Positions 1-64,000 of a stretch of 64,000 nucleotides of DNA are shown one piece after another; within the stretch, counting starts at the first letter, position 1, and the number at the start of each line of letters is the position of its first letter. Location: assembly GCA_002269645.1 (NCBI GenBank), contig NIVC01000694.1:186001-250000 (forward strand), written 5' to 3'. This DNA is from Macrostomum lignano (lineage: Eukaryota). A model generated the notes under the pieces. It was given only the letters and a program-made list of their open reading frames with translations, was not told where the DNA came from and did not search any database. The position numbers and the translations under genes are program-made.

Positions 1-782
1 GCCGGCTGGGTCCCAGCGACCGCTTGGCGGGGCCGCCGCCCCCTCCGCCGCCAGTTTTGGCGGCATCGATTTGCAGCTGCCGCCTGGCCGTCACAAAGGC
101 TGACGGGGCCGGCGGACGGCCAGCGGCGGCCGGAGGCTGCGGCGGCTGAGGCTGCGGAGGCGGCGGCTGCTGCCTGGCAAACAGCGGACGGAGGGCGCTG
201 CCGCCGCTGCCACCGCCACTGTCGCTGACGAAGGAGCTTCCGCGGTTTGGCGCATGCTGATGCGGCGGTTTCTGAATTTGCGGCGGTGGCCGCTGCGGCT
301 CCTGTTGCTTCTTCAGCTGCTGCTGCGCCTGGCGCAGTCGCTGCTCGACATCGACGGGATCGCCAAGCCGGACTCCGCCATCCGTGGCTGGCGGCGCAGC
401 CTCTCGGCAGGGCGCCAGCAGGCCGTCCAGCGCGGCGGGGCCAAGCGCAGACTGCCACTCGGCGGCGCGGTTCTGGCAGCCCGCCGCCAGCTTCAAGGCC
501 GCATCGGCGAAGTTGTTGAGGCTGCCGGGCTGCAGGCTGTCCACCTCGGCCGCGTAAGCGTCCAGGGCGGCGCCGGCCAGCGGGCAGTTCAGCGCCAGGT
601 CGCCCGACGGCGAGTCGGCGAGGGCAAAGGCACGGCAGCGGAGGAGGCGGGCGCGAAGCTCCGGGTTGCCCCGGGGGCAGCGGAGCAGCTCAGCGTCCAG
701 GCAGTGCACGGCCTGCACCTGGCGCAGCTGCTGCTGACGGGGCTCGGCAGGCTGGGACTGCAGAGTCGGGAGCGAGGATGTT
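1..782 (-). CDS. Probable coding exon of an unidentified gene, running off the left edge
   Basis: Acceptor tttcaccag at 783-791, then an open frame to position 1 with high GC3 codons (TSSLPTLQSQPAEPRQQQLRQVQAVHCLDAELLRCPRGNPELRARLLRCRAFALADSPSGDLALNCPLAGAALDAYAAEV...). No family recognised; upstream exon not located. Confidence 0.55.
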
Positions 783-1094
783 CTGGTGAAATCTGCTTCG
801 AATGCAGCCATAGCAACTGAGATTTGCCATGGATACCAGTTCTTTTTAATTAAAAACTCGAGTTACATGTGAAATGCTATTTGTGTTCAGCTGCACTTAA
901 AGCAGACTGTCAGAAAAATGTTTAAAAAGTTCTCCAGCTTAAATGATTATTACTATACGGGCCTACTGAGGACCCGGTTGAATATGAGCAGTTTGGTGAC
1001 GCAACCATGCAACCTGGTATGCGCTGCAGCTGCTCGGTATGGTGTTGTATTGTAAACATTTATATTTAACACGTGTCCCACGTATTGATGCAGT

Positions 1095-2030
1095 AATCTG
1101 ACCTAGTGATGCAATAACCCACCCTAATGATACAATAATCTACCCTAGTGATGCAATAATCCACCCTAATGATACAATAATCTGCCCTAGTGATGCAAAA
1201 ATCTACCCTAATGATACAATAATCTGCCCTAGTGATGCAAAAATCCACCCTAATGATACAATAATCTACCCTAGTGATGCAAAAATCCACCCTAGTGATG
1301 CAACAATCCACCCTAGTGATGCAATAACCCACCCTAATGATACAATAATCTACCCTAGTGATGCAATAATCCACCCTTATGATACAATAATCTACCCTAG
1401 TGATGCAATAACCCACCCTTATGATGCAATAATCTACCCTAGTGATGCAATAACCCACCCTAGTGATGCAATAATCTACCCTAGTGATGCAATAATCTAC
1501 CCTAGTGATGCAATAATCTACCCTAGTGATGCAAAAATCCACCCTAGTGATGCAATAACCCACCCTAATGATACAATAATCTACCCTAGTGATGCAATAA
1601 TCCACCCTTATGATACAATAACCTACCCTAGTGATGCAATAACCCACCCTTATGATACAATAATCTACCCTAGTGATGCAATAACCCACCCTTATGATAC
1701 AATATTCTACCCTAGTGATGCAATAACCCACCCTAATGATACAATAATCTACCCTAGTGATGCAATAACCCACCCTTATGATACAATAATCTACCCTAGT
1801 GATGCAATAACCCACCCTTATGATACAATAATCTACCCTAGTGATGCAATAATCTACCCTAGTGATGCAAAAATCCACCCTAATGATACAATAATCTACC
1901 CTAGTGATGCAATAACCCACCCTAATGATACAATAATCTACCCTGATGATGCAATAATCCACCCTAGTGATGCAACAATTTGCCCTAGTGATGCAGCAAT
2001 CCACCCTAGTGATGCAATACTCTACCTTAA
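1095..2030. repeat. 21-bp minisatellite (accctagtgatgcaataatct)
   Basis: About 44 tandem variant copies; explains the 7-aa periodic ORF 1066..2043. Confidence 0.95.
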
Positions 2031-2574
2031 GTGAGGCAGTCATCTAAGCTATCTAAGCTATAATCTAATAAACCGCAGCAGGTGCGCACAGGAAATGAAG
2101 GCAGAAGCCAGGAAAAGCCAGCCAGCAGCGGCCCAGGTTAATTAAAAGTTTAGTAAAGCCAGGCGCCAGGAGATGAGGCGGTGAGGGCGAACAGGAGTGT
2201 AATTCTGTACACAAACAGTTAATGAACAGTCAATAAACAGCGGGGCATTGGTTCGATCGGAGGGAAAGCCATCGGCAGAAGAAGCTCATATGAATAGTAG
2301 GGTCATTGCTCATAGAAAAAAGCAACAGGTAAAACCAGAGGCGGTGGAAGGGTAACAATGGGTTGGCTGGCGACAGTCAGAATTGCACCTTGATAATGCG
2401 GCAAATTAGCGGGGTCTGAGAGCGAAGCAAAATTGATACGGTAGGGCGGCGGTGTGGTGCGCTATATGCATGTGCTCGGGCTATGTACACGGCTGGGAGA
2501 CGGCAGCTTCAGTGTGCAGTGGGGCGGCCCGGTCTGTGGGCGGGTCATCAGGGGCGGTCAGTGGGTAGGTGAAC

Positions 2575-3065
2575 TTGGCGTTCTGGGGGTTCTCATGGCG
2601 TTCTGAGGGTTCTCATGGCATTCTCAGGTTCTCATGGCGTTCCCAGGGTTCTTATACTTTTTAGGGTTTTCATGGTGCCCTGGGCTTCTCATGAGGTTCT
2701 GAGGTTCTCATGACGTTCTGAGGGTTTTCATGGCTTTCTGGGGGTTCTCATGAAGTTCTGAGGTTCTCGTGACGTTCTGAGGGTTCTCATGGCTTTCTGG
2801 GGGTTCTCATGAGGTTCTGAGGTTCTCGTGACGTTCTGAGGGTTCTCGTGGCTTTCTGAGGGTTCTCATGAGGTTCTGAGGTTCTCGTGACATTCTGAGG
2901 GTTCTCATGGCTTTCTGGGGGTTCTCATGAGGTTCTGAGGTTCTCGTGACATTCTGAGGGTTCTCATGGCTTTCTGAGGTTCACATGACATTCTGGGGTT
3001 CTAATGGCTTTCTGAGGGTTCCCATGGGGCTCTGAGGTTCTCATGGGGTTGAGGTTTTCGTGACG
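2575..3065. repeat. ~20-21-bp minisatellite (ggttctcatgaggttctgag-like)
   Basis: Tandem ggttctc(a/g)tg units with a roughly three-unit higher-order period. Confidence 0.9.
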
Positions 3066-3652
3066 TTTTGAGAACAATTATAGATTTCTGGATCAGGAGA
3101 TCAGGAGAGCGCAGTGAATATTTTGTTTGGGTGCCCAGCTCACCTGAGGCCGGAGGGTGGGGCAAATCAGTTACTTTGGCTGGCCAAACAACTATTGCGC
3201 AATAGGCTAAAAAGTTGAGATAACAAGAAGCAAAAATGTTACACAGAGGACAGAGACCAGCACAGAGATCAGCGCAAAAGGCAGAGTGCGCAAACAGCAA
3301 GCGGAGAACAAAAACAGCATAAAAAGAGAATTTGAGTATAAATGGTATCTGCTGGAGCGCAAGGTGAAACAAACTGGCAGCCATGAAGCGGTGCGCAGGT
3401 AAAACGGGGTATTTGCTATAATATAATAAAAAACCTAGCCTGCCGGAGAAAACTGGGGGCGACAGAGGTTGGATGGCGGTGAACAAAAACCGTATGCCTT
3501 AATGGGAGCCGATTGCAAAGAATTACAGTTATAAAATTGCGCAAGTATTACTAATAACTGAATAGTCAGTAGGCTGCAATGAGAAAAGCTCGCCTAGATC
3601 ATCTATATGCAAACAGAGGAGATCAAGCAGCAGAGAGAACTCCGAGCCCCGG

Positions 3653-6600
3653 TCACAGCTGGGTGCTCTCCTCGATCACGTGCAGGCTGCTCTCGCTGCG
3701 GTTGTTGTTCAGGTTGCCCGCAGCCGCCCGCTTCGCCGCCACGCCAGACGGTGCGGCAGCGGCGGCCCCGGCCTCCGCGGAGTCCTCCTCGAAGTCGATG
3801 AGCGACTTCTCCTTCTTGCTCTGCTGGATGGCCCGCTTGATCTGCGCCACCCAGAAGTCGCGCGTCTGCCTGCGGCTGCCGGGGCTCACGCGGTATTTGT
3901 AGCTGCAGAACTTGCCCTCCGAGGAGTTCAGCCGGAAGCTGCCGACCCGGTCTGCGGCCGGCGGGGGGGCGGGGGTTGGCGGACTTGAGAATCCCCTCGG
4001 AAATATCCCCTTCAAAAGTTTTCGCGCCGGCAGTTTCCAGTAAATAAAGCGGACACTATTCTTAGAAATGGCAGCATAATAACTGACGAACGGCAAGGGC
4101 TGTAAGCGGGCGCTGATAAGCAGAATTTCAACTGCTAGCAGGCGGGCGCATCCGGCATCTCCTGATGCTAAATTTGCAATTTGAAATTCAGATTTAGCCT
4201 AAAGGCGACACACAAGCAAACAATGCATCCATTGGATACCTGGCACGGCTGCAACCGGAGCGGACCAGAGCCGGAAGAACTGAAGGTCAAAGAATCCTAA
4301 CCGAAGGTCAAAGATTTCCGCTCTTCAAGTTGCATAACAAGTCAAATGGGGCTTATCTCTCTCGCTGCTGTGAGCAGCCAGTTCCGAGCACAGCGGGGGC
4401 GCACAGGTGACTCAGGCCGGAGCACCTGCTGATAAAAGCTCCCCCCCCCGGGTACATCGGCTGAGAATCGCCCCGCCGCCTTAAATGGAAGCCGCTGCTG
4501 TAGAATTTTCTGACGCCCTCAAGTGGCCGGAGCGGCTTTGGATTGCCTCACTGCGGTGCCCTTGCTGCTGGAGTGGACTGCTCAACAAGCTCCGCTTTGT
4601 TACACCCGCCAACGCCAACTGTACAGCCTCCACCCTGTACAACCCTAACACTGTACAGCCCCCACACAGTACAGTCCCACACAGTACAGCCCCCACCCTG
4701 CACAGCCCCCACACAGTAGTCCCACACTGTACAGTCCCACACAGTACAGCCCCCACACTGTACAGTTTCACACTGTACAGCCCCCACACTGTACAGCCCC
4801 CACACTGTACAGTCCCATACAGTACAGCCCCCACACTGTACAGTTTCACACTGTACAGCCCTTACACTGTACAGTCCCACACTATACAGCCCCCACACTG
4901 TACAGTCCCACACAGTACAGCCCCCACCCTGCACAGCCCCCACCCTGCACAGCCCCCACACAGTAGTCCCACACTGTAAGTCCCACACTGTACAGCCCCC
5001 ACACTGTACAGTCCCACACTGTACAGTCCCATACTGTACAGCCCCACACAGTACAGTCCCCACACTGTAGTCCCACACAGTACAGTCCCCACACTGTAGT
5101 CCCACACTGTACAGCCCCCACACTGTACAGTCCCATACTGTACAGCCCCCACACAGTACAGTCTCCACACTGTAGTCCCACACAGTACAGTCCCCACACT
5201 GTAGTCCCACACTGTACAGTCCCACACTGTACAGTCCCACACTGTACAGCCCCCACACTGTACAGTCCCATACTGTACAGCACCCACACAGTACAGTCTC
5301 CACACTGTAGTCCCACACAGTACAGTCCCCACACAGTACAGTCCCCACACAGTACAGTCCCCACACTGTACAGTCCTGAAGTGTAGGAACAGCATTTCCA
5401 GTCCTGAGGTATCTCATTTCCCCAGCCTAAAATTTATCCAGACACCCCTAAGCGTCTCCCACCTTAGACATCCCATACCCCCAGACATCTCATATCCCGC
5501 AGCAGTCCGCCAGCTCACCAGAGAGGTCAAAGTTGATCTGGAAGGTGTGCTCTGGGTCGCTGCACTGGCTGGTGTTCTCAAAAACAACTACGGAAGCGTC
5601 GCTGAGGTCCTGCTGCTTCTTGCACTGCCGCTTGAAGTCTTCGCGCCTGTCGCTGGCGAAGGGCTTGGCGGCGGCGTACAGCCGGATCAGCGGGTGGCTG
5701 CCGCTCTCGGTGACCACCAGCTCCGCCCAGAAACGGACGTAGCTGGACCGGGTCTGCTTCCGGCCGCTCTTGTACACCACCTTGCGCTGGAGCGCGCCCT
5801 GGCAGATCACTGGCGCCATTCTGAGCGCCTCTTCAATTTGCCGATTTGGCGCGACGGAGGCGGCGCCGCGGACAGCCAGGCCGGACATCAGCGGAGTCGC
5901 CGACGCGTTGGGCGACTGACTGCAGGAGCTCAGCTGGCCCAGCGACCGGTCGCAAGCGGCCGACGCGGCCGGGGTGACCGCGCATGCGCAGCCGGCTGGG
6001 GAGCGGAGCGGGGGCGGCGGATTTGCAGGCGGGGATTCGGGATCTGACAGGGGTTGAAAAACAAGTCGGGAATCTGGGGGGGGGGGGGAAGGGGGGAAGG
6101 CGACAGCTGTCTGCGGCCTGGGAGATGCATCTTCTGCTTTTGCTTCCGCCTCCCCCGAGGCGAACAGGATGAGGAATCCCCTTGTCGGAGGCAAAATGGG
6201 AGGCCAGGATATGGAAGGCTGCGGTTGAAGCTGCTGAAAGAAAAAGACCAAATGGGGAAAGCAAAGGCTTACCCTGAGGAATGATGTCGGACAGAGTCTG
6301 GGAAAGGGATAGACAGGCGGGCGGGAATGCAATCAAGTGGGGAGCTGATCGGACACTCACTGGCAAATGCAGGCGAGTCGTCAATGAGATTCCTGTGGTG
6401 GATTTCCGAGTTCGGCCCGATGGTGAGGTGCCGCTGCACGCCGGCCTGCTGCACTGGGGTAGCCGAGCAGCAGCCGACAACAGAGCTGCGGGATGGCGGA
6501 GTTCGGGGATGGAGACGGTGAAGAGTGCAGTTGGTGCTGCTTTCTGCCTTACTGGCTATTGGGTAATGATTCACGCATTCACTGAGTCGATATTGAATAC

Positions 6601-9600
6601 CATATTAAAGCACCGACTCAAACTACTCAGCACTGACTCAAACTACTCAGCACTGACTCAAACTACCCAGCACGGACTCAAATTACTTAGCACTGACTCA
6701 AACTGCTCAGCACAGACTCAAACTGCTCAGCACAGACTCAAACTGTTCACCACAGACTCAAGCTGCTCAGCACAGACTCAAGCTGCTCAGCACTGACTCA
6801 AACTGCTCAGCACAGACTCAAGCTGCTCAGCACTGACTCAAACTGCTCAGCACAAACTCAAACTGCTCAGCACAGACTCAAACTACTCAGCACAGACTCA
6901 AACTGTTCAGCACTTATTGAAATTGCTCACCACAGACTCATCAAACTGCTCAGCACTGACTCAAACTGCTCAGCACAGACTCAAGCTGCTCAGCACTGAC
7001 TCAAACTGCTCAGCACAGACTCAAGCTGCTCAGCACTGACTCAAACTGCTCAGCACAAACTCAAACTGCTCAGCACAGACTCAAACTACTCAGCACAGAC
7101 TCAAACTGTTCAGCACTTATTCAAATTGCTCACCACAGACTCATCAAACTGCTCAGCACTGACTCTCAGTTCATCCAGTACTGAGAAATTAAAAAGCTAC
7201 AGAGAAAATGCTACAAAAAAGTGACAGTTGTGCACACTGCGCGGGAAAAACACAGGAATACTGGTACACATACTACTACTGCACATAGCGGCAGTCAGTA
7301 GTGCATATCTGCAGATCCCAAACCGGGATCTGGGCTTATGCTAAAAGTGCAACATATTGATTATTATTGCAATCGAGAGCGCAGCGAATAGTGGAAGCAG
7401 GTAAAACAGAAACAGGAGTCCAGCAGCCAAGTTATTGAATAAAACTGCCGGGCAGCAAGTTACCGAGAATGATGGCGCTTTCTAAAAATGGAGGAGCGCA
7501 GTACAGCATGAATGACAGCTTTGCACTCTGCCGTCTGGTCCAGACTCCCTCAGCGGCCACCCAAAGCACCCGCGGGGATCCGGAAAGCCACGCTGGGATT
7601 GGGGATGGACTCCGCAGATTTGATTTCTGTGCGGGTGAGGCCAGGTAGACACGGGCAGAGGTGCACCGCGAACTGATGGCAACGAGCCACTGCACACGGT
7701 GGCAAAGTGCACCGCGAACTGATGGCAACGAGCCACTGCACACGGTGGCACAGTGCACCGCTGATAATGCGGAGGGGAATGGAAACTGCCTGGAATTTCC
7801 CCAAGCAAAATCCCAGCAAATGTCGCTGGGCAGAAGGCTAAGACAAGGCAACACTTGAAGAACAAAAATGCACGGCTACTGCAGTTCCTTATGAAGACCC
7901 TGGGAGCAGGCCGGGCCCCAGCGCTCCGCATTCCAGTGGCCTGGACAGCCAGCCCACTTGGACCGCACAGTCCCTGGCTAAGGACGCAGATCGATTAACC
8001 CCCCCCCCCCCCAGTACCGATTCCTGTCTCCGTTTCTACCAGCTCAATTCATTTGCCGCTGCGGCCTGTCTGGGCCCGCAGCTCAACCAGTTTAGTAAAT
8101 ATAGCAAGGAAATAGTGCAAACTGTCGGGGGGGGGGTTCTTGAGACGGTGAGAAGAGAAGAGACAGACAGGCGCTGGGAGCACAGAGCAGGGAGGAGGCG
8201 GGGCGGGGGCGGGGCGGGGGCGGGGCGGGTGTCCGCTTGGCCAGCCGGCCCCGCCCCCCGCAGGGAGGCCAAGCGAGTTTGGGTCGGCCAGGGCGGGGCC
8301 CAGGAAGGCGGCAGAGTCCCGGTTCCTGTCACAGTCCCGATCTCAGCCCCAGCCATAGTCCCTGTCATAGTCCCGGTCACAGTCCTGATCTCAGCCCCAG
8401 CCATAGTCCCTGTCATAGTCCCGGTCACAGTCCCGATCTCAGCCCCAGCCATAGTCCCTGTCATAGTCCCGGTCACAGTCCCGATCTCAGCCCCAGCCAT
8501 AGTCCCTGTCATAGTCCCGGTCACAGTCCCGATCTCAGCCCCAGCCCTAGTCCCGGTCACAGTCCCGATCTCAGCCCCAGCCATAGTCCCGGTCACAGTC
8601 CCGATCTCAGCCCCAGCCATAGTCCCGGTCACAGTCCCGATCTCAGCCCCAGCCATAGTCCCGGTCACAGTCCCGATCTCAGCCCCAGCCATAGTCCCGG
8701 TCACAGTCCCGATCTCAGCCCCAGCCATAGTCCCGGTCACAGTCCCGATCTCAGCCCCAGCCATAGTCCCGGTCACAGTCCCGATCTCAGCCCCAGCCAT
8801 AGTCCCGGTCACAGTCCCGATCTCAGCCCCAGCCATAGTCCCGGTCACAGTTCCGATCTCAGTCCCAGATCCCATTCCCAGTCCCGGCCGCATCAGCAGC
8901 AGCAGTAGAAGAGAAAGGATTATTAATGGAATTAATGGAATCGGGCAGACAGACGGAAAGAATGAAGAAGAGAATTCTCAGGCGGGGACACCCAGCAGTG
9001 CAAAGCAAACAGACGATTGTTCCCGCTGAATATACAATTTGTGTGATTCTCGCCTTCGCCCCCCACTTTGCGCCTTGTTTGAACGGCAAAAGTAAAGCAA
9101 ACAGAAAGCAGCAACCGCGGCGGCTCTCCAGTCGGAAGAGGTCGCGGGAGAGACAGAATCTGCAACATAAAAAAACAGTTCAAGCAAGCGCTGAGAGCTT
9201 CTTGAAGGAGCAGCGGCAAAGATTAGCTGCCCCCGGGGCAGCAGGGATCGCCGCAGCGGACAGGCGAGAGAGGGGGGGTGAAGAGAAATCGCGGCCGCCA
9301 GGCCTGCAGCTTCCCACGGCCTCCGCGCCCCCTGGCTCGGTGCCAAAAACAGTAATAAAGCCAACAGAGCTGCAAGGCGACTCCAACAAGAATAATAAAT
9401 AATTAGCATTGTTAATATCAGACCGGCCCAATAAAGATACTTAAGTTGCAGAGCGGCACAAATTCACGCGACACCCACACAGAAATGCAAGCGCCTTGGC
9501 CAGGCCATATTGGGACTGGCAGGCGGGGGGGGGGGCGGTCTCTCAAATTCCAAACTGCTGCGCCAGACACTCCTTGCCTGTCTGCCCCCTGGGGGGCAAA

Positions 9601-12600
9601 GCCGTCTGCTGTGACGAACAGGGTGGGGAGAGAGCGGCAGCAGCAGATACGGCTTGTGGGAGGCTTTATCGCCCCTCTGTCTGGCAATCTCTCACCCCAG
9701 CCGCAGTTTCTGCCCCGCTCCCCACCGGCCAGCAGCTGCTGCCGCCGCCCTTTTTTGCACAGGCTGGCGTGCAGGGGGAGGCGGGGGAAATTCAGGAGGG
9801 GGGGCAGGGACGGCCGGAAAGACACGGGGAGAGGCAGTGGGCGGCGACCACGCAGGGGCCGCGTGGGCCCCAGGGGGGGGGGAGGCCTCCGGAGCGGCCT
9901 TGCCAAGTGACGCAATGCCCCCGACCGCTTTATCTCTGGTGCGCAAGTGACAGTGGGAACTTTTGCCGCCGCTGGCAGGCAGGCGAAACAAACCGGGTTA
10001 GAAATTAAACTGTGCGCGCTAAACTGAAAATCAAAGCCGTGAAAAGCAGTTTATAAGAAACAAAAATACAAAGGCTAAGCCACAAGTTGAGATAAAGTTT
10101 GAATAAATAAACAGACAGACAGAAGCTACGAGATGGCACAACAGAAATGAGCAGCCGCACAACAAGTGAGACAGTTAATCATGTGCTCAGGAGCGCTCTC
10201 TTACTCTGGCTCATCGGCTGGCCGAACAACCTGCTGTCCGCCGCTACAGGGAGTGAAGGAGGGCGCGAATGTTTGCCGAGTTCGCTTACCAGGGGAATCG
10301 GTTAGAAATATGAAGGACGCGATGCACTTTTCAGCTCTATGGAACACCGCATGAGTCAAAACTGCACCCCTCCAGAACATATTGCAAATAAAATAATGCG
10401 AGAATAATGACAGGCCAGCAGGGGCAATAAATCAGTGCCCTCCCTGGCTGAGGCTGGCAGGCAGCGCGGAGACGACAGGCCCGGAAGGCAATAAATAATG
10501 CTGATGATGCAGGGGAGAGGCTGCAGACAGACGGGCAGAAAAATGAGCAGCAGGGCAGCTGGTTCCGGTTGAGAGAACTCTGACCAGCAGGGGGTAAGCA
10601 TGAGGCTCCCAGCTGACACTCACGCATCGCTGAAGCTCTTGGACTTCCTGTGGCCAGCCGAGGTCCTGGAGTCGGAGCCCTGACTGTCCAGACGGCCCCG
10701 GTGGCCCGGCTCGGAGCCTTCGGGCAGCCGCAGCGAGTCGTGCTGGTGGATGCCGGCGCCAGAAGCGGCCACCAGACCGCCGCCGCCACTGCCGCCGCTG
10801 TCGTGCGGCTCGAGGTCGCGGGAGGTTTTGTAATTAGCGGCCTCAACAAAGCTCTGCATCTCCTCTATGTAGGTCTGGCCCTCCAGGTAGCGGCGCACGT
10901 GCTCCTTGCTCTGGAAGCCTGCGGGTGCGGGGGTGGTCAGCCATTGGCAAGCCTGACCTTGCAGTGTCCCCCTGCCTGCTGGCTACGCATAAAAGTTGAA
11001 GCATAAAAAATTGTTGAAAATTTTGGCAGCTGACAGAATTTTTCGCGTGACAAGCCATGGCACTGGGGGAGGGCTGGGAGGGTCTATGGAGGACTGCAAC
11101 ACCATCATTTGATAATTACAGACAGCATTTCCTGGCAGTTTTGCAGGCCGGTCACGTGCTCTGCATCGGGTGACAGTTTGTCAGCAGTGCTAAACAGCAG
11201 CAAGCAGCATATTAATAAATGTGCTGCAGTGACGCAGCGGCTTGAAGATGTTCAGGCCAAGCAGAACTCCCTCAGTCAGCTGCGGCAGGAGACTTGAGTC
11301 ACAAAATTCTCATCAAATTAGCTTCAAAGTTGGCATTGGCAAAGGGGGCCGCAATTTCCGGGACTCAGACAGAGCTCGGCTGTTCAATGCGGGAATAAAG
11401 GAGAGGCAACTCACTGTACTGCGACTGCTGATAGTCCGACAGCACGCGGCAAATGTTGTTCATCTTGTCTTTGCGGGCCTGCGACTCCAGGCCGCCAGTG
11501 CTGGGGTGGCAGGTGTCAATGTACACCAGGTCGTTCATGTACAGGCCTGCGGGGCAAAGTCGTTAGGAATTTTGATGCAATAAAATAGAAGCACAACTGA
11601 GCTCCCAGTCTGTGGCTGGAATGATGAGCTTACTGAACTGATTGGTGGGCCTACTGCACTGGTTGCTGGGCTTACTGCACTGGTTGGTGGGCTTACTGCA
11701 CTGGTTGCTGGGCTTACTGCACTGGTTGGTGGGCTTACTGCACTGGTTGAAGTGCTTACTGCACTGGTTGGTGGGCTTACTGCACTGGTTGAAGTGCTTA
11801 CTGCACTGGTTGCTGGGCTTACTGCACTGGTTGGTGGGCTTACTGCACTGGTTGCTGGGCTTACTGCACTGGTTGAAGTGCTTACTGCACTGGTTGGTGG
11901 GCTTACTGCACTGGTTGGTGGGCTTACTGCACTGGTTGCTGGGCTTACTGCACTGGTTGGTGGGCTTACTGCACTGGCAACTCAAGGATGCCGTCAATCA
12001 ATATTTCTGGACATTTATGCATAATCAAATAACGCTGCGGTTATTAAAAGGCTTAAGAGGCAGAGAATATTGAATCTCGGGTCCGGTTAGCAACCAGATG
12101 AGCGCACCGGAGCGCACAGGAGGCGCAGATGCTCAGATGTGGGCGCGGATTCATAAGCACAATATTGATTCACAGAAAGCATATAGCGGTAACATTGCAG
12201 CAGCAGCACTGATGGCAGAGAGCCAACAGTCAGTTACAGTCAGTAGCGGCCCATCTGTTGCACAAAAGCATCCGATGCCAATCTGCTGTTTACACGCACA
12301 GCAGAGCGCGGAATTGCGCAGCAGCAGCAGCAGAATGCAATGCGCAATGCAAAAGGCCTGCCGAGATGCCCCCCCCCCCCAAAAGCACTGCCAGCTGCCG
12401 AATTCCCACAACTGTGCCAGAGGTCAAAAGTCCAAGCAATAAAAGCTGCATTACATCAGCTGGTCAGTGACGTGTCCGCTGGGCGCAGAACTCCAACAAT
12501 TTACACAAGGCGGAACGGTGCAGCAGCACTGGGCCATTCCTGACCCAGCCTCGTCTTTTGTGGCATTAAACTGCCCAAGCTAATAAATTTTAGATAAAAG

Positions 12601-15600
12601 CTGCTAAATGCCTACCATTAGATACGGGCTTTTATAACTTACAGATGGCAACAGCTCCTCTCCCACTGCCTACTTCCCCTGACCGGCTCACCTGTTTTTG
12701 TCCCATTCACTCCACTCCTGCTTCCTTCACGCCATTCCCTGCTTCCTTCACGTCATTCCCTGCTTCCTTCCTCGCCATTCCCTGCTTCCTTCCTCGCCAT
12801 TCCCTGCTTCCTTCACGTCATTCCCTGCTTCCTTCCTCGCCATTCCCTGCTTCCTTTACGTCATTCCCTGCTTCCTTCCTCGCCATTCCCTGCTTCCTTT
12901 ACGTCATTCCCTGCTTCCTTCCTCGCCATTCCCTGCTTCCTTCCTCGCCATTCCCTGCTTCCTTCCTCGCCATTCCCTGCTTCCTTCCTCGCCATTCCCT
13001 GCTTCCTTCCTCGCCATTCCCTGCTTCCTTCCTCGCCATTCCCTGCTTCCTTCCTCGCCATTCCCTGCTTCCTTCCTCGCCATTCCCTGCTTCCTTCCTC
13101 GCCATTCCCTGCTTCCTTCCTCGCTATTCCCTGCTTCCTTCCTCACCATTCCCTGCTTCCTTCCTCGCCATTCCCTGCTTCCTTCCTCGCCATTCCCTGC
13201 TTCCTTCCTCGCTATTCCCTGCTTCCTTCCTCACCATTCCCTGCTTCCTTCCTCGCCATTCCCTGCTTCCTTCACGACGTCATTCCCTGCTTCCTTCCCC
13301 TGACACTCCTTCCTCCTTTCCCTGTCACTCACCCAGATAGGGAATAACGGGCTGCCGGATGTCCTGCATGAGACGGCGCAGTCTCTCGTGGTTGCTGTTG
13401 GCTGAGAACAAGTCCGACAGCCGCTCGAAGGCCTCAACATGCTTGCGCGGCAGGCTGGACCAGGTCTTCTTCAGGCGGAAAATCGGCTGCGATTGCAAAG
13501 CCGCAACCACCGCAAAGGTGCCGTGAAGGTTCTGCAGCTCGTACAGCTTCTTGGCAATCTTGATGAAGTGCGCCAATACAGTGGCCCGGTTAGACAAGCT
13601 GGTGGTCTCCAGGATGCACTTTTGCACCCAGAAATTGACGTGGTTGAACACGCGGGTGAATTTCACAACATTTGGGGCGCGCAGCTCCTTGTCCCGGCCG
13701 TGCCAGGCCACGCTGGTCAGCTCGTCCGGCTGGATGGCGGTGAACACCGGCAGGAACATCAGGGTGATCTCGCGGGCGAAGTCCTCGGCGGGCACCTTGG
13801 TGAACTCGAACACCACCTGGTCGTAGCCGTCCTGCAGCGCTGCGGCCCTGCTGCCGTCGGTTCCGATGTCGGCCTCATCGCCGCCCTGGGCGACCACCGC
13901 CGATGAGGACGAAGAGGCCGCCGAGACCGCGGCTGGCGGCGTCGCTGTGGTGGCGGCGGCGGATGCGGCTGACGACAGGGTGGCGGGCAGGCAGAGCGGC
14001 AGCGGCTGGGAGGACGGGCTCGGCATCGAGTCGCTGCGCTTGGGCGGCGTGGCGAACTGGAGCGGCTGGTGCGGCAGCTGGTGCTGGCGGGGGGTGAGCG
14101 AGGCGAAGGAGTCGGGCCGGTAGGTCAGGCCGGCGGCCGGGCCAGCCGAGGGGTTCTGGCCGGCTGGGGGGATGGCGTTGAGCTGCTTGTGGCTTCCCTG
14201 CGGATTTGGAGGGGGGGTACAGTGGGACTCTAAGTTACCGCAGCATGGGAGTTCAGTGAGGATTTTTTGCACGCAGCCTGGAATTTCAACAGAATCAGCG
14301 CCTTCAATTACCAGATTAAGCTGGGATAATAACACAGCCCGAATTCCAGACTAATAATAAAATGCTACTAATGAATTAAAGCACAGCTCGCATAAGCACA
14401 CTGCACTCTCAGACTGAAGCGGCCGCAGCCTGTGCCGGTGAACGGGGAGCCCCGAGTGAATGCCGGCCTACTCAGATCGATGCGAGCGGCACTTGAGCCG
14501 AGCCGCCGCTCTCCACAGTGAAGCAGAAGGAGCCGGCGATCAGGGAGGAGAGGTTGAAGTGAAGGCGAGACCCCGAGGTCAAGCGAGGACACCGCCCGCT
14601 CGGTTCGGCCCGTGATCGCGTGAATGAGCAAAGCAGCGGGTAGTCAAGGAGAATTTTATGAAAGCGTAAAAAACGGCAAACAATGAGCTGCAATCGAGCT
14701 GAGCGCCGCACGCACCGCGGATAGCCAAAGCAAAAGGCGGAGGAAATCGTTACGTAATAATGGGCGGATAGTGAAAGCGAACGGCCCGGACGGCCAATCA
14801 GCCTGATGGACAGGCGGGGAAGTCGGTAGGGGATAAGGCGGATGGGGAAAACCTACTCGACCTCCGGCCTCGGATCTGGACCGCAGGCGCGAGGCGCCGC
14901 CGTCCGATGTGCGGTCAAGTCCCGGAGCCGCTGGCGCTGCTAGTCCGAGAAATGTCTCCTGATGTGCAGATCGGGTGGGGAATGTCTCCTGATGTGCAGA
15001 TCGTGTGGGGAATGTCTCCTGATGTGCAGATTGGATGGAGAATATCTCCTGATGTGCAGATCGGGTGGGGAATATCTCCTGATGTGCAGATCGGGTGGGG
15101 AATATCTCCTGATGTGCAGATTGGATGGAGAATATCTCCTGATGTGCAGATTGGATGGAGAATATCTCCTGATGTGCAGATCATGTGGGGAATGTCTCCT
15201 GATGTGCAGATTGGATGGAGAATATCTCCTGATGTGCAGATTGGATGGAGAATATCTCCTGATGTGCAGATTGGATGGAGAATATCTCCTGATGTGCAGA
15301 TTGGATGGAGAATATCTCCTGATGTGCAGATCGTGTGGGGAATGTCTCCTGATGTGCAGATTGGATGGAGAATATCTCCTGATGTGCAGATTGGATGGAG
15401 AATATCTCCTGATGTGCAGATTGGATGGAGAATATCTCCTGATGTGCAGATCGTGTGGAGAATGTCTCCTGATGTGCAAATCGGGTGGGGAATGTCTCCT
15501 GATGTGCAGATCGTGTGGGGAATGTCTCCAAATGTGCAGATCGTGTGGGGAATGTCTCCTGATGTGCAAATCGGGTGGGGAATGTCTCCTGATGTGCAGA

Positions 15601-15960
15601 TCGTGTGGGGAATGTCTCCTGATGTGCAAATCGGGTGGGGGGAATGTCACCTGGAACAAAACTAGCAAAGTTGATTTAGCGGCAAAGTGTGAAACATGAA
15701 AGCATGAAAGCTCATATAGATAGTTCGACCTCCTGAAGCAGAAATCGCCAAGCAGGACTTACAGACTCGAACGCCATGTTGACCTGCTCGCTGTCGTCGG
15801 CTCCTTGCTCAGCAAATTTCGGGTCAGTGACGGCTTTGGTGAGGCAGAACGAGTCCGGCGCGAGCCCGGGCCTGGCGGTCCTCAGCGCGTACGAGTGCGG
15901 CAGGGTGGACCTATGGTCCCGGATGAAGGAGATCAGCTGCGGCCTGGAGGTCCAATTCAT
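3653..15960 (-). CDS. RALGPS: Ras-specific guanine nucleotide-releasing factor RalGPS1/2 homologue (RasGEF/CDC25 domain + C-terminal PH domain), ~780 aa
   Basis: Hand-built exons with matching phases: 15960-15763 (tentative), 14197-13333, 11546-11415, 10918-10624, 10336-10290, 10243-10205 (tentative), 5995-5519, 3951-3653. CDC25 motifs [73 protein letters not shown]; a GHRKSKS motif; PH domain [41 protein letters not shown]; SLIDFE tail. All resemble vertebrate RalGPS as recalled, not database-checked. Confidence 0.92.
4625..5375. repeat. 14-16-bp minisatellite (cacactgtacagtcc) in last RalGPS intron
   Basis: Tandem variants built on tgtacag; source of several spurious Cys/Gly/Val ORFs. Confidence 0.92.
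6620..7165. repeat. 20-bp minisatellite (actcaaactgctcagcacag)
   Basis: About 27 tandem copies, intronic in RalGPS. Confidence 0.92.
8325..8865. repeat. 36-bp minisatellite with 48-bp variants (atagtcccggtcacagtcccgatctcagccccagcc)
   Basis: Tandem copies; stop-free in several frames, giving ORFs 8036..8893, 8115..9029 and 8237..8908. Confidence 0.93.
11640..11975. repeat. 21-bp minisatellite (ttactgcactggttggtgggc)
   Basis: About 16 copies in the RalGPS intron. Confidence 0.93.
12715..13300. repeat. 22-bp pyrimidine-rich minisatellite (ccttcctcgccattccctgctt)
   Basis: About 26 copies, ending ~30 bp from the RalGPS donor at 13332. Confidence 0.95.
14762..14820 (-). promoter_or_regulatory. 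Possible internal RalGPS promoter (GC boxes + CCAAT)
   Basis: gggcgg at 14762-14767 and gccaatca at 14793-14800 in CpG-rich sequence ~600 bp upstream of the 14197 acceptor. Motif match only. Confidence 0.3.
14950..15645. repeat. 30-bp minisatellite (aatatctcctgatgtgcagattggatggag)
   Basis: About 23 copies with two alternating right-half variants. Confidence 0.95.
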
Positions 15961-17588
15961 CGGTGCGGGTGTCTGGGGCGGTGCTGCTGGCACAAGACAA
16001 CATAAAACTGGGCTGTGGATGTGTCATCCGTCGGTACGGAAGCTGGCGAGCTGGCGGAACATCCGGCAATTTCTGGTCAGGATTTCTGGCGCTTGGCTTT
16101 TCTTTTTTTAACAGCTCGGATTGCAGCGGCGAGGAGGGCCCGCGGCGGAGGGAGAGGGGCGCAGGGAGGCGAGGGGCGGCTGAGGCTGCGTGCTGGCGGC
16201 TCTGGCAGGCGCTCACATGTCGAGCCACGATCAGCAACGCGGGGTCGCGGAGAGCAATGAGAGACAGAGAGCGGGAACTGCTCGTTCGGGGCCATTGGGA
16301 GAGCATTAATAATAATAATTAATACATGAACTCTGTTCTTCGGCTGTTGCTGGCGGAGAAGAGACTGCGAATAAGCCGGGAAATCGGTTCTGTTTGCTTT
16401 CGTGTCAGCAAAAGGCTGAACAAAGAAGCGTTTAAAGCTAGCAGCCACTTCCCTGTGCAGCCAGTGTCTGTTTAATCCATCTAGCTGTTTGGCTGCGCAA
16501 TAAAAAGAACCCAGGCCAGAAGGATATTTTCTCAAAAAAGAAAAGAAACTTCGTCATGATGGATATTCTAAACTACGAAAGAGGAAAATGCAAAACTGTT
16601 CACACAGTCACACTGCTAAAAAGCCAATACAGAAAAATGCTGCGACTTTTGGCATAGCATCAACAATGAATTGTGACTAATATTATTTTAGTAAGATATT
16701 CCATAGGCTATGCAGCTATATTTACAAAAAGTATTAGCCTGCAGCTTAGTTTTGATTGAAAATGTTGCTCAGTTTTGCAACCTATAAAAAATAAAAGTAA
16801 AAAACTAAGTAAATAATGATTTTAAATACTTTATAAATTGGGTAAATAGGCTAGGCCACTAGCAGTTGCTTATACATAGCATAGTTACTAAGAAGAAGAA
16901 AGAAGATCTAAGAAAGAAGAAAGAAGATTAAAATAGCAGAGATAGTACATGTCGAAATGGGCACATGATGGGTATGAAAAAGAACTATAATCAGTAGAAA
17001 TATTATAGTAATTTTTTCTAAAAATAGTTTTAAAAATAACCCTTTTTATATCCTAAATATATACCTTAAATTTATACCCTAAATATCATTTTGATAGCCC
17101 AATAGACATGAACAAAAGGAAATTTTTAAGAGTTCCTAAGTATATATTTTTTTAATTATTTTTTTGATATTGTAATAAAAGCATAATAAATAAATTGTAA
17201 TAAAGTACAAAGTGTAATTACTACACATTATACTTTATTCTAATGAATCAAGTTCTATCTAAAAATGAAGACAAGGTTTTGATGGGCTAGACTAACTTGG
17301 TTGGATGGTTGATTTATTATTATTATTGTTATTATTCTTATACTTATACTTGTGTGAGTTCAAATATTTACTTGCAGTAACTAAGTCACTATTTTTTCAA
17401 AAAATATTTAAATGTGTGAAACTAGAAGATTGCCAGCAACATAATTGTAGTTTTCTGCATTAAATTATTTTGAGTTAAAAAAATTGACTCAATAAGTTAA
17501 ATCAAGTTAGTCCATAACAGTCAATAGTCCACTGAGCTCACTAAATGGCATAATAATGAGCAACCTAGAACTAGTTGGAAACTACAAA

Positions 17589-17750
17589 ATAGGAACTTTG
17601 CATATGAATACCATTAAAAGGACTTAGGTGCATGTCAAGGCAAAGTTCCAGAACATGAATAGCACCAACGAGGGCCTATTTGATTTGCACCTGAGCGAGT
17701 ATATCTGGTGCCGCCTTTACTTGGAGAAGTCCTTTGGCAACTTGTTCTTG
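17589..17750 (+). pseudogene. Decayed C-terminal fragment of a Merlin / IS1595 (ISXO2-like) DDE transposase
   Basis: Reads IGTLHMNTIKRT*VHVKAKFQNMNSTNEGLFDLHLSEYIWCRLYLEKSFGNL, matching the recalled family pattern G-x-HTN-x-IE-x-x-W-x-x-VK...M-x-GT...YL-x-EF-x-WR. In-frame stop at 17625. Confidence 0.62.
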
Positions 17751-18254
17751 TTCTATTGTTCTTATAGATTATGGAATATTGATTGCTATGGACTAACTTG
17801 TTTTAACTTATTGAGTTATTTTTTTAACTTGAAATAATTTAATGCAGGAAACTAGGATTCTGCATTGCCAGCTTACATTCATAGTAGCTATCTACTTAGT
17901 GTTTGAATTGCATATATGCTATAGTTTTAAGTAGACTCAGATTCAAATTTAAAAAATATTTGGTCAATTATAGTTTGTCTCTAGATGTCTAATATATATA
18001 TTAGACTATCAGGCACATCTAGAAATTAAAATAGATCAGGTGAAACACTTGTAAGACAAGTTAAACATGTGCATATACACATAGTTTTCTGCATTAGTTT
18101 ATACTAGTAATCTTTGCCCTCCGATGGGGGACATCTAGATAGAATCTCTGTTCTCTACAAGTATCAATAAGATGGCCAAACAAAGCCTTCACATAGTCAA
18201 TAGAAAAACTGCTCAGATGAAGTGCAATGCAAAAAGAAAACATCCTAAGACAGC

Positions 18255-18570
18255 AAGTATCCCCCCCCAGATAGCAGGCACCCCCAGTTAGCAAGCACCC
18301 CCAGATAGCAAGCATCCTCCTAGATAGCAAGCACCCCCCAGATAGCAAGCATCCCCCAGATAGCAGGCACCCCCAGATAGCAAGCACCCCCAGATAGCAA
18401 GCACCCCAGATAGCAAGCACCCCTAGATAGCAGGCACCCCAGATAGCAGGCACCCCCAGATAGCAAGCACTTCCAGATAGCAAGCACCCCTAGATAGCAA
18501 GCACCACCAGATAGCAAGCACACCCAGATAGCAGGCTCTCCCAGATAGCAAGCACCCCCAGATAGCAGGC
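18255..18570. repeat. 16-17-bp minisatellite (cccagatagcaagcacc)
   Basis: About 19 diverged copies. Confidence 0.9.
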
Positions 18571-19375
18571 GACATGGTGGCTTTTTACTGTTAGACATGG
18601 TGGCTCTTTAATGTTAGACATGGTAGCTCTTTAATGTTCGACATGGTGGCTCTTTAATGTTTGACATGGTGGCTCTTCTATTTTTGACATGGTGGCTCTT
18701 TAATGTTCGACATGGTGGTTCTTTAATGTTCAACATGGTGGTTCTTTAATGTTTGACATGGTGGCTCTTTAATGTTCGACATGGTGGCTCTTTAATGTTC
18801 TACATGGTGGCCCTTTAATGTTCGACATGGTGGCTCTTTACTGTTAGACATGGTGGCTCTTTAATGTTCAATATGGTGGCACTTTAATGTTTGACATCAT
18901 GCCAGATTTATGTTTGACATGGTGGCTCTTTAATGTTCGACATGGTGGCTCTTTTAGGTTTGACATGGTGGCTCTTTTAGGTTTGACATGGTGGCTCTTT
19001 TAGGTTTGACATGATGGCACATTTATGTTTTGACATGGCGGCTCTTTAATGTTTTACATGGTGGCTCTTTAATGTTCAACATGGTGGCTCTTTTTAATAT
19101 CTGACATGGTGGCTCTTCTATGTTTGACATGGTGGCTCTTTAATGTTTAACATGGTGGCTCTTTTATGTTTGACAGGGTGGCTCCTAAATGTTTGACATG
19201 GTGGCTTCTAAATGTTTGACATGGTGGCTCTTTAATGTTCTTCATGGTGGCTCTTCAATATTCTACATGGTGGCTCTTTAATGTTCGACATGGTGGCTTT
19301 TCTATGTTTGACATGGTAACTCTTTTATGTTTGATATGTTGGCTCTTCTATGTTTGACATTGCGCTTCTTTGATG
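18570..19375. repeat. 23-bp minisatellite (gacatggtggctctttaatgttc), heavily mutated
   Basis: About 35 copies; many variants are C>T / G>A transitions. Confidence 0.92.
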
Positions 19376-21774
19376 TTTAGCAGTTTTGTTGTGTTTTTAA
19401 TGTGTTTTAATAAAAAAAATCTTTTTGCACTACTAAGATTTGAACCCAGGTTGCTACATTAGCATTCTAGTCTGTTCGCATTAGGGCTATCTCTTTTCAA
19501 TTGGAGAACATGAATTGTGGCCCTTATAATTCAATTCTTACAGCAAGTCAATTGGAGTAAAAGTTATGACATAATCAATTTCTCAGTCAGCTAGTATCAG
19601 TCTCAATTTAAGTTAGCAATATGGTTACGCAATTTAAATCAAGTCGTATGTGCATTTCTTCGGCACTGTTTTCAACTTGTTGTGATGCAATCTTTATCAC
19701 AATTGGAATTCAGTCAGTCAGTTTTTTCTCTAGCATTCTTACAATGCATTTCAAGTCAAAAATTTGGCTTGACCTTTGCAAAAAAGCATGTTTTTTGAAT
19801 ATTTAATCCCTTTAACATTGAGCAATTTCTTAGCCAAAATGCATGTACTGTCCCAAGAAAATTTCTGATCAAATGGTGCAAGTTTGAAGAAAATTGGTTG
19901 AGCCAATTTTTCTGAAATCTATTGCATAGCTACAGACATTTCATTTTTAATATACGGGAGAAGTTACAGTCTTAATAATTCTGAATTTGAAGCAATTGTG
20001 TTTCTTTAAACTTTAGTAAAATCAAATATTATATGCTTTTATGGTTGTATTCATCAATTTATTCTAGGGTTCTAATAATATATTCTAATATTTTGTTTAA
20101 GTAGATTTTGTTTCTAAGAAATGAGACTCACATTTAAGCATGCAACTTATAGTATTTTTTTATAAACATATGGCAGCCTTGGACCATCACACATGAAAAA
20201 TATATAATCAGAGTATCAGCTTGCACAATGCATATCTTATTCTTAGTAATCATAAGACAGAAGAATTTCTAGCCTAGGTAAATGTCTAGGTCTGACAGGC
20301 ATATAGCTGCTCAATCATATATGCAGCTAATATTAATAGTCCTCAACTATGCTAAGTGATATAAAATATACTGGACTTATTACAAGTTTATTTGCATATT
20401 CTTTTGGAATATATCAATTACATACTATTATTCTCCTTGCACTTGTTACCAAAGTGGCTATCTATTATTAATTTGGTCATCACTTGTTACCAAAGTAGAC
20501 TGTTATCCTATATTATAAAATATGGCTACCATGCATGCAATTAAAAACATTAGATAGACAACTGTTTTGTATACAAGTAAAACACTAGGCAGATAGCTAG
20601 CATGAATGCAAGCTTTTCATTTTTTAAATAGGAGAAAATTAAATATGCCTATTGAAAATATGGGCTAAGCCTAAGGTCTCATCTAAATAAAAAAATAAAA
20701 TCTACCCACTATAAACAAAGCCTAGGCAAAAAACTAATTTTTTATAGTTTACTTTTCCTATACTAGACCTAGCCTACTACTACTATGCTATAACTTTACT
20801 AGGGTTTAGTCTATAGATTATACTAGGCCCTATATTGTGTTAGTGATGCCAATGGCTGGCTAAAGGTTTCAACCTTTTAGTTCAACTAAGATAAAGAGTA
20901 GACATTCTCACTGTACCAGTTGTATCAAACTCAAAAGGATAAAAGGTAGGTCTAATCCTTAGCTGAGGACGTTAAATAATTTATTAGGCCTATATTTACT
21001 TTACACAATACAAAACTGGTTAAGACAAGGCCCTAACTGGGCTTTAAATTTAATATGCAAAGTTAAAAAATGGCTAGGTTGAACTAATGTTAGGCCTATT
21101 GGAAGGAATAATTCGTAAAAGCACAAAATGGCGTTTTCAAATTCTATAATATTAAGATTACTAGCATGTACCGTGTAATAATTGGTCACAAACATCGGCG
21201 TATATACTGTCGAAAGAAGTCGGAAACATGAGTTAATGTCTAATTTAAGTCACGATAATAAGAATATTGTTGTTATATTTTACATTTAAAAAGATGAAAA
21301 AATATGCAACTAAAATAATAAAAGCAAATATAAATTCGATATTTCATAAGATAATTAAAAGTTATGGATCAATGAACAAAATTCAGTAAAAGAGGATGAA
21401 AATTTTGTTTTACAATTTTTTCGCAAAAATTTAAAAACGGAAGTTCACAAACTATTTCATTGCATGAACTATCCAAATGTACTAAATCTCTAATCCTATA
21501 CTAAAAATGGTTTGTCGGTAGCCGGTAGGTATCTATCTATGTGATCGATTAGTAAATAACTGTAACTATATCGGGTTACAGTATGTAACCCCATGTCACT
21601 ATATGGGGTTACAGGGGTTACATACTTGCTGGGGTCGCTGCATACATACTCGTATTGGTTGCAAGGACAACTCAGTGGCGTAGCCAGGGCCCCCCCCCAA
21701 TCGCCTGGGGGTGGGGTTGGACGCGGCGGATACCAAAAACCAGGAGGCAATTGAGTTGCCTCCTGCGCCAAAAT

Positions 21775-21975
21775 GAAGCAATTGCGCCAAAATGAGTGCC
21801 TGCGGCGCCAAATGAGTGCCTGCGGCGCCAAAATGAGTGCCTGCGGCGCCAAAATGAGTGCCTGCGGCGCCAAAATGAGTGCCTGCGGCGCCAAAATGAG
21901 TGCCTGCGGCGCCAAAATGAGTGCCTGCGCGCGGCGGCAAAATGAGTGCCCGCGGCGATAAAATGAGTGCTTGCG
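21775..21975. repeat. 21-bp minisatellite (aaaatgagtgcctgcggcgcc)
   Basis: About 9 copies; CpG retained. Confidence 0.92.
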
Positions 21976-22161
21976 GCGCCATTTAAAATAATGACAAGAC
22001 CAATTAAACATGAAAAATCGATTAATGCGTCGGTAGAGCAGCATGTGAACAGTATTTCCAGCAGATTGCATGTGATATGATTTTTCAAGGGGTAGCCCGA
22101 TTTTCGAGAGAGTAGCATGACATTTCGTGGGGAGAGCAGGGTATATCAATGGAAAATTGCA

Positions 22162-22740
22162 AGAGATAGCTAGAGATATCGATGGGATTGGCTAGAGATG
22201 TCAATGGATAGCAGGGGATATCAAGAGATAGCTAGAGATATCGATGGGATTGGCTAGAGATGTCAATGAATAGCAGGGGATATCAAGAGATAGCTAGAGA
22301 TATCGATGGGATTGGCTAGAGATGTCAATGAATAGCAGGGGATATCAAGAGATAGCTAGAGATATCGATGGGATTGGCTAGAGATGTCAATGAATAGCAG
22401 GGGATATCAAGAGATAGCTAGAGATATCGATGGGATTGGCTAGAGATGTCAATGAATAGCAGGGGATATCAAGAGATAGCTAGAGATATCGATGGGATTG
22501 GCTAGAGATGTCAATGAATAGCAGGGGATATCAAGAGATAGCTAGAGATATCGATGGGATTGGCTAGAGATGTCAATGAATAGCAGGGGATATCAAGAGA
22601 TAGCTAGAGATATCGATGGGATTGGCTAGAGATGTCAATGAATAGCAGGGGATATCAAGAGATAGCTAGAGATATCGATGGGATTGGCTAGAGATGTCAA
22701 TGAATAGCAGGGGATATCAAGAGATAGCTAGAGATATCAA
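22162..22740. repeat. 62-bp minisatellite, near-perfect copies
   Basis: Unit gatagctagagatatcgatgggattggctagagatgtcaatgaatagcaggggatatcaaga, about 9 copies. Confidence 0.95.
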
Positions 22741-23649
22741 GGGGGTAGTAAGAGTTATTTAAGGCGTAGTATAGGGAATAATATAGGGGGATATCTAGGT
22801 GAAAACATAGCGTGATAATAGTGATAATAGAACATAGTGTGATTCGGTTTAATAGTTTTTTATTTTCTAAGATATTAAAAGCGTGTTTTAGAGGGGGAAT
22901 TGGTATGCCAGCTAAAGCTATTCAACTATGTTTGTTTGTTTGTTTGTCCAGAAATTTCACGTTTTAAGCCGATTGGCCTGATCAATTTTCTCCATTTCTT
23001 CGCCAAAAGTGTCAAGTGTCAAATGTGCCCGGGACGGTACATGTAATTTTATTAAGCTCTACCTCATTGCTAAAAGGATTAAATATTTGAAAAACTGTAT
23101 TTTCCCTATCTATTTAGTGTATTTTTCTCGCAGTGAGTGCTTAAATAAAATAATAATACGTCAATGGCCATAGGCTACACTTAAACTTCTTGAGCTGATG
23201 CTACGAGCTGTAAATAATCAATAAATACGAGTATTCGAAAACTTGCTTTTTTGCATAAGGGAGAGAAATCAGCCAGTGCACTTTAAAAGTATTGAAGTAT
23301 TGCGCCACTGTGTGGAGGGAAAAATGCTCAGTGGCTGCGTGTGTACATCCTGACCCGGGCTGACTGGCGGACTGCATAGACAATTGCTATTTATAGATTT
23401 CACTCAACTGTGCATTGGCTCCGCCTGCGCACTGAGCAGCCTATCACTGCAATTTGACTGCAGTGCCGAAGCATATATGGCTGAGTCCACCTCCCTGGCA
23501 GGTAATTAAAATTGAATTTAATTTCGCTGTTGTAAACTGTCTAACAGCAACAGTAAACTGTTGTAAACGGGTTGTCTAACGGGTGCTGTTGTAAACTGTA
23601 TAATGGCAGACGTTACAATCTACCGATAGTGTTTTTGTTTGGACCCGTG

Positions 23650-23854
23650 TGTAATGCCACTCTGGCCAGTACTAGCTTGAACATTGTATTAGCACGTACA
23701 TGTCGCTACTCAACTTATGTACGTAAGGCACGCGGCTCAATTGTGCACGTTGCAATCAGATCGCTTCCAAATATAAATATCGTCTCACCCTACTTGGAGG
23801 GTTAAGGCTTTTTCTCGCACGCCACAAACACTGCCTGACTCCTGAGTCATTACA
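23650..23854 (+). repeat. 5' LTR
   Basis: TG...CA termini with 7-bp terminal inverted repeat; TATA-like atataaat near 23771. Confidence 0.96.
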
Positions 23855-23875
23855 TTGGCGTCGCAAGGCTGAACC

Positions 23876-26800
23876 ATGGCCTTCCTACAACTGCCGGCCC
23901 CAGGTAACTTTAGCATTAGAGACGACCCCCACTCCACAAGCAAGCGCTGGCAGGAGTGGTCATCCAACCTTCTACGCTACCTGGCGGCCACGGGCATCAC
24001 AAACGAGACACAGAAACGCCAGATCCTCCTATACACGGCAGGCAAAGAAGTAAGCGACCTGTATAGCGAGATCATAACAACAGAGACCGACACAACAGAA
24101 GGCGAACCTACAGTCGAACCCACGGTCGACCAGCTGATCGCTCTGTTCACCAAGCATTTCCAAGGTCGCGACAACATTGTGTTTCTCCGCTACCAATTCC
24201 GCCAGTGCGTGCAGGACGAAGGCGAGTCGATAGACGCCTGGCACAGCAGACTCTGGAGCGCCTCGGAAGCCTGCCAGTTCGAGAGCCTACGTTATTCGCT
24301 CGTCAGGGACCAAATTGTGGCCAGCTGCCGCAGCGAGTCGCTGAGGAAGCGGCTGCTGAACATCCCCAACATCAACCTGGCGGACACCCTCCAACTGGCC
24401 AGGACGCACGAGGCAGCAGAAAAGCAGGCGGCCATCATGTCCAGGACAGCGGCAGCCTCTGAGGAAGTAGCGCAGGTGCGCCGCCAGCGCTACCCGCCGC
24501 CGGAACTGTCGCGCCAGCCGCAGCCATCCGCGAAGTGCATCCGATGCGGCGAGTCGGGCCACAGGAGCTGCAACAGGGCGCAAGGCAAGCGGTGCACCAA
24601 CTGCGGCAAGTTCAACCACCTGGCCAAGGCCTGCCTCAGCCGCTCGAAGATCAACGCGCTACAGCCCGAGCAAGACCAGCTTGCAGACCAGCCAGTCAAC
24701 GAGGTGTTCTGCACGCTCAGCGGCAAGGACAATAGCGCCAAATTCCCCATCAGCATCAACGGTCAGCAGGTCTGCACACTGATCGACAGCGGAGCAAGCT
24801 GCAACGTACTGGACATGGCGACGTTCCGCAGAATTTGCCGCCGCGGCACGCCACTTGCGCCGTCCAGCACCAGAGTCTTCGCGCTCGGCGCCAGCGAGCC
24901 GCTGGAGGCAGCCGGTCAAACGACGCTCACCGTCAGGGCGAACCACCGCGAGCTGCAGGCGAACTTCATTGTCATCCGGAGCAGCTGCACCCCAATCCTC
25001 GGCAGAGCGTCCAGCACGAAGCTCGGTATGCTGAGAGTCGGCCCAGAGGCCTGCACGAACTCGGCGGTGGTGGCCAGCCTGGCCAATCCAGCGAGATGCG
25101 AGGATCAGCACTTGCCTAAGCAGCTACAGCTTGAGAGCATCCTGGCCGACTTCAGCGACCGCTTTCAGGGCATTGGATGCGTGAAGGGCGTCACCATCAC
25201 TATCAAGCTGAGATCAGATGCCAGCCCAGTTTGCCAACCGCCATCCCGAGTGTCAGTGCACCTCAGGGCGGCCGTCATCAAAGAGCTGGAAGAGCAGCTT
25301 GCCCTGGGAATCATCGAGCGGGTGCATGGGCCAACACCCTTGTGCTCCAGGATGGTCGCGGTCCCGAAGGCCGAGCAGGGAGAGGTGCGCATCACCCAGG
25401 ACCTCCGCGAGGTGAACAAGTACGTCATCCCGGAGAAGCAGCCGATCCCCACATTCGAAGAGGTAACCGACGAAATGGCCGGATCGACGTATTTTTCGGA
25501 GCTGGATGTCGCCAAAGCGTTCCACCAAATTGAAGTCGCCGAGGAGTCCAGGGATCTGCTGACGTTCTCCACGCCAATCGGGCTCCTACGGCTGCGCCGG
25601 CTCTGCATGGGCTACACATCCGCCTCCGAGATCCTCCAGCGGGTGATGTCCTCCGTCCTCAGCGGCCTGCCCGGCGTCCGCTGGGTGCACGACGACATCC
25701 TGGTGTATGCGAAGAACATTGAGGAGCACAACCAGCGCCTGCGAGACTGCCTGGCTCGGCTGAAGGCCAGCAACATCACGCTGAACCCCAAAAAGTGCCG
25801 CTTCGCTCAGCGAGAGGTCGATTTCCTCGCCATGCGGCTGTCGGCAGTCGGCATTCACCCCAGCACCGAGAAAGTGGCGGCCATCAACAGTTTCAAGCGG
25901 CCGACCAACGCGACCGAGGTCCGCTCGTTCCTCGGCCTCGTCACCTTCGTCGCGCGCTTCATCAGCAACCTGTCCGACAGGGCTCGGCCACTCCGAGAGC
26001 TGACCCGACAGGCCGCCGAGTGGACATGGGGTGAGCAACAGGAGGCCGCGTTCAAGGACATTAAGCAAACGATCGCCAGCAGCGAGGCGCTGGCATTCTT
26101 CAACAGCAAGCTTCCGACCCAGCTAATCGTGGACGCCAGCCCCACAGGCGTCGGCGCCATCCTCGCCCAAGTCCAACCTGACGGATCGACGCGGCCGGTG
26201 GCGTACGCGAGCCGCAGCCTGAGCCCGACCGAGCAGCGCTACTCCCAGACGGAGCGGGAGGCGCTCGCGGTGAAGTACGGTGGCCTGAAGTTTCATCACT
26301 ACCTCAGCGGCGGCGGCAACTTCAAGGTAATCACCGACCACAAGCCGCTGGTATCCCTGTTCAGCCCGGGGTCGCGGCCGCCGCCCCGCATTGAGCGCAT
26401 GGCGCTGCGACTGCAAGACCTGGTCTTCCAAGTGGTTTATCAACCCGGAGCCGGCAATCCGTCCGACGTCCTGAGCCGCCAGCCGCTGCCAATGCCGCCG
26501 AACAACGTCGGTGAGCAGGCGGATGCGATCTACGTGGCCACGGCAGTGCGGGCGGCCACCCCGGTGTCCATCAGCCTGACCATCATCAAGGCCGCCTCCG
26601 ACCAAGATTCCACTGTCCAAGCAGCTCTGCACGCCATCCGCGGGAACCAGTGGGACAAGAGCGACACGCGCCTACAGGGACTGCACGGCGTGGCCCACGA
26701 GTTGTCCGAGCTGGACGGCCTGCTGCTGTGCCGCAGCCAACTGTACATGCCGACGGCTCTGCGGTACCGGTGCCTGCAGCTGGCCCACCAGGGCCACCAG

Positions 26801-27859
26801 GGCGTCAGAAAAACGCTGGACCGCCTACAACCGAAGGTTTGGTGGCCCGGCATGCGAGCATCCGTAGAAGCGCACGTGGCAGCCTGCATCAGCTGCCAGG
26901 CCTGCACCCGCGAGACCGCGCCGAAATCCACGCCACTCAAGCCGACCGAACTACCGGAGGGCCCCTGGCTCGAGCTGGGGCTGGACTTCCTCGGACCAGT
27001 AAGCGGCAAGTCGCTGCTCGTCTGCACGGACCACTTCTCCAGGTTCCCGCTCGTGGAGGTCATGCCCAGCACCACCGCCTCCGCCGTCACCAAGGTGCTG
27101 CGCCGGTGGTTCAGCATCTTCGGGCAGCCGACAAAGGTAACTACAGACAACGGCCCGCCCTTTGCATCGGCCGAGTTCAGCAGCTTCCTGGCGGACCAGG
27201 GCGCCCGGCACCATCGAATCACGCCTCTCTACCCTCAGGCCAACGGCGCAACGGAGCGGTGCAACCAGGGGCTGAACAAGGCTATTCGCGCGGCGGTCCT
27301 CGAAGGTCGGGACTGGACGCTGGCCTTGGACGAATACCTGGCAGCGTACAGGCGCACTCCACACTGCGCCACAGGCGTCGCACCGGCTAGTCTGCTATTT
27401 GGCAGGCAAATCAACGACGTGATCCCGAGCCTCCAACACTCGCAGCCCATCGACGTGACAAGAGCGGCCATCGCCGACCGCGACCGCCAGGCCAAAGAGG
27501 AGATGAAGCGGCTCGCCGACCAACGCTCCAGGGCAGCAGACCACGCCATCCGTCCGGGCGACCGCGTCCTGAGGCGTCTGCAATCCCGGCAGAAGACCGA
27601 CGCCTTCTACGAGCCAGTGCCATGGACCGTGGCCGAGGTCCAGGGCGACTCCCTGCTCATGCAGCGCGACGAGGTCGTCTGCCGCAGGCACGCTACGCAG
27701 GTCAAGCGGCTGTCCGAGCAGCCTAAGCAGTCCGAAGGGCAGCCGCTCCAGCCGCCTGGCCCCCCTGAGCCCACGGAGCCGATCGCTGCCCGGCCGCATC
27801 CCCGGCAAGCAAAGGACCCGGAGAGGAACTACAAAGAGCCCGACCTGCGCAGAAGCTGA
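23876..27859 (+). CDS. Gag-Pol polyprotein, 1327 aa (gag, zinc knuckles, protease, RT, RNase H, integrase)
   Basis: CIRCGESGHRSC and CTNCGKFNHLAKAC knuckles; LIDSGAS protease; ELDVAKAFHQI and VHDDILV in RT; VDAS..YASRSL..EREALA..TDHKPL RNase H; HQGHQG..CISC, LDF, TDNGPPF and NGATER integrase in gypsy order; no stops or frameshifts. Confidence 0.97.
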   Translation: MAFLQLPAPGNFSIRDDPHSTSKRWQEWSSNLLRYLAATGITNETQKRQILLYTAGKEVSDLYSEIITTETDTTEGEPTVEPTVDQLIALFTKHFQGRDNIVFLRYQFRQCVQDEGESIDAWHSRLWSASEACQFESLRYSLVRDQIVASCRSESLRKRLLNIPNINLADTLQLARTHEAAEKQAAIMSRTAAASEEVAQVRRQRYPPPELSRQPQPSAKCIRCGESGHRSCNRAQGKRCTNCGKFNHLAKACLSRSKINALQPEQDQLADQPVNEVFCTLSGKDNSAKFPISINGQQVCTLIDSGASCNVLDMATFRRICRRGTPLAPSSTRVFALGASEPLEAAGQTTLTVRANHRELQANFIVIRSSCTPILGRASSTKLGMLRVGPEACTNSAVVASLANPARCEDQHLPKQLQLESILADFSDRFQGIGCVKGVTITIKLRSDASPVCQPPSRVSVHLRAAVIKELEEQLALGIIERVHGPTPLCSRMVAVPKAEQGEVRITQDLREVNKYVIPEKQPIPTFEEVTDEMAGSTYFSELDVAKAFHQIEVAEESRDLLTFSTPIGLLRLRRLCMGYTSASEILQRVMSSVLSGLPGVRWVHDDILVYAKNIEEHNQRLRDCLARLKASNITLNPKKCRFAQREVDFLAMRLSAVGIHPSTEKVAAINSFKRPTNATEVRSFLGLVTFVARFISNLSDRARPLRELTRQAAEWTWGEQQEAAFKDIKQTIASSEALAFFNSKLPTQLIVDASPTGVGAILAQVQPDGSTRPVAYASRSLSPTEQRYSQTEREALAVKYGGLKFHHYLSGGGNFKVITDHKPLVSLFSPGSRPPPRIERMALRLQDLVFQVVYQPGAGNPSDVLSRQPLPMPPNNVGEQADAIYVATAVRAATPVSISLTIIKAASDQDSTVQAALHAIRGNQWDKSDTRLQGLHGVAHELSELDGLLLCRSQLYMPTALRYRCLQLAHQGHQGVRKTLDRLQPKVWWPGMRASVEAHVAACISCQACTRETAPKSTPLKPTELPEGPWLELGLDFLGPVSGKSLLVCTDHFSRFPLVEVMPSTTASAVTKVLRRWFSIFGQPTKVTTDNGPPFASAEFSSFLADQGARHHRITPLYPQANGATERCNQGLNKAIRAAVLEGRDWTLALDEYLAAYRRTPHCATGVAPASLLFGRQINDVIPSLQHSQPIDVTRAAIADRDRQAKEEMKRLADQRSRAADHAIRPGDRVLRRLQSRQKTDAFYEPVPWTVAEVQGDSLLMQRDEVVCRRHATQVKRLSEQPKQSEGQPLQPPGPPEPTEPIAARPHPRQAKDPERNYKEPDLRRS

Positions 27860-27973
27860 TTGACTTGATTGATTGACTGTCTCTCAAATGGACTGCACAT
27901 GCATGAACTGTTAGTCACTTTTTATGGTTCCCTTTGTGTTTTCACCGTTACTTTTAATCCACTCGAGGAGGAA

Positions 27974-28178
27974 TGTAATGCCACTCTGGCCAGTACTAGC
28001 TTGAACATTGTATTAGCACGTACATGTCGCTACTCAACTTATGTACGTAAGGCACGCGGCTCAATTGTGCACGTTGCAATCAGATCGCTTCCAAATATAA
28101 ATATCGTCTCACCCTACTTGGAGGGTTAAGGCTTTTTCTCGCACGCCACAAACACTGCCTGAGTCTTGAGTCATTACA
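27974..28178 (+). repeat. 3' LTR
   Basis: Identical to the 5' LTR except gagtct versus gactcc near its 3' end. Confidence 0.96.
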
Positions 28179-29524
28179 CCGTGGAGCGGGTAAAATTGTT
28201 ACCTGCTTTCTAGCGGGTTGTCTCTGCTTCATGTGTCTGTTTTTTAGAGGGCTGTCTCTGGCTGATATTTCTGTCTTCTCGCGGGTTGTCAAAGATCAAG
28301 AAAAGTGCTTGCTTGAAAAATTGTTTGGGACCCGCAAAGCGCGTCAACCTGCTAGTTAAAACTATTTCTGAACGAAAAGCTTTATGAATATCGATAGAGC
28401 AATAAGAAAGGCACAACATATCAAAAGATGAACACTGAATCTGCCTCCTATCAAAATCAATAGCAATTTTTGTGTTGAAAAATGAAAACCTCCTATCTCT
28501 GTAGTGTATTTTTCGGTGAAAAGTTGCCTTCAAAACATTTACCAAAGATTTCGAGTGTAGCGTCCTATATATATGTTACTTGAGTAGTCCTTGATTGGTT
28601 GGAGTTCGAATTGGAGCCTAAAATATAATGCAATCTTCCTCTTCGCCAACCCGTCCCACCGCGGCAGCTACGAGTACCAGATAGAGCCCCTAGCTGGGAC
28701 CGAACGAATTAATTTATTACAATAGTCGAGGAAAACTTCGAAAGAGCCTTCTGTACCCGCTTGCTACAGGAATCAGGCCTTAGTCTCTTGAAACATCCGT
28801 GAGAGGATGATATGGTTTGGACATTGAATGTGGCGTTGCAGTCGAAGTCCCACAGGGAGGACCAAAAGGGTGTTTGTAACATGCTTTTAAGACGCAGCTG
28901 CCACCAGCATTTGCGTATGTACATCCCAAGAAGCCTCTACTCACGAGACGGGGCTAACGGTCCTATTCGATTAAAAAGCATGTATAACGATTCTCGAAAA
29001 TCAGGGACACTATGCCAGGCAAAAAATGGGTACCAGTCCCAGTCAAATGATGAACTTTGGGCGTTTCTCATTGGGGGACTCTTGCGCAAGAGAGACTAAG
29101 TGGGGAACTCACAATCCTCAGTTGCTTGGGTCTGGACTTAAGTAAATTTTACCGTAGATTTCATGCACGAACACATTAAAATTACTGTGATTACAAGTGC
29201 ATCATTTATTACTGAATTCTTTGAGGCTCCTATTTTATGGATCTGCAGTGCGCCACGAATCTACAGGGCTTTCATTTGATATCGACTCATGTTAAACAGT
29301 TGAAATTGACAGTTAGGGTATAGGCTTTTTAACGACAACAGCAACAACAAAATACGGTCGCTAGGTTTTAACGACCTAGATAATCTTCCAGCAGTTTAAA
29401 GGCTTATCAACACTTATCAACATATAATCAAAATCTAATCGCTTATCAATGCTTATCAACATATTACACTATGCCATTGCATTATCCCATTGCATCCCAT
29501 CCCATTGCATTGCATTATCCTAAT

Positions 29525-30560
29525 TGTCACGTTGGTGCAGATTGTACTGTGTCAGGCGCCATTCCAACTGTCACTTTGGTGCAGATTGTACTGTGTCAGG
29601 CATCATTCCAACTGTCACGTTGGTGCAGATTGTACTGTGTCAGGCATCATTCCAACTGTCACTTTGGTGCAGATTGTACTGTGTCAGGCATCATTCCAAC
29701 TGTCACGTTGGTGCAGATTGTACTGTGTCAGGCATCATTCCAACTGTCACTTTGGTGCAGATTGTACTGTGTCAGGCATCATTCCAACTGTCACTTTGGT
29801 GCAGATTGTACTGTGTCAGGCATCATTCCAACTGTCACTTTGGTGCAGATTGTACTGTGTCAGGCATCATTCCAACTGTCACTTTGGTGCAGATTGTCTG
29901 TCAGGCATCATTCCAACTGTCACTTTGGTGCAGATTGTACTGTGTCAGGCATCATTCCAACTGTCACTTTGGTGCAGATTGTCTGTCAGGCATCATTCCA
30001 ACTGTCACTTTGGTGCAGATTGTACTGTGTCAGGCATCATTCCAACTGTCACTTTGGTGCAGATTGTACTGTGTCAGGCATCATTCCAACTGTCACTTTG
30101 GTGCAGATTGTCTGTCAGGCATCATTCCAACTGTCACTTTGGTGCAGATTGTACTGTGTCAGGCATCATTCCAACTGTCACTTTGGTGCAGATTGTCTGT
30201 CAGGCATCATTCCAACTGTCACTTTGGTGCAGATTGTACTGTGTCAGGCATCATTCCAACTGTCACTTTGGTGCAGATTGTACTGTGTCAGGCATCATTC
30301 CAACTGTCACGTTGGTGCAGATTGTACTGTGTCAGGCATCATTCCAACTGTCACTTTGGTGCAGATTGTCTGTCAGGCATCATTCCAACTGTCACTTTGG
30401 TGCAGATTGTACTGTGTCAGGCATCATTCCAACTGTCACTTTGGTGCAGATTGTACTGTGTCAGGCATCATTCCAACTGTCACGTTGGTGCAGATTGTAC
30501 TGTGTCAGGCATCATTCCAACTGTCACTTTGGTGCAGATTGTACTGTGTCAGGCGCCATT
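29525..30560. repeat. 44-bp minisatellite with 40-bp variants (tgtcactttggtgcagattgtactgtgtcaggcatcattccaac)
   Basis: About 24 copies; produces three spurious ~375-aa ORFs. Confidence 0.95.
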
Positions 30561-31290
30561 CCTATCCTCACTTTGCTCTTGCGACCGAACGGAGCCCCCG
30601 CGACAATTAATTGATACTGAATATTTATTTATACTGAATGTAGATTTATTGCTTTAGCGATCAACGAACCTTCATAGCATATTTAGGTGGAAATCTACCC
30701 TTAGGCTAAAATTATTTATTTTCATTTCTTCATTTTCTTCATCAAAAGGAATTTCGAAGAGCTAGCGGGCAATTTGTTGAGCTATATTTAACCTCAGCTG
30801 AAGCGCTGAGTGCAGCTGCACTGAAATAGTTCAGGCGAAGGCTGTGAAACGAAGGATTAAAAAAAACGCCTCAAACAGACGAGTGCTAATTGCAATTCCT
30901 AGCAAATTAAAGTCTTGTCAAAAAAGCTCACCAGTCGCATAATTCTCGCTTCTCGCCAAAGAAACGCGTCAAGTCGGGGTGGCCGAATGCGCGCCGAGCA
31001 CAATGAGAAACGCCGCCTTATTGTTCGAATTCGCAATGATGCGATGCTATAATTTATGATCGCTGGTATTGTCTAATAACTTTATGGCCGAATGCAGGTG
31101 TTAAATAACGGCAGCGCAAGGACAGTCAAACAAGCAATAAATCTCTGCTGCGAAAGGCTTTCCATCTAGGGACTACAAAAATGCCACTCTAATTCGCCTA
31201 ATTAATTCAAATTTATGCCGCATCACGACTGTGTTTTTGTAAATAAAAAATGTTAGAAATTTGTTTGCATCATTCATTCAGTAATTTCCG

Positions 31291-31330
31291 TATAAATATG
31301 AGACACCAGAAATCTGAGACGAGCAGTCGC
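31291..31330 (+). promoter_or_regulatory. TATA box and probable start region of the Ly6-like gene
   Basis: tataaat at 31291-31297, an initiator-like cagt ~30 bp downstream, ATG at 31362. Confidence 0.55.
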
Positions 31331-31361
31331 TCTGACAGAAGGATCCTCAGCGCACACTGGA

Positions 31362-34300
31362 ATGATGAAGTTCTCGTACTTTTTGCTGATCGCCTTTGCA
31401 ATCGTCGACTTAGGTAAGTTCAGAACCAACTGTATGTCATTGCCAAGGAACTGCTAGTATTGAGCAGCGGATATGCATTGCAGGCAGATGCTTTCCCATT
31501 GTCTGCTGGATACGAACTGGAAGTTCTGACGAGACCTCCAATGGCAGCGGATACTACTGTGGTTATTCACACTGCCACTCCTACACACCAGCTGGGGTGA
31601 GGCCTTGCCTGCTTATTCTGCAAACAAGTCATTTTATATTTTATATTCTGTGGCAACCGCACCTAGGATTTCATGTCCTCTACATGTCCTCTCTATGTAG
31701 ATCCTCTACTCTACAGGCACAGACCCTCTACAGGCACAGATCCTCTATAGGCACAGATCCTCTATAGGCACAGATCCTCTACAGGCACAGATCCTCTATA
31801 GGCACAGATCCTCTACAGGCACAGATCCTCTATAGGCACAGATCCTCTATAGGCACAGATCCTCTACAGGCACAGATCCTCTACAGGCACAGACCCTCTA
31901 CAGGCACAGACCCTCTACAGGCACAGACCCTCTACAGGCACAGATCCACTACAGGCGCAGATCCTCTACAGGCACAGACCCAGCTCAATTATTTCTCCCA
32001 CCTCCGCGCAGCTTCTGCTGCTCCTAGAGCTTCTAGCGGTTTTTTAGCCGTATTTCACCATATTCCATTTTCAACTGCTGGTGTCCAGGTTCGAAGTGAT
32101 TGAATACGCACGTATGGTTAATTACGGTTAAGAATGACTCGACATTTGATTGAATTTGTTAACTTTCAGGAAACGGGAAACTTTGCCGCCTGCGGCAGGT
32201 GCCCCCAGGGTGATCCGACATGCTTGGAATGCACTAAGGACTACTGCAACAACCGGACCTCCTCGACCCTCCGCTGCTACGCCAATAAGTATGACGTCTC
32301 ATCGTCGCCAACTAGCAACGGTGTTTCGTTGGCCTGCACAGCTGGATTCTCTTCGTGCTTCTCGTACACCAAGTTTCCGGCTGACTATTCATCCAACACA
32401 GTAAGACATCCGGGCACTCATTTCCACCGGTAGTTTCTAAGTTCTGAGAGCGAAATAAAAGTTTGCTGAACTTTACGTTAGGCGTAAAACTAGGCGAGAC
32501 GCTATAGTACTCACGGAGCTTCGGTGTGTGTGTGTGTGTGTGTGTGCGTGTGTGTGTGCTATTGGTTAGTGAGTATCTAGAAAGAGATCTTGTAGTTTCT
32601 CGGCTGAAAGCATTTTGGCTGACATCCAATGCGCCCCCCGCCCTGCAGACCTACTTCGGCTGCGGAACCTGCAACCAGACTGAGGACCCGGCCTGCGTGA
32701 ACTGCGGCTCGAACCTGTGCAACACAGCCCTGCCAACACCCTTCAGGTGCTACTATGGCAGGTACAACATCTCGGGTCCCGTTAGCAATGAAACCTCGAT
32801 GACCTGTCAGACTGGAATAACGACCTGTTTCTCGGCAATCATGGTAAATCGCATTTACCTGTCTTCTACCTGCACATGCTTGGATATTGCTTAGCATGCT
32901 AATTCGGATTTTTGGCATTTATGACAGAACATCGACACGCCGCACTACGTGTACGGCTGCGGCAACTGCAGCGCTGACACGATGCCTTCCTGTGCGAAAT
33001 GCAGCTCCGATCTGTGCAACACTGCCGAGATGTCCGCGCTCACCTGCATCCATCGCGACTCCGGGAACAACTCGCAGTCTGTCACTTGCGCCAAGGGAAT
33101 TAGCACATGCTACAGTCTGACTCGATCATTGGTGAGACTTTTGCGCCAAGGGAATTAGCACATGATACAGTCTGACTCGATCATTGGTAAGACATTTGCG
33201 TCAAGGGAATTAGCACATGCTACAGTGTGACTCGATCATTGGTGAGACATTTGCGTCAAGGGAATTAGCACATGCTACAGTGTGACTCGATCATTGGTAA
33301 GACATTTGCGTCAAGGGAATTAGCACATGATACAGTGTGACTCGATCATTGGTAAGACTTTTGCGCCAAGGGAATTAGCACATGATACAGTGTGACTCGA
33401 TCATTGGTAAGACATTTGCGTCAAGGGAATTAGCACATGATACAGTGTGACTCGATCATTGGTAAGACTTTTGCGCCAAGGGAATTAGCACATGATACAG
33501 TGTGACTCGATCATTGGTAAGACATTTGCGTCAAGGGAATTAGCACATGCTACAGTGTGACTCGATCATTGGTAAGACATTTGCGTCAAGGGAATTAGCA
33601 CATGCTACAGTGTGACTCGATCATTGGTAAGACATTTGCGTCAAGGGAATTAGCACATGATACAGTGTGACTCGATCATTGGTAAGACATTTGCGTCAAG
33701 GGAATTAGCACATGATACAGTGTGACTCGATCATTGGTAAGACATTTGCGTCAAGGGAATTAGCACATGATACAGTGTGACTCGATCATTGGTAAGACTT
33801 TTGCGTCAAGGGAATTAGCACATGATACAGTCTGACTCGATCATTGGTAAGACATTTGCGTCAAGGGAATTAGCACATGATACAGTGTGACTCGATCATT
33901 GGTAAGACTTTTGCGCCAAGGGAATTAGCACATGATACAGTGTGACTCGATCATTGGTAAGACATTTGCGTCAAGGGAATTAGCACATGATACAGTCTGA
34001 CTCGATCATTGGTGAGACATTTGCGTCAAGGGAATTAGCACATGCTACAGTGTGACTCGATCATTGGTGAGACATTTGCGTCAAGGGAATTAGCACATGA
34101 TACAGTGTGACTCGATCATTGGTAAGACATTTGCGTCAAGGGAATTAGCACATGATACAGTGTGACTCGATCATTGGTAAGACTTTTGCGCCAAGGGAAT
34201 TAGCACATGATACAGTCTGACTCGATCATTGGTAAGACATTTGCGTCAAGGGAATTAGCACATGCTACAGTGTGACTCGATCATTGGTAAGACATTTGCG

Positions 34301-36821
34301 TCAAGGGAATTAGCACATGCTACAGTGTGACTCGATCATTGGTGAGACTTTTGCGTCAAGGGAATTAGCACATGCTACAGTCTGACTCGATCATTGGTGA
34401 GACTTTTGCGCCAAGGGAATTAGCACATGATACAGTGTGACTCGATCATTGGTAAGACATTTGCGCCAAGGGAATTAGCACATGATACAGTGTGACTCGA
34501 TCATTGGTGAGACTTTTGCGCCAAGGGAATTAGCACATGATACAGTGTGACTCGATCATTGGTGAGACTTTTGCGTCAAGGGAATTAGCACATGATACAG
34601 TGTGACTCGATCATTGGTAAGACATTTGCGCCAAGGGAATTAGCACATGCTACAGTCTGACTCGATCATTGGTGAGACTTTTGCGTCAAGGGAATTAGCA
34701 CATGATACAGTCTGACTCGATCATTGGTAAGACATTTGCGTCAAGGGAATTAGCACATGCTACAGTGTGACTCGATCATTGGTGAGACATTTGCGCCAAG
34801 GGAATTAGCACATGATACAGTGTGACTCGATCATTGGTGAGACATTTGCGCCAAGGGAATTAGCACATGATACAGTCTGACTCGATCATTGGTGAGACAT
34901 TTGCGCCAAGGGAATTAGCACATGATACAGTGTGACTCGATCATTGGTGAGACATTTGCGTCAAGGGAATTAGCACATGCTACAGTGTGACTCGATCATT
35001 GGTGAGACTTTTGCGTCAAGGGAATTAGCACATGCTACAGTGTGACTCGATCATTGGTAAGACATTTGCGCCAAGGGAATTAGCACATGCTACAGTGTGA
35101 CTCGATCATTGGTAAGACATTTGCGCCAAGGGAATTAGCACATGATACAGTCTGACTCGATCATTGGTAAGACATTTGCGTCAAGGGAATTAGCACATGC
35201 TACAGTGTGACTCGATCATTGGTAAGACATTTGCGTCAAGGGAATTAGCACATGCTACAGTGTGACTCGATCATTGGTGAGACTTTTGCGTCAAGGGAAT
35301 TAGCACATGATACAGTGTGACTCGATCATTGGTGAGACTTTTGCGCCAAGGGAATTAGCACATGCTACAGTGTGACTCGATCATTGGTGAGACTTTTGCG
35401 TCAAGGGAATTAGCACATGATACAGTGTGACTCGATCATTGGTAAGACATTTGCGCCAAGGGAATTAGCACATGATACAGTGTGACTCGATCATTGGTGA
35501 GACTTTTGCGCCAAGGGAATTAGCACATGATACAGTGTGACTCGATCATTGGTAAGACATTTGCGCCAAGGGAATTAGCACATGCTACAGTGTGACTCGA
35601 TCATTGGTGAGACTTTTGCGTCAAGGGAATTAGCACATGATACAGTGTGACTCGATCATTGGTGAGACTTTTGCGCCAAGGGAATTAGCACATGATACAG
35701 TGTGACTCGATCATTGGTGAGACATTTGCGCCAAGGGAATTAGCACATGATACAGTGTGACTCGATCATTGGTGAGACTTTTGCGCCAAGGGAATTAGCA
35801 CATGCTACAGTGTGACTCGATCATTGGTAAGACATTTGCGCCGAGGGAATTAGCACATGATACAGTGTGACTCGATCATTGGTGTGACTTTTGCGTCAAG
35901 GGAATTAGCACATGATACAGTGTGACTCGATCATTGGTGAGACTTTTGCGTCAAGGGAATTAGCACATGATACAGTGTGACTCGATCATTGGTGAGACTT
36001 TTGCGCCAAGGGAATTAGCACATGATACAGTGTGACTCGATCATTGGTAAGACATTTGCGCCAAGGGAATTAGCACATGATACAGTGTGACTCGATCATT
36101 GGTGAGACATTTGCGTCAAGGGAATTAGCACATGATACAGTCTGACTCGATCATTGGTAAGACATTTGCGCCAAGGGAATTAGCACATGCTACAGTCTGA
36201 CTCGATCATTGGTAAGACATTTGCGCCGAGGGAATTAGCACATGATACAGTGTGACTCGATCATTGGTGTGACTTTTGCGTCAAGGGAATTAGCACATGA
36301 TACAGTGTGACTCGATCATTGGTGAGACTTTTGCGTCAAGGGAATTAGCACATGATACAGTCTGACTCGATCATTGGTGAGACTTTTGCGTCAAGGGAAT
36401 TAGCACATGATACAGTGTGACTCGATCATTGGTGTGACTTTTGCGTCAAGGGAATTAGCACATGATACAGTCTGACTCGATCATTGGTACGACATTTGCG
36501 CTCAACTTTGCGCCAATTTTCTTGACAGTTCTAAGCAAGCAAATTTTACTACAGGGAACTGTTGCCGGCAAAGACATCATTCCCCTCAGCGGGTGCGGCG
36601 CGTGCACCCCAAGAACAGCTGCACTCTATGGCTGCACCTCCTGCAGCACCAGCGACTGCAACGGTCCGCAATCAACAACAACACCGGCCACAACCACCAC
36701 CAGCAGTCGTGCAGCCACCACGACAGGGTCCAATGCCAGCGTCCGTAGCGCGCCGAGTCCGTCAGCCCCTTTCGGCGTGGCTGTCGCTCTGCTCTTGCTG
36801 AGCTTCACAAGCAAGTTCTGA
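31362..36821 (+). CDS. Secreted/GPI-anchored protein with four Cys-rich Ly6/uPAR (three-finger)-like repeats, ~353 aa
   Basis: Exons 31362-31413, 31484-31596, 32170-32400, 32649-32843, 32928-33131, 36555-36821; all GT-AG and in phase. Signal peptide MMKFSYFLLIAFAIVDL; four repeats C-x(n)-C-x5-6-C-(F/Y/H)S...(G/A)CGxC..CxxC-x4-CN; Thr/Ser stalk; hydrophobic GPI-type tail PFGVAVALLLLSFTSKF. Confidence 0.88.
31710..31980. repeat. 17-bp minisatellite (caggcacagatcctcta) in intron 2
   Basis: About 16 copies. Confidence 0.92.
32525..32557. repeat. (TG)n microsatellite in intron 3
   Basis: Visible (tg) run with one interruption. Confidence 0.9.
33088..36490 (+). repeat. 55-bp tandem array (62 copies) made of the 3' end of exon 5 plus its splice donor
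   Basis: Unit gcgccaagggaattagcacatgctacagtctgactcgatcattg|gtgagactttt; the first copy is the coding exon end; the array fills intron 5. Confidence 0.97.
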
Positions 36822-37039
36822 CTCTTTTCGCTGTCGGCCTCAGTTTGACAGACATTTTGATCTGCTGTTCTCAGATAGTTTTTTGCTGTCAACAGATTTT
36901 TGAGATGGAAAATTGGAGGATTGTTGATGCTATTATTATCACTATTTATAACCCAAGTTTCCAGGTGGATTGTCAGCAGAGCCGTCCATGTGCTTTAAAG
37001 CCTTAAAAAAAACAAAATTCGCATACGATAAAAGGTTTG

Positions 37040-37465
37040 TAGTGTGGGATGAGACAGAGTTACAGAGCTTACATAGGTTTATAGTGTGGGATGAGACAGA
37101 GTTACAGAGCCTAAATAGGTTTGTAGTGTGGGATGAGAGAGTTACAGAGCTTACATAGGTTTGTAGTGTGGGATGAGACAGAGTTACAGAGCTTACATAG
37201 GTTTGTAGTGTGGGATGAGACAGAGTTACAGAGCTTACATAGGTTTGTAGTGTGGGATGAGAGAGTTACAGAGCTTACATAGGTTTGTAGTGTGGGATGA
37301 GAGAGTTACAGAGCTTACATAGGTTTGTAGTGTGGGATGAGACAGAGTTACAGAGCTTAAATAGGTTTGTAGTGTGGGATGAGACAGAGTTACAGAGCTT
37401 AAATAGGTTTGTAGTGTGGGATGAGACAGAGTTACAGAGCCTAAATAGTTTTGTAGTGTGGGATG
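37040..37465. repeat. 42-bp minisatellite (gagacagagttacagagcttacataggtttgtagtgtgggat)
   Basis: About 10 copies just 3' of the Ly6-like gene. Confidence 0.93.
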
Positions 37466-37566
37466 AGCTCCCTTCTTGGTTCGAAAGGGTTTTTAAGCCC
37501 TGCTGACGGCAAGAATTGAATTTTTTTAAAGCTTCGACGAGGAAAGGTCGACACACGCAAAAAAAA

Positions 37567-37815
37567 TTGTGGAGCGCATATTTATCAAGATTTGTGGAGC
37601 GCATATTTATCAAGATTTGTGGAGCGCATATTTATCCAGATTTGTGGAGCGCATATTTATCAAGATTTGTGGAGCGCATATTTATCCAGATTTGTGGAGC
37701 GCATATTTATCCAGATTTGTGGAGCGCATATTTATCCAGATTTGTGGAGCGCATATTTATCAAGATTTGTGGAGCGCATATTTATCCAGATTTGTGGAGC
37801 GCATATTTATCCAGA
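37567..37815. repeat. 25-bp minisatellite (tttgtggagcgcatatttatcaaga)
   Basis: About 10 copies with one a/c variable site. Confidence 0.94.
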
Positions 37816-39202
37816 TTTATAAGAATTTAACTGATTTGCATGTCATATTCGTAACGCAAAATTAACTCATTGTTTTTGTTACAAATTTAACCAAAAGTTT
37901 TTTATTTGGTACCCGAACTCGCGCAGTGCCGCCGGATCACCGCCCTGTTTTTGACTGGTTCAAAAATTTTTAATTCGATGTTCTAAAAATCTCCAATAAA
38001 TAGACTCCAATAGTTTCTACCTGTTTTCATCCATTCCTTTTTGAGTCATTTCGTCTGCAACGCAAAAAATGAGGCCAAACACTCGTGCCAAGAATCCAAT
38101 ACATTTTTATTATGCGACAGTGAAAATAACAAAGGGGTCGAAGTGAGTAAAAAGTATTACGAAGAAGCGCGCAAACCCGACTACTGCAAGTAGAGTACGC
38201 GACAATTTTTCACCAAGCCAGAACAACACAGAATCGCGATGAGGGCTTACCGGATGAAAGACAAGTACACAGATGAGGTGCTGCGGGGGCTATCGGAGAA
38301 GGCAGCGGCGAATTTTGGTACGCTTTATTTAATTCATAAAAAATTAAGACAAGTTAAGCGCTAAACTTTTGACACGAATGGGGTCGACCTCAGCCCAAGG
38401 GGCTTGCATTTACGACCGACATCGCCTTCTGAGTCCAGCATCTCCTGAGCCCGGCTTCTGCGCCTGCTCACCAGCTGCATCGCTAACCGCAAACTCCCGG
38501 GCCGAGTCGAGGTGAGCAGTGAGGGAGAGAAAGATGTGTGCGCTCGCGAGCTGCTATTTGATGCATAGCATTTAAAAATAGAAATCATGTGACGATTAAA
38601 ACAAACGCTCCGGAATGCATGGCTTGAAAGGTGCGCGTAAAAACTGTGCGGATGCGAAGGCCGCTGAAACCGCAGGGGGGCAAAACACTGAAGCTGGTGG
38701 GCCGCCGGAGGCTGCGGCAGCTGAGGCACTGTTGACGATGGGGGAAATGGAAAATAGGAGAAACTCTTGGCTGAGCAGCGATGCGGTAGAAATCGAAAAT
38801 AGACACTCATCCGAGGAGCAAGCAGCGGGATTTCGGCACGAGAAGTCGGGGGGGGGGGAATAATCGTGTGCATCGGGAATAAATAAAGTTCGAACATGGG
38901 CCTGTCAATCACATGTTGCATTGAGAGAATCGCGATCAGAAATGTAAAAAGCTGCTCTAGAGCTTCGAACAGCGAAAACTGGCCCAGCTGGGGGCAGAAA
39001 CTGAATCAGCGGGTCCGCGCCCGATGCTCAAAGTTGGTCAAGCAGCAACCACAGATAGAATTTAGCATAACAGGATCCAACCGCTTCCAAATTGTAAAAT
39101 TTTCATTACATGAATGCAGGAATGAATAAAATGTTGTGTGACACTGATAGACTGGGATAATGGGATAATTCGTCTCCGAGGTCTGTGTGCCGCGGCCGCT
39201 CT

Positions 39203-42200
39203 CTAGTCGGTCAGGCAGGTCGAGCTGTCCTTCGGCTTGGCCGAATGCTCGCTGCGGTTACTGCCGAGGCGGTTGCGCACAGCCATGTAGGTGGGGAACT
39301 GGATGATTTTCGTGATGGGGTTCACCTCGAAGATCGGTTCGTTGGTCCAAATCTGCTGCTGAAAATTGCGAAAATTATTATCAATTATTATTATTATCAA
39401 AGTATCGGCAGAACTACCAGTAGCCGTGACTCACATCCTGGTTCTCGCGTCGCCATTTCAGCACGGCTTCATCCTCACCGAACCTGCTCGAGCACGAGAT
39501 GATGTAGCAGTCGCCCCGGTAGCCCGGCCTGAAATTTTGTGAGAATTTATTGCGACAGTTAGGGCCCATGTTCTAGTCACTAGAGCCCCACTCTCTACTC
39601 ACTTGGTCAAGATGAGGCATTTTATCGGCGACTCTGACACTTTGTTTCTGACCGTCAGCATCAGGTTGTAGTCGTACGGCTGGTCCTGATTCACGATGTT
39701 CTCGAATGGCTGCAGCGCAGTGGCATTGGAGCTGGCGGCAGTCAGGAACGGTGACGGCCGAGACGGCTGCGATCCCGGAGTCTCCGTCTCCTCGGCGGAG
39801 GCGAAGCATTCGTACGGGGACTGCTGCACTGCTGCGGCGGCCTGGCCCGAGACTGGGCTGGATGGCTCCGGCGTCACCACTGTCGCTTCGGCTGCAACAG
39901 CGGCGGCGCCTTGCGGTGCGGCGACTCGTCCGTCCATTCGGCTGGCCGAATCCGAGTCTTTGGCGTCTTCGAAAACATTGTCGCTCTCTTCGTCGGTAGT
40001 AATGCTCCTGTGGTCTGTAGCATCCTGTCGACGGGGTCCTGGGTGCTCTGCTGCCATCATGGCTGGGTCGGTGAGTGTTGCCTTGTCCTGCACCTCCACT
40101 CGCGTGTTCTCTGCGCCCATCTGCAAGAAGATCTCCAGGTGGAAGGCGTCCCTTTCAACGATTTCGTCGTCTAGACGCAAGTCGAGCACTTTCGGGTCTT
40201 CGGTGTCGTGCTGGCTCTTGCGCACCATTATCTGCTTTCGGTGGTTGCTCAGCGTCTGGCAGCTGCGGGACATGCGATGCACCCGCGGGGCCAAGCGCGT
40301 GTGAGCCGGTGAGTTGTAGGGAGACGCCCTGGGTGTCGACTCGTCCGATGCCTCCTTCTTCAGCACCGCCTTGGTGAGCGGCTGGTCTATTGCGCTGAGG
40401 TACTTCTCAACCTTCTCCTTGACGGTCGACCTGGTCATGAGTGTGTCCGGACGCTTGGCGGACGCTTGGTTCTTCAAAGCGTCAGAGTGGTTGGAGGAAA
40501 CCCTCTTCTTGCTGATGTAGGAGACGGTGAACACAACAAGGTCACCGCTGCCGGTGCCAACCCACAGTGAATCCTCGAACGGCAGGATGGAAGTAATGCG
40601 CCAAGGATTGAACAGCGTCTCGTCGTCCTTGCGGAAAATCGGATATTTGAGTTCCTTAACGTCGTACAGCAGACAGCAGGTAAGCGTGTCCTCATCCCAT
40701 AGTTCGATCACGGACGAGCCGCGGACGGCGATCCAGATGCCGAACCGGCTGCGCTTGAGGCATAGGATGGAGTCGAACGGGTTGTTGGACACGTGGAATT
40801 TCTCCTTTGGATCGAGGCACTCGGCGTCCAGCAGCTGTACGTAGTTGCCGCACGCGACCCACAGGTCCGTGTTGACCAGCAGTAGCGAGGTCAGAGGTGA
40901 CGTGCTGAGATTCACGTAGAAGATATTGTTGTTGGGCTCCTCGTGTCCGACGTGGTCCAGCACGGCCACTGAGCCGTTTGCCAGAGCCGCGAAGACGCGG
41001 TTGGCGATTCGGTCGGAGGCGGCGCTGGCGCAGATGTCCAGCACGGAGTCGTGGATGCGGCACTGCCACAGGCGCTCTCTGCAGGCCCGTTGAGTAGCGA
41101 AATTTGATTAATAGCGATAAATTCTTATGAACAAATTGATACTGAAATAGGTAAAACGCATCAGCAGCCAGCTTACTCAGCCTCCGTATCGAATGCGATG
41201 ATGTACATGTTGAGCGTCCCGAGCAGCACAACGCTGGCGTCCAGAGCGCACACGCACATCACGCGAGAGTCAATCTGGGAATCGAACAGGTAAAAAGTGC
41301 ATGGCGGAGAGTTGCTTTTGTGATATCAGCATGAAGCAAGTGAAGGGTGATGAACACGCACCTCCTCTCGCAGGTTGTACATGAGATTCTCTTCCGGCTG
41401 CAGCTTGCAGATCCTGGTGCGGTTCTGGTCTCCGTAGCAGATCCAGGTGTTGCCGTCTAGAAAGGAGCCGCCGCACTCGATGATTGGCCGGTCGACACTG
41501 CGGGTCTCCATCTCCCGAAACTGAAATGGCGATTAGGGCAGGGCTCTGGTTTAAGACTGGCTGGGCGCACTTAGCATCGCTCTCTGCAACGTTTGGAGCG
41601 TTTGACTCGCACAGAACCGGCTGTATTGCTGCCAGTCAGCGAATGCTGAAAATTTTAATCCTAAAAGCATTCATATTGAAACGGCAAAGCAAGCTTTCAT
41701 TACTCGATAAGGCTCGTAAGAAAAAACGAATTCAATTTCGGAATCAAGGAAAAAGCATGTACACTAGAAACGCACAAATCCTACCAAAACCAATGAGTGT
41801 AAAAGATGAGAAAACAAATTCACCAAAAATGGCAAAGCATTCTATTGGCACCGCACTCTTCTATTGCTTGGAGTTGCTTTGCTACTTGCCGTTCGGTGAG
41901 AGAGTCGGCGAATGCTTTCGTAGGCCATGGTGGCCCGGACAGTGAAATTCCTCATGGGCGAGCTTTGCAGTCTTTGGTCCTGCAAAATTGGCACAGGGCG
42001 GGGCGCCGCGGGCTGCTCTGCTTGCTTGGAACTGAAGGCTTCGGGCGTTCGAGAAAACACTCGGGTCGCTGACGTCAGCACTAATAGTACGCGAATAGGC
42101 TACTTGGAGCACGACGACATTGCTTAGTGAGATATGATTATTACCAGAGGCCGCAAAAAGAGTAAACTAAAGGGAGTAAGCCAGACAGACAACAGAACGG

Positions 42201-45200
42201 GGCCTCTCTACACAGCTGGTTTTGCTTACTACCCGACTCCATGCAACTTGGTTAGTGTAGATTTGGGATAAGGCTTAGCAATCCACTACGAGTGCTGGTG
42301 CTCCAATCGCACTTATTCGTGCAAGCATAGACAGTGCACGCATTTGAAAGAGGCAGATGGTGCAGCGTAGCAAATATTGCCGGGTCGGGAGGTTAGCAAT
42401 GGGTAAATTCGAACTCAGAGCTGGCGGTGCGCAGTGGGTGTGATTTAATTGCACTCACGCGCTCCTCTGTGTCGTTGTACGCCTTGCGCTTCTTCTTGCG
42501 CCGCTCGTCCTGCTCAATTAGCGAGTTGATGAAGCAGCTCTGCTTCACGCTGATGTCCTTCCTGTGAGCCATGCCAGGCAGCTCCTCAAACGCGGCCCTT
42601 GCCAAGCCCTCAACATCGAATGTGAGCTTCGCTGCCGCCTTCAAGTGCTTCCACACGCTGATGGTGTCAGTCTGCTGCAGCAGGATTTTCTCGTGCAACT
42701 TCAGGATGCCGAGGGTGAAGCGGAACAAGACCTTCGGGCCCTCCAGCAGGAAGCAGTCCCAGATGCGCAGCAGCGCGGGGAAGGGGACGGCGTCGAAGAA
42801 CACGGCCAGGAACCAGTTGAGCGTCACCGTGGAGATGTCAATCTCCAGCTCCTCCAGGTGTCTGTGCAGCTCAGGCAGGTGCGACTTCAGCAGGTCCTTC
42901 AGAACTAGCTGGTCCGCCTGCGCCCCGATGAGATTGGAAGTGAAGTAGAGCGGGTGGAAGTAGGCCTCTGTGATGGCTACCAGCAGCCAGAAGGTGTCCT
43001 CCTTGCTGAGGAAGAGCAGGCCCATGCCGGCGAGGAAGTTCATGCCCTGGCAGTAGCCGATGGCCGGGTTGTGGATGCAGAAGGCCTGCAGAATCTCCTG
43101 CAGCTTCTGGATCTAAAAGCGAAGGATTTAAAACACTGATTACTTTCTGACAGACTCAAATGGCACTGCCATGAACCAGTGGCTCCACTGACCCCCTCCG
43201 AGTCGTTCGAGTCGAACTGTATGTTGGTTGGCATCGTGCGTAGCAGGTCCAGCGAGATCTGCTTGCGGTGCATGCCGGCCACCTCCGAGTCGTGAATCTG
43301 CTGCGTCAGCGTGGTGTAGTAGTGCCGGCCCTTCACCGCCCGGATTTCCTGGATGTGCGAGTGCACCAGCTCTCGCCACACTGCGGATCGGAACATCCTT
43401 GGAATGCCGTTGCGCACCAGGCCCTTCAGCTCCTTCTGCAGTCAGGAAGGTTGGGACAGGAGTCTCGGATCAGTCTGGGTGAGCTGTTATTTCTTAATCT
43501 ACCCTAGATGGCCTAAGAGAGTGGATGTTACAGCTGAAGCTGATTTAAGTACACCGGGAAACTGTTATACACAAGCGTTGAGAAACTTTGGTCTTTTGTA
43601 AAAGTCTTCCGAAAGGTAGGGACTGAAAATATCTGTTTGGCTTAGCATTGCAGCATTACCGTCTTGGTGTAGCTCCTGCAGGTTGAGATGAAGGTCTTCC
43701 ACTGTCGCTGGTGCTGCTCCCACCTGTCCAGCAGAGAGGTGTAGTGCTCGTGCAGCTGCCTGCAGATGTAGTGCAGCAGCAGCGACTCGTTCTCGTGGCT
43801 GTGCTTGAAGCCGAAGCTGTCCACGTGGCACTCGGATGCGGTGAGGCTACAGAGGCATGCAGTTACAGAAGGTTGAAGCACTTTTTAATTTTTAACTAGA
43901 GCCCCAGGGAGCAGCACCGATCTCAGTCGGTCGCTGCAGTGACTCAGAGTCCCAGGCACGCGGCTGTAGCAACTCACCTCTCAAAGGTGGGCAGACGTGG
44001 GTTCACGGTGCGAGCGTCCTCGAGCAGCTCAGTCAGCCGCTCCCGGTGCTGAAGTGGCCACGGGGAACAGGAAGGGGATTTGAGATTTCGTCTTAGGGAA
44101 TGACGAGCTCGGCTGCAATGTGAAACTATTTGGTCTCGAAGCAGACTGGAATTCTGCAGCGCTAAGGAATACCGGGGTTAAACAAAAACTTTCAATCTTT
44201 CTTGAGTTGAGCGTTGCTGAAATTCAATCCCACTCAATCCCATTAAACCCAGGGTAGAAAGCGTGGAAATTCAATGAAAAAATTTGTTTAGCTGCGCCAA
44301 ATAAGTCCGTTCTAAAAACACTGAAGTGGACACTCTCGGGAGAGTTCGGTGTGAAATTTTTCAGGAAAAATGACTTCAGATTCATCTGATTGACAGCGGA
44401 AGAAGGCTCACTCACCCGGTGTCCGCCGTGGACATTCAGCTCGAAGCCGTCCGACACGTCTCCAGTGGGCACGGTGATGCAGGACTGCAGCAGGAACAGG
44501 TAGTCCCGCTTCCAGTTCTCAATCTCCAGCTTCTGCTCGCGGTAGATTCTGAAATTGACCGCTGCTACTTCTTGCCAAAAGCGAACATAAATTAGAAGCA
44601 AAATTAGCAAATTGTAAATTTTTGCGTGCCGCTAACCGATCCTGGTTTTTAAACTTCTCCAGCTCCATCTGGCGCAGGTTGGTCAGCTTCTTGACCTCGT
44701 TGTTCAAAAAGCGGTTGTTGTTTTGCAGGATGCGGCATTGCTCCTCCAGCTGCTTGAGGTCTGCGGACTTGGCTGTCATCCAGTCACGCATAGCACTGCG
44801 ATGTGGAGTTGGTGGAGGCCAGCGCCTTGATTGGGTTTACTGGATTTTGTGTCGGGGACACATTGGGCTGAGAGTTTCAGAGAGGCAAAAAATATGGGAA
44901 AAATTGGGAGAGGACACACTAGACAGTGGTAGGACATGCTGGACAGCGGTAGGACATGCTGGACAGTGGTAGGACATGCTGGACAGTGCTAGGACATGCT
45001 GGACAGTGCTAGGACATGCTGGACAGTGGTAGGACATGCTGGACAGTGGTAGGACATGCTGGACAGTGCTAGGACATGCTGGACAGTGCTAGGACATGCT
45101 GGACAGTGCTAGGACATGCTGGACAGTGGTAGGACATGCTGGACAGTGGTGGGACATGCTAGACAGTGAGTAATCAGACGCAGATTTCATGCTGCTGATG

Positions 45201-48200
45201 AGCACTGGAAAGCGCCAGCTCAGGTCAAAGTTGCAGCAGGTCAAGGTGTTACAGCACATCACGGGCGCCACTTACGATTCAGACTTGAAGCTCGGCAGAG
45301 CCGTTGATCGATTTCGCATCGTTCTGAAATTGATGGACGAAATTAATGGTCAAGAAAGCCTCCACAGAAACTTTGTACTTAGGAAATGTAGGTTCGGTGC
45401 GGGTGCACTTTTATAAAAAAAGCGGTGGCGAGTACAAAATTGGCAAGAAACTACATGCACAATAGAACATGGCATCTGCAGGTGCTTCAGCAAGTTGTTA
45501 AAACAATGGGGTTAATTATTGAACTGTCGCTATTCGATAAAAGTCAAGCATTCAGCCCTCAGACTGAATGGTCTGACCGGCACCGCCACCCACAGGAAAG
45601 CAGCGAGTGTTCCACGTCACCAAGGAACCGCCACCGGGTCGGAGACAGTAAGCTGTTATTCAGGGAGGCGCGAGTTAAGGACCCCGAAAATTTTCAAGGG
45701 CGTATTTTGGAGGAAACTGTTTCCGAGGAAGTTTTTCGCCTCTGCTTCCGAATTTTGCTGCTGGCGGAAAGTACCGAAAGATTCTGAAGCCGGCATCCAG
45801 GTGAAAGTTTGGCGAAATTTCCGCCGAGCGGGAGCGCTCGAAGTAGCGCAGGTATTGATAGATTGGCAGCTTGCTGATGACGCTCCGCTCCCACAGGTGC
45901 GGCTGCGGGACGGCGGAGTCCGCACCTGCGGCGGCGGTGGCGGCGGCTCCGCCCGGCTTCTCCCGAGGCTTCTCAGCTTCGGCCTCAGCGGGACCAGCAG
46001 CGGCGGAGTCGGCAGCGCTAGAACAGCAAACAACCGGCGGAGCGAGCGTGGAAGAGGCGCCCATTGTGCGGCTTCAGCTCTAACTGTCTATCAAGTGTGG
46101 CCGAGAACGGGAGCAGAGAGAGAGGCGCGGGGGGGGGGGGGAGGCGCCCCGGCCTCTCAAACACAGCAAAAATCGGCATGCAATTCACAGACTGGGGAGG
46201 CTGCACAGCAGCTGGGTGCGATAGCGGCATCAGAACTGGCTAAACAGGCTGCTAGCATGGGTGAACAGGTGAGAAACACAAAAAAGGAAAATCGGTAAGG
46301 AAAGGCGATTACCCCTTCTCCTGGTGCTCAGATTCAAGATGCTCTAACCTGCTGAGCTTCATGTCCAGCTCTGCAATCTGCGCATCGCGCTTTTTCAGCA
46401 CCTCCTTGAGCGCCGTGTCCCGATTCATCAGCTCGGCCAGCTCCTTCTTGCACTTTCTGCGGAGCCACAGGCGGAAGAGGAATGAAAGCATCAGTGAATA
46501 TGAGCCTCAGAATACATAGTCCCAGAGTCTCATAGTCCCAGAGTCTCATAGTCCCAGAGTCTCATAGTCCCAGAGTCTCATAGTCCCAGAGTCTCATAGT
46601 CCCAGAGTCTCATAGTCCCAGAGTCTCATAGTCCCAGAGTCTCATAGTCCCAGAGTCTCATAGTCCCAGAGTCTCATAGTCCCAGAGTCTCATAGTCCCA
46701 GAGTCTCATAGTCCCAGAGTCTCATAGTCCCAGAGTCTCATAGTCCCAGAGTCTCATAGTCCCAGAGTCTCATAGTCCTAGAGTCTCATAGTCCCAGAGT
46801 CTCATAGTCCCAGAGTCTCATAGTCTCAGAGTCTCATAGTCCCAGAGTCTCATAGTCCCAGAGTCTCATAGTCCCAGAGTCTCATAGTCCCAGAGTCTCA
46901 TAGTCCCAGAGTCTCACAGTCCCAGAGTCTCATAGTCCCAGATTCTCGCAGTCCCAGAATCTCATAGTCCTAGATTCTCATAGTCCCATAGTCTCATAGT
47001 CCTAGAGTCCCATAGTCCCAGAATCTCATAGTCCTAGATTCTCATAGTCCCATAGTCTCATAGTCCTAGAGTCCCATAGTCCCAGAATCTCATAGTCCTA
47101 GATTCTCATAGTCCCATAGTCTCATAGTCCTAGAGTCCCATAGTCCCAGAGTCTCATAGTCCCAGAGTCGTATACAATATATCTCGGAATAGTATTACCG
47201 AATTGTAATTTGTTTTAAAAATTTCGAATAGTTACGTGGTGAACTTCTTCGATTATAAATTATAAATTATCAGCAATAAAGTAAGATTAACTTGGCCTCA
47301 TAGTACCTGCGACTCATATTATAATTGATAAGATATAATAAATAAATCGAAAATCTCTCACAAAAAAAGAGCCGCAGGGCGAGCACTCACATGAGCTCCT
47401 GCTCCAGGTCGTGCACCCGGTTACTGGGGTCCAGCAGCGAGTCGTCCGACTGAGAGCTGCTGAAGTTAAAAGGGTTGAGAAGGGACGGCCCAAGCCAATG
47501 AGATTCGCAATGAGATCCTTAACGAGATTCTTAATAAGATTCATAATGAGACTCCCAATGAGATTCTTAATGGGATTCCCAATGAGATTCCCTATGAGAT
47601 TCTCAATAAGATTTGCAATTAGATTTGTAATGTGTTTTCCAATGAGATTCTTGAGATTCCCAATGAGATTCCCAATGAGATTCTTAATAAGGTTTGCAAT
47701 TAGATTTGTAATGTGTTTTCCAATGAGATTCTTGAGATTCCCAATGAGATTCCCAATGAGATTCTCAATAAGATTTGAAATGAGATTCCCAATCAGATTC
47801 CCAATCAGATTCCCAATGAGATTCCTAATGAGATTCCCAATCAGATTCCCAATGAGATTCCCAATGAGATTCTCAATAAGATTTGCAATTAGATTTGTAA
47901 CGTGTTTTCCAATGAGATTCTTGAGATTCCCAATGAGATTCCCAATGAGATTCCCAATGAGATTCTCAATAAGTTTTGCAATTAGATTTGTAATGTGTTT
48001 TCCAATGAGATTCTTGAGATTCCCAATGAGATTCCCAATGAGATTCTCAATAAGGTTTGCAATTAGATTTGTAATGTGTTTTCCAATGAGATTCTTGAGA
48101 TTCCCAATGAGATTCCCAATGAGATTCTTAATAAGGTTTGCAATTAGATTTGTAATGTGTTTTCCAATGAGATTCTTGAGATTCCCAATGAGATTCCCAA

Positions 48201-51200
48201 TGAGATTCTCAATAAGATTTGAAATGAGATTCCCAATCAGATTCCCAATCAGATTCCCAATGAGATTCCTAATGAGATTCCCAATGAGATTCCCAATGAG
48301 ATTCCCAATGAGATTCCCAATGAGATTCCCAATGAGATTCCTAATGAGATTTGCAATGAGATTCCCAATGAGATTCCCAATGAGATTCCCAATGAGATTC
48401 CCAATTAGATTCCCAATGAGATTCCCAATGAGATTCCCAATGAGATTTGCAATGAGATTCCCAATGAGATTTACAATGAGATTCCTAATGAGATTTCCAA
48501 TGAGATTTACAATGAGACTCCTAATGAGATTTGCAATGAGATTCCCAATGAGATTCCCAATGAGATTCCCAATGAGATTCCCAATGAGATTCCCAATCAG
48601 ATTCCCAATCAGATTCCCAATCAGATTCCCAATGAGATTCCGAATGAGATTTACAATGAGATTCCCAATGAGATTCCCAATGAGATTCCCAATGAGATTC
48701 CCAATCAGATTTCCAATCAGATTCCCAATCAGATTCCCAATCAGATTTCCAATCAGATTCCCAATCAGATTCCCAATCAGATTTCCAATCAGATTCCCAA
48801 TCAGATTCCCAATCAGATTTCCAATCAGATTCCCAATCAGATTCCCAATCAGATTCCCAATCAGATTCCCAATCAGATTCTCAATAAGATTCCCAATGAG
48901 ATTCCTAATGAGATTTACAATGAGATTCCCAATGAGATTTGCAATGAGATTCCCAATGAGATTTGCAATACCAGCGCGCCAGTCGCGCACTCGTTGCACC
49001 CAAAACAGCAGCGCAATCAAATTTCAAAACTCTCAGCTGTGCGGCTGCCACCAGGCGGAGCTGCCTGGCAGCTCCCAGGGACCTGCAGGGCTCAGGAACG
49101 CTGGGGGCCCAACCGCCTCACGGATAGCTTTAGCTTTAGAGACGGAAAAGAAGCGTTGGGAAGACAGCCGCGTCTGCTGCTCAATAGTCAGACGCAGAAC
49201 AAATTTCTGCTTGTGCAAACAACTGCGTCAGTGCAGGTCTGGCTGAATTCTGCACTGCAGTGCCGAGGCACTCCTGCTGTCTGCAGACGGCTGAGCCAGT
49301 TCCTGGACAAGCGAATCTGCCCCCTACCGGAGGGAATTACTCAGTAAACTTTGGAGAAATCGGCTTTGGGAAAGCGGCTTTGCAAGTCCCTGATTTCCTG
49401 TCAGATTTGTCTGCGGGGAGGGGCACTGACAGGGGGCTCTCGCAGGTCAGAGGGGGCACTGACAGGGGGCTCTCGCAGGTAAGAGGGGGCACTGACAGGG
49501 GGCTCTCGCAGGTCAGAGGGGGGCACTGACAGGGGGCTCTCGCAGGTCAGAGGGGGCACTGACAGGGGGCTCCCGCAGGTCAGAGGGGGGCACTAACAGG
49601 GGGCTCCCGCAGGTCAGAGGGGGGCACTGACAGGGGGCTCCCGCAGGTCAGAGGGGGGCACTGACAGGGGGCTCCCGCAGGTCAGAGGGGGCACTGACAG
49701 GGGGCTCCCGCAGGTCAGAGGGGGCACTGACAGGGGGCTCCCGCAGGTCAGAGGGGGCACTGACAGGGGGCTCCCGCAGGTCAGAGGGGGCACTGACAGG
49801 GGGCTCCCGCAGGTCAGAGGGGGCACTAACAGGGGGCTCCCGCAGGTCAGAGGGGGGCACTGACAGGGGGCTCCCGCAGGTCAGAGGGGGCACTGACAGG
49901 GGGCTCCCGCAGGTCAGAGGGGGGCACTGACAGGGGGCTTCGGCAGGTCAGAGGGGGGCACTGACAGGGGGCTCCCGCAGGTCAGAGGGGGGCACTGACA
50001 GGGGGCTCCCGCAGGTCAGAGGGGGGCACTGACAAAGGGCTCCCGCAGCAAATCAGTACTAACAGCAAGTTCCTGACGTCCTTGTTGCTGCTGTCGATCC
50101 CGGAGTCCTCGCTGCGCGGCTTCCCGCTGCCGCCGTTGGCCCCAGCCTGGAGGACCGGAGCGCCACCGCTGCCGCTGCCGCCGCCAGCGTAGGCGGCGCG
50201 CCGCTTTGGCGACTCGTCCACCAGACTGTCGTAGTTGAAGGCCTCAGTGTCAGAGCCGCCGGATTCCTCATCGTCGAGGTCCTCATCGTCGTCGAGGCCG
50301 CCAGACCGACGGCCGCCGCCGGTGCGGGCGACGCCGCTGGTGAAGCTCTGCGAAAGCGACAGGCCGAGGCGGCTGCCAAAGCCTGCGGCGGCGTCCTGCA
50401 CCTTGCGGATGACGGGCGGCACCCCGTTGCTTCCGGAGTGGTCTGCGGGGATGCGGGGATGGGAGCCGCCTGTAGCAGCGGCTGGCTGCAGGGTGCGGAG
50501 AGGCCAGAGCCATGGCATCTAAATTTGATCTAGATTTGATTTGATTTGTTTCCGGCTCATCTCAACTGCTTCACATCTGCTTCCAGTGAAAGCATTACTT
50601 TGTGTTGACAAATTGATACTTTCCCATCTCGGCAGGGAACTTTCTAAGAAACAGTTTGTGTTGACAAATTGATACTTTCCCATCTCGGCAGGGAACTTTC
50701 TAAGAAACAGTTTGTGTTGACAAATTGATACTTTCCCATCTCGGCAGGGAACTTTCTAAGAAACAGTTTGTGTTGACAAATTGATACTTTCCCATCTCGG
50801 CAGGGAACTTTCTAAGAAACAGTTTGTGTTGACAAATTGATACTTTCCCATCTCGGCAGGGAACTTTCTAAGAAACAGTTTGTGTTGACAAATTGATACT
50901 TTCCCATCTCGGCAGGGAACTTTCTAAGAAACAGTTTGTGTTGACAAATTGATACTTTCCCATCTCGGCAGGGAACTTTCTAAGAAACAGTTTGTGTTGA
51001 CAAATTGATACTTTCCCATCTCGGCAGGGAACTTTCTAAGAAACAGTTTGTGTTGACAAATTGATACTTTCCCATCTCGGCAGGGAACTTTCTAAGAAAC
51101 AGTTTGTGTTGACAAATTGATACTTTCCCATCTCGGCAGGGAACTTTCTAAGAAACAGTTTGTGTTGACAAATTGATACTTTCCCATCTCGGCAGGGAAC

Positions 51201-54200
51201 TTTCTAAGAAACAGTTTGTGTTGACAAATTGACACTTTCCCATCTCGGCAGGGAACTTTTCTAAGAAACAGGGCGGTCCTTCTCATAAAGTCGTCTCCGG
51301 CTCTGCAATCGCGAGTGAGGCTCGCCGTAAAAAGCTTCAAAAGCTCTTGAACTAATTAATTGGTCTCAAATACAACAAGTTTCTCATCGCTAATATTTGA
51401 AGCCGTGTGGGATTGCGAAAGCGGAACCGAATGCTCAACGGGTGTCGTCTCAGAAATCCTCATTTCCTGTCCAACTCAGGCAGGGGAATCAGCCAGCAAC
51501 CGGCTCAGCCAAATCCGCCTTAGTCAGTAGATTTTGCACTTCTAGCGGCGATCGTGTTGCTAAAAATAGCCTAGCACAGCATGCAAGCCGAATTAAGTTG
51601 AATAAAAGCACAGCAAACCAAAAGTAAGAAAGAGAGTAAGTTTTATGATCAAAGAGTTGGCGCGTGCAATCAACGGATTAATCGGGCACACGTGGGCGAC
51701 AATGTGCAGAGCTGAGCACGAAAGCTGCTCAACTCTTCAATTGATGATGGGAGGCCCAGCGCGCGGAAGGTGGGGCTCGGCTGGTTCAATGCTTTGGCCT
51801 AATTGGTTCATCAAGACTGCGGCTCTGTCCTGCTGTACAGGGGACAGGTGCGACCCCGCCAGCCCTCTGCCTCGTTGTCTGCCCGACAAAAGCTGAGATC
51901 GCCCCCCTCTTTTCCTTTTTGAGACTTTGGGCTGGCAGGGCAAAAGCTGGCTTGTTTACGCCGCGGAACAGATCGACTCCCTGCTCAGCCCTGCTTCCCC
52001 ACCCCCCTCTCTGCACTTTTTTATGACGGTCTTCGCCCTTCCACGTCCTTCCTAATCCTTTCTTTTCTTTTCCCATGCGAGCCGTCCTTCAGCGCGCAAG
52101 TTGAGCGCTTTGGGTGCGGGGTTGAGCAGTGAGCAAACAGGGGGGGGGCTGCTATGAAAGCCAAAACCAGCTTTGGGGCTCGCAGAGCAATCAGGACAGT
52201 CGGACACATTCGGGGGCAGGCAGAGCAATCAGGACAGTCGGACACATTCGGGGGCAGGCAGAACAATCAGGACAGTCAGACACATTCGGGGGGGGGGGCA
52301 GGCAGAGCAATCAGGACAGTCGGACACATTCGGGGGCAGGCAGAGCAATCAGGACAGTCGGACACATTTGAAGGGCAGGCAGAGCAATCAGGACAGTCGG
52401 ACACATTTGGAGGGCAGGCAGAGCAATCAGGACAGTCGGACACATTCGGGGGCAGGCAGAGCAATCAGGACAGTCGGACACATTCGGGGGGCAGGCAGAG
52501 CAATCAGGACAGTCGGACACATTTGAAGGGCAGGCAGAGCAATCAGGACAGTCGGACACATTTGGAGGGCAGGCAGAGCAATCAGGACAGTCGGACACAT
52601 TCGGGGGGGGGCAGGCAGAGCAATCAGGACAGTCGGACACATTCGGGGGCAGGCAGAGCAATCAGGACAGTCGGACACATTTGGAGGGCAGGCAGAGCAA
52701 TCAGGACAGTCGGACACATTCGGGGGATCAGGACAGTCGGACACATTTGGAGGGCAGGCAGAGCAATCAGGACAGTCGGACACATTCGGGGGGGGGCAGG
52801 CAGAGCAATCAGGACAGTCGGACACATTCGGGGGGGGGGGGGGCAGGCAGAGCAATCAGGACAGTCGGACACATTCGGGGGCAGGCAGAGCAATCAGGAC
52901 AGTCGGACACATTCGGGGGCAGGCAGAGCAATCAGGACAGTCGGACACATTTGGAGGGCAGGCAGAGCAATCAGGACAGTCGGACACATTCGGGGGCAGG
53001 CAGAGCAATCAGGACAGTCGGACACATTTGGAGGGCAGGCAGAGCAATCAGGACAGTCGGACACATTCGGGGGGGGGCAGGCAGAGCAATCAGGACAGTC
53101 GGACACATTCGGGGGCAGGCAGAGCAATCAGGACAGTCGGACACATTTGGAGGGCAGGCAGAGCAATCAGGACAGTCGGACACATTCGGGGGGGGGGGGG
53201 CAGGCAGAGCAATCAGGACAGTCGGACACATTCGGGGGGGGCAGGATTTTGGGGCTTTCAGCGCTGCTGCTCACCGCTGGCCGGGAAGCTTGACAGACTG
53301 TGCGAGACGCCCAGGTGGCCGCTGCCGCCCGACAAGCCGAGGTCAACTGAGGGCACGCCGGCTGCAGAGTCGGGTTGAGGGGGGGGAGGTGGCCCGGGGA
53401 TCAGGCGAATTCGGCAGCTCTTGAAATCCCCATCAGCCCCCAAGTCAAGCTCGCTGATCGGCACGCACCAAAGTGCCGTCACCTCATCGGCGGAGAAAAT
53501 TAGCAGAGTAATTATTTTAATTGCTTCCCGCCACCTCACGAAGTCCCTAACACACTGATAACAGCCGCCACCTCAAAAGCCAATGCAATCTCAGTAATTC
53601 ATTGCAGCCTCCACCGTGTTGACAAAGAAAGATTTGACAGCCGCAGCACACTTGCCAGTCAGCGGCTCCGGGCTGGGAGGGCTCGACGACAGCCCGACGG
53701 CCCCGGCAACTTCCGGCAGGAACTCGCAGTCAACCCAGTCTTTAGTGACTTCCGGTTTGAGTGCGGGCGGGAATTCGATCGTGTAAAAAAGGACAAAAAG
53801 CTCATAAAGCCAGAAGAAGCTCTGGCAAGATGATTCCCCCTTCGTACCCCCCTGTGTTTCACTCAGCATTTCTTTGGCTGGTTGAATCCAATCGGATGGA
53901 TGAAGTTGTTAAAGATTTCCAAAAGCATTTCCTGAAACTTTAATTTGACAACTCGAGTCTTTCATCCCGGATACGTGCTTCAGAAGCTGGACTGGATAAA
54001 ATTCACACTGCAAAATTTAAAAGCGTTTCTAAGAAATCCCGCTAACAATTTTCGGGTTTAATGCATTGTAACAAAGCAATTTGAATGCGCCTGATTCAAA
54101 CTGACTGCAGAGACTCACTCTCGTCTTCCTCCTCGATGGCGGACCGGGTCATCATCGAGGAGGTCTGGTCCAGGGTGCTCATCCGCGGCATTCGCCGACC

Positions 54201-57200
54201 TCCGGCGGCTGCTCCGCCCGCGGGCACTCGGCCGGGAATCGAGCCCAGGCTGCTGCTGCCGTTGAAGCTGCCGCTCACGTCAGGCGCAGATTCGCGCTGT
54301 GAAATTCAAAATGAGGATTGCCGAGGGTTGTGAGATGGCAGTGGCTGGAGCAGTGAGCTCATCGGTTACTATGCAGCGGCTATTAGCTGGAGTGCTCTTC
54401 CAGCACCAACAAATAATAATCATAATTAGTATGGGCTACACACAACTGATGGAAATCATTAACATAATGGACACTATTAACATATTAGCGTAACTTAAAA
54501 CACCTGCTAGAGTGCACCATGCAATCAGGATTAGCGGCTATTCGAAAGTGCAGCCCGAGTTCCCCGCCAACGGTAGGCTAGCGGAAAAATCGAAAACTGT
54601 GGGAATTCGAGTTTAAATAAATATTTGAGTGGCTTAAAGTGCCGCACTGCCTGCCAGTTTCTGTAGCTCAGGATTTGCAGATTCAGATTCAGGGTACCAG
54701 ATTCAGAACTTGGGACTCGAAATTTAGGATTCGGGACTCGAGATTTAGGATTCGAGACTCGAGATTTAGGATTCGGGACTCGAGATTTAGGATTCGGGAC
54801 TCGAGATTTTAGGATTCGGGACTCGAGATTTTAGATCGGGACTCGAGATTTAGGATTCGGGACTCGAGATTTAGGATTCGGGACTCGAGATTTAGGATTC
54901 GGGACTCGAGATTTAGGATTCGGGACTCGAGATTTTAGATCGGGACTCGAGATTTACCATTTTAGACTCGTGATTCAGGATTCGGGACTCGAGATTTAAA
55001 ATTCGGGACTCGAGGCTTAGGAACCAGGACTCGAGGTTTAGGATCAAGGACTTGTGATTTAGAATTTGGGACTCGAGATTTAAGATTTGGGACTCAAGAT
55101 TCAGGGTTTGGGACTCGAGATTCAGGTTTGGGACTCGAGATTCAGGGTTTGGGACTCGAGATTCAGGAATTGAGACTCGAGATTCAGGATTAGGGACTCG
55201 AGATTCTGGAATTGGGACTCGAGATTCAGGGTTTGGGACTCGAGATTCAGGGTTCGGGACTCGAGATTCAGGGTTTGGGACGCGAGATTCAGGGTTTGGG
55301 ACGCGAGATTCAGGGTTTGGGACGCGAGATTCAGGGTTTGGGACTCGAGATTCAGGGTTTTTTGGACTCTAGATTCAGGGTTCGGGACTCGAGATTCAGG
55401 GTTTGGGACTCTAGATTCAGGGTTCGGGACTCGAGATTCAGGACTTGAAACTGAAGATTTCATATTTGGGGGATCTCTCAGTCAGTGCCGCATCGTTACA
55501 TATAAATTAAAAAAACACGAAAAGCAGTTTCTGCCAAACGACTTCACCAGGCCTCAGCAGAATAAATATGCACACTGTAAAATGCCGCTGTGCAGGATAA
55601 ACATGACCGGTGGGCCTGAGGCTCGGTGGTGTAAGGGCTACAATTAGCAGCAGCTAGCGGTGCGGGCTAATCAGCTAATAATAACTATATCATCAGGGCT
55701 ATCGCAGCCAAAGCCACCAGGAGCACCGAAAGCACAACACGGGGGGCAGGTGGTGGCACCGATAATCACCGCGGCATGCAGGGGGGTTGCAGGGGCCAGA
55801 GGGGTCACTCACAGTCCATGAGTAGTGCCTGTCCGTGTTATCGCTGAAGCGCTGAAATATCAGTTTGCAGAGGAGATTCGGAGCTGGGAAGGTTAGGCCA
55901 TAGACTATAGTACATGGCTAGACTTATGAAGCGCTGAAGTCAGTTTGCAGAGGAGATTCGGAGCTGGGAAGGTTAGGCCATAGACTATAGTACATGGCTA
56001 GACTTATGAAGCGCTGAAGTCAGTTTGCAGAGGAGATTCGGAGCTGGGAAGGTTAGGCCATAGACTATAGTACATGGCTAGACTTATGAAGCGCTGAAGT
56101 CAGTTTGCAGAGGAGATTCGGAGCTGGGAAGGTTAGGCCATAGACTATAGTACATGGCTAGACTTATGAAGCGCTGAAGTCAGTTTGCAGAGGAGATTCG
56201 GAGCTGGGAAGGTTAGGCCATAGACTATAGTACATGGCTAGACTTATGAAGCGCTGAAGTCAGTTTGCAGAGGAGATTCGGAGCTGGGAAGGTTAGGCCA
56301 TAGACTATAGAGTGCATGGCTAGAAGTATAAAGAGCTGAAATCAGTTTGCTCAGTTAAGCCCAGGCTTTCAAACATAATTGACCCTGAAATAACAAAGCT
56401 GATCTGCCTGCAATTCTCAACAGTCCTCAGTGACCACCAATTTATGAAAATTGTACTTTCTGTGGCCATCAGACTGAGCAATTCAAGGTCAGATTCAACC
56501 CGGTTGGATAAAATAGCAGTCTGAGGGACGCATGGTCGCTACCAGTCTCCAACTGAACTCTCTGTTTCTCGTGTTCATTGCAATTGGCAGGAACGATACT
56601 CCTACAATCTACATACTCCTTCTATTGGCGGACACCTTGAACTGCTGTCATGAATCATTGGATTAACCGACATGATATTAATGCCACATACAGCAAAAAA
56701 CCAATCTGTAAATCCCGAGCCGGCTAAAAGTCTAAAGCCACGCGATACCAAATTTAAACCCACGCTTTGCCAGCAAATCTTCCAAAGCTTGGGCCCGCGC
56801 TGGGAGCTGCTCCGCTCTGCTCCCCTGGCCCGTGGCAACAGCTGGGGGCCGCCGCGTGTGCCGCGTACTGAGAGGTCGCAGCGGCTGACACCGGTGCGCC
56901 CCCCCCCGCCAGCACTTTCCACATGCGTGAACACCGGGGGGGGGGGCAAATCCCGATCGATAAGACAGCGAAATTGCCACCGAGTTCCGACCGTGGGGGG
57001 GGGGGCTCCTCAGCCGTGTGCGGCCGCCCCTGCCCCACCTCCGCTCCGGGGGCGGCGGCGTGCGGAAGCGCCCAGCCCGCAACTCGTCGCTTGCGCGAGA
57101 CAATCCGCCTCTTTCAAACAACTGCTTTTGTAGTTTCAGCCTTTCTTGGCCTTGTTGCTTTTGAAGCTCGAGTTCTTGCAGCGGCCGGTCGTAAAACGTG

Positions 57201-57970
57201 AGTAAATTATGGAAAGCCAGCCGGGGGTTCGAGGCCGTTGCGGTTCCGCTGCTTCCGGGGGCAATTTCCGCGGCACCTCGAGCTGGGGGCCTGGATGGGG
57301 CACTCGGACCCTGGGAGGAGTGACTGCAAAGCCCCAAGCCCCATTTCTCACCCGCTTGTGAGCCAGGGCGAGCTGCTTGCTCATCCGGCTGTTCTCGGGC
57401 TTGAGCTCCCGGCTGGCGAAGGCGTCCCGGTTGGCCTGCAGCGCCAGCAGCCAGATCATCATGGACTCGTGATTCTCCGCCTGCAGGATGAACTCCTTGC
57501 TGTCGGAGCTGCGGGCAGATTCGAATCGAGGACCTCTATAAGCTTTGCACTCCCAGTTTTCAGAAGCTCAGACACTAAGAATCTGGGCGGCCTGGATTAG
57601 CGGCAGCGCTCAAAGCAGCTCCCACGCCACCAAAACTGACTCACTTGATGACGAAGCTGTTTGGCTCCTCAAAGTGTAGCGTGATGGAGGCGCCGCGCAC
57701 GTTGATGGTGCCCAGCGGCTCCTTGTCCTTCTGCGCGGCCTCGTGCTTGTCCTTGTAGAAGTGCAGCTGGCACTTGCTCTCCTCGAACACATAGTACTGC
57801 GGCCGCTTGGACTTGAACCGGCTGAAGGCTGCAAGAGGTGGTGAAGGGGGGGGGGTCGGGTGAGTTTGAAGGCCGCGGGCTCAGCCTGCGGTGCAGCACA
57901 GAGGCGTCGGCAACTCACCGCCAGTGGGCTTGCTGTACAGCAGTCCGGACAGGGAGTGCCAGCCGGACAT
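39203..57970 (-). CDS. TBC1D2: TBC1D2/2B-like Rab GAP (PH, coiled coil, TBC) with a C-terminal JIP3/ARHGEF10-type WD40 region; 22 exons, ~1619 aa
   Basis: Exons 57970-57919, 57828-57645, 57508-57352, 54296-54119, 53361-53275, 50442-50078, 47449-47391, 46456-46349, 46017-45926, 45204-45180, 44795-44637, 44548-44416, 44048-43978, 43846-43660, 43435-43193, 43112-42459, 41979-41857, 41520-41362, 41274-41177, 41078-39603, 39528-39435, 39358-39203 sum to 4860 nt with compatible phases. PH: [48 protein letters not shown]. Coiled coil: [14 protein letters not shown]: [40 protein letters not shown]. The small middle exons and the ATG choice are less certain. Confidence 0.9.
44920..45165. repeat. 20-bp minisatellite (ggacagtggtaggacatgct)
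   Basis: About 12 copies ending ~15 bp from the donor at 45179. Confidence 0.94.
46515..47165. repeat. 16-bp minisatellite (catagtcccagagtct)
   Basis: About 40 copies; homogeneous left half, diverged right half. Confidence 0.95.
47490..48970. repeat. 12-bp minisatellite (agattcccaatg) with higher-order blocks
   Basis: More than 110 units; stop-free on both strands, producing 568-aa and 611-aa pseudo-ORFs. Confidence 0.95.
49420..50045. repeat. 33-34-bp G-rich minisatellite (ggcactgacagggggctcccgcaggtcagaggg)
   Basis: About 18 copies ending ~35 bp from the donor at 50077. Confidence 0.95.
50600..51270. repeat. 56-bp minisatellite, near-perfect copies
   Basis: Unit ttgtgttgacaaattgatactttcccatctcggcagggaactttctaagaaacagt, about 12 copies. 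Confidence 0.96.
52185..53245. repeat. ~38-bp minisatellite with variable poly-G spacer (ggcaggcagagcaatcaggacagtcggacacattcggg)
   Basis: About 27 copies; ends ~30 bp from the donor at 53274. Confidence 0.95.
54715..55445. repeat. 21-bp minisatellite (gggactcgagattcagggttt / -tttaggattc)
   Basis: About 34 copies with two sub-domains. Confidence 0.93.
55850..56345. repeat. 80-bp minisatellite
   Basis: About 6 copies (gacttatgaa recurs at 55921, 56001 and onward). Confidence 0.95.
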
Positions 57971-59469
57971 GGCGGTCGACTTCGACGGCTATGAAAATTT
58001 GAAAAGCGGGGGCGTTTGCATAAATCCTTGTACGGTGGAAGGAGAACTCAAAGCAGAGAAATGCCAGTGCGAGCGGATGCGATTCCTCTGGCTAAGGGCT
58101 GATTCTCCAACCCTCTGCTGCTCCTGCTGAGCCGCGGAGCCGGCCCAAATACAGTTTTTGACGAGGTGGGGGGGGGGAGGTGAAAAAGGTAGGCGCAGGA
58201 GGACGGGCAGGCGGCGGCTCCCTGCTCAGTCCTGGCGGGTCGCAGAGAGCGGGGGGCTGGCAGGGAGGGCTGGCGCCGGGGCTGGTGGGCAGGGCAAACA
58301 ATTCCCTGCTAGACGCGGATGCCCGGGAGGCACTTTTTGGAGGCTGGAGAGCGCGGCGAGAATTCAGGGAGGCTGCGGGCCGGGGCGGCTGAGAGCGGAC
58401 GGAGTTTCTCAATCGATAACGGCTGAGCACCAGCCTGAGCACCTGCACTTTGAGGCTGTGGGCGGGGGCAGCGTACGCCATCAGCCTGGGGTAGGAGAGG
58501 CAGAACAATGAGAGACTGGGAGAGACTGGGAGAGACTGGGCAGCCTGTCAAGGTTCTCAGCGCCCCTCCCCCATCCAGCCTCATTTCGCCGTCTGCTCCA
58601 CTGAGAAATCCGCGTTGTTTTTTGATTGGGAGCGGAGCGCTTAGCAACAGAGCAGCTCAGCTGAGCAGGGGGTGAAATAGACTGGGGAATTCAAGCTGAG
58701 GGGGGATTTTTATCTGGGTACAAATGAATTTCAGACAAGCGGTGATAGCTGTGCAAATAGGGATTTAATGAGCTTTTTGTAGGCGACACATGGCGAGGAG
58801 ACTCACTTGGCCGGTGGAAGCTCGGGCTGTTTGTGTCGCTCTTTGGCGTCTCACTGGGCGGGGCGCATCCGGGGTTCGCGCCTCTCGTTAGTCAGGTTGT
58901 CGCTGCGCCTCTCCTTCCGACTCGCCCCGACTCGCCTGGCTGCCGCTCTTAAACAGCCCAGCGGTTCGCGCGCCCCTCGCCCAGGCCTGGCCAATGGCGC
59001 GGCCCGAGTCGCTCCAGGGCGGGCGGGCAGTCTGACGAACCCACCGCCCGCCCCCCCCCCCCCCACTTGGGCTCTGAGTTGCCAGGCCAGCCGTGCGAAA
59101 TGGAAACGGAGAGGAAAGAGATTCTCCTTCACTTCCGCCAGATCCCCTGCACTCCCCAAGCCAACAGGGGGAAGACAAGTCTGTGTTAAGCCTGAGACAA
59201 TGGGAAACCACTTGCAGTGGGAGGAAAATCCCATTGCTCTGGGATATAGCAATGCTATGCAATGCTGTTGACTTACACAGAATGGTGAATCAGCCTCTTG
59301 CCATTTGTGAATTCGGGAATTTTATGCAATCAATGAATATTCGCGTTATATCGCCAACGGCGAGAACAATGTAAGTAGTTTAGGATTGAACTGAAGTCAA
59401 AATACTCGTATATAGCATTGTCAGACATTCTGTGGGCATAACCTGAGCTTTGTGGGGTGGGGTGCTAGA

Positions 59470-59930
59470 GAAGATAGTGAAGTGCCAGAATAGAGATTAG
59501 AGTGCCAGATGAGGGATTGGAATGCCAGATGAGAGATTGGAGTGCCACAAGAGAGATTGGAGTGCCAGATGAGAGATTGGAGTGCCAGATGAGAGATTGG
59601 AGTGCCAGATGAGAGATTGGAGTGCCATAAGAGAGAGTGGAGTGCCAAATGAGAGATTGGAGTGCCACAAGAGAGAGTGGAGTGCCAGATGAGAGATTGG
59701 AGTGCCACAAGAGAGATTGGAGTGCCAGAGGAAAAAGCGGAGTGCCAGAAGAGAGCAGAGTGCCAGAAGAGAGATTGGAGTGCCAGATGAGAGAGTGGAG
59801 TGCCAGATGAGAGATTGGAGTGCCACAAGAGAGAGTGGAGTGCCAGATGAGAGACTGGAGTGCCACAAGAGAGATTGGAGTGCCAGAAGAGAGAGTGGAG
59901 TGCCAGAGGAAAAAGCGGAGTGCCAGAAGA
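59470..59930. repeat. 20-bp minisatellite (agtgccagatgagagattgg)
   Basis: About 23 copies. Confidence 0.92.
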
Positions 59931-60699
59931 GATAACAGAGTGCCTGGAAGTTAAAAGTAGTCTCCGGGTTAGCCAGAGAAATATCCATCAGGAAAACTCA
60001 GCCAGGTCCTTCATTCCTACAAAGTGAGCAGTTTTCAACCGAAGACCTGTGGGCAACAACTCTGCAAGGCTCCACCGGACCTGGCCGAAAGCGCTTTCAC
60101 GGCTCAGAGCTGTGGTGCGCAGATGCTGAGCAGGCTCGCTGAGTCGCAAAGGCGGGGCAGCCAGTGCGCAGTTGAGCAGGCGCGCCTTTCGAACACAGAA
60201 ATTCGGAGCTCCTCGGCGGATGCGCAGAAACCCAAATGCCCACATATTCTACCTTCAAGCAGCTTTTATGTAGAGATAGGGGACTGAATATTCTTTCACA
60301 GTTTGTAAGAAACACATTTTCGATATACAGATTTTCAGGCTGCTCTTGGCCTGAGCAACCCTGAGTCTGTTTATCAACAGCACCAATTTTTCCCGTCAAC
60401 AACAGCGGCTTCCCCGATTTTCAAGGACTTTAAGAAGGTCGCAGCGGGGCAAATGCAGGCGCCCGGGAAATTAATTGAGCCAGAGGGGGTGGCGATAGGG
60501 GGATTTGCGGGGCGGATTCTCACAAGCTCTGATAAGGATCGAATGGCGGCAGCGAAGCAGGCGGCCTGCTTGTGCTCGCAAATATTGCTACTGCCGGCTC
60601 GGTGCTCAACGCCACTCAGGGATTCGGAATGCGCTGCATTTTTACTGTGCCAAATGCTGAACAAATCCTTCTGCTCTACTAAAAGTAGCAAAGCTGCAC

Positions 60700-61310
60700 C
60701 CAACTGGCTGCACCCACTGCTAACTGGCTGCACCCACTGCTAACTGGCTGCACTCACTGCTCACTGGCTGCACCCACTGCTCACTGGCTGCACTCACTGC
60801 TCACTGGCTGCACTCACTGCTAACTGGCTGCACTCACTGCTCACTGGCTGCACCCACTGCTCACTGGATGCACTCACTGCTCACTGGATGCACTCACTGC
60901 TCACTGGATGCACTCACTGCTCACTGGATGCACTCACTGCTCACTGGATGCACCCACTGCTCACTGGCTGCACTCACTGCTCACTGGCTGCACCCACTGC
61001 TCACTGGATGCACTCACTGCTCACTGGATGCACTCACTGCTCACTGGAGGCACTCACTGCTCACTGGATGCACTCACTGCTCACTGGATGCACTCACTGC
61101 TCACTGGCTGCACCCACTGCTCACTGGCTGCACTCACTGCTCACTGGCTGCACCCACTGCTCACTGGATGCACTCACTGCTCACTGGATGCACTCACTGC
61201 TCACTGGAGGCACTCACTGCTCACTGGAGGCACTCACTGCTCACTGGCTGCACCCACTGCTCACTGGCTGCACCCACTGCTCACTGGCTGCACTGACTGC
61301 TCACTTGCAC
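60700..61310. repeat. 20-bp minisatellite (cactcactgctcactggctg)
   Basis: About 30 copies. Confidence 0.94.
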
Positions 61311-61702
61311 AGTAAGTAGCTTATGAAGTTTCGAGCTTGTGAAAACAGACATCTAGAATTTTATTAAGAACTCTAAAACGTAAGCACTCTAAAATTTACA
61401 AAGGTAACTCTGGCTAAATGTATATTATCATTTATGAGGCTCAAAAGAGCAGGTATATAACATAGCAGTTCCACTGAGCGCTATTTATAGTCCTCTATCC
61501 AGCCTTCAGAGCTGCCGCTGGTGTCTATGGCTCAAAGCGCCAGCAAGTCAATATGTGAGCTTCCTGTTTTGCGAGGTTTCCAACTCAGTGAAGTTCGTCT
61601 GTAGTGCCGCCCCAGGCAGCAGGGATTAGCCAGACAAATTTACAAAGCTAAGCCGAAACTTCTCAGGATCAAGGAGAGGTTGAGGGGCTGGCAATCTGAA
61701 CC

Positions 61703-62215
61703 ATGTCAAGTTCAGGACTGCAGCAGCCCCGTCAGGACAGACTGAGCAGCAGGGGGCAGCGGCAGCATCCGCAGCAGCAGCAGCAGCCGCATCTGATGCA
61801 ACAGCCGGAGCCGCAGGAGCAGCAGGAGCGGCGGAGGCCCAGCAGGTGGCGATTTTTCTGCCTCGGCAGACGGAAGGCGGCCGCAGCCTCAGCGACAACG
61901 ACGGCGCCGATCGCCAGCAACTCGGCGGTTCAGGCGGCGGCCAGGCCGGCGCTGCTGCAGGCCGGTCGCGGTGGCAGCGGCAGTTCAGAGGGCGGCGTGC
62001 AGCGGCAGTCGCAGGCGGCGGATGCGCAGTCCGCGACCAGACAGTCCTTGAGAGTCGCGCCGAACGGCAGGGCGCGGGGCTCGGCAGCGGGCGCGGGACT
62101 GCGCAGAGCCAGCCGGTCCACTGCGGCTGGCACCGCGGTCCCACTGCCGTCGCTTGCGGAGCAGCGGTCAATCTGGCCGACCCTGGACGGCAGCTTGATG
62201 CACCGGAGGTCTTGA
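61703..62215 (+). CDS. Possible low-complexity Gln/Ala/Arg-rich orphan protein, 170 aa
   Basis: GC-rich island with an ATG-initiated ORF and an upstream acceptor-like ccgccccag (~61616). Other frames are also open, so frame and strand are uncertain. Confidence 0.3.
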   Translation: MSSSGLQQPRQDRLSSRGQRQHPQQQQQPHLMQQPEPQEQQERRRPSRWRFFCLGRRKAAAASATTTAPIASNSAVQAAARPALLQAGRGGSGSSEGGVQRQSQAADAQSATRQSLRVAPNGRARGSAAGAGLRRASRSTAAGTAVPLPSLAEQRSIWPTLDGSLMHRRS

Positions 62216-62864
62216 AGGTGCCCAGCGGGCCAAAATGTGCTGCCAGCTCAGGCTGTGACGAAGCTGGCACCGACTGAGCCGCTGGTGCAATCCAAGACTG
62301 TGAGACCTGAGCGCCGCAATCGCTTTCTGTTTTTTTATTTTTTCAGTGGAGAAATAAACTTAAACTGAAGGCTTGAGTCTTTCATCTGGCCATAAAATGT
62401 CAATAAAGTCTACAGCTGGCTGCAGTTCCTCGCTGGATTAGAGAACAACTGCTTCAACAGTAGTCAGTTAAAGCCGGACTGTAAAATTTGAGAAAAAATG
62501 AGACCAGAAATCCATTTTAGAAATGTAAGAAGCGCTTGAGATTTTATTTGCTCATACTATGGTACCAGCGAAGCAGGAATATCATTCTGAGCGATTGGTT
62601 GATCTCAGGAGCCTTTGAAAATATTAAACAATAGCTACACTTGACATTTCTGTCTGTGGCTGCAGGGCCGGCCCGCAGCGGCCTGGACAGAGGAATTCGA
62701 AACAGGAAATCTGGCATGCCAAGGACCTTTGGATGGCAACCGAGCTTTGCGGGGGCACAGGCAACCAGATAAATACAAATTCGCACCAACCATGCAACAA
62801 TAATTTGTGAGACGCAAAATTTGTCACACCCTCCACGAGAACCGACGATGGACGATTTTGGAAT

Positions 62865-63751
62865 TCAGGAGGCTTTGGCGCCGCCCCGCTGCCCGGCCGC
62901 CTGCTTGGAGGATTTGGCGGGCGCCTCGGCAGACTTGGGCGAGTAGGAGAAGGCGGAGATGATGGCGAAGACTTCGGTGACGGCCGGGAAGGCGATGCAG
63001 AAACCGAAGATGTAGAAGAAGTCGTTGACGGGCCAGGAGTCGAGCAGGAACAGCAGCAGCGCCACGGAGCCGGCGAAGTGCGAGGCGGTGGCTGCGATTC
63101 GGTTTGAGGAATCGAGGAGTTAAGGAATGGCTGACAGATTTATTGATTTCTCTGCGCTGCACAGCAGCCGCCTAGTGGGGTTGGACGGGAAAGACCGGTG
63201 GCTGCTGGGGAGGTGCAGTTGGGCTTCATCACAGCTGCTTGCGGAGGCCCCGCTCTATGAGCTGGCTGAGGTCCAGCAGGGCTGGCAGCGCGATGGTCAC
63301 AGCGAAGATCGGCCAGAAGCGGCTGTAGCTCCAGGCCCAGAGCACGAAGTAGCAGGAGCTGACGGTGCCGCCGCAGTGGATTATGATGGCTGAAGGGATG
63401 GGACAGAGTTAAGGAGATTTTCCTTGAATTCTACCTAGCCTAAGCATTTTTGGGCCTATGAGAGCATGTCAAATAAGCAATTTTTTTGAAAGGATACAGA
63501 AAAGGCTCTGTGTCGGCAGGAACATCGTCACGCCGAACAGGAAGGATAGCAACTCGAATGCGAACAGGAAGCACGAGACTGCCAGTACGATGATGAACCT
63601 GAAAGCACACAAGGTCAAAAATATTTTATTTGAAAAAATAAACCAGTTCCCAATAAAAAAGTAAAGAGGACAATCAATCTTACTTGAGGTCCTCCGCATT
63701 GTATTCGGCAGTAGTGTACGTAGTCGACAGAGATGCTTTTATGTGAAGATC
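62865..63751 (-). CDS. TMEM107: Transmembrane protein 107 (ciliary transition zone), 3' three exons; 5' exon unresolved or outside the window
   Basis: Exons 63751-63684, 63598-63498 and 63091-62865 join in phase to give DLHIKASLSTTYTTAEYNAEDL(K/R)FIIVLAVSCFLFAFELLSFLFGVTMFLPTQSLFSTASHFAGSVALLLFLLDSWPVNDFFYIFGFCIAFPAVTEV, which aligns by eye with recalled human TMEM107 (FAVELAGFLSGVSMFNSTQSLISIGAHCSASVALSFFIFERW...FCSALPAVTE). Confidence 0.9.
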
Positions 63752-64000
63752 CTAAAATCAGATGGCATAAAAAGTAATTTCAGTATTGATTGATTTGTCA
63801 TTAAAAGCCCTACAGACAAACCGTATAATGTGATAAAATTTACCCCAAGCAGATAACATAACATTTACTAAATACTATGTACTAAAATGGAACGTATTTA
63901 CTTCATTCCATTCAGCAGCACATGAAAAATTATTAAAAATGTATTTTCCTATTCTCTGATTCAGCTGAAAAGCAAGTCTAAAAAGAGCAAGAAATCTAAA

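Follow-up and report, generated by a model that had tools for sequence, protein, structure and literature searches.

The TBC-domain proteins closest to the one studied here are TBC1D2A (Armus), TBC1D2B and the nematode TBC-2, with which it has in common an N-terminal PH domain, a central region and a dual-finger TBC domain (PMC5739090). Published descriptions of vertebrate TBC1D2/2B and of C. elegans TBC-2 have these proteins end with the TBC domain (PMC5739090). The Macrostomum lignano protein does not end there, as about 690 residues, including a propeller, lie C-terminal to its TBC domain. The propellers of ARHGEF10/10L/17, LRRK1/LRRK2 and JIP3/JIP4 pass the same protein profiles as this one (PF19056 WD40_2 and PF23748 Beta-prop_LRRK2). 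In those proteins the propeller follows a RhoGEF, a kinase or RH1/LZII coiled coils, whereas in M. lignano it follows a RabGAP. The M. lignano propeller is about 18-30% identical to them and differs by a large disordered insert before the last blade.

Gene model

The window, i.e., the whole analysed stretch of 64,000 nucleotides, comes from M. lignano contig NIVC01000694.1, and the locus is 100% identical to window positions 59970-37203. We conclude, with a probability of about 0.93, that it holds one ordinary protein-coding gene, Mlig002084.g5 (57970-39203, minus strand), whose 22 exons encode a predicted Rab GTPase-activating protein of 1619 aa. The gene model is already known, being deposited in GenBank and UniProt. 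The features are the following:

39203-57970, minus strand: whole coding sequence, BOX15_Mlig002084g5 (PAA78340.1, 1619 aa), 22 exons; the exon-by-exon rebuild translates exactly to the deposited protein
57433-57949, minus strand: PH domain, aa 8-104, exons 1-3 (Pfam PF00169, 1.6e-12; homologous N-termini)
42681-43393, minus strand: RabGAP-TBC domain in exons 15-16, matched by Pfam over aa 645-855 (PF00566, 2.2e-54)
42459-43112, minus strand: exon 16, the last TBC exon, ending in phase 0 at the donor GAGCGC|gtgagt
41890-41979, minus strand: exon 17 of 30 codons in the non-conserved linker, with phase 0 at either end and followed by a GC-AG intron
40496-41493, minus strand: predicted N-terminal part of the propeller with blades 1 to about 6, encoded by exons 18-20 (aa 969-1239; PF23748 and PF19056 exceed their gathering scores)
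39701-40468, minus strand: predicted disordered insert, aa 1249-1504, about 255 aa, within exon 20 (pLDDT below 50)
39266-39688, minus strand: predicted C-terminal part of the propeller, aa 1509-1599, closing strands, end of exon 20 and exons 21-22 (pLDDT about 90; 5-6 strands)

Twenty introns are of the GT-AG type, and those after exons 6 and 17 are GC-AG. A preliminary description, made from the raw sequence, had traced the 3' part of this gene as the last TBC exon joined in phase to six further exons. The donor at 42459 and the phases are as it described, the acceptors are canonical, and the donor of exon 41979-41890 is a GC (ACG|gcaagt) rather than a GT. The resulting chain (43112-42459, 41979-41890, 41520-41362, 41274-41177, 41078-39603, 39528-39435 and 39358-39203) is in frame. 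Its product of 908 aa is the exact C-terminal suffix of PAA78340.1 (UniProt A0A267FWY1). The peptides quoted from it are also present in the translation: DSVLDI (41050-41033) and stretches of 12 (40996-40961), 18 (40897-40844), 16 (40741-40694) and 19 residues (40600-40544). The chain, including its GC-AG intron, equals the RNA-based GenBank annotation exactly. The latter was obtained from genome-guided RNA-seq and transcriptome assembly (PMC5730564). UniProt names the protein 'TBC1 domain family member 2B'.

Domain organisation

In the protein the PH domain is followed by a long middle region of helical or low-complexity character, the TBC domain, a short variable linker with the optional exon of 30 codons, and a predicted seven-bladed propeller. 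The presence of a PH, putative coiled-coil, TBC and propeller architecture in a single reading frame, as first proposed, is borne out by the exon phases, the Pfam matches and the rebuilt coding sequence. The central region, of putative coiled-coil type, aligns with the matching region of homologues. PF00566 scored 184.8 bits on the full protein and 151.5 bits on its C-terminal half alone (Pfam gathering cut-off 25.2). The TBC domain carries an arginine finger, ISLDLLR (IxxDxxR, aa 690-696, 43258-43238), and a glutamine finger in GYCQGMNF (43058-43035), where GYCQG is aa 730-734 (YxQ). In the alignment of homologues the YxQ columns are invariant and those of IxxDxxR are at least 90% conserved. 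The spliced 908-aa product matched RabGAP-TBC (3e-44), Beta-prop_LRRK2 (6e-19) and WD40_2 (2e-16).

The C-terminal residues, for which profile searches and structure prediction had been suggested, passed the family HMMs and were modelled as a propeller. PF23748 scored 67-69 bits (cut-off 26.9) and PF19056 58-60 bits (cut-off 22.5). AlphaFold modelled about 28 strands and gave each of the two propeller parts a pLDDT of about 90 or higher, and the C-terminus is thus predicted to form a closed seven-bladed beta-propeller. At the site of the disordered insert, homologues also have inserts, which are not conserved and vary in length, and the sequence around the junction of exons 21 and 22 is conserved from Hydra to Branchiostoma.

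The propeller had initially been likened to those of JIP3/JIP4 and ARHGEF10/17. This kinship stands, since the nearest non-TBC relatives include both types, but it must be extended to the LRRK type, which scores at least as well as WD40_2 (PF23748 and the WD40 domain of LRRK2 in the PDB). The latter was the top PDB match by phmmer and by Foldseek (Foldseek E 6e-14). All of the 30 long non-TBC matches, hand-picked below the TBC-linked ones in an exhaustive HMMER search, had one of three architectures: RhoGEF+PH_19+WD40_2 (24), LRR-Roc-COR-kinase (4) or RH1+JIP_LZII (2).

Distribution among animals

Homologues were retrieved with an insert-free query, while the whole 690-aa C-terminus gave none. 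Our reading is that, with the longer query, low-complexity words of the disordered insert filled up the word-seeded list of candidates. The tblastn matches of the homologues run collinear with the exons of the window. The same collinear PH-TBC-propeller architecture was found in non-bilaterians (the sponge Dysidea and the cnidarians Hydra, Oculina and Rhopilema), spiralians (flatworms: Fasciola and Schistosoma; annelids: Dimorphilus and Owenia; molluscs: Magallana; a brachiopod: Lingula; rotifers: Rotaria), ecdysozoans (nematodes: C. elegans NP_510336.3; chelicerates: Centruroides; myriapods: Strigamia) and deuterostomes (echinoderms: Strongylocentrotus; a hemichordate: Glandiceps; amphioxus: Branchiostoma). 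The architecture was checked with Pfam in seven representatives of the 64-member alignment. One 4459-nt RNA-type contig carries PH, TBC and propeller in an uninterrupted ORF of 1125 aa. No vertebrate or insect member was found among the matches of the word-seeded searches.

Members of the family include C. elegans NP_510336.3 (UniProt G5EEB5, 1333 aa), Branchiostoma belcheri Bbelb_041100, Strongylocentrotus 'TBC1D2B-like isoform X2' and Dysidea avara 'TBC1D2B-like'. With the M. lignano protein they have in common collinear PH, TBC and PF23748/PF19056 matches, a variable insert and a conserved last blade. They are 30-45% identical to it, and their inserts are about 90 to about 450 aa long. The domain-architecture survey therefore leaves no room for the novelty first attributed to this protein: the design is common and annotated in invertebrates. 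Of the two origins then considered, the ancestral form holds, as the architecture extends from a sponge to amphioxus.

We considered whether the nematode propeller gene is tbc-2, as no second Caenorhabditis paralogue was present among the homology matches. We take NP_510336.3 to be on chromosome X and tbc-2 to be ZK1248.10 on chromosome II, so they were treated as separate genes. The accession turned up nothing useful in the literature.

Relationship to TBC1D2 and TBC1D2B

We placed the TBC domain with a neighbour-joining tree of 315 columns, which has SGSM3 and fungal outgroups and no vertebrate sequences. The propeller-bearing proteins formed a clade with moderate bootstrap support (83/100) and the propeller-less TBC1D2B-like proteins another (100/100). 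Closest to the M. lignano domain is that of a second Macrostomum paralogue, and trematode sequences lie beside this pair. On this TBC tree, the sister group of the propeller family consists of the TBC1D2B-like genes that lack a propeller. The position of Mlig002084.g5 outside the TBC1D2B-like clade is provisional, as the tree holds no vertebrate sequence.

One could instead regard the gene as a direct orthologue of vertebrate TBC1D2A/2B, from which vertebrates simply trimmed off the propeller. The automatic names in NCBI and UniProt suggest this, as does the clustering of the TBC domains of both groups against SGSM3 and the fungal outgroups (77/100). Yet each of Branchiostoma, Patiria and Glandiceps has, besides a gene with the propeller, a distinct TBC1D2B-like gene that lacks it, and the two types fall in separate clades. 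We therefore consider direct orthology unlikely. The coexistence of the two genes and their separate clades, on a tree without vertebrate sequences, suggest that an entire sister paralogue was lost in vertebrates, rather than that TBC1D2/2B was trimmed.

Integrity and origin of the gene

A less probable alternative is that the locus produces two mRNAs, i.e., that the TBC gene ends at a stop in the retained intron and that the propeller exons form a separate, possibly SL trans-spliced, transcript, the fusion being an artefact. The stop reported in the preliminary description does exist (42395-42393), and there are in-frame Met codons in exons 17 and 18. Many M. lignano genes are trans-spliced, and about 7% of the transcripts that were assembled are multi-gene precursors (PMC5730564). 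Automatic models of this family are split elsewhere, e.g., Oedothorax JTE90_016460/016458 and a pair in Ixodes hexagonus. However, the annotation pipeline cuts genes at the trans-splice and poly(A) sites that experiments had revealed (PMC5730564), and in three gene copies it still did not part the TBC exons from those of the propeller, but kept them in a single mRNA (deposited proteins of 1589/1619 aa). The fused ORF is found in more than ten phyla, including on the intron-free transcript-type contig. The phase 0 to phase 0 joins hold with or without exon 17, and only about 10 residues of exon 18 precede the first strand of the propeller, which lacks its own conserved start. The assignment of Mlig002084.g5 to a single mRNA is based on the published pipeline and on this conservation, and we regard two separate mRNAs as very improbable. 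A minor intron-retaining isoform stopping at 42393 may nevertheless exist alongside the full-length product.

A fusion specific to flatworms or spiralians, in which a TBC1D2 gene captured a JIP3/ARHGEF10-type propeller, would fit the descriptions of vertebrate TBC1D2/2B and C. elegans TBC-2 as TBC-ended (PMC5739090), but this second origin first considered can be dismissed given that the architecture, along with a conserved C-terminal blade, is spread over a sponge, cnidarians, ecdysozoans, spiralians and deuterostomes, and given the single TBC clade of the propeller-bearers.

Possible function

The design of the protein is ordinary and annotated in databases; what remains is a family that apparently is functionally unstudied. 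We found no functional study of any PH-TBC-propeller member in the literature, and searches combining TBC1D2 with WD40 or propeller, and others for the Pfam and InterPro identifiers, returned no description of the architecture. Neither a paper on the evolution of the TBC family, which makes no mention of WD40, nor a review of TBC-2/Armus (PMC5739090) mentions a propeller-bearing RabGAP.

By analogy with the literature on TBC1D2, TBC-2 and Armus, the PH domain and the middle region would recruit the protein to endosomal membranes marked by phosphoinositides, where the TBC domain would use the dual-finger mechanism to inactivate an endosomal Rab. Judging from the partners of related propellers, the propeller might be a docking or regulatory platform that sets where or when the GAP acts. 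We infer the substrate Rab, the membrane targeting and the propeller partners from such relatives, and the Rab5/Rab7 specificity of TBC1D2A, TBC1D2B and TBC-2 is not simply transferable to the propeller-bearing gene.

A broader reading is possible, if somewhat doubtful as a whole: that this is a functionally unstudied RabGAP paralogue present throughout the sampled animal phyla, sister to TBC1D2/2B, which vertebrates and probably also insects and crustaceans have lost, and that its propeller, otherwise common only to ARHGEF10/17, LRRK1/2 and JIP3/4, is a common docking module. If so, a Rab GAP, Rho GEFs, a Rab kinase and motor adaptors would all be linked through this module to one endolysosomal or cytoskeletal platform, and both C. 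elegans NP_510336.3 and M. lignano Mlig002084 would give ready access for genetics. The locus points to a conserved RabGAP with a propeller of the LRRK2/JIP/ARHGEF10 class in most invertebrate phyla, C. elegans included. The family could offer an independent, genetically tractable context for questions on the binding of the LRRK2 and JIP3/4 propellers.

Probable cassette exon and sister copies

The sister copies g1 and g3 differ from g5 by 8 and 14 residues, respectively, and both lack the 30 residues of exon 17. We considered that this exon (41979-41890) might be spurious, as it has a GC donor, shows no conservation and keeps the frame when skipped. We rejected this because the g5 protein (PAA78340.1) includes it. 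The homologue alignment contains no counterpart of it in other phyla. The exon is skipped in g1 (PAA68857.1) and g3 (PAA93776.1), and at the g3 locus the exon and its splice sites are 99% conserved despite the skipping. Since it is intact where it is skipped and included in g5, exon 17 is probably a cassette exon.

Gene model and transcripts

The TBC gene of the window (BOX15_Mlig002084g5, here g5) occupies positions 57970-39203. Its exons discussed here are:

53656-53748, minus strand, exon 6, with donor gcaagt, followed by the second GC-AG intron
43112-42459, minus strand, last TBC exon, ending at donor GAGCGC/gtgagt
41979-41890, minus strand, exon 17, 30 codons, phase 0 on both flanks
41520-41362, 41274-41177, 41078-39603, 39528-39435 and 39358-39203, minus strand, remaining exons after the TBC exon

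The preliminary description had proposed that the donor at 42459 is followed by six more exons in exact phase, and the spliced translation of the window confirmed this chain. The seven-exon join from 43112 to 39203 is open over 908 codons, all phases fit, all acceptors are canonical, and the only unusual splice site is the GC donor after 41890 (ACG/gcaagt). The peptides quoted at the time were all located where expected in the translation.

The 908-residue chain is an exact C-terminal suffix of the GenBank protein PAA78340.1, and the complete protein could be rebuilt from 22 exons of the window; the introns that follow exons 6 and 17 are GC-AG. The two models are therefore identical, and this exact one was deposited in GenBank with the M. 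lignano annotation of 2017. Both GC-AG introns have the GCAAGT consensus.

The annotation of this assembly is not ab initio: it combines a genome-guided RNA-seq transcriptome (StringTie, TACO) with a de novo transcriptome (PMC5730564). Reading through the intron after 42459 leads to a stop at 42395-42393, as had been noted before (at 42393), and a minor isoform may retain this intron. That the TBC and propeller exons form two separate mRNAs finds no support, since the TBONE pipeline, which used trans-splice sites of the spliced leader and poly(A) sites, both observed experimentally, to divide transcripts into genes (PMC5730564), kept them as a single gene in all three annotated copies.

Gene copies and exon 17

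With the propeller as query, an exhaustive HMMER search retrieved a protein 100% identical across it, whose 90% cluster consists of three M. lignano GenBank proteins, all with the UniProt entry name "TBC1 domain family member 2B":

PAA93776.1, gene g3, 1589 aa
PAA68857.1, gene g1, 1589 aa
PAA78340.1, gene g5, 1619 aa

The g5 locus (NIVC01000694.1:223203-245970, assembly GCA_002269645.1) is 100% identical to window positions 59970-37203, and the gene itself corresponds to 57970-39203. The assembly thus has at least three near-identical copies, with 8-14 amino-acid differences, which is consistent with the duplicated karyotype of M. lignano. The g3 locus, on NIVC01000020.1, matches the window with 92-98% identity over the main matching blocks. 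A further partial protein of M. lignano (P0001, 738 aa) reaches from the TBC domain to the first blades of the propeller with just 57% identity, and therefore represents a second, older paralogue.

Exon 17 is included in g5 but left out of g1 and g3; at the g3 locus, the exon and both its splice sites nevertheless show 99% conservation. The linker in which it lies shows no conservation between phyla. From these sequence comparisons we read exon 17 as a cassette exon. Given its phase 0 on either side, the fusion of TBC and propeller is independent of it.

Domains and fold

The spliced 908-residue product matched RabGAP-TBC (Pfam, 3e-44) and, C-terminal of it, Beta-prop_LRRK2 (PF23748, 6e-19) and WD40_2 (PF19056, 2e-16), all above the gathering score. 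Both catalytic fingers of the TBC domain are retained, the arginine in ISLDLLR and the glutamine in GYCQG. The exons upstream encode a PH domain and then a long middle region; homologues align collinearly on the window from the PH domain (~57970) to the propeller (~40500).

In the AlphaFold model, run with a 64-sequence alignment, residues 969-1239 and 1509-1599 mostly have pLDDT above 90 and residues 1249-1504 are disordered; its ~28 strands predict seven blades. Conservation of the closing strands, which come from the last stretch of exon 20 and from exons 21-22, extends from Hydra to Branchiostoma and spans the exon 21/22 junction. The only relatives of solved structure found by sequence were the WD40 domains of LRRK2 (E 4e-6 over 250 residues), and Foldseek placed LRRK2 first and LRRK1 next (E 6e-14), with generic WD40 proteins behind.

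The exhaustive search with the propeller gave just 263 cluster representatives at E ≤ 1e-3. We chose 30 long proteins from the matches ranking under the TBC-linked ones, mostly matched over part of the propeller, and scanned them with Pfam: 24 were of the ARHGEF10/17 type (RhoGEF, PH_19, WD40_2), four of the LRRK type (LRR-Roc-COR-kinase) and two of the JIP3/4 type (RH1, JIP_LZII). This bears out the class that the preliminary description had assigned (JIP3/4 and ARHGEF10/17), and adds LRRK to it.

The protein combines a PH domain with a TBC domain whose two fingers are intact and with a complete propeller of the ARHGEF10/17-LRRK-JIP3/4 class, into which a long disordered stretch is inserted. 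Relatives act on Rab5 and Rab7 (PMC5739090), and the protein would be an active GAP on an endosomal Rab. The PH domain and the middle region might provide recruitment, and the propeller docking or regulation.

Distribution across animals and relation to TBC1D2

Word-seeded searches with two queries (the TBC and propeller of the window, and a Caenorhabditis member) returned homologues with this PH-TBC-propeller architecture in the groups listed below, to which Nemertea is added as a candidate from a propeller match; seven of the homologues were scanned with Pfam and confirmed to have the architecture.

Homologues with PH-TBC-propeller architecture (Nemertea: candidate)
Porifera: Dysidea
Cnidaria: Hydra, Oculina, Acropora, Rhopilema
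Platyhelminthes: Fasciola, Schistosoma, Calicophoron, Heterobilharzia, Trichobilharzia
Annelida: Dimorphilus, Owenia, Capitella
Mollusca: Magallana, Crassostrea, Pinctada, Dreissena, Gigantopelta
Brachiopoda: Lingula
Nemertea: Tubulanus (candidate, matched by the propeller alone)
Rotifera
Nematoda: Brugia, Pristionchus, several Caenorhabditis including C. elegans (NP_510336.3)
Chelicerata and Myriapoda
Echinodermata
Hemichordata: Glandiceps
Cephalochordata: Branchiostoma belcheri

A 4459-nt contig of run ERR13148255, a transcript-type assembly, contains an unbroken ORF of 1125 aa with PH, TBC and propeller, flanked by UTRs. No vertebrate, insect or crustacean protein of the PH-TBC-propeller architecture was among the matches of the word-seeded searches, which is suggestive of its absence from these groups. 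The fusion had been proposed to be either lineage-specific or ancestral; its presence from sponge to cephalochordate favours the ancestral form and argues against the lineage-specific one. The preliminary description had said that its novelty would be removed if the architecture were already common and annotated in invertebrates; this is the case, and this very gene model is itself a deposited one.

Several automatic annotations of arthropods split the gene into adjacent "TBC1D2B" and "LRRK2 beta-propeller domain-containing" models, e.g., JTE90_016460/JTE90_016458 in Oedothorax and a pair on a single contig in Ixodes hexagonus. One Trichinella model joins it to a pseudouridylate synthase.

In a tree built by neighbour joining from 315 columns of the TBC domain, with SGSM3 and fungal outgroups, the propeller-bearing proteins formed one clade (bootstrap 83/100) and the propeller-less "TBC1D2B-like" proteins another (100/100); the two grouped together against the outgroups (77/100). 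Both kinds occur, as one gene each, in Branchiostoma, Patiria and Glandiceps. The separate clades and this coexistence in three genera therefore indicate, on present evidence, that the window gene is TBC1D2-like but a probable sister paralogue, not an orthologue, of vertebrate TBC1D2A/2B. It falls outside the published description of the TBC1D2 family, i.e., PH, coiled coil and C-terminal TBC (PMC5739090). A study of TBC evolution assigned TBC1D2A/B to the clade TBC-X and nowhere mentions WD40 (PMC3655817). The PH-TBC-propeller family seems to have been neither studied nor discussed before, and the remaining, mild interest of the gene lies there.

Neighbouring features

Other features of the window include:

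23876-27859, plus strand, putative LTR-retrotransposon gag-pol, unbroken ORF of 1327 aa
13325-14335, minus strand, large exon with a RasGEF (Cdc25-type) catalytic domain (PF00617, 3.8e-45)
33086-36505, 47495-48963, 52175-53238 and 29525-30562, examples of minisatellite arrays

The gag-pol ORF encodes reverse transcriptase, RNase H, integrase zinc-binding and integrase core domains, a Ty3/gypsy-like order, and sits in a block of high GC content (0.62-0.64) between AT-rich stretches. The RasGEF exon is part of a gene that neighbours the TBC gene and shares its strand, with further exons possibly down to ~3650; a Pfam scan of two downstream ORFs, candidate parts of this gene, gave no matches. The window has around 30 minisatellite arrays, with periods of 12-129 nt, up to 124 copies and one array of 3.4 kb, an abundance that fits the highly repetitive genome of M. 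lignano. Nine of them are in introns of the TBC gene (44911-56350).
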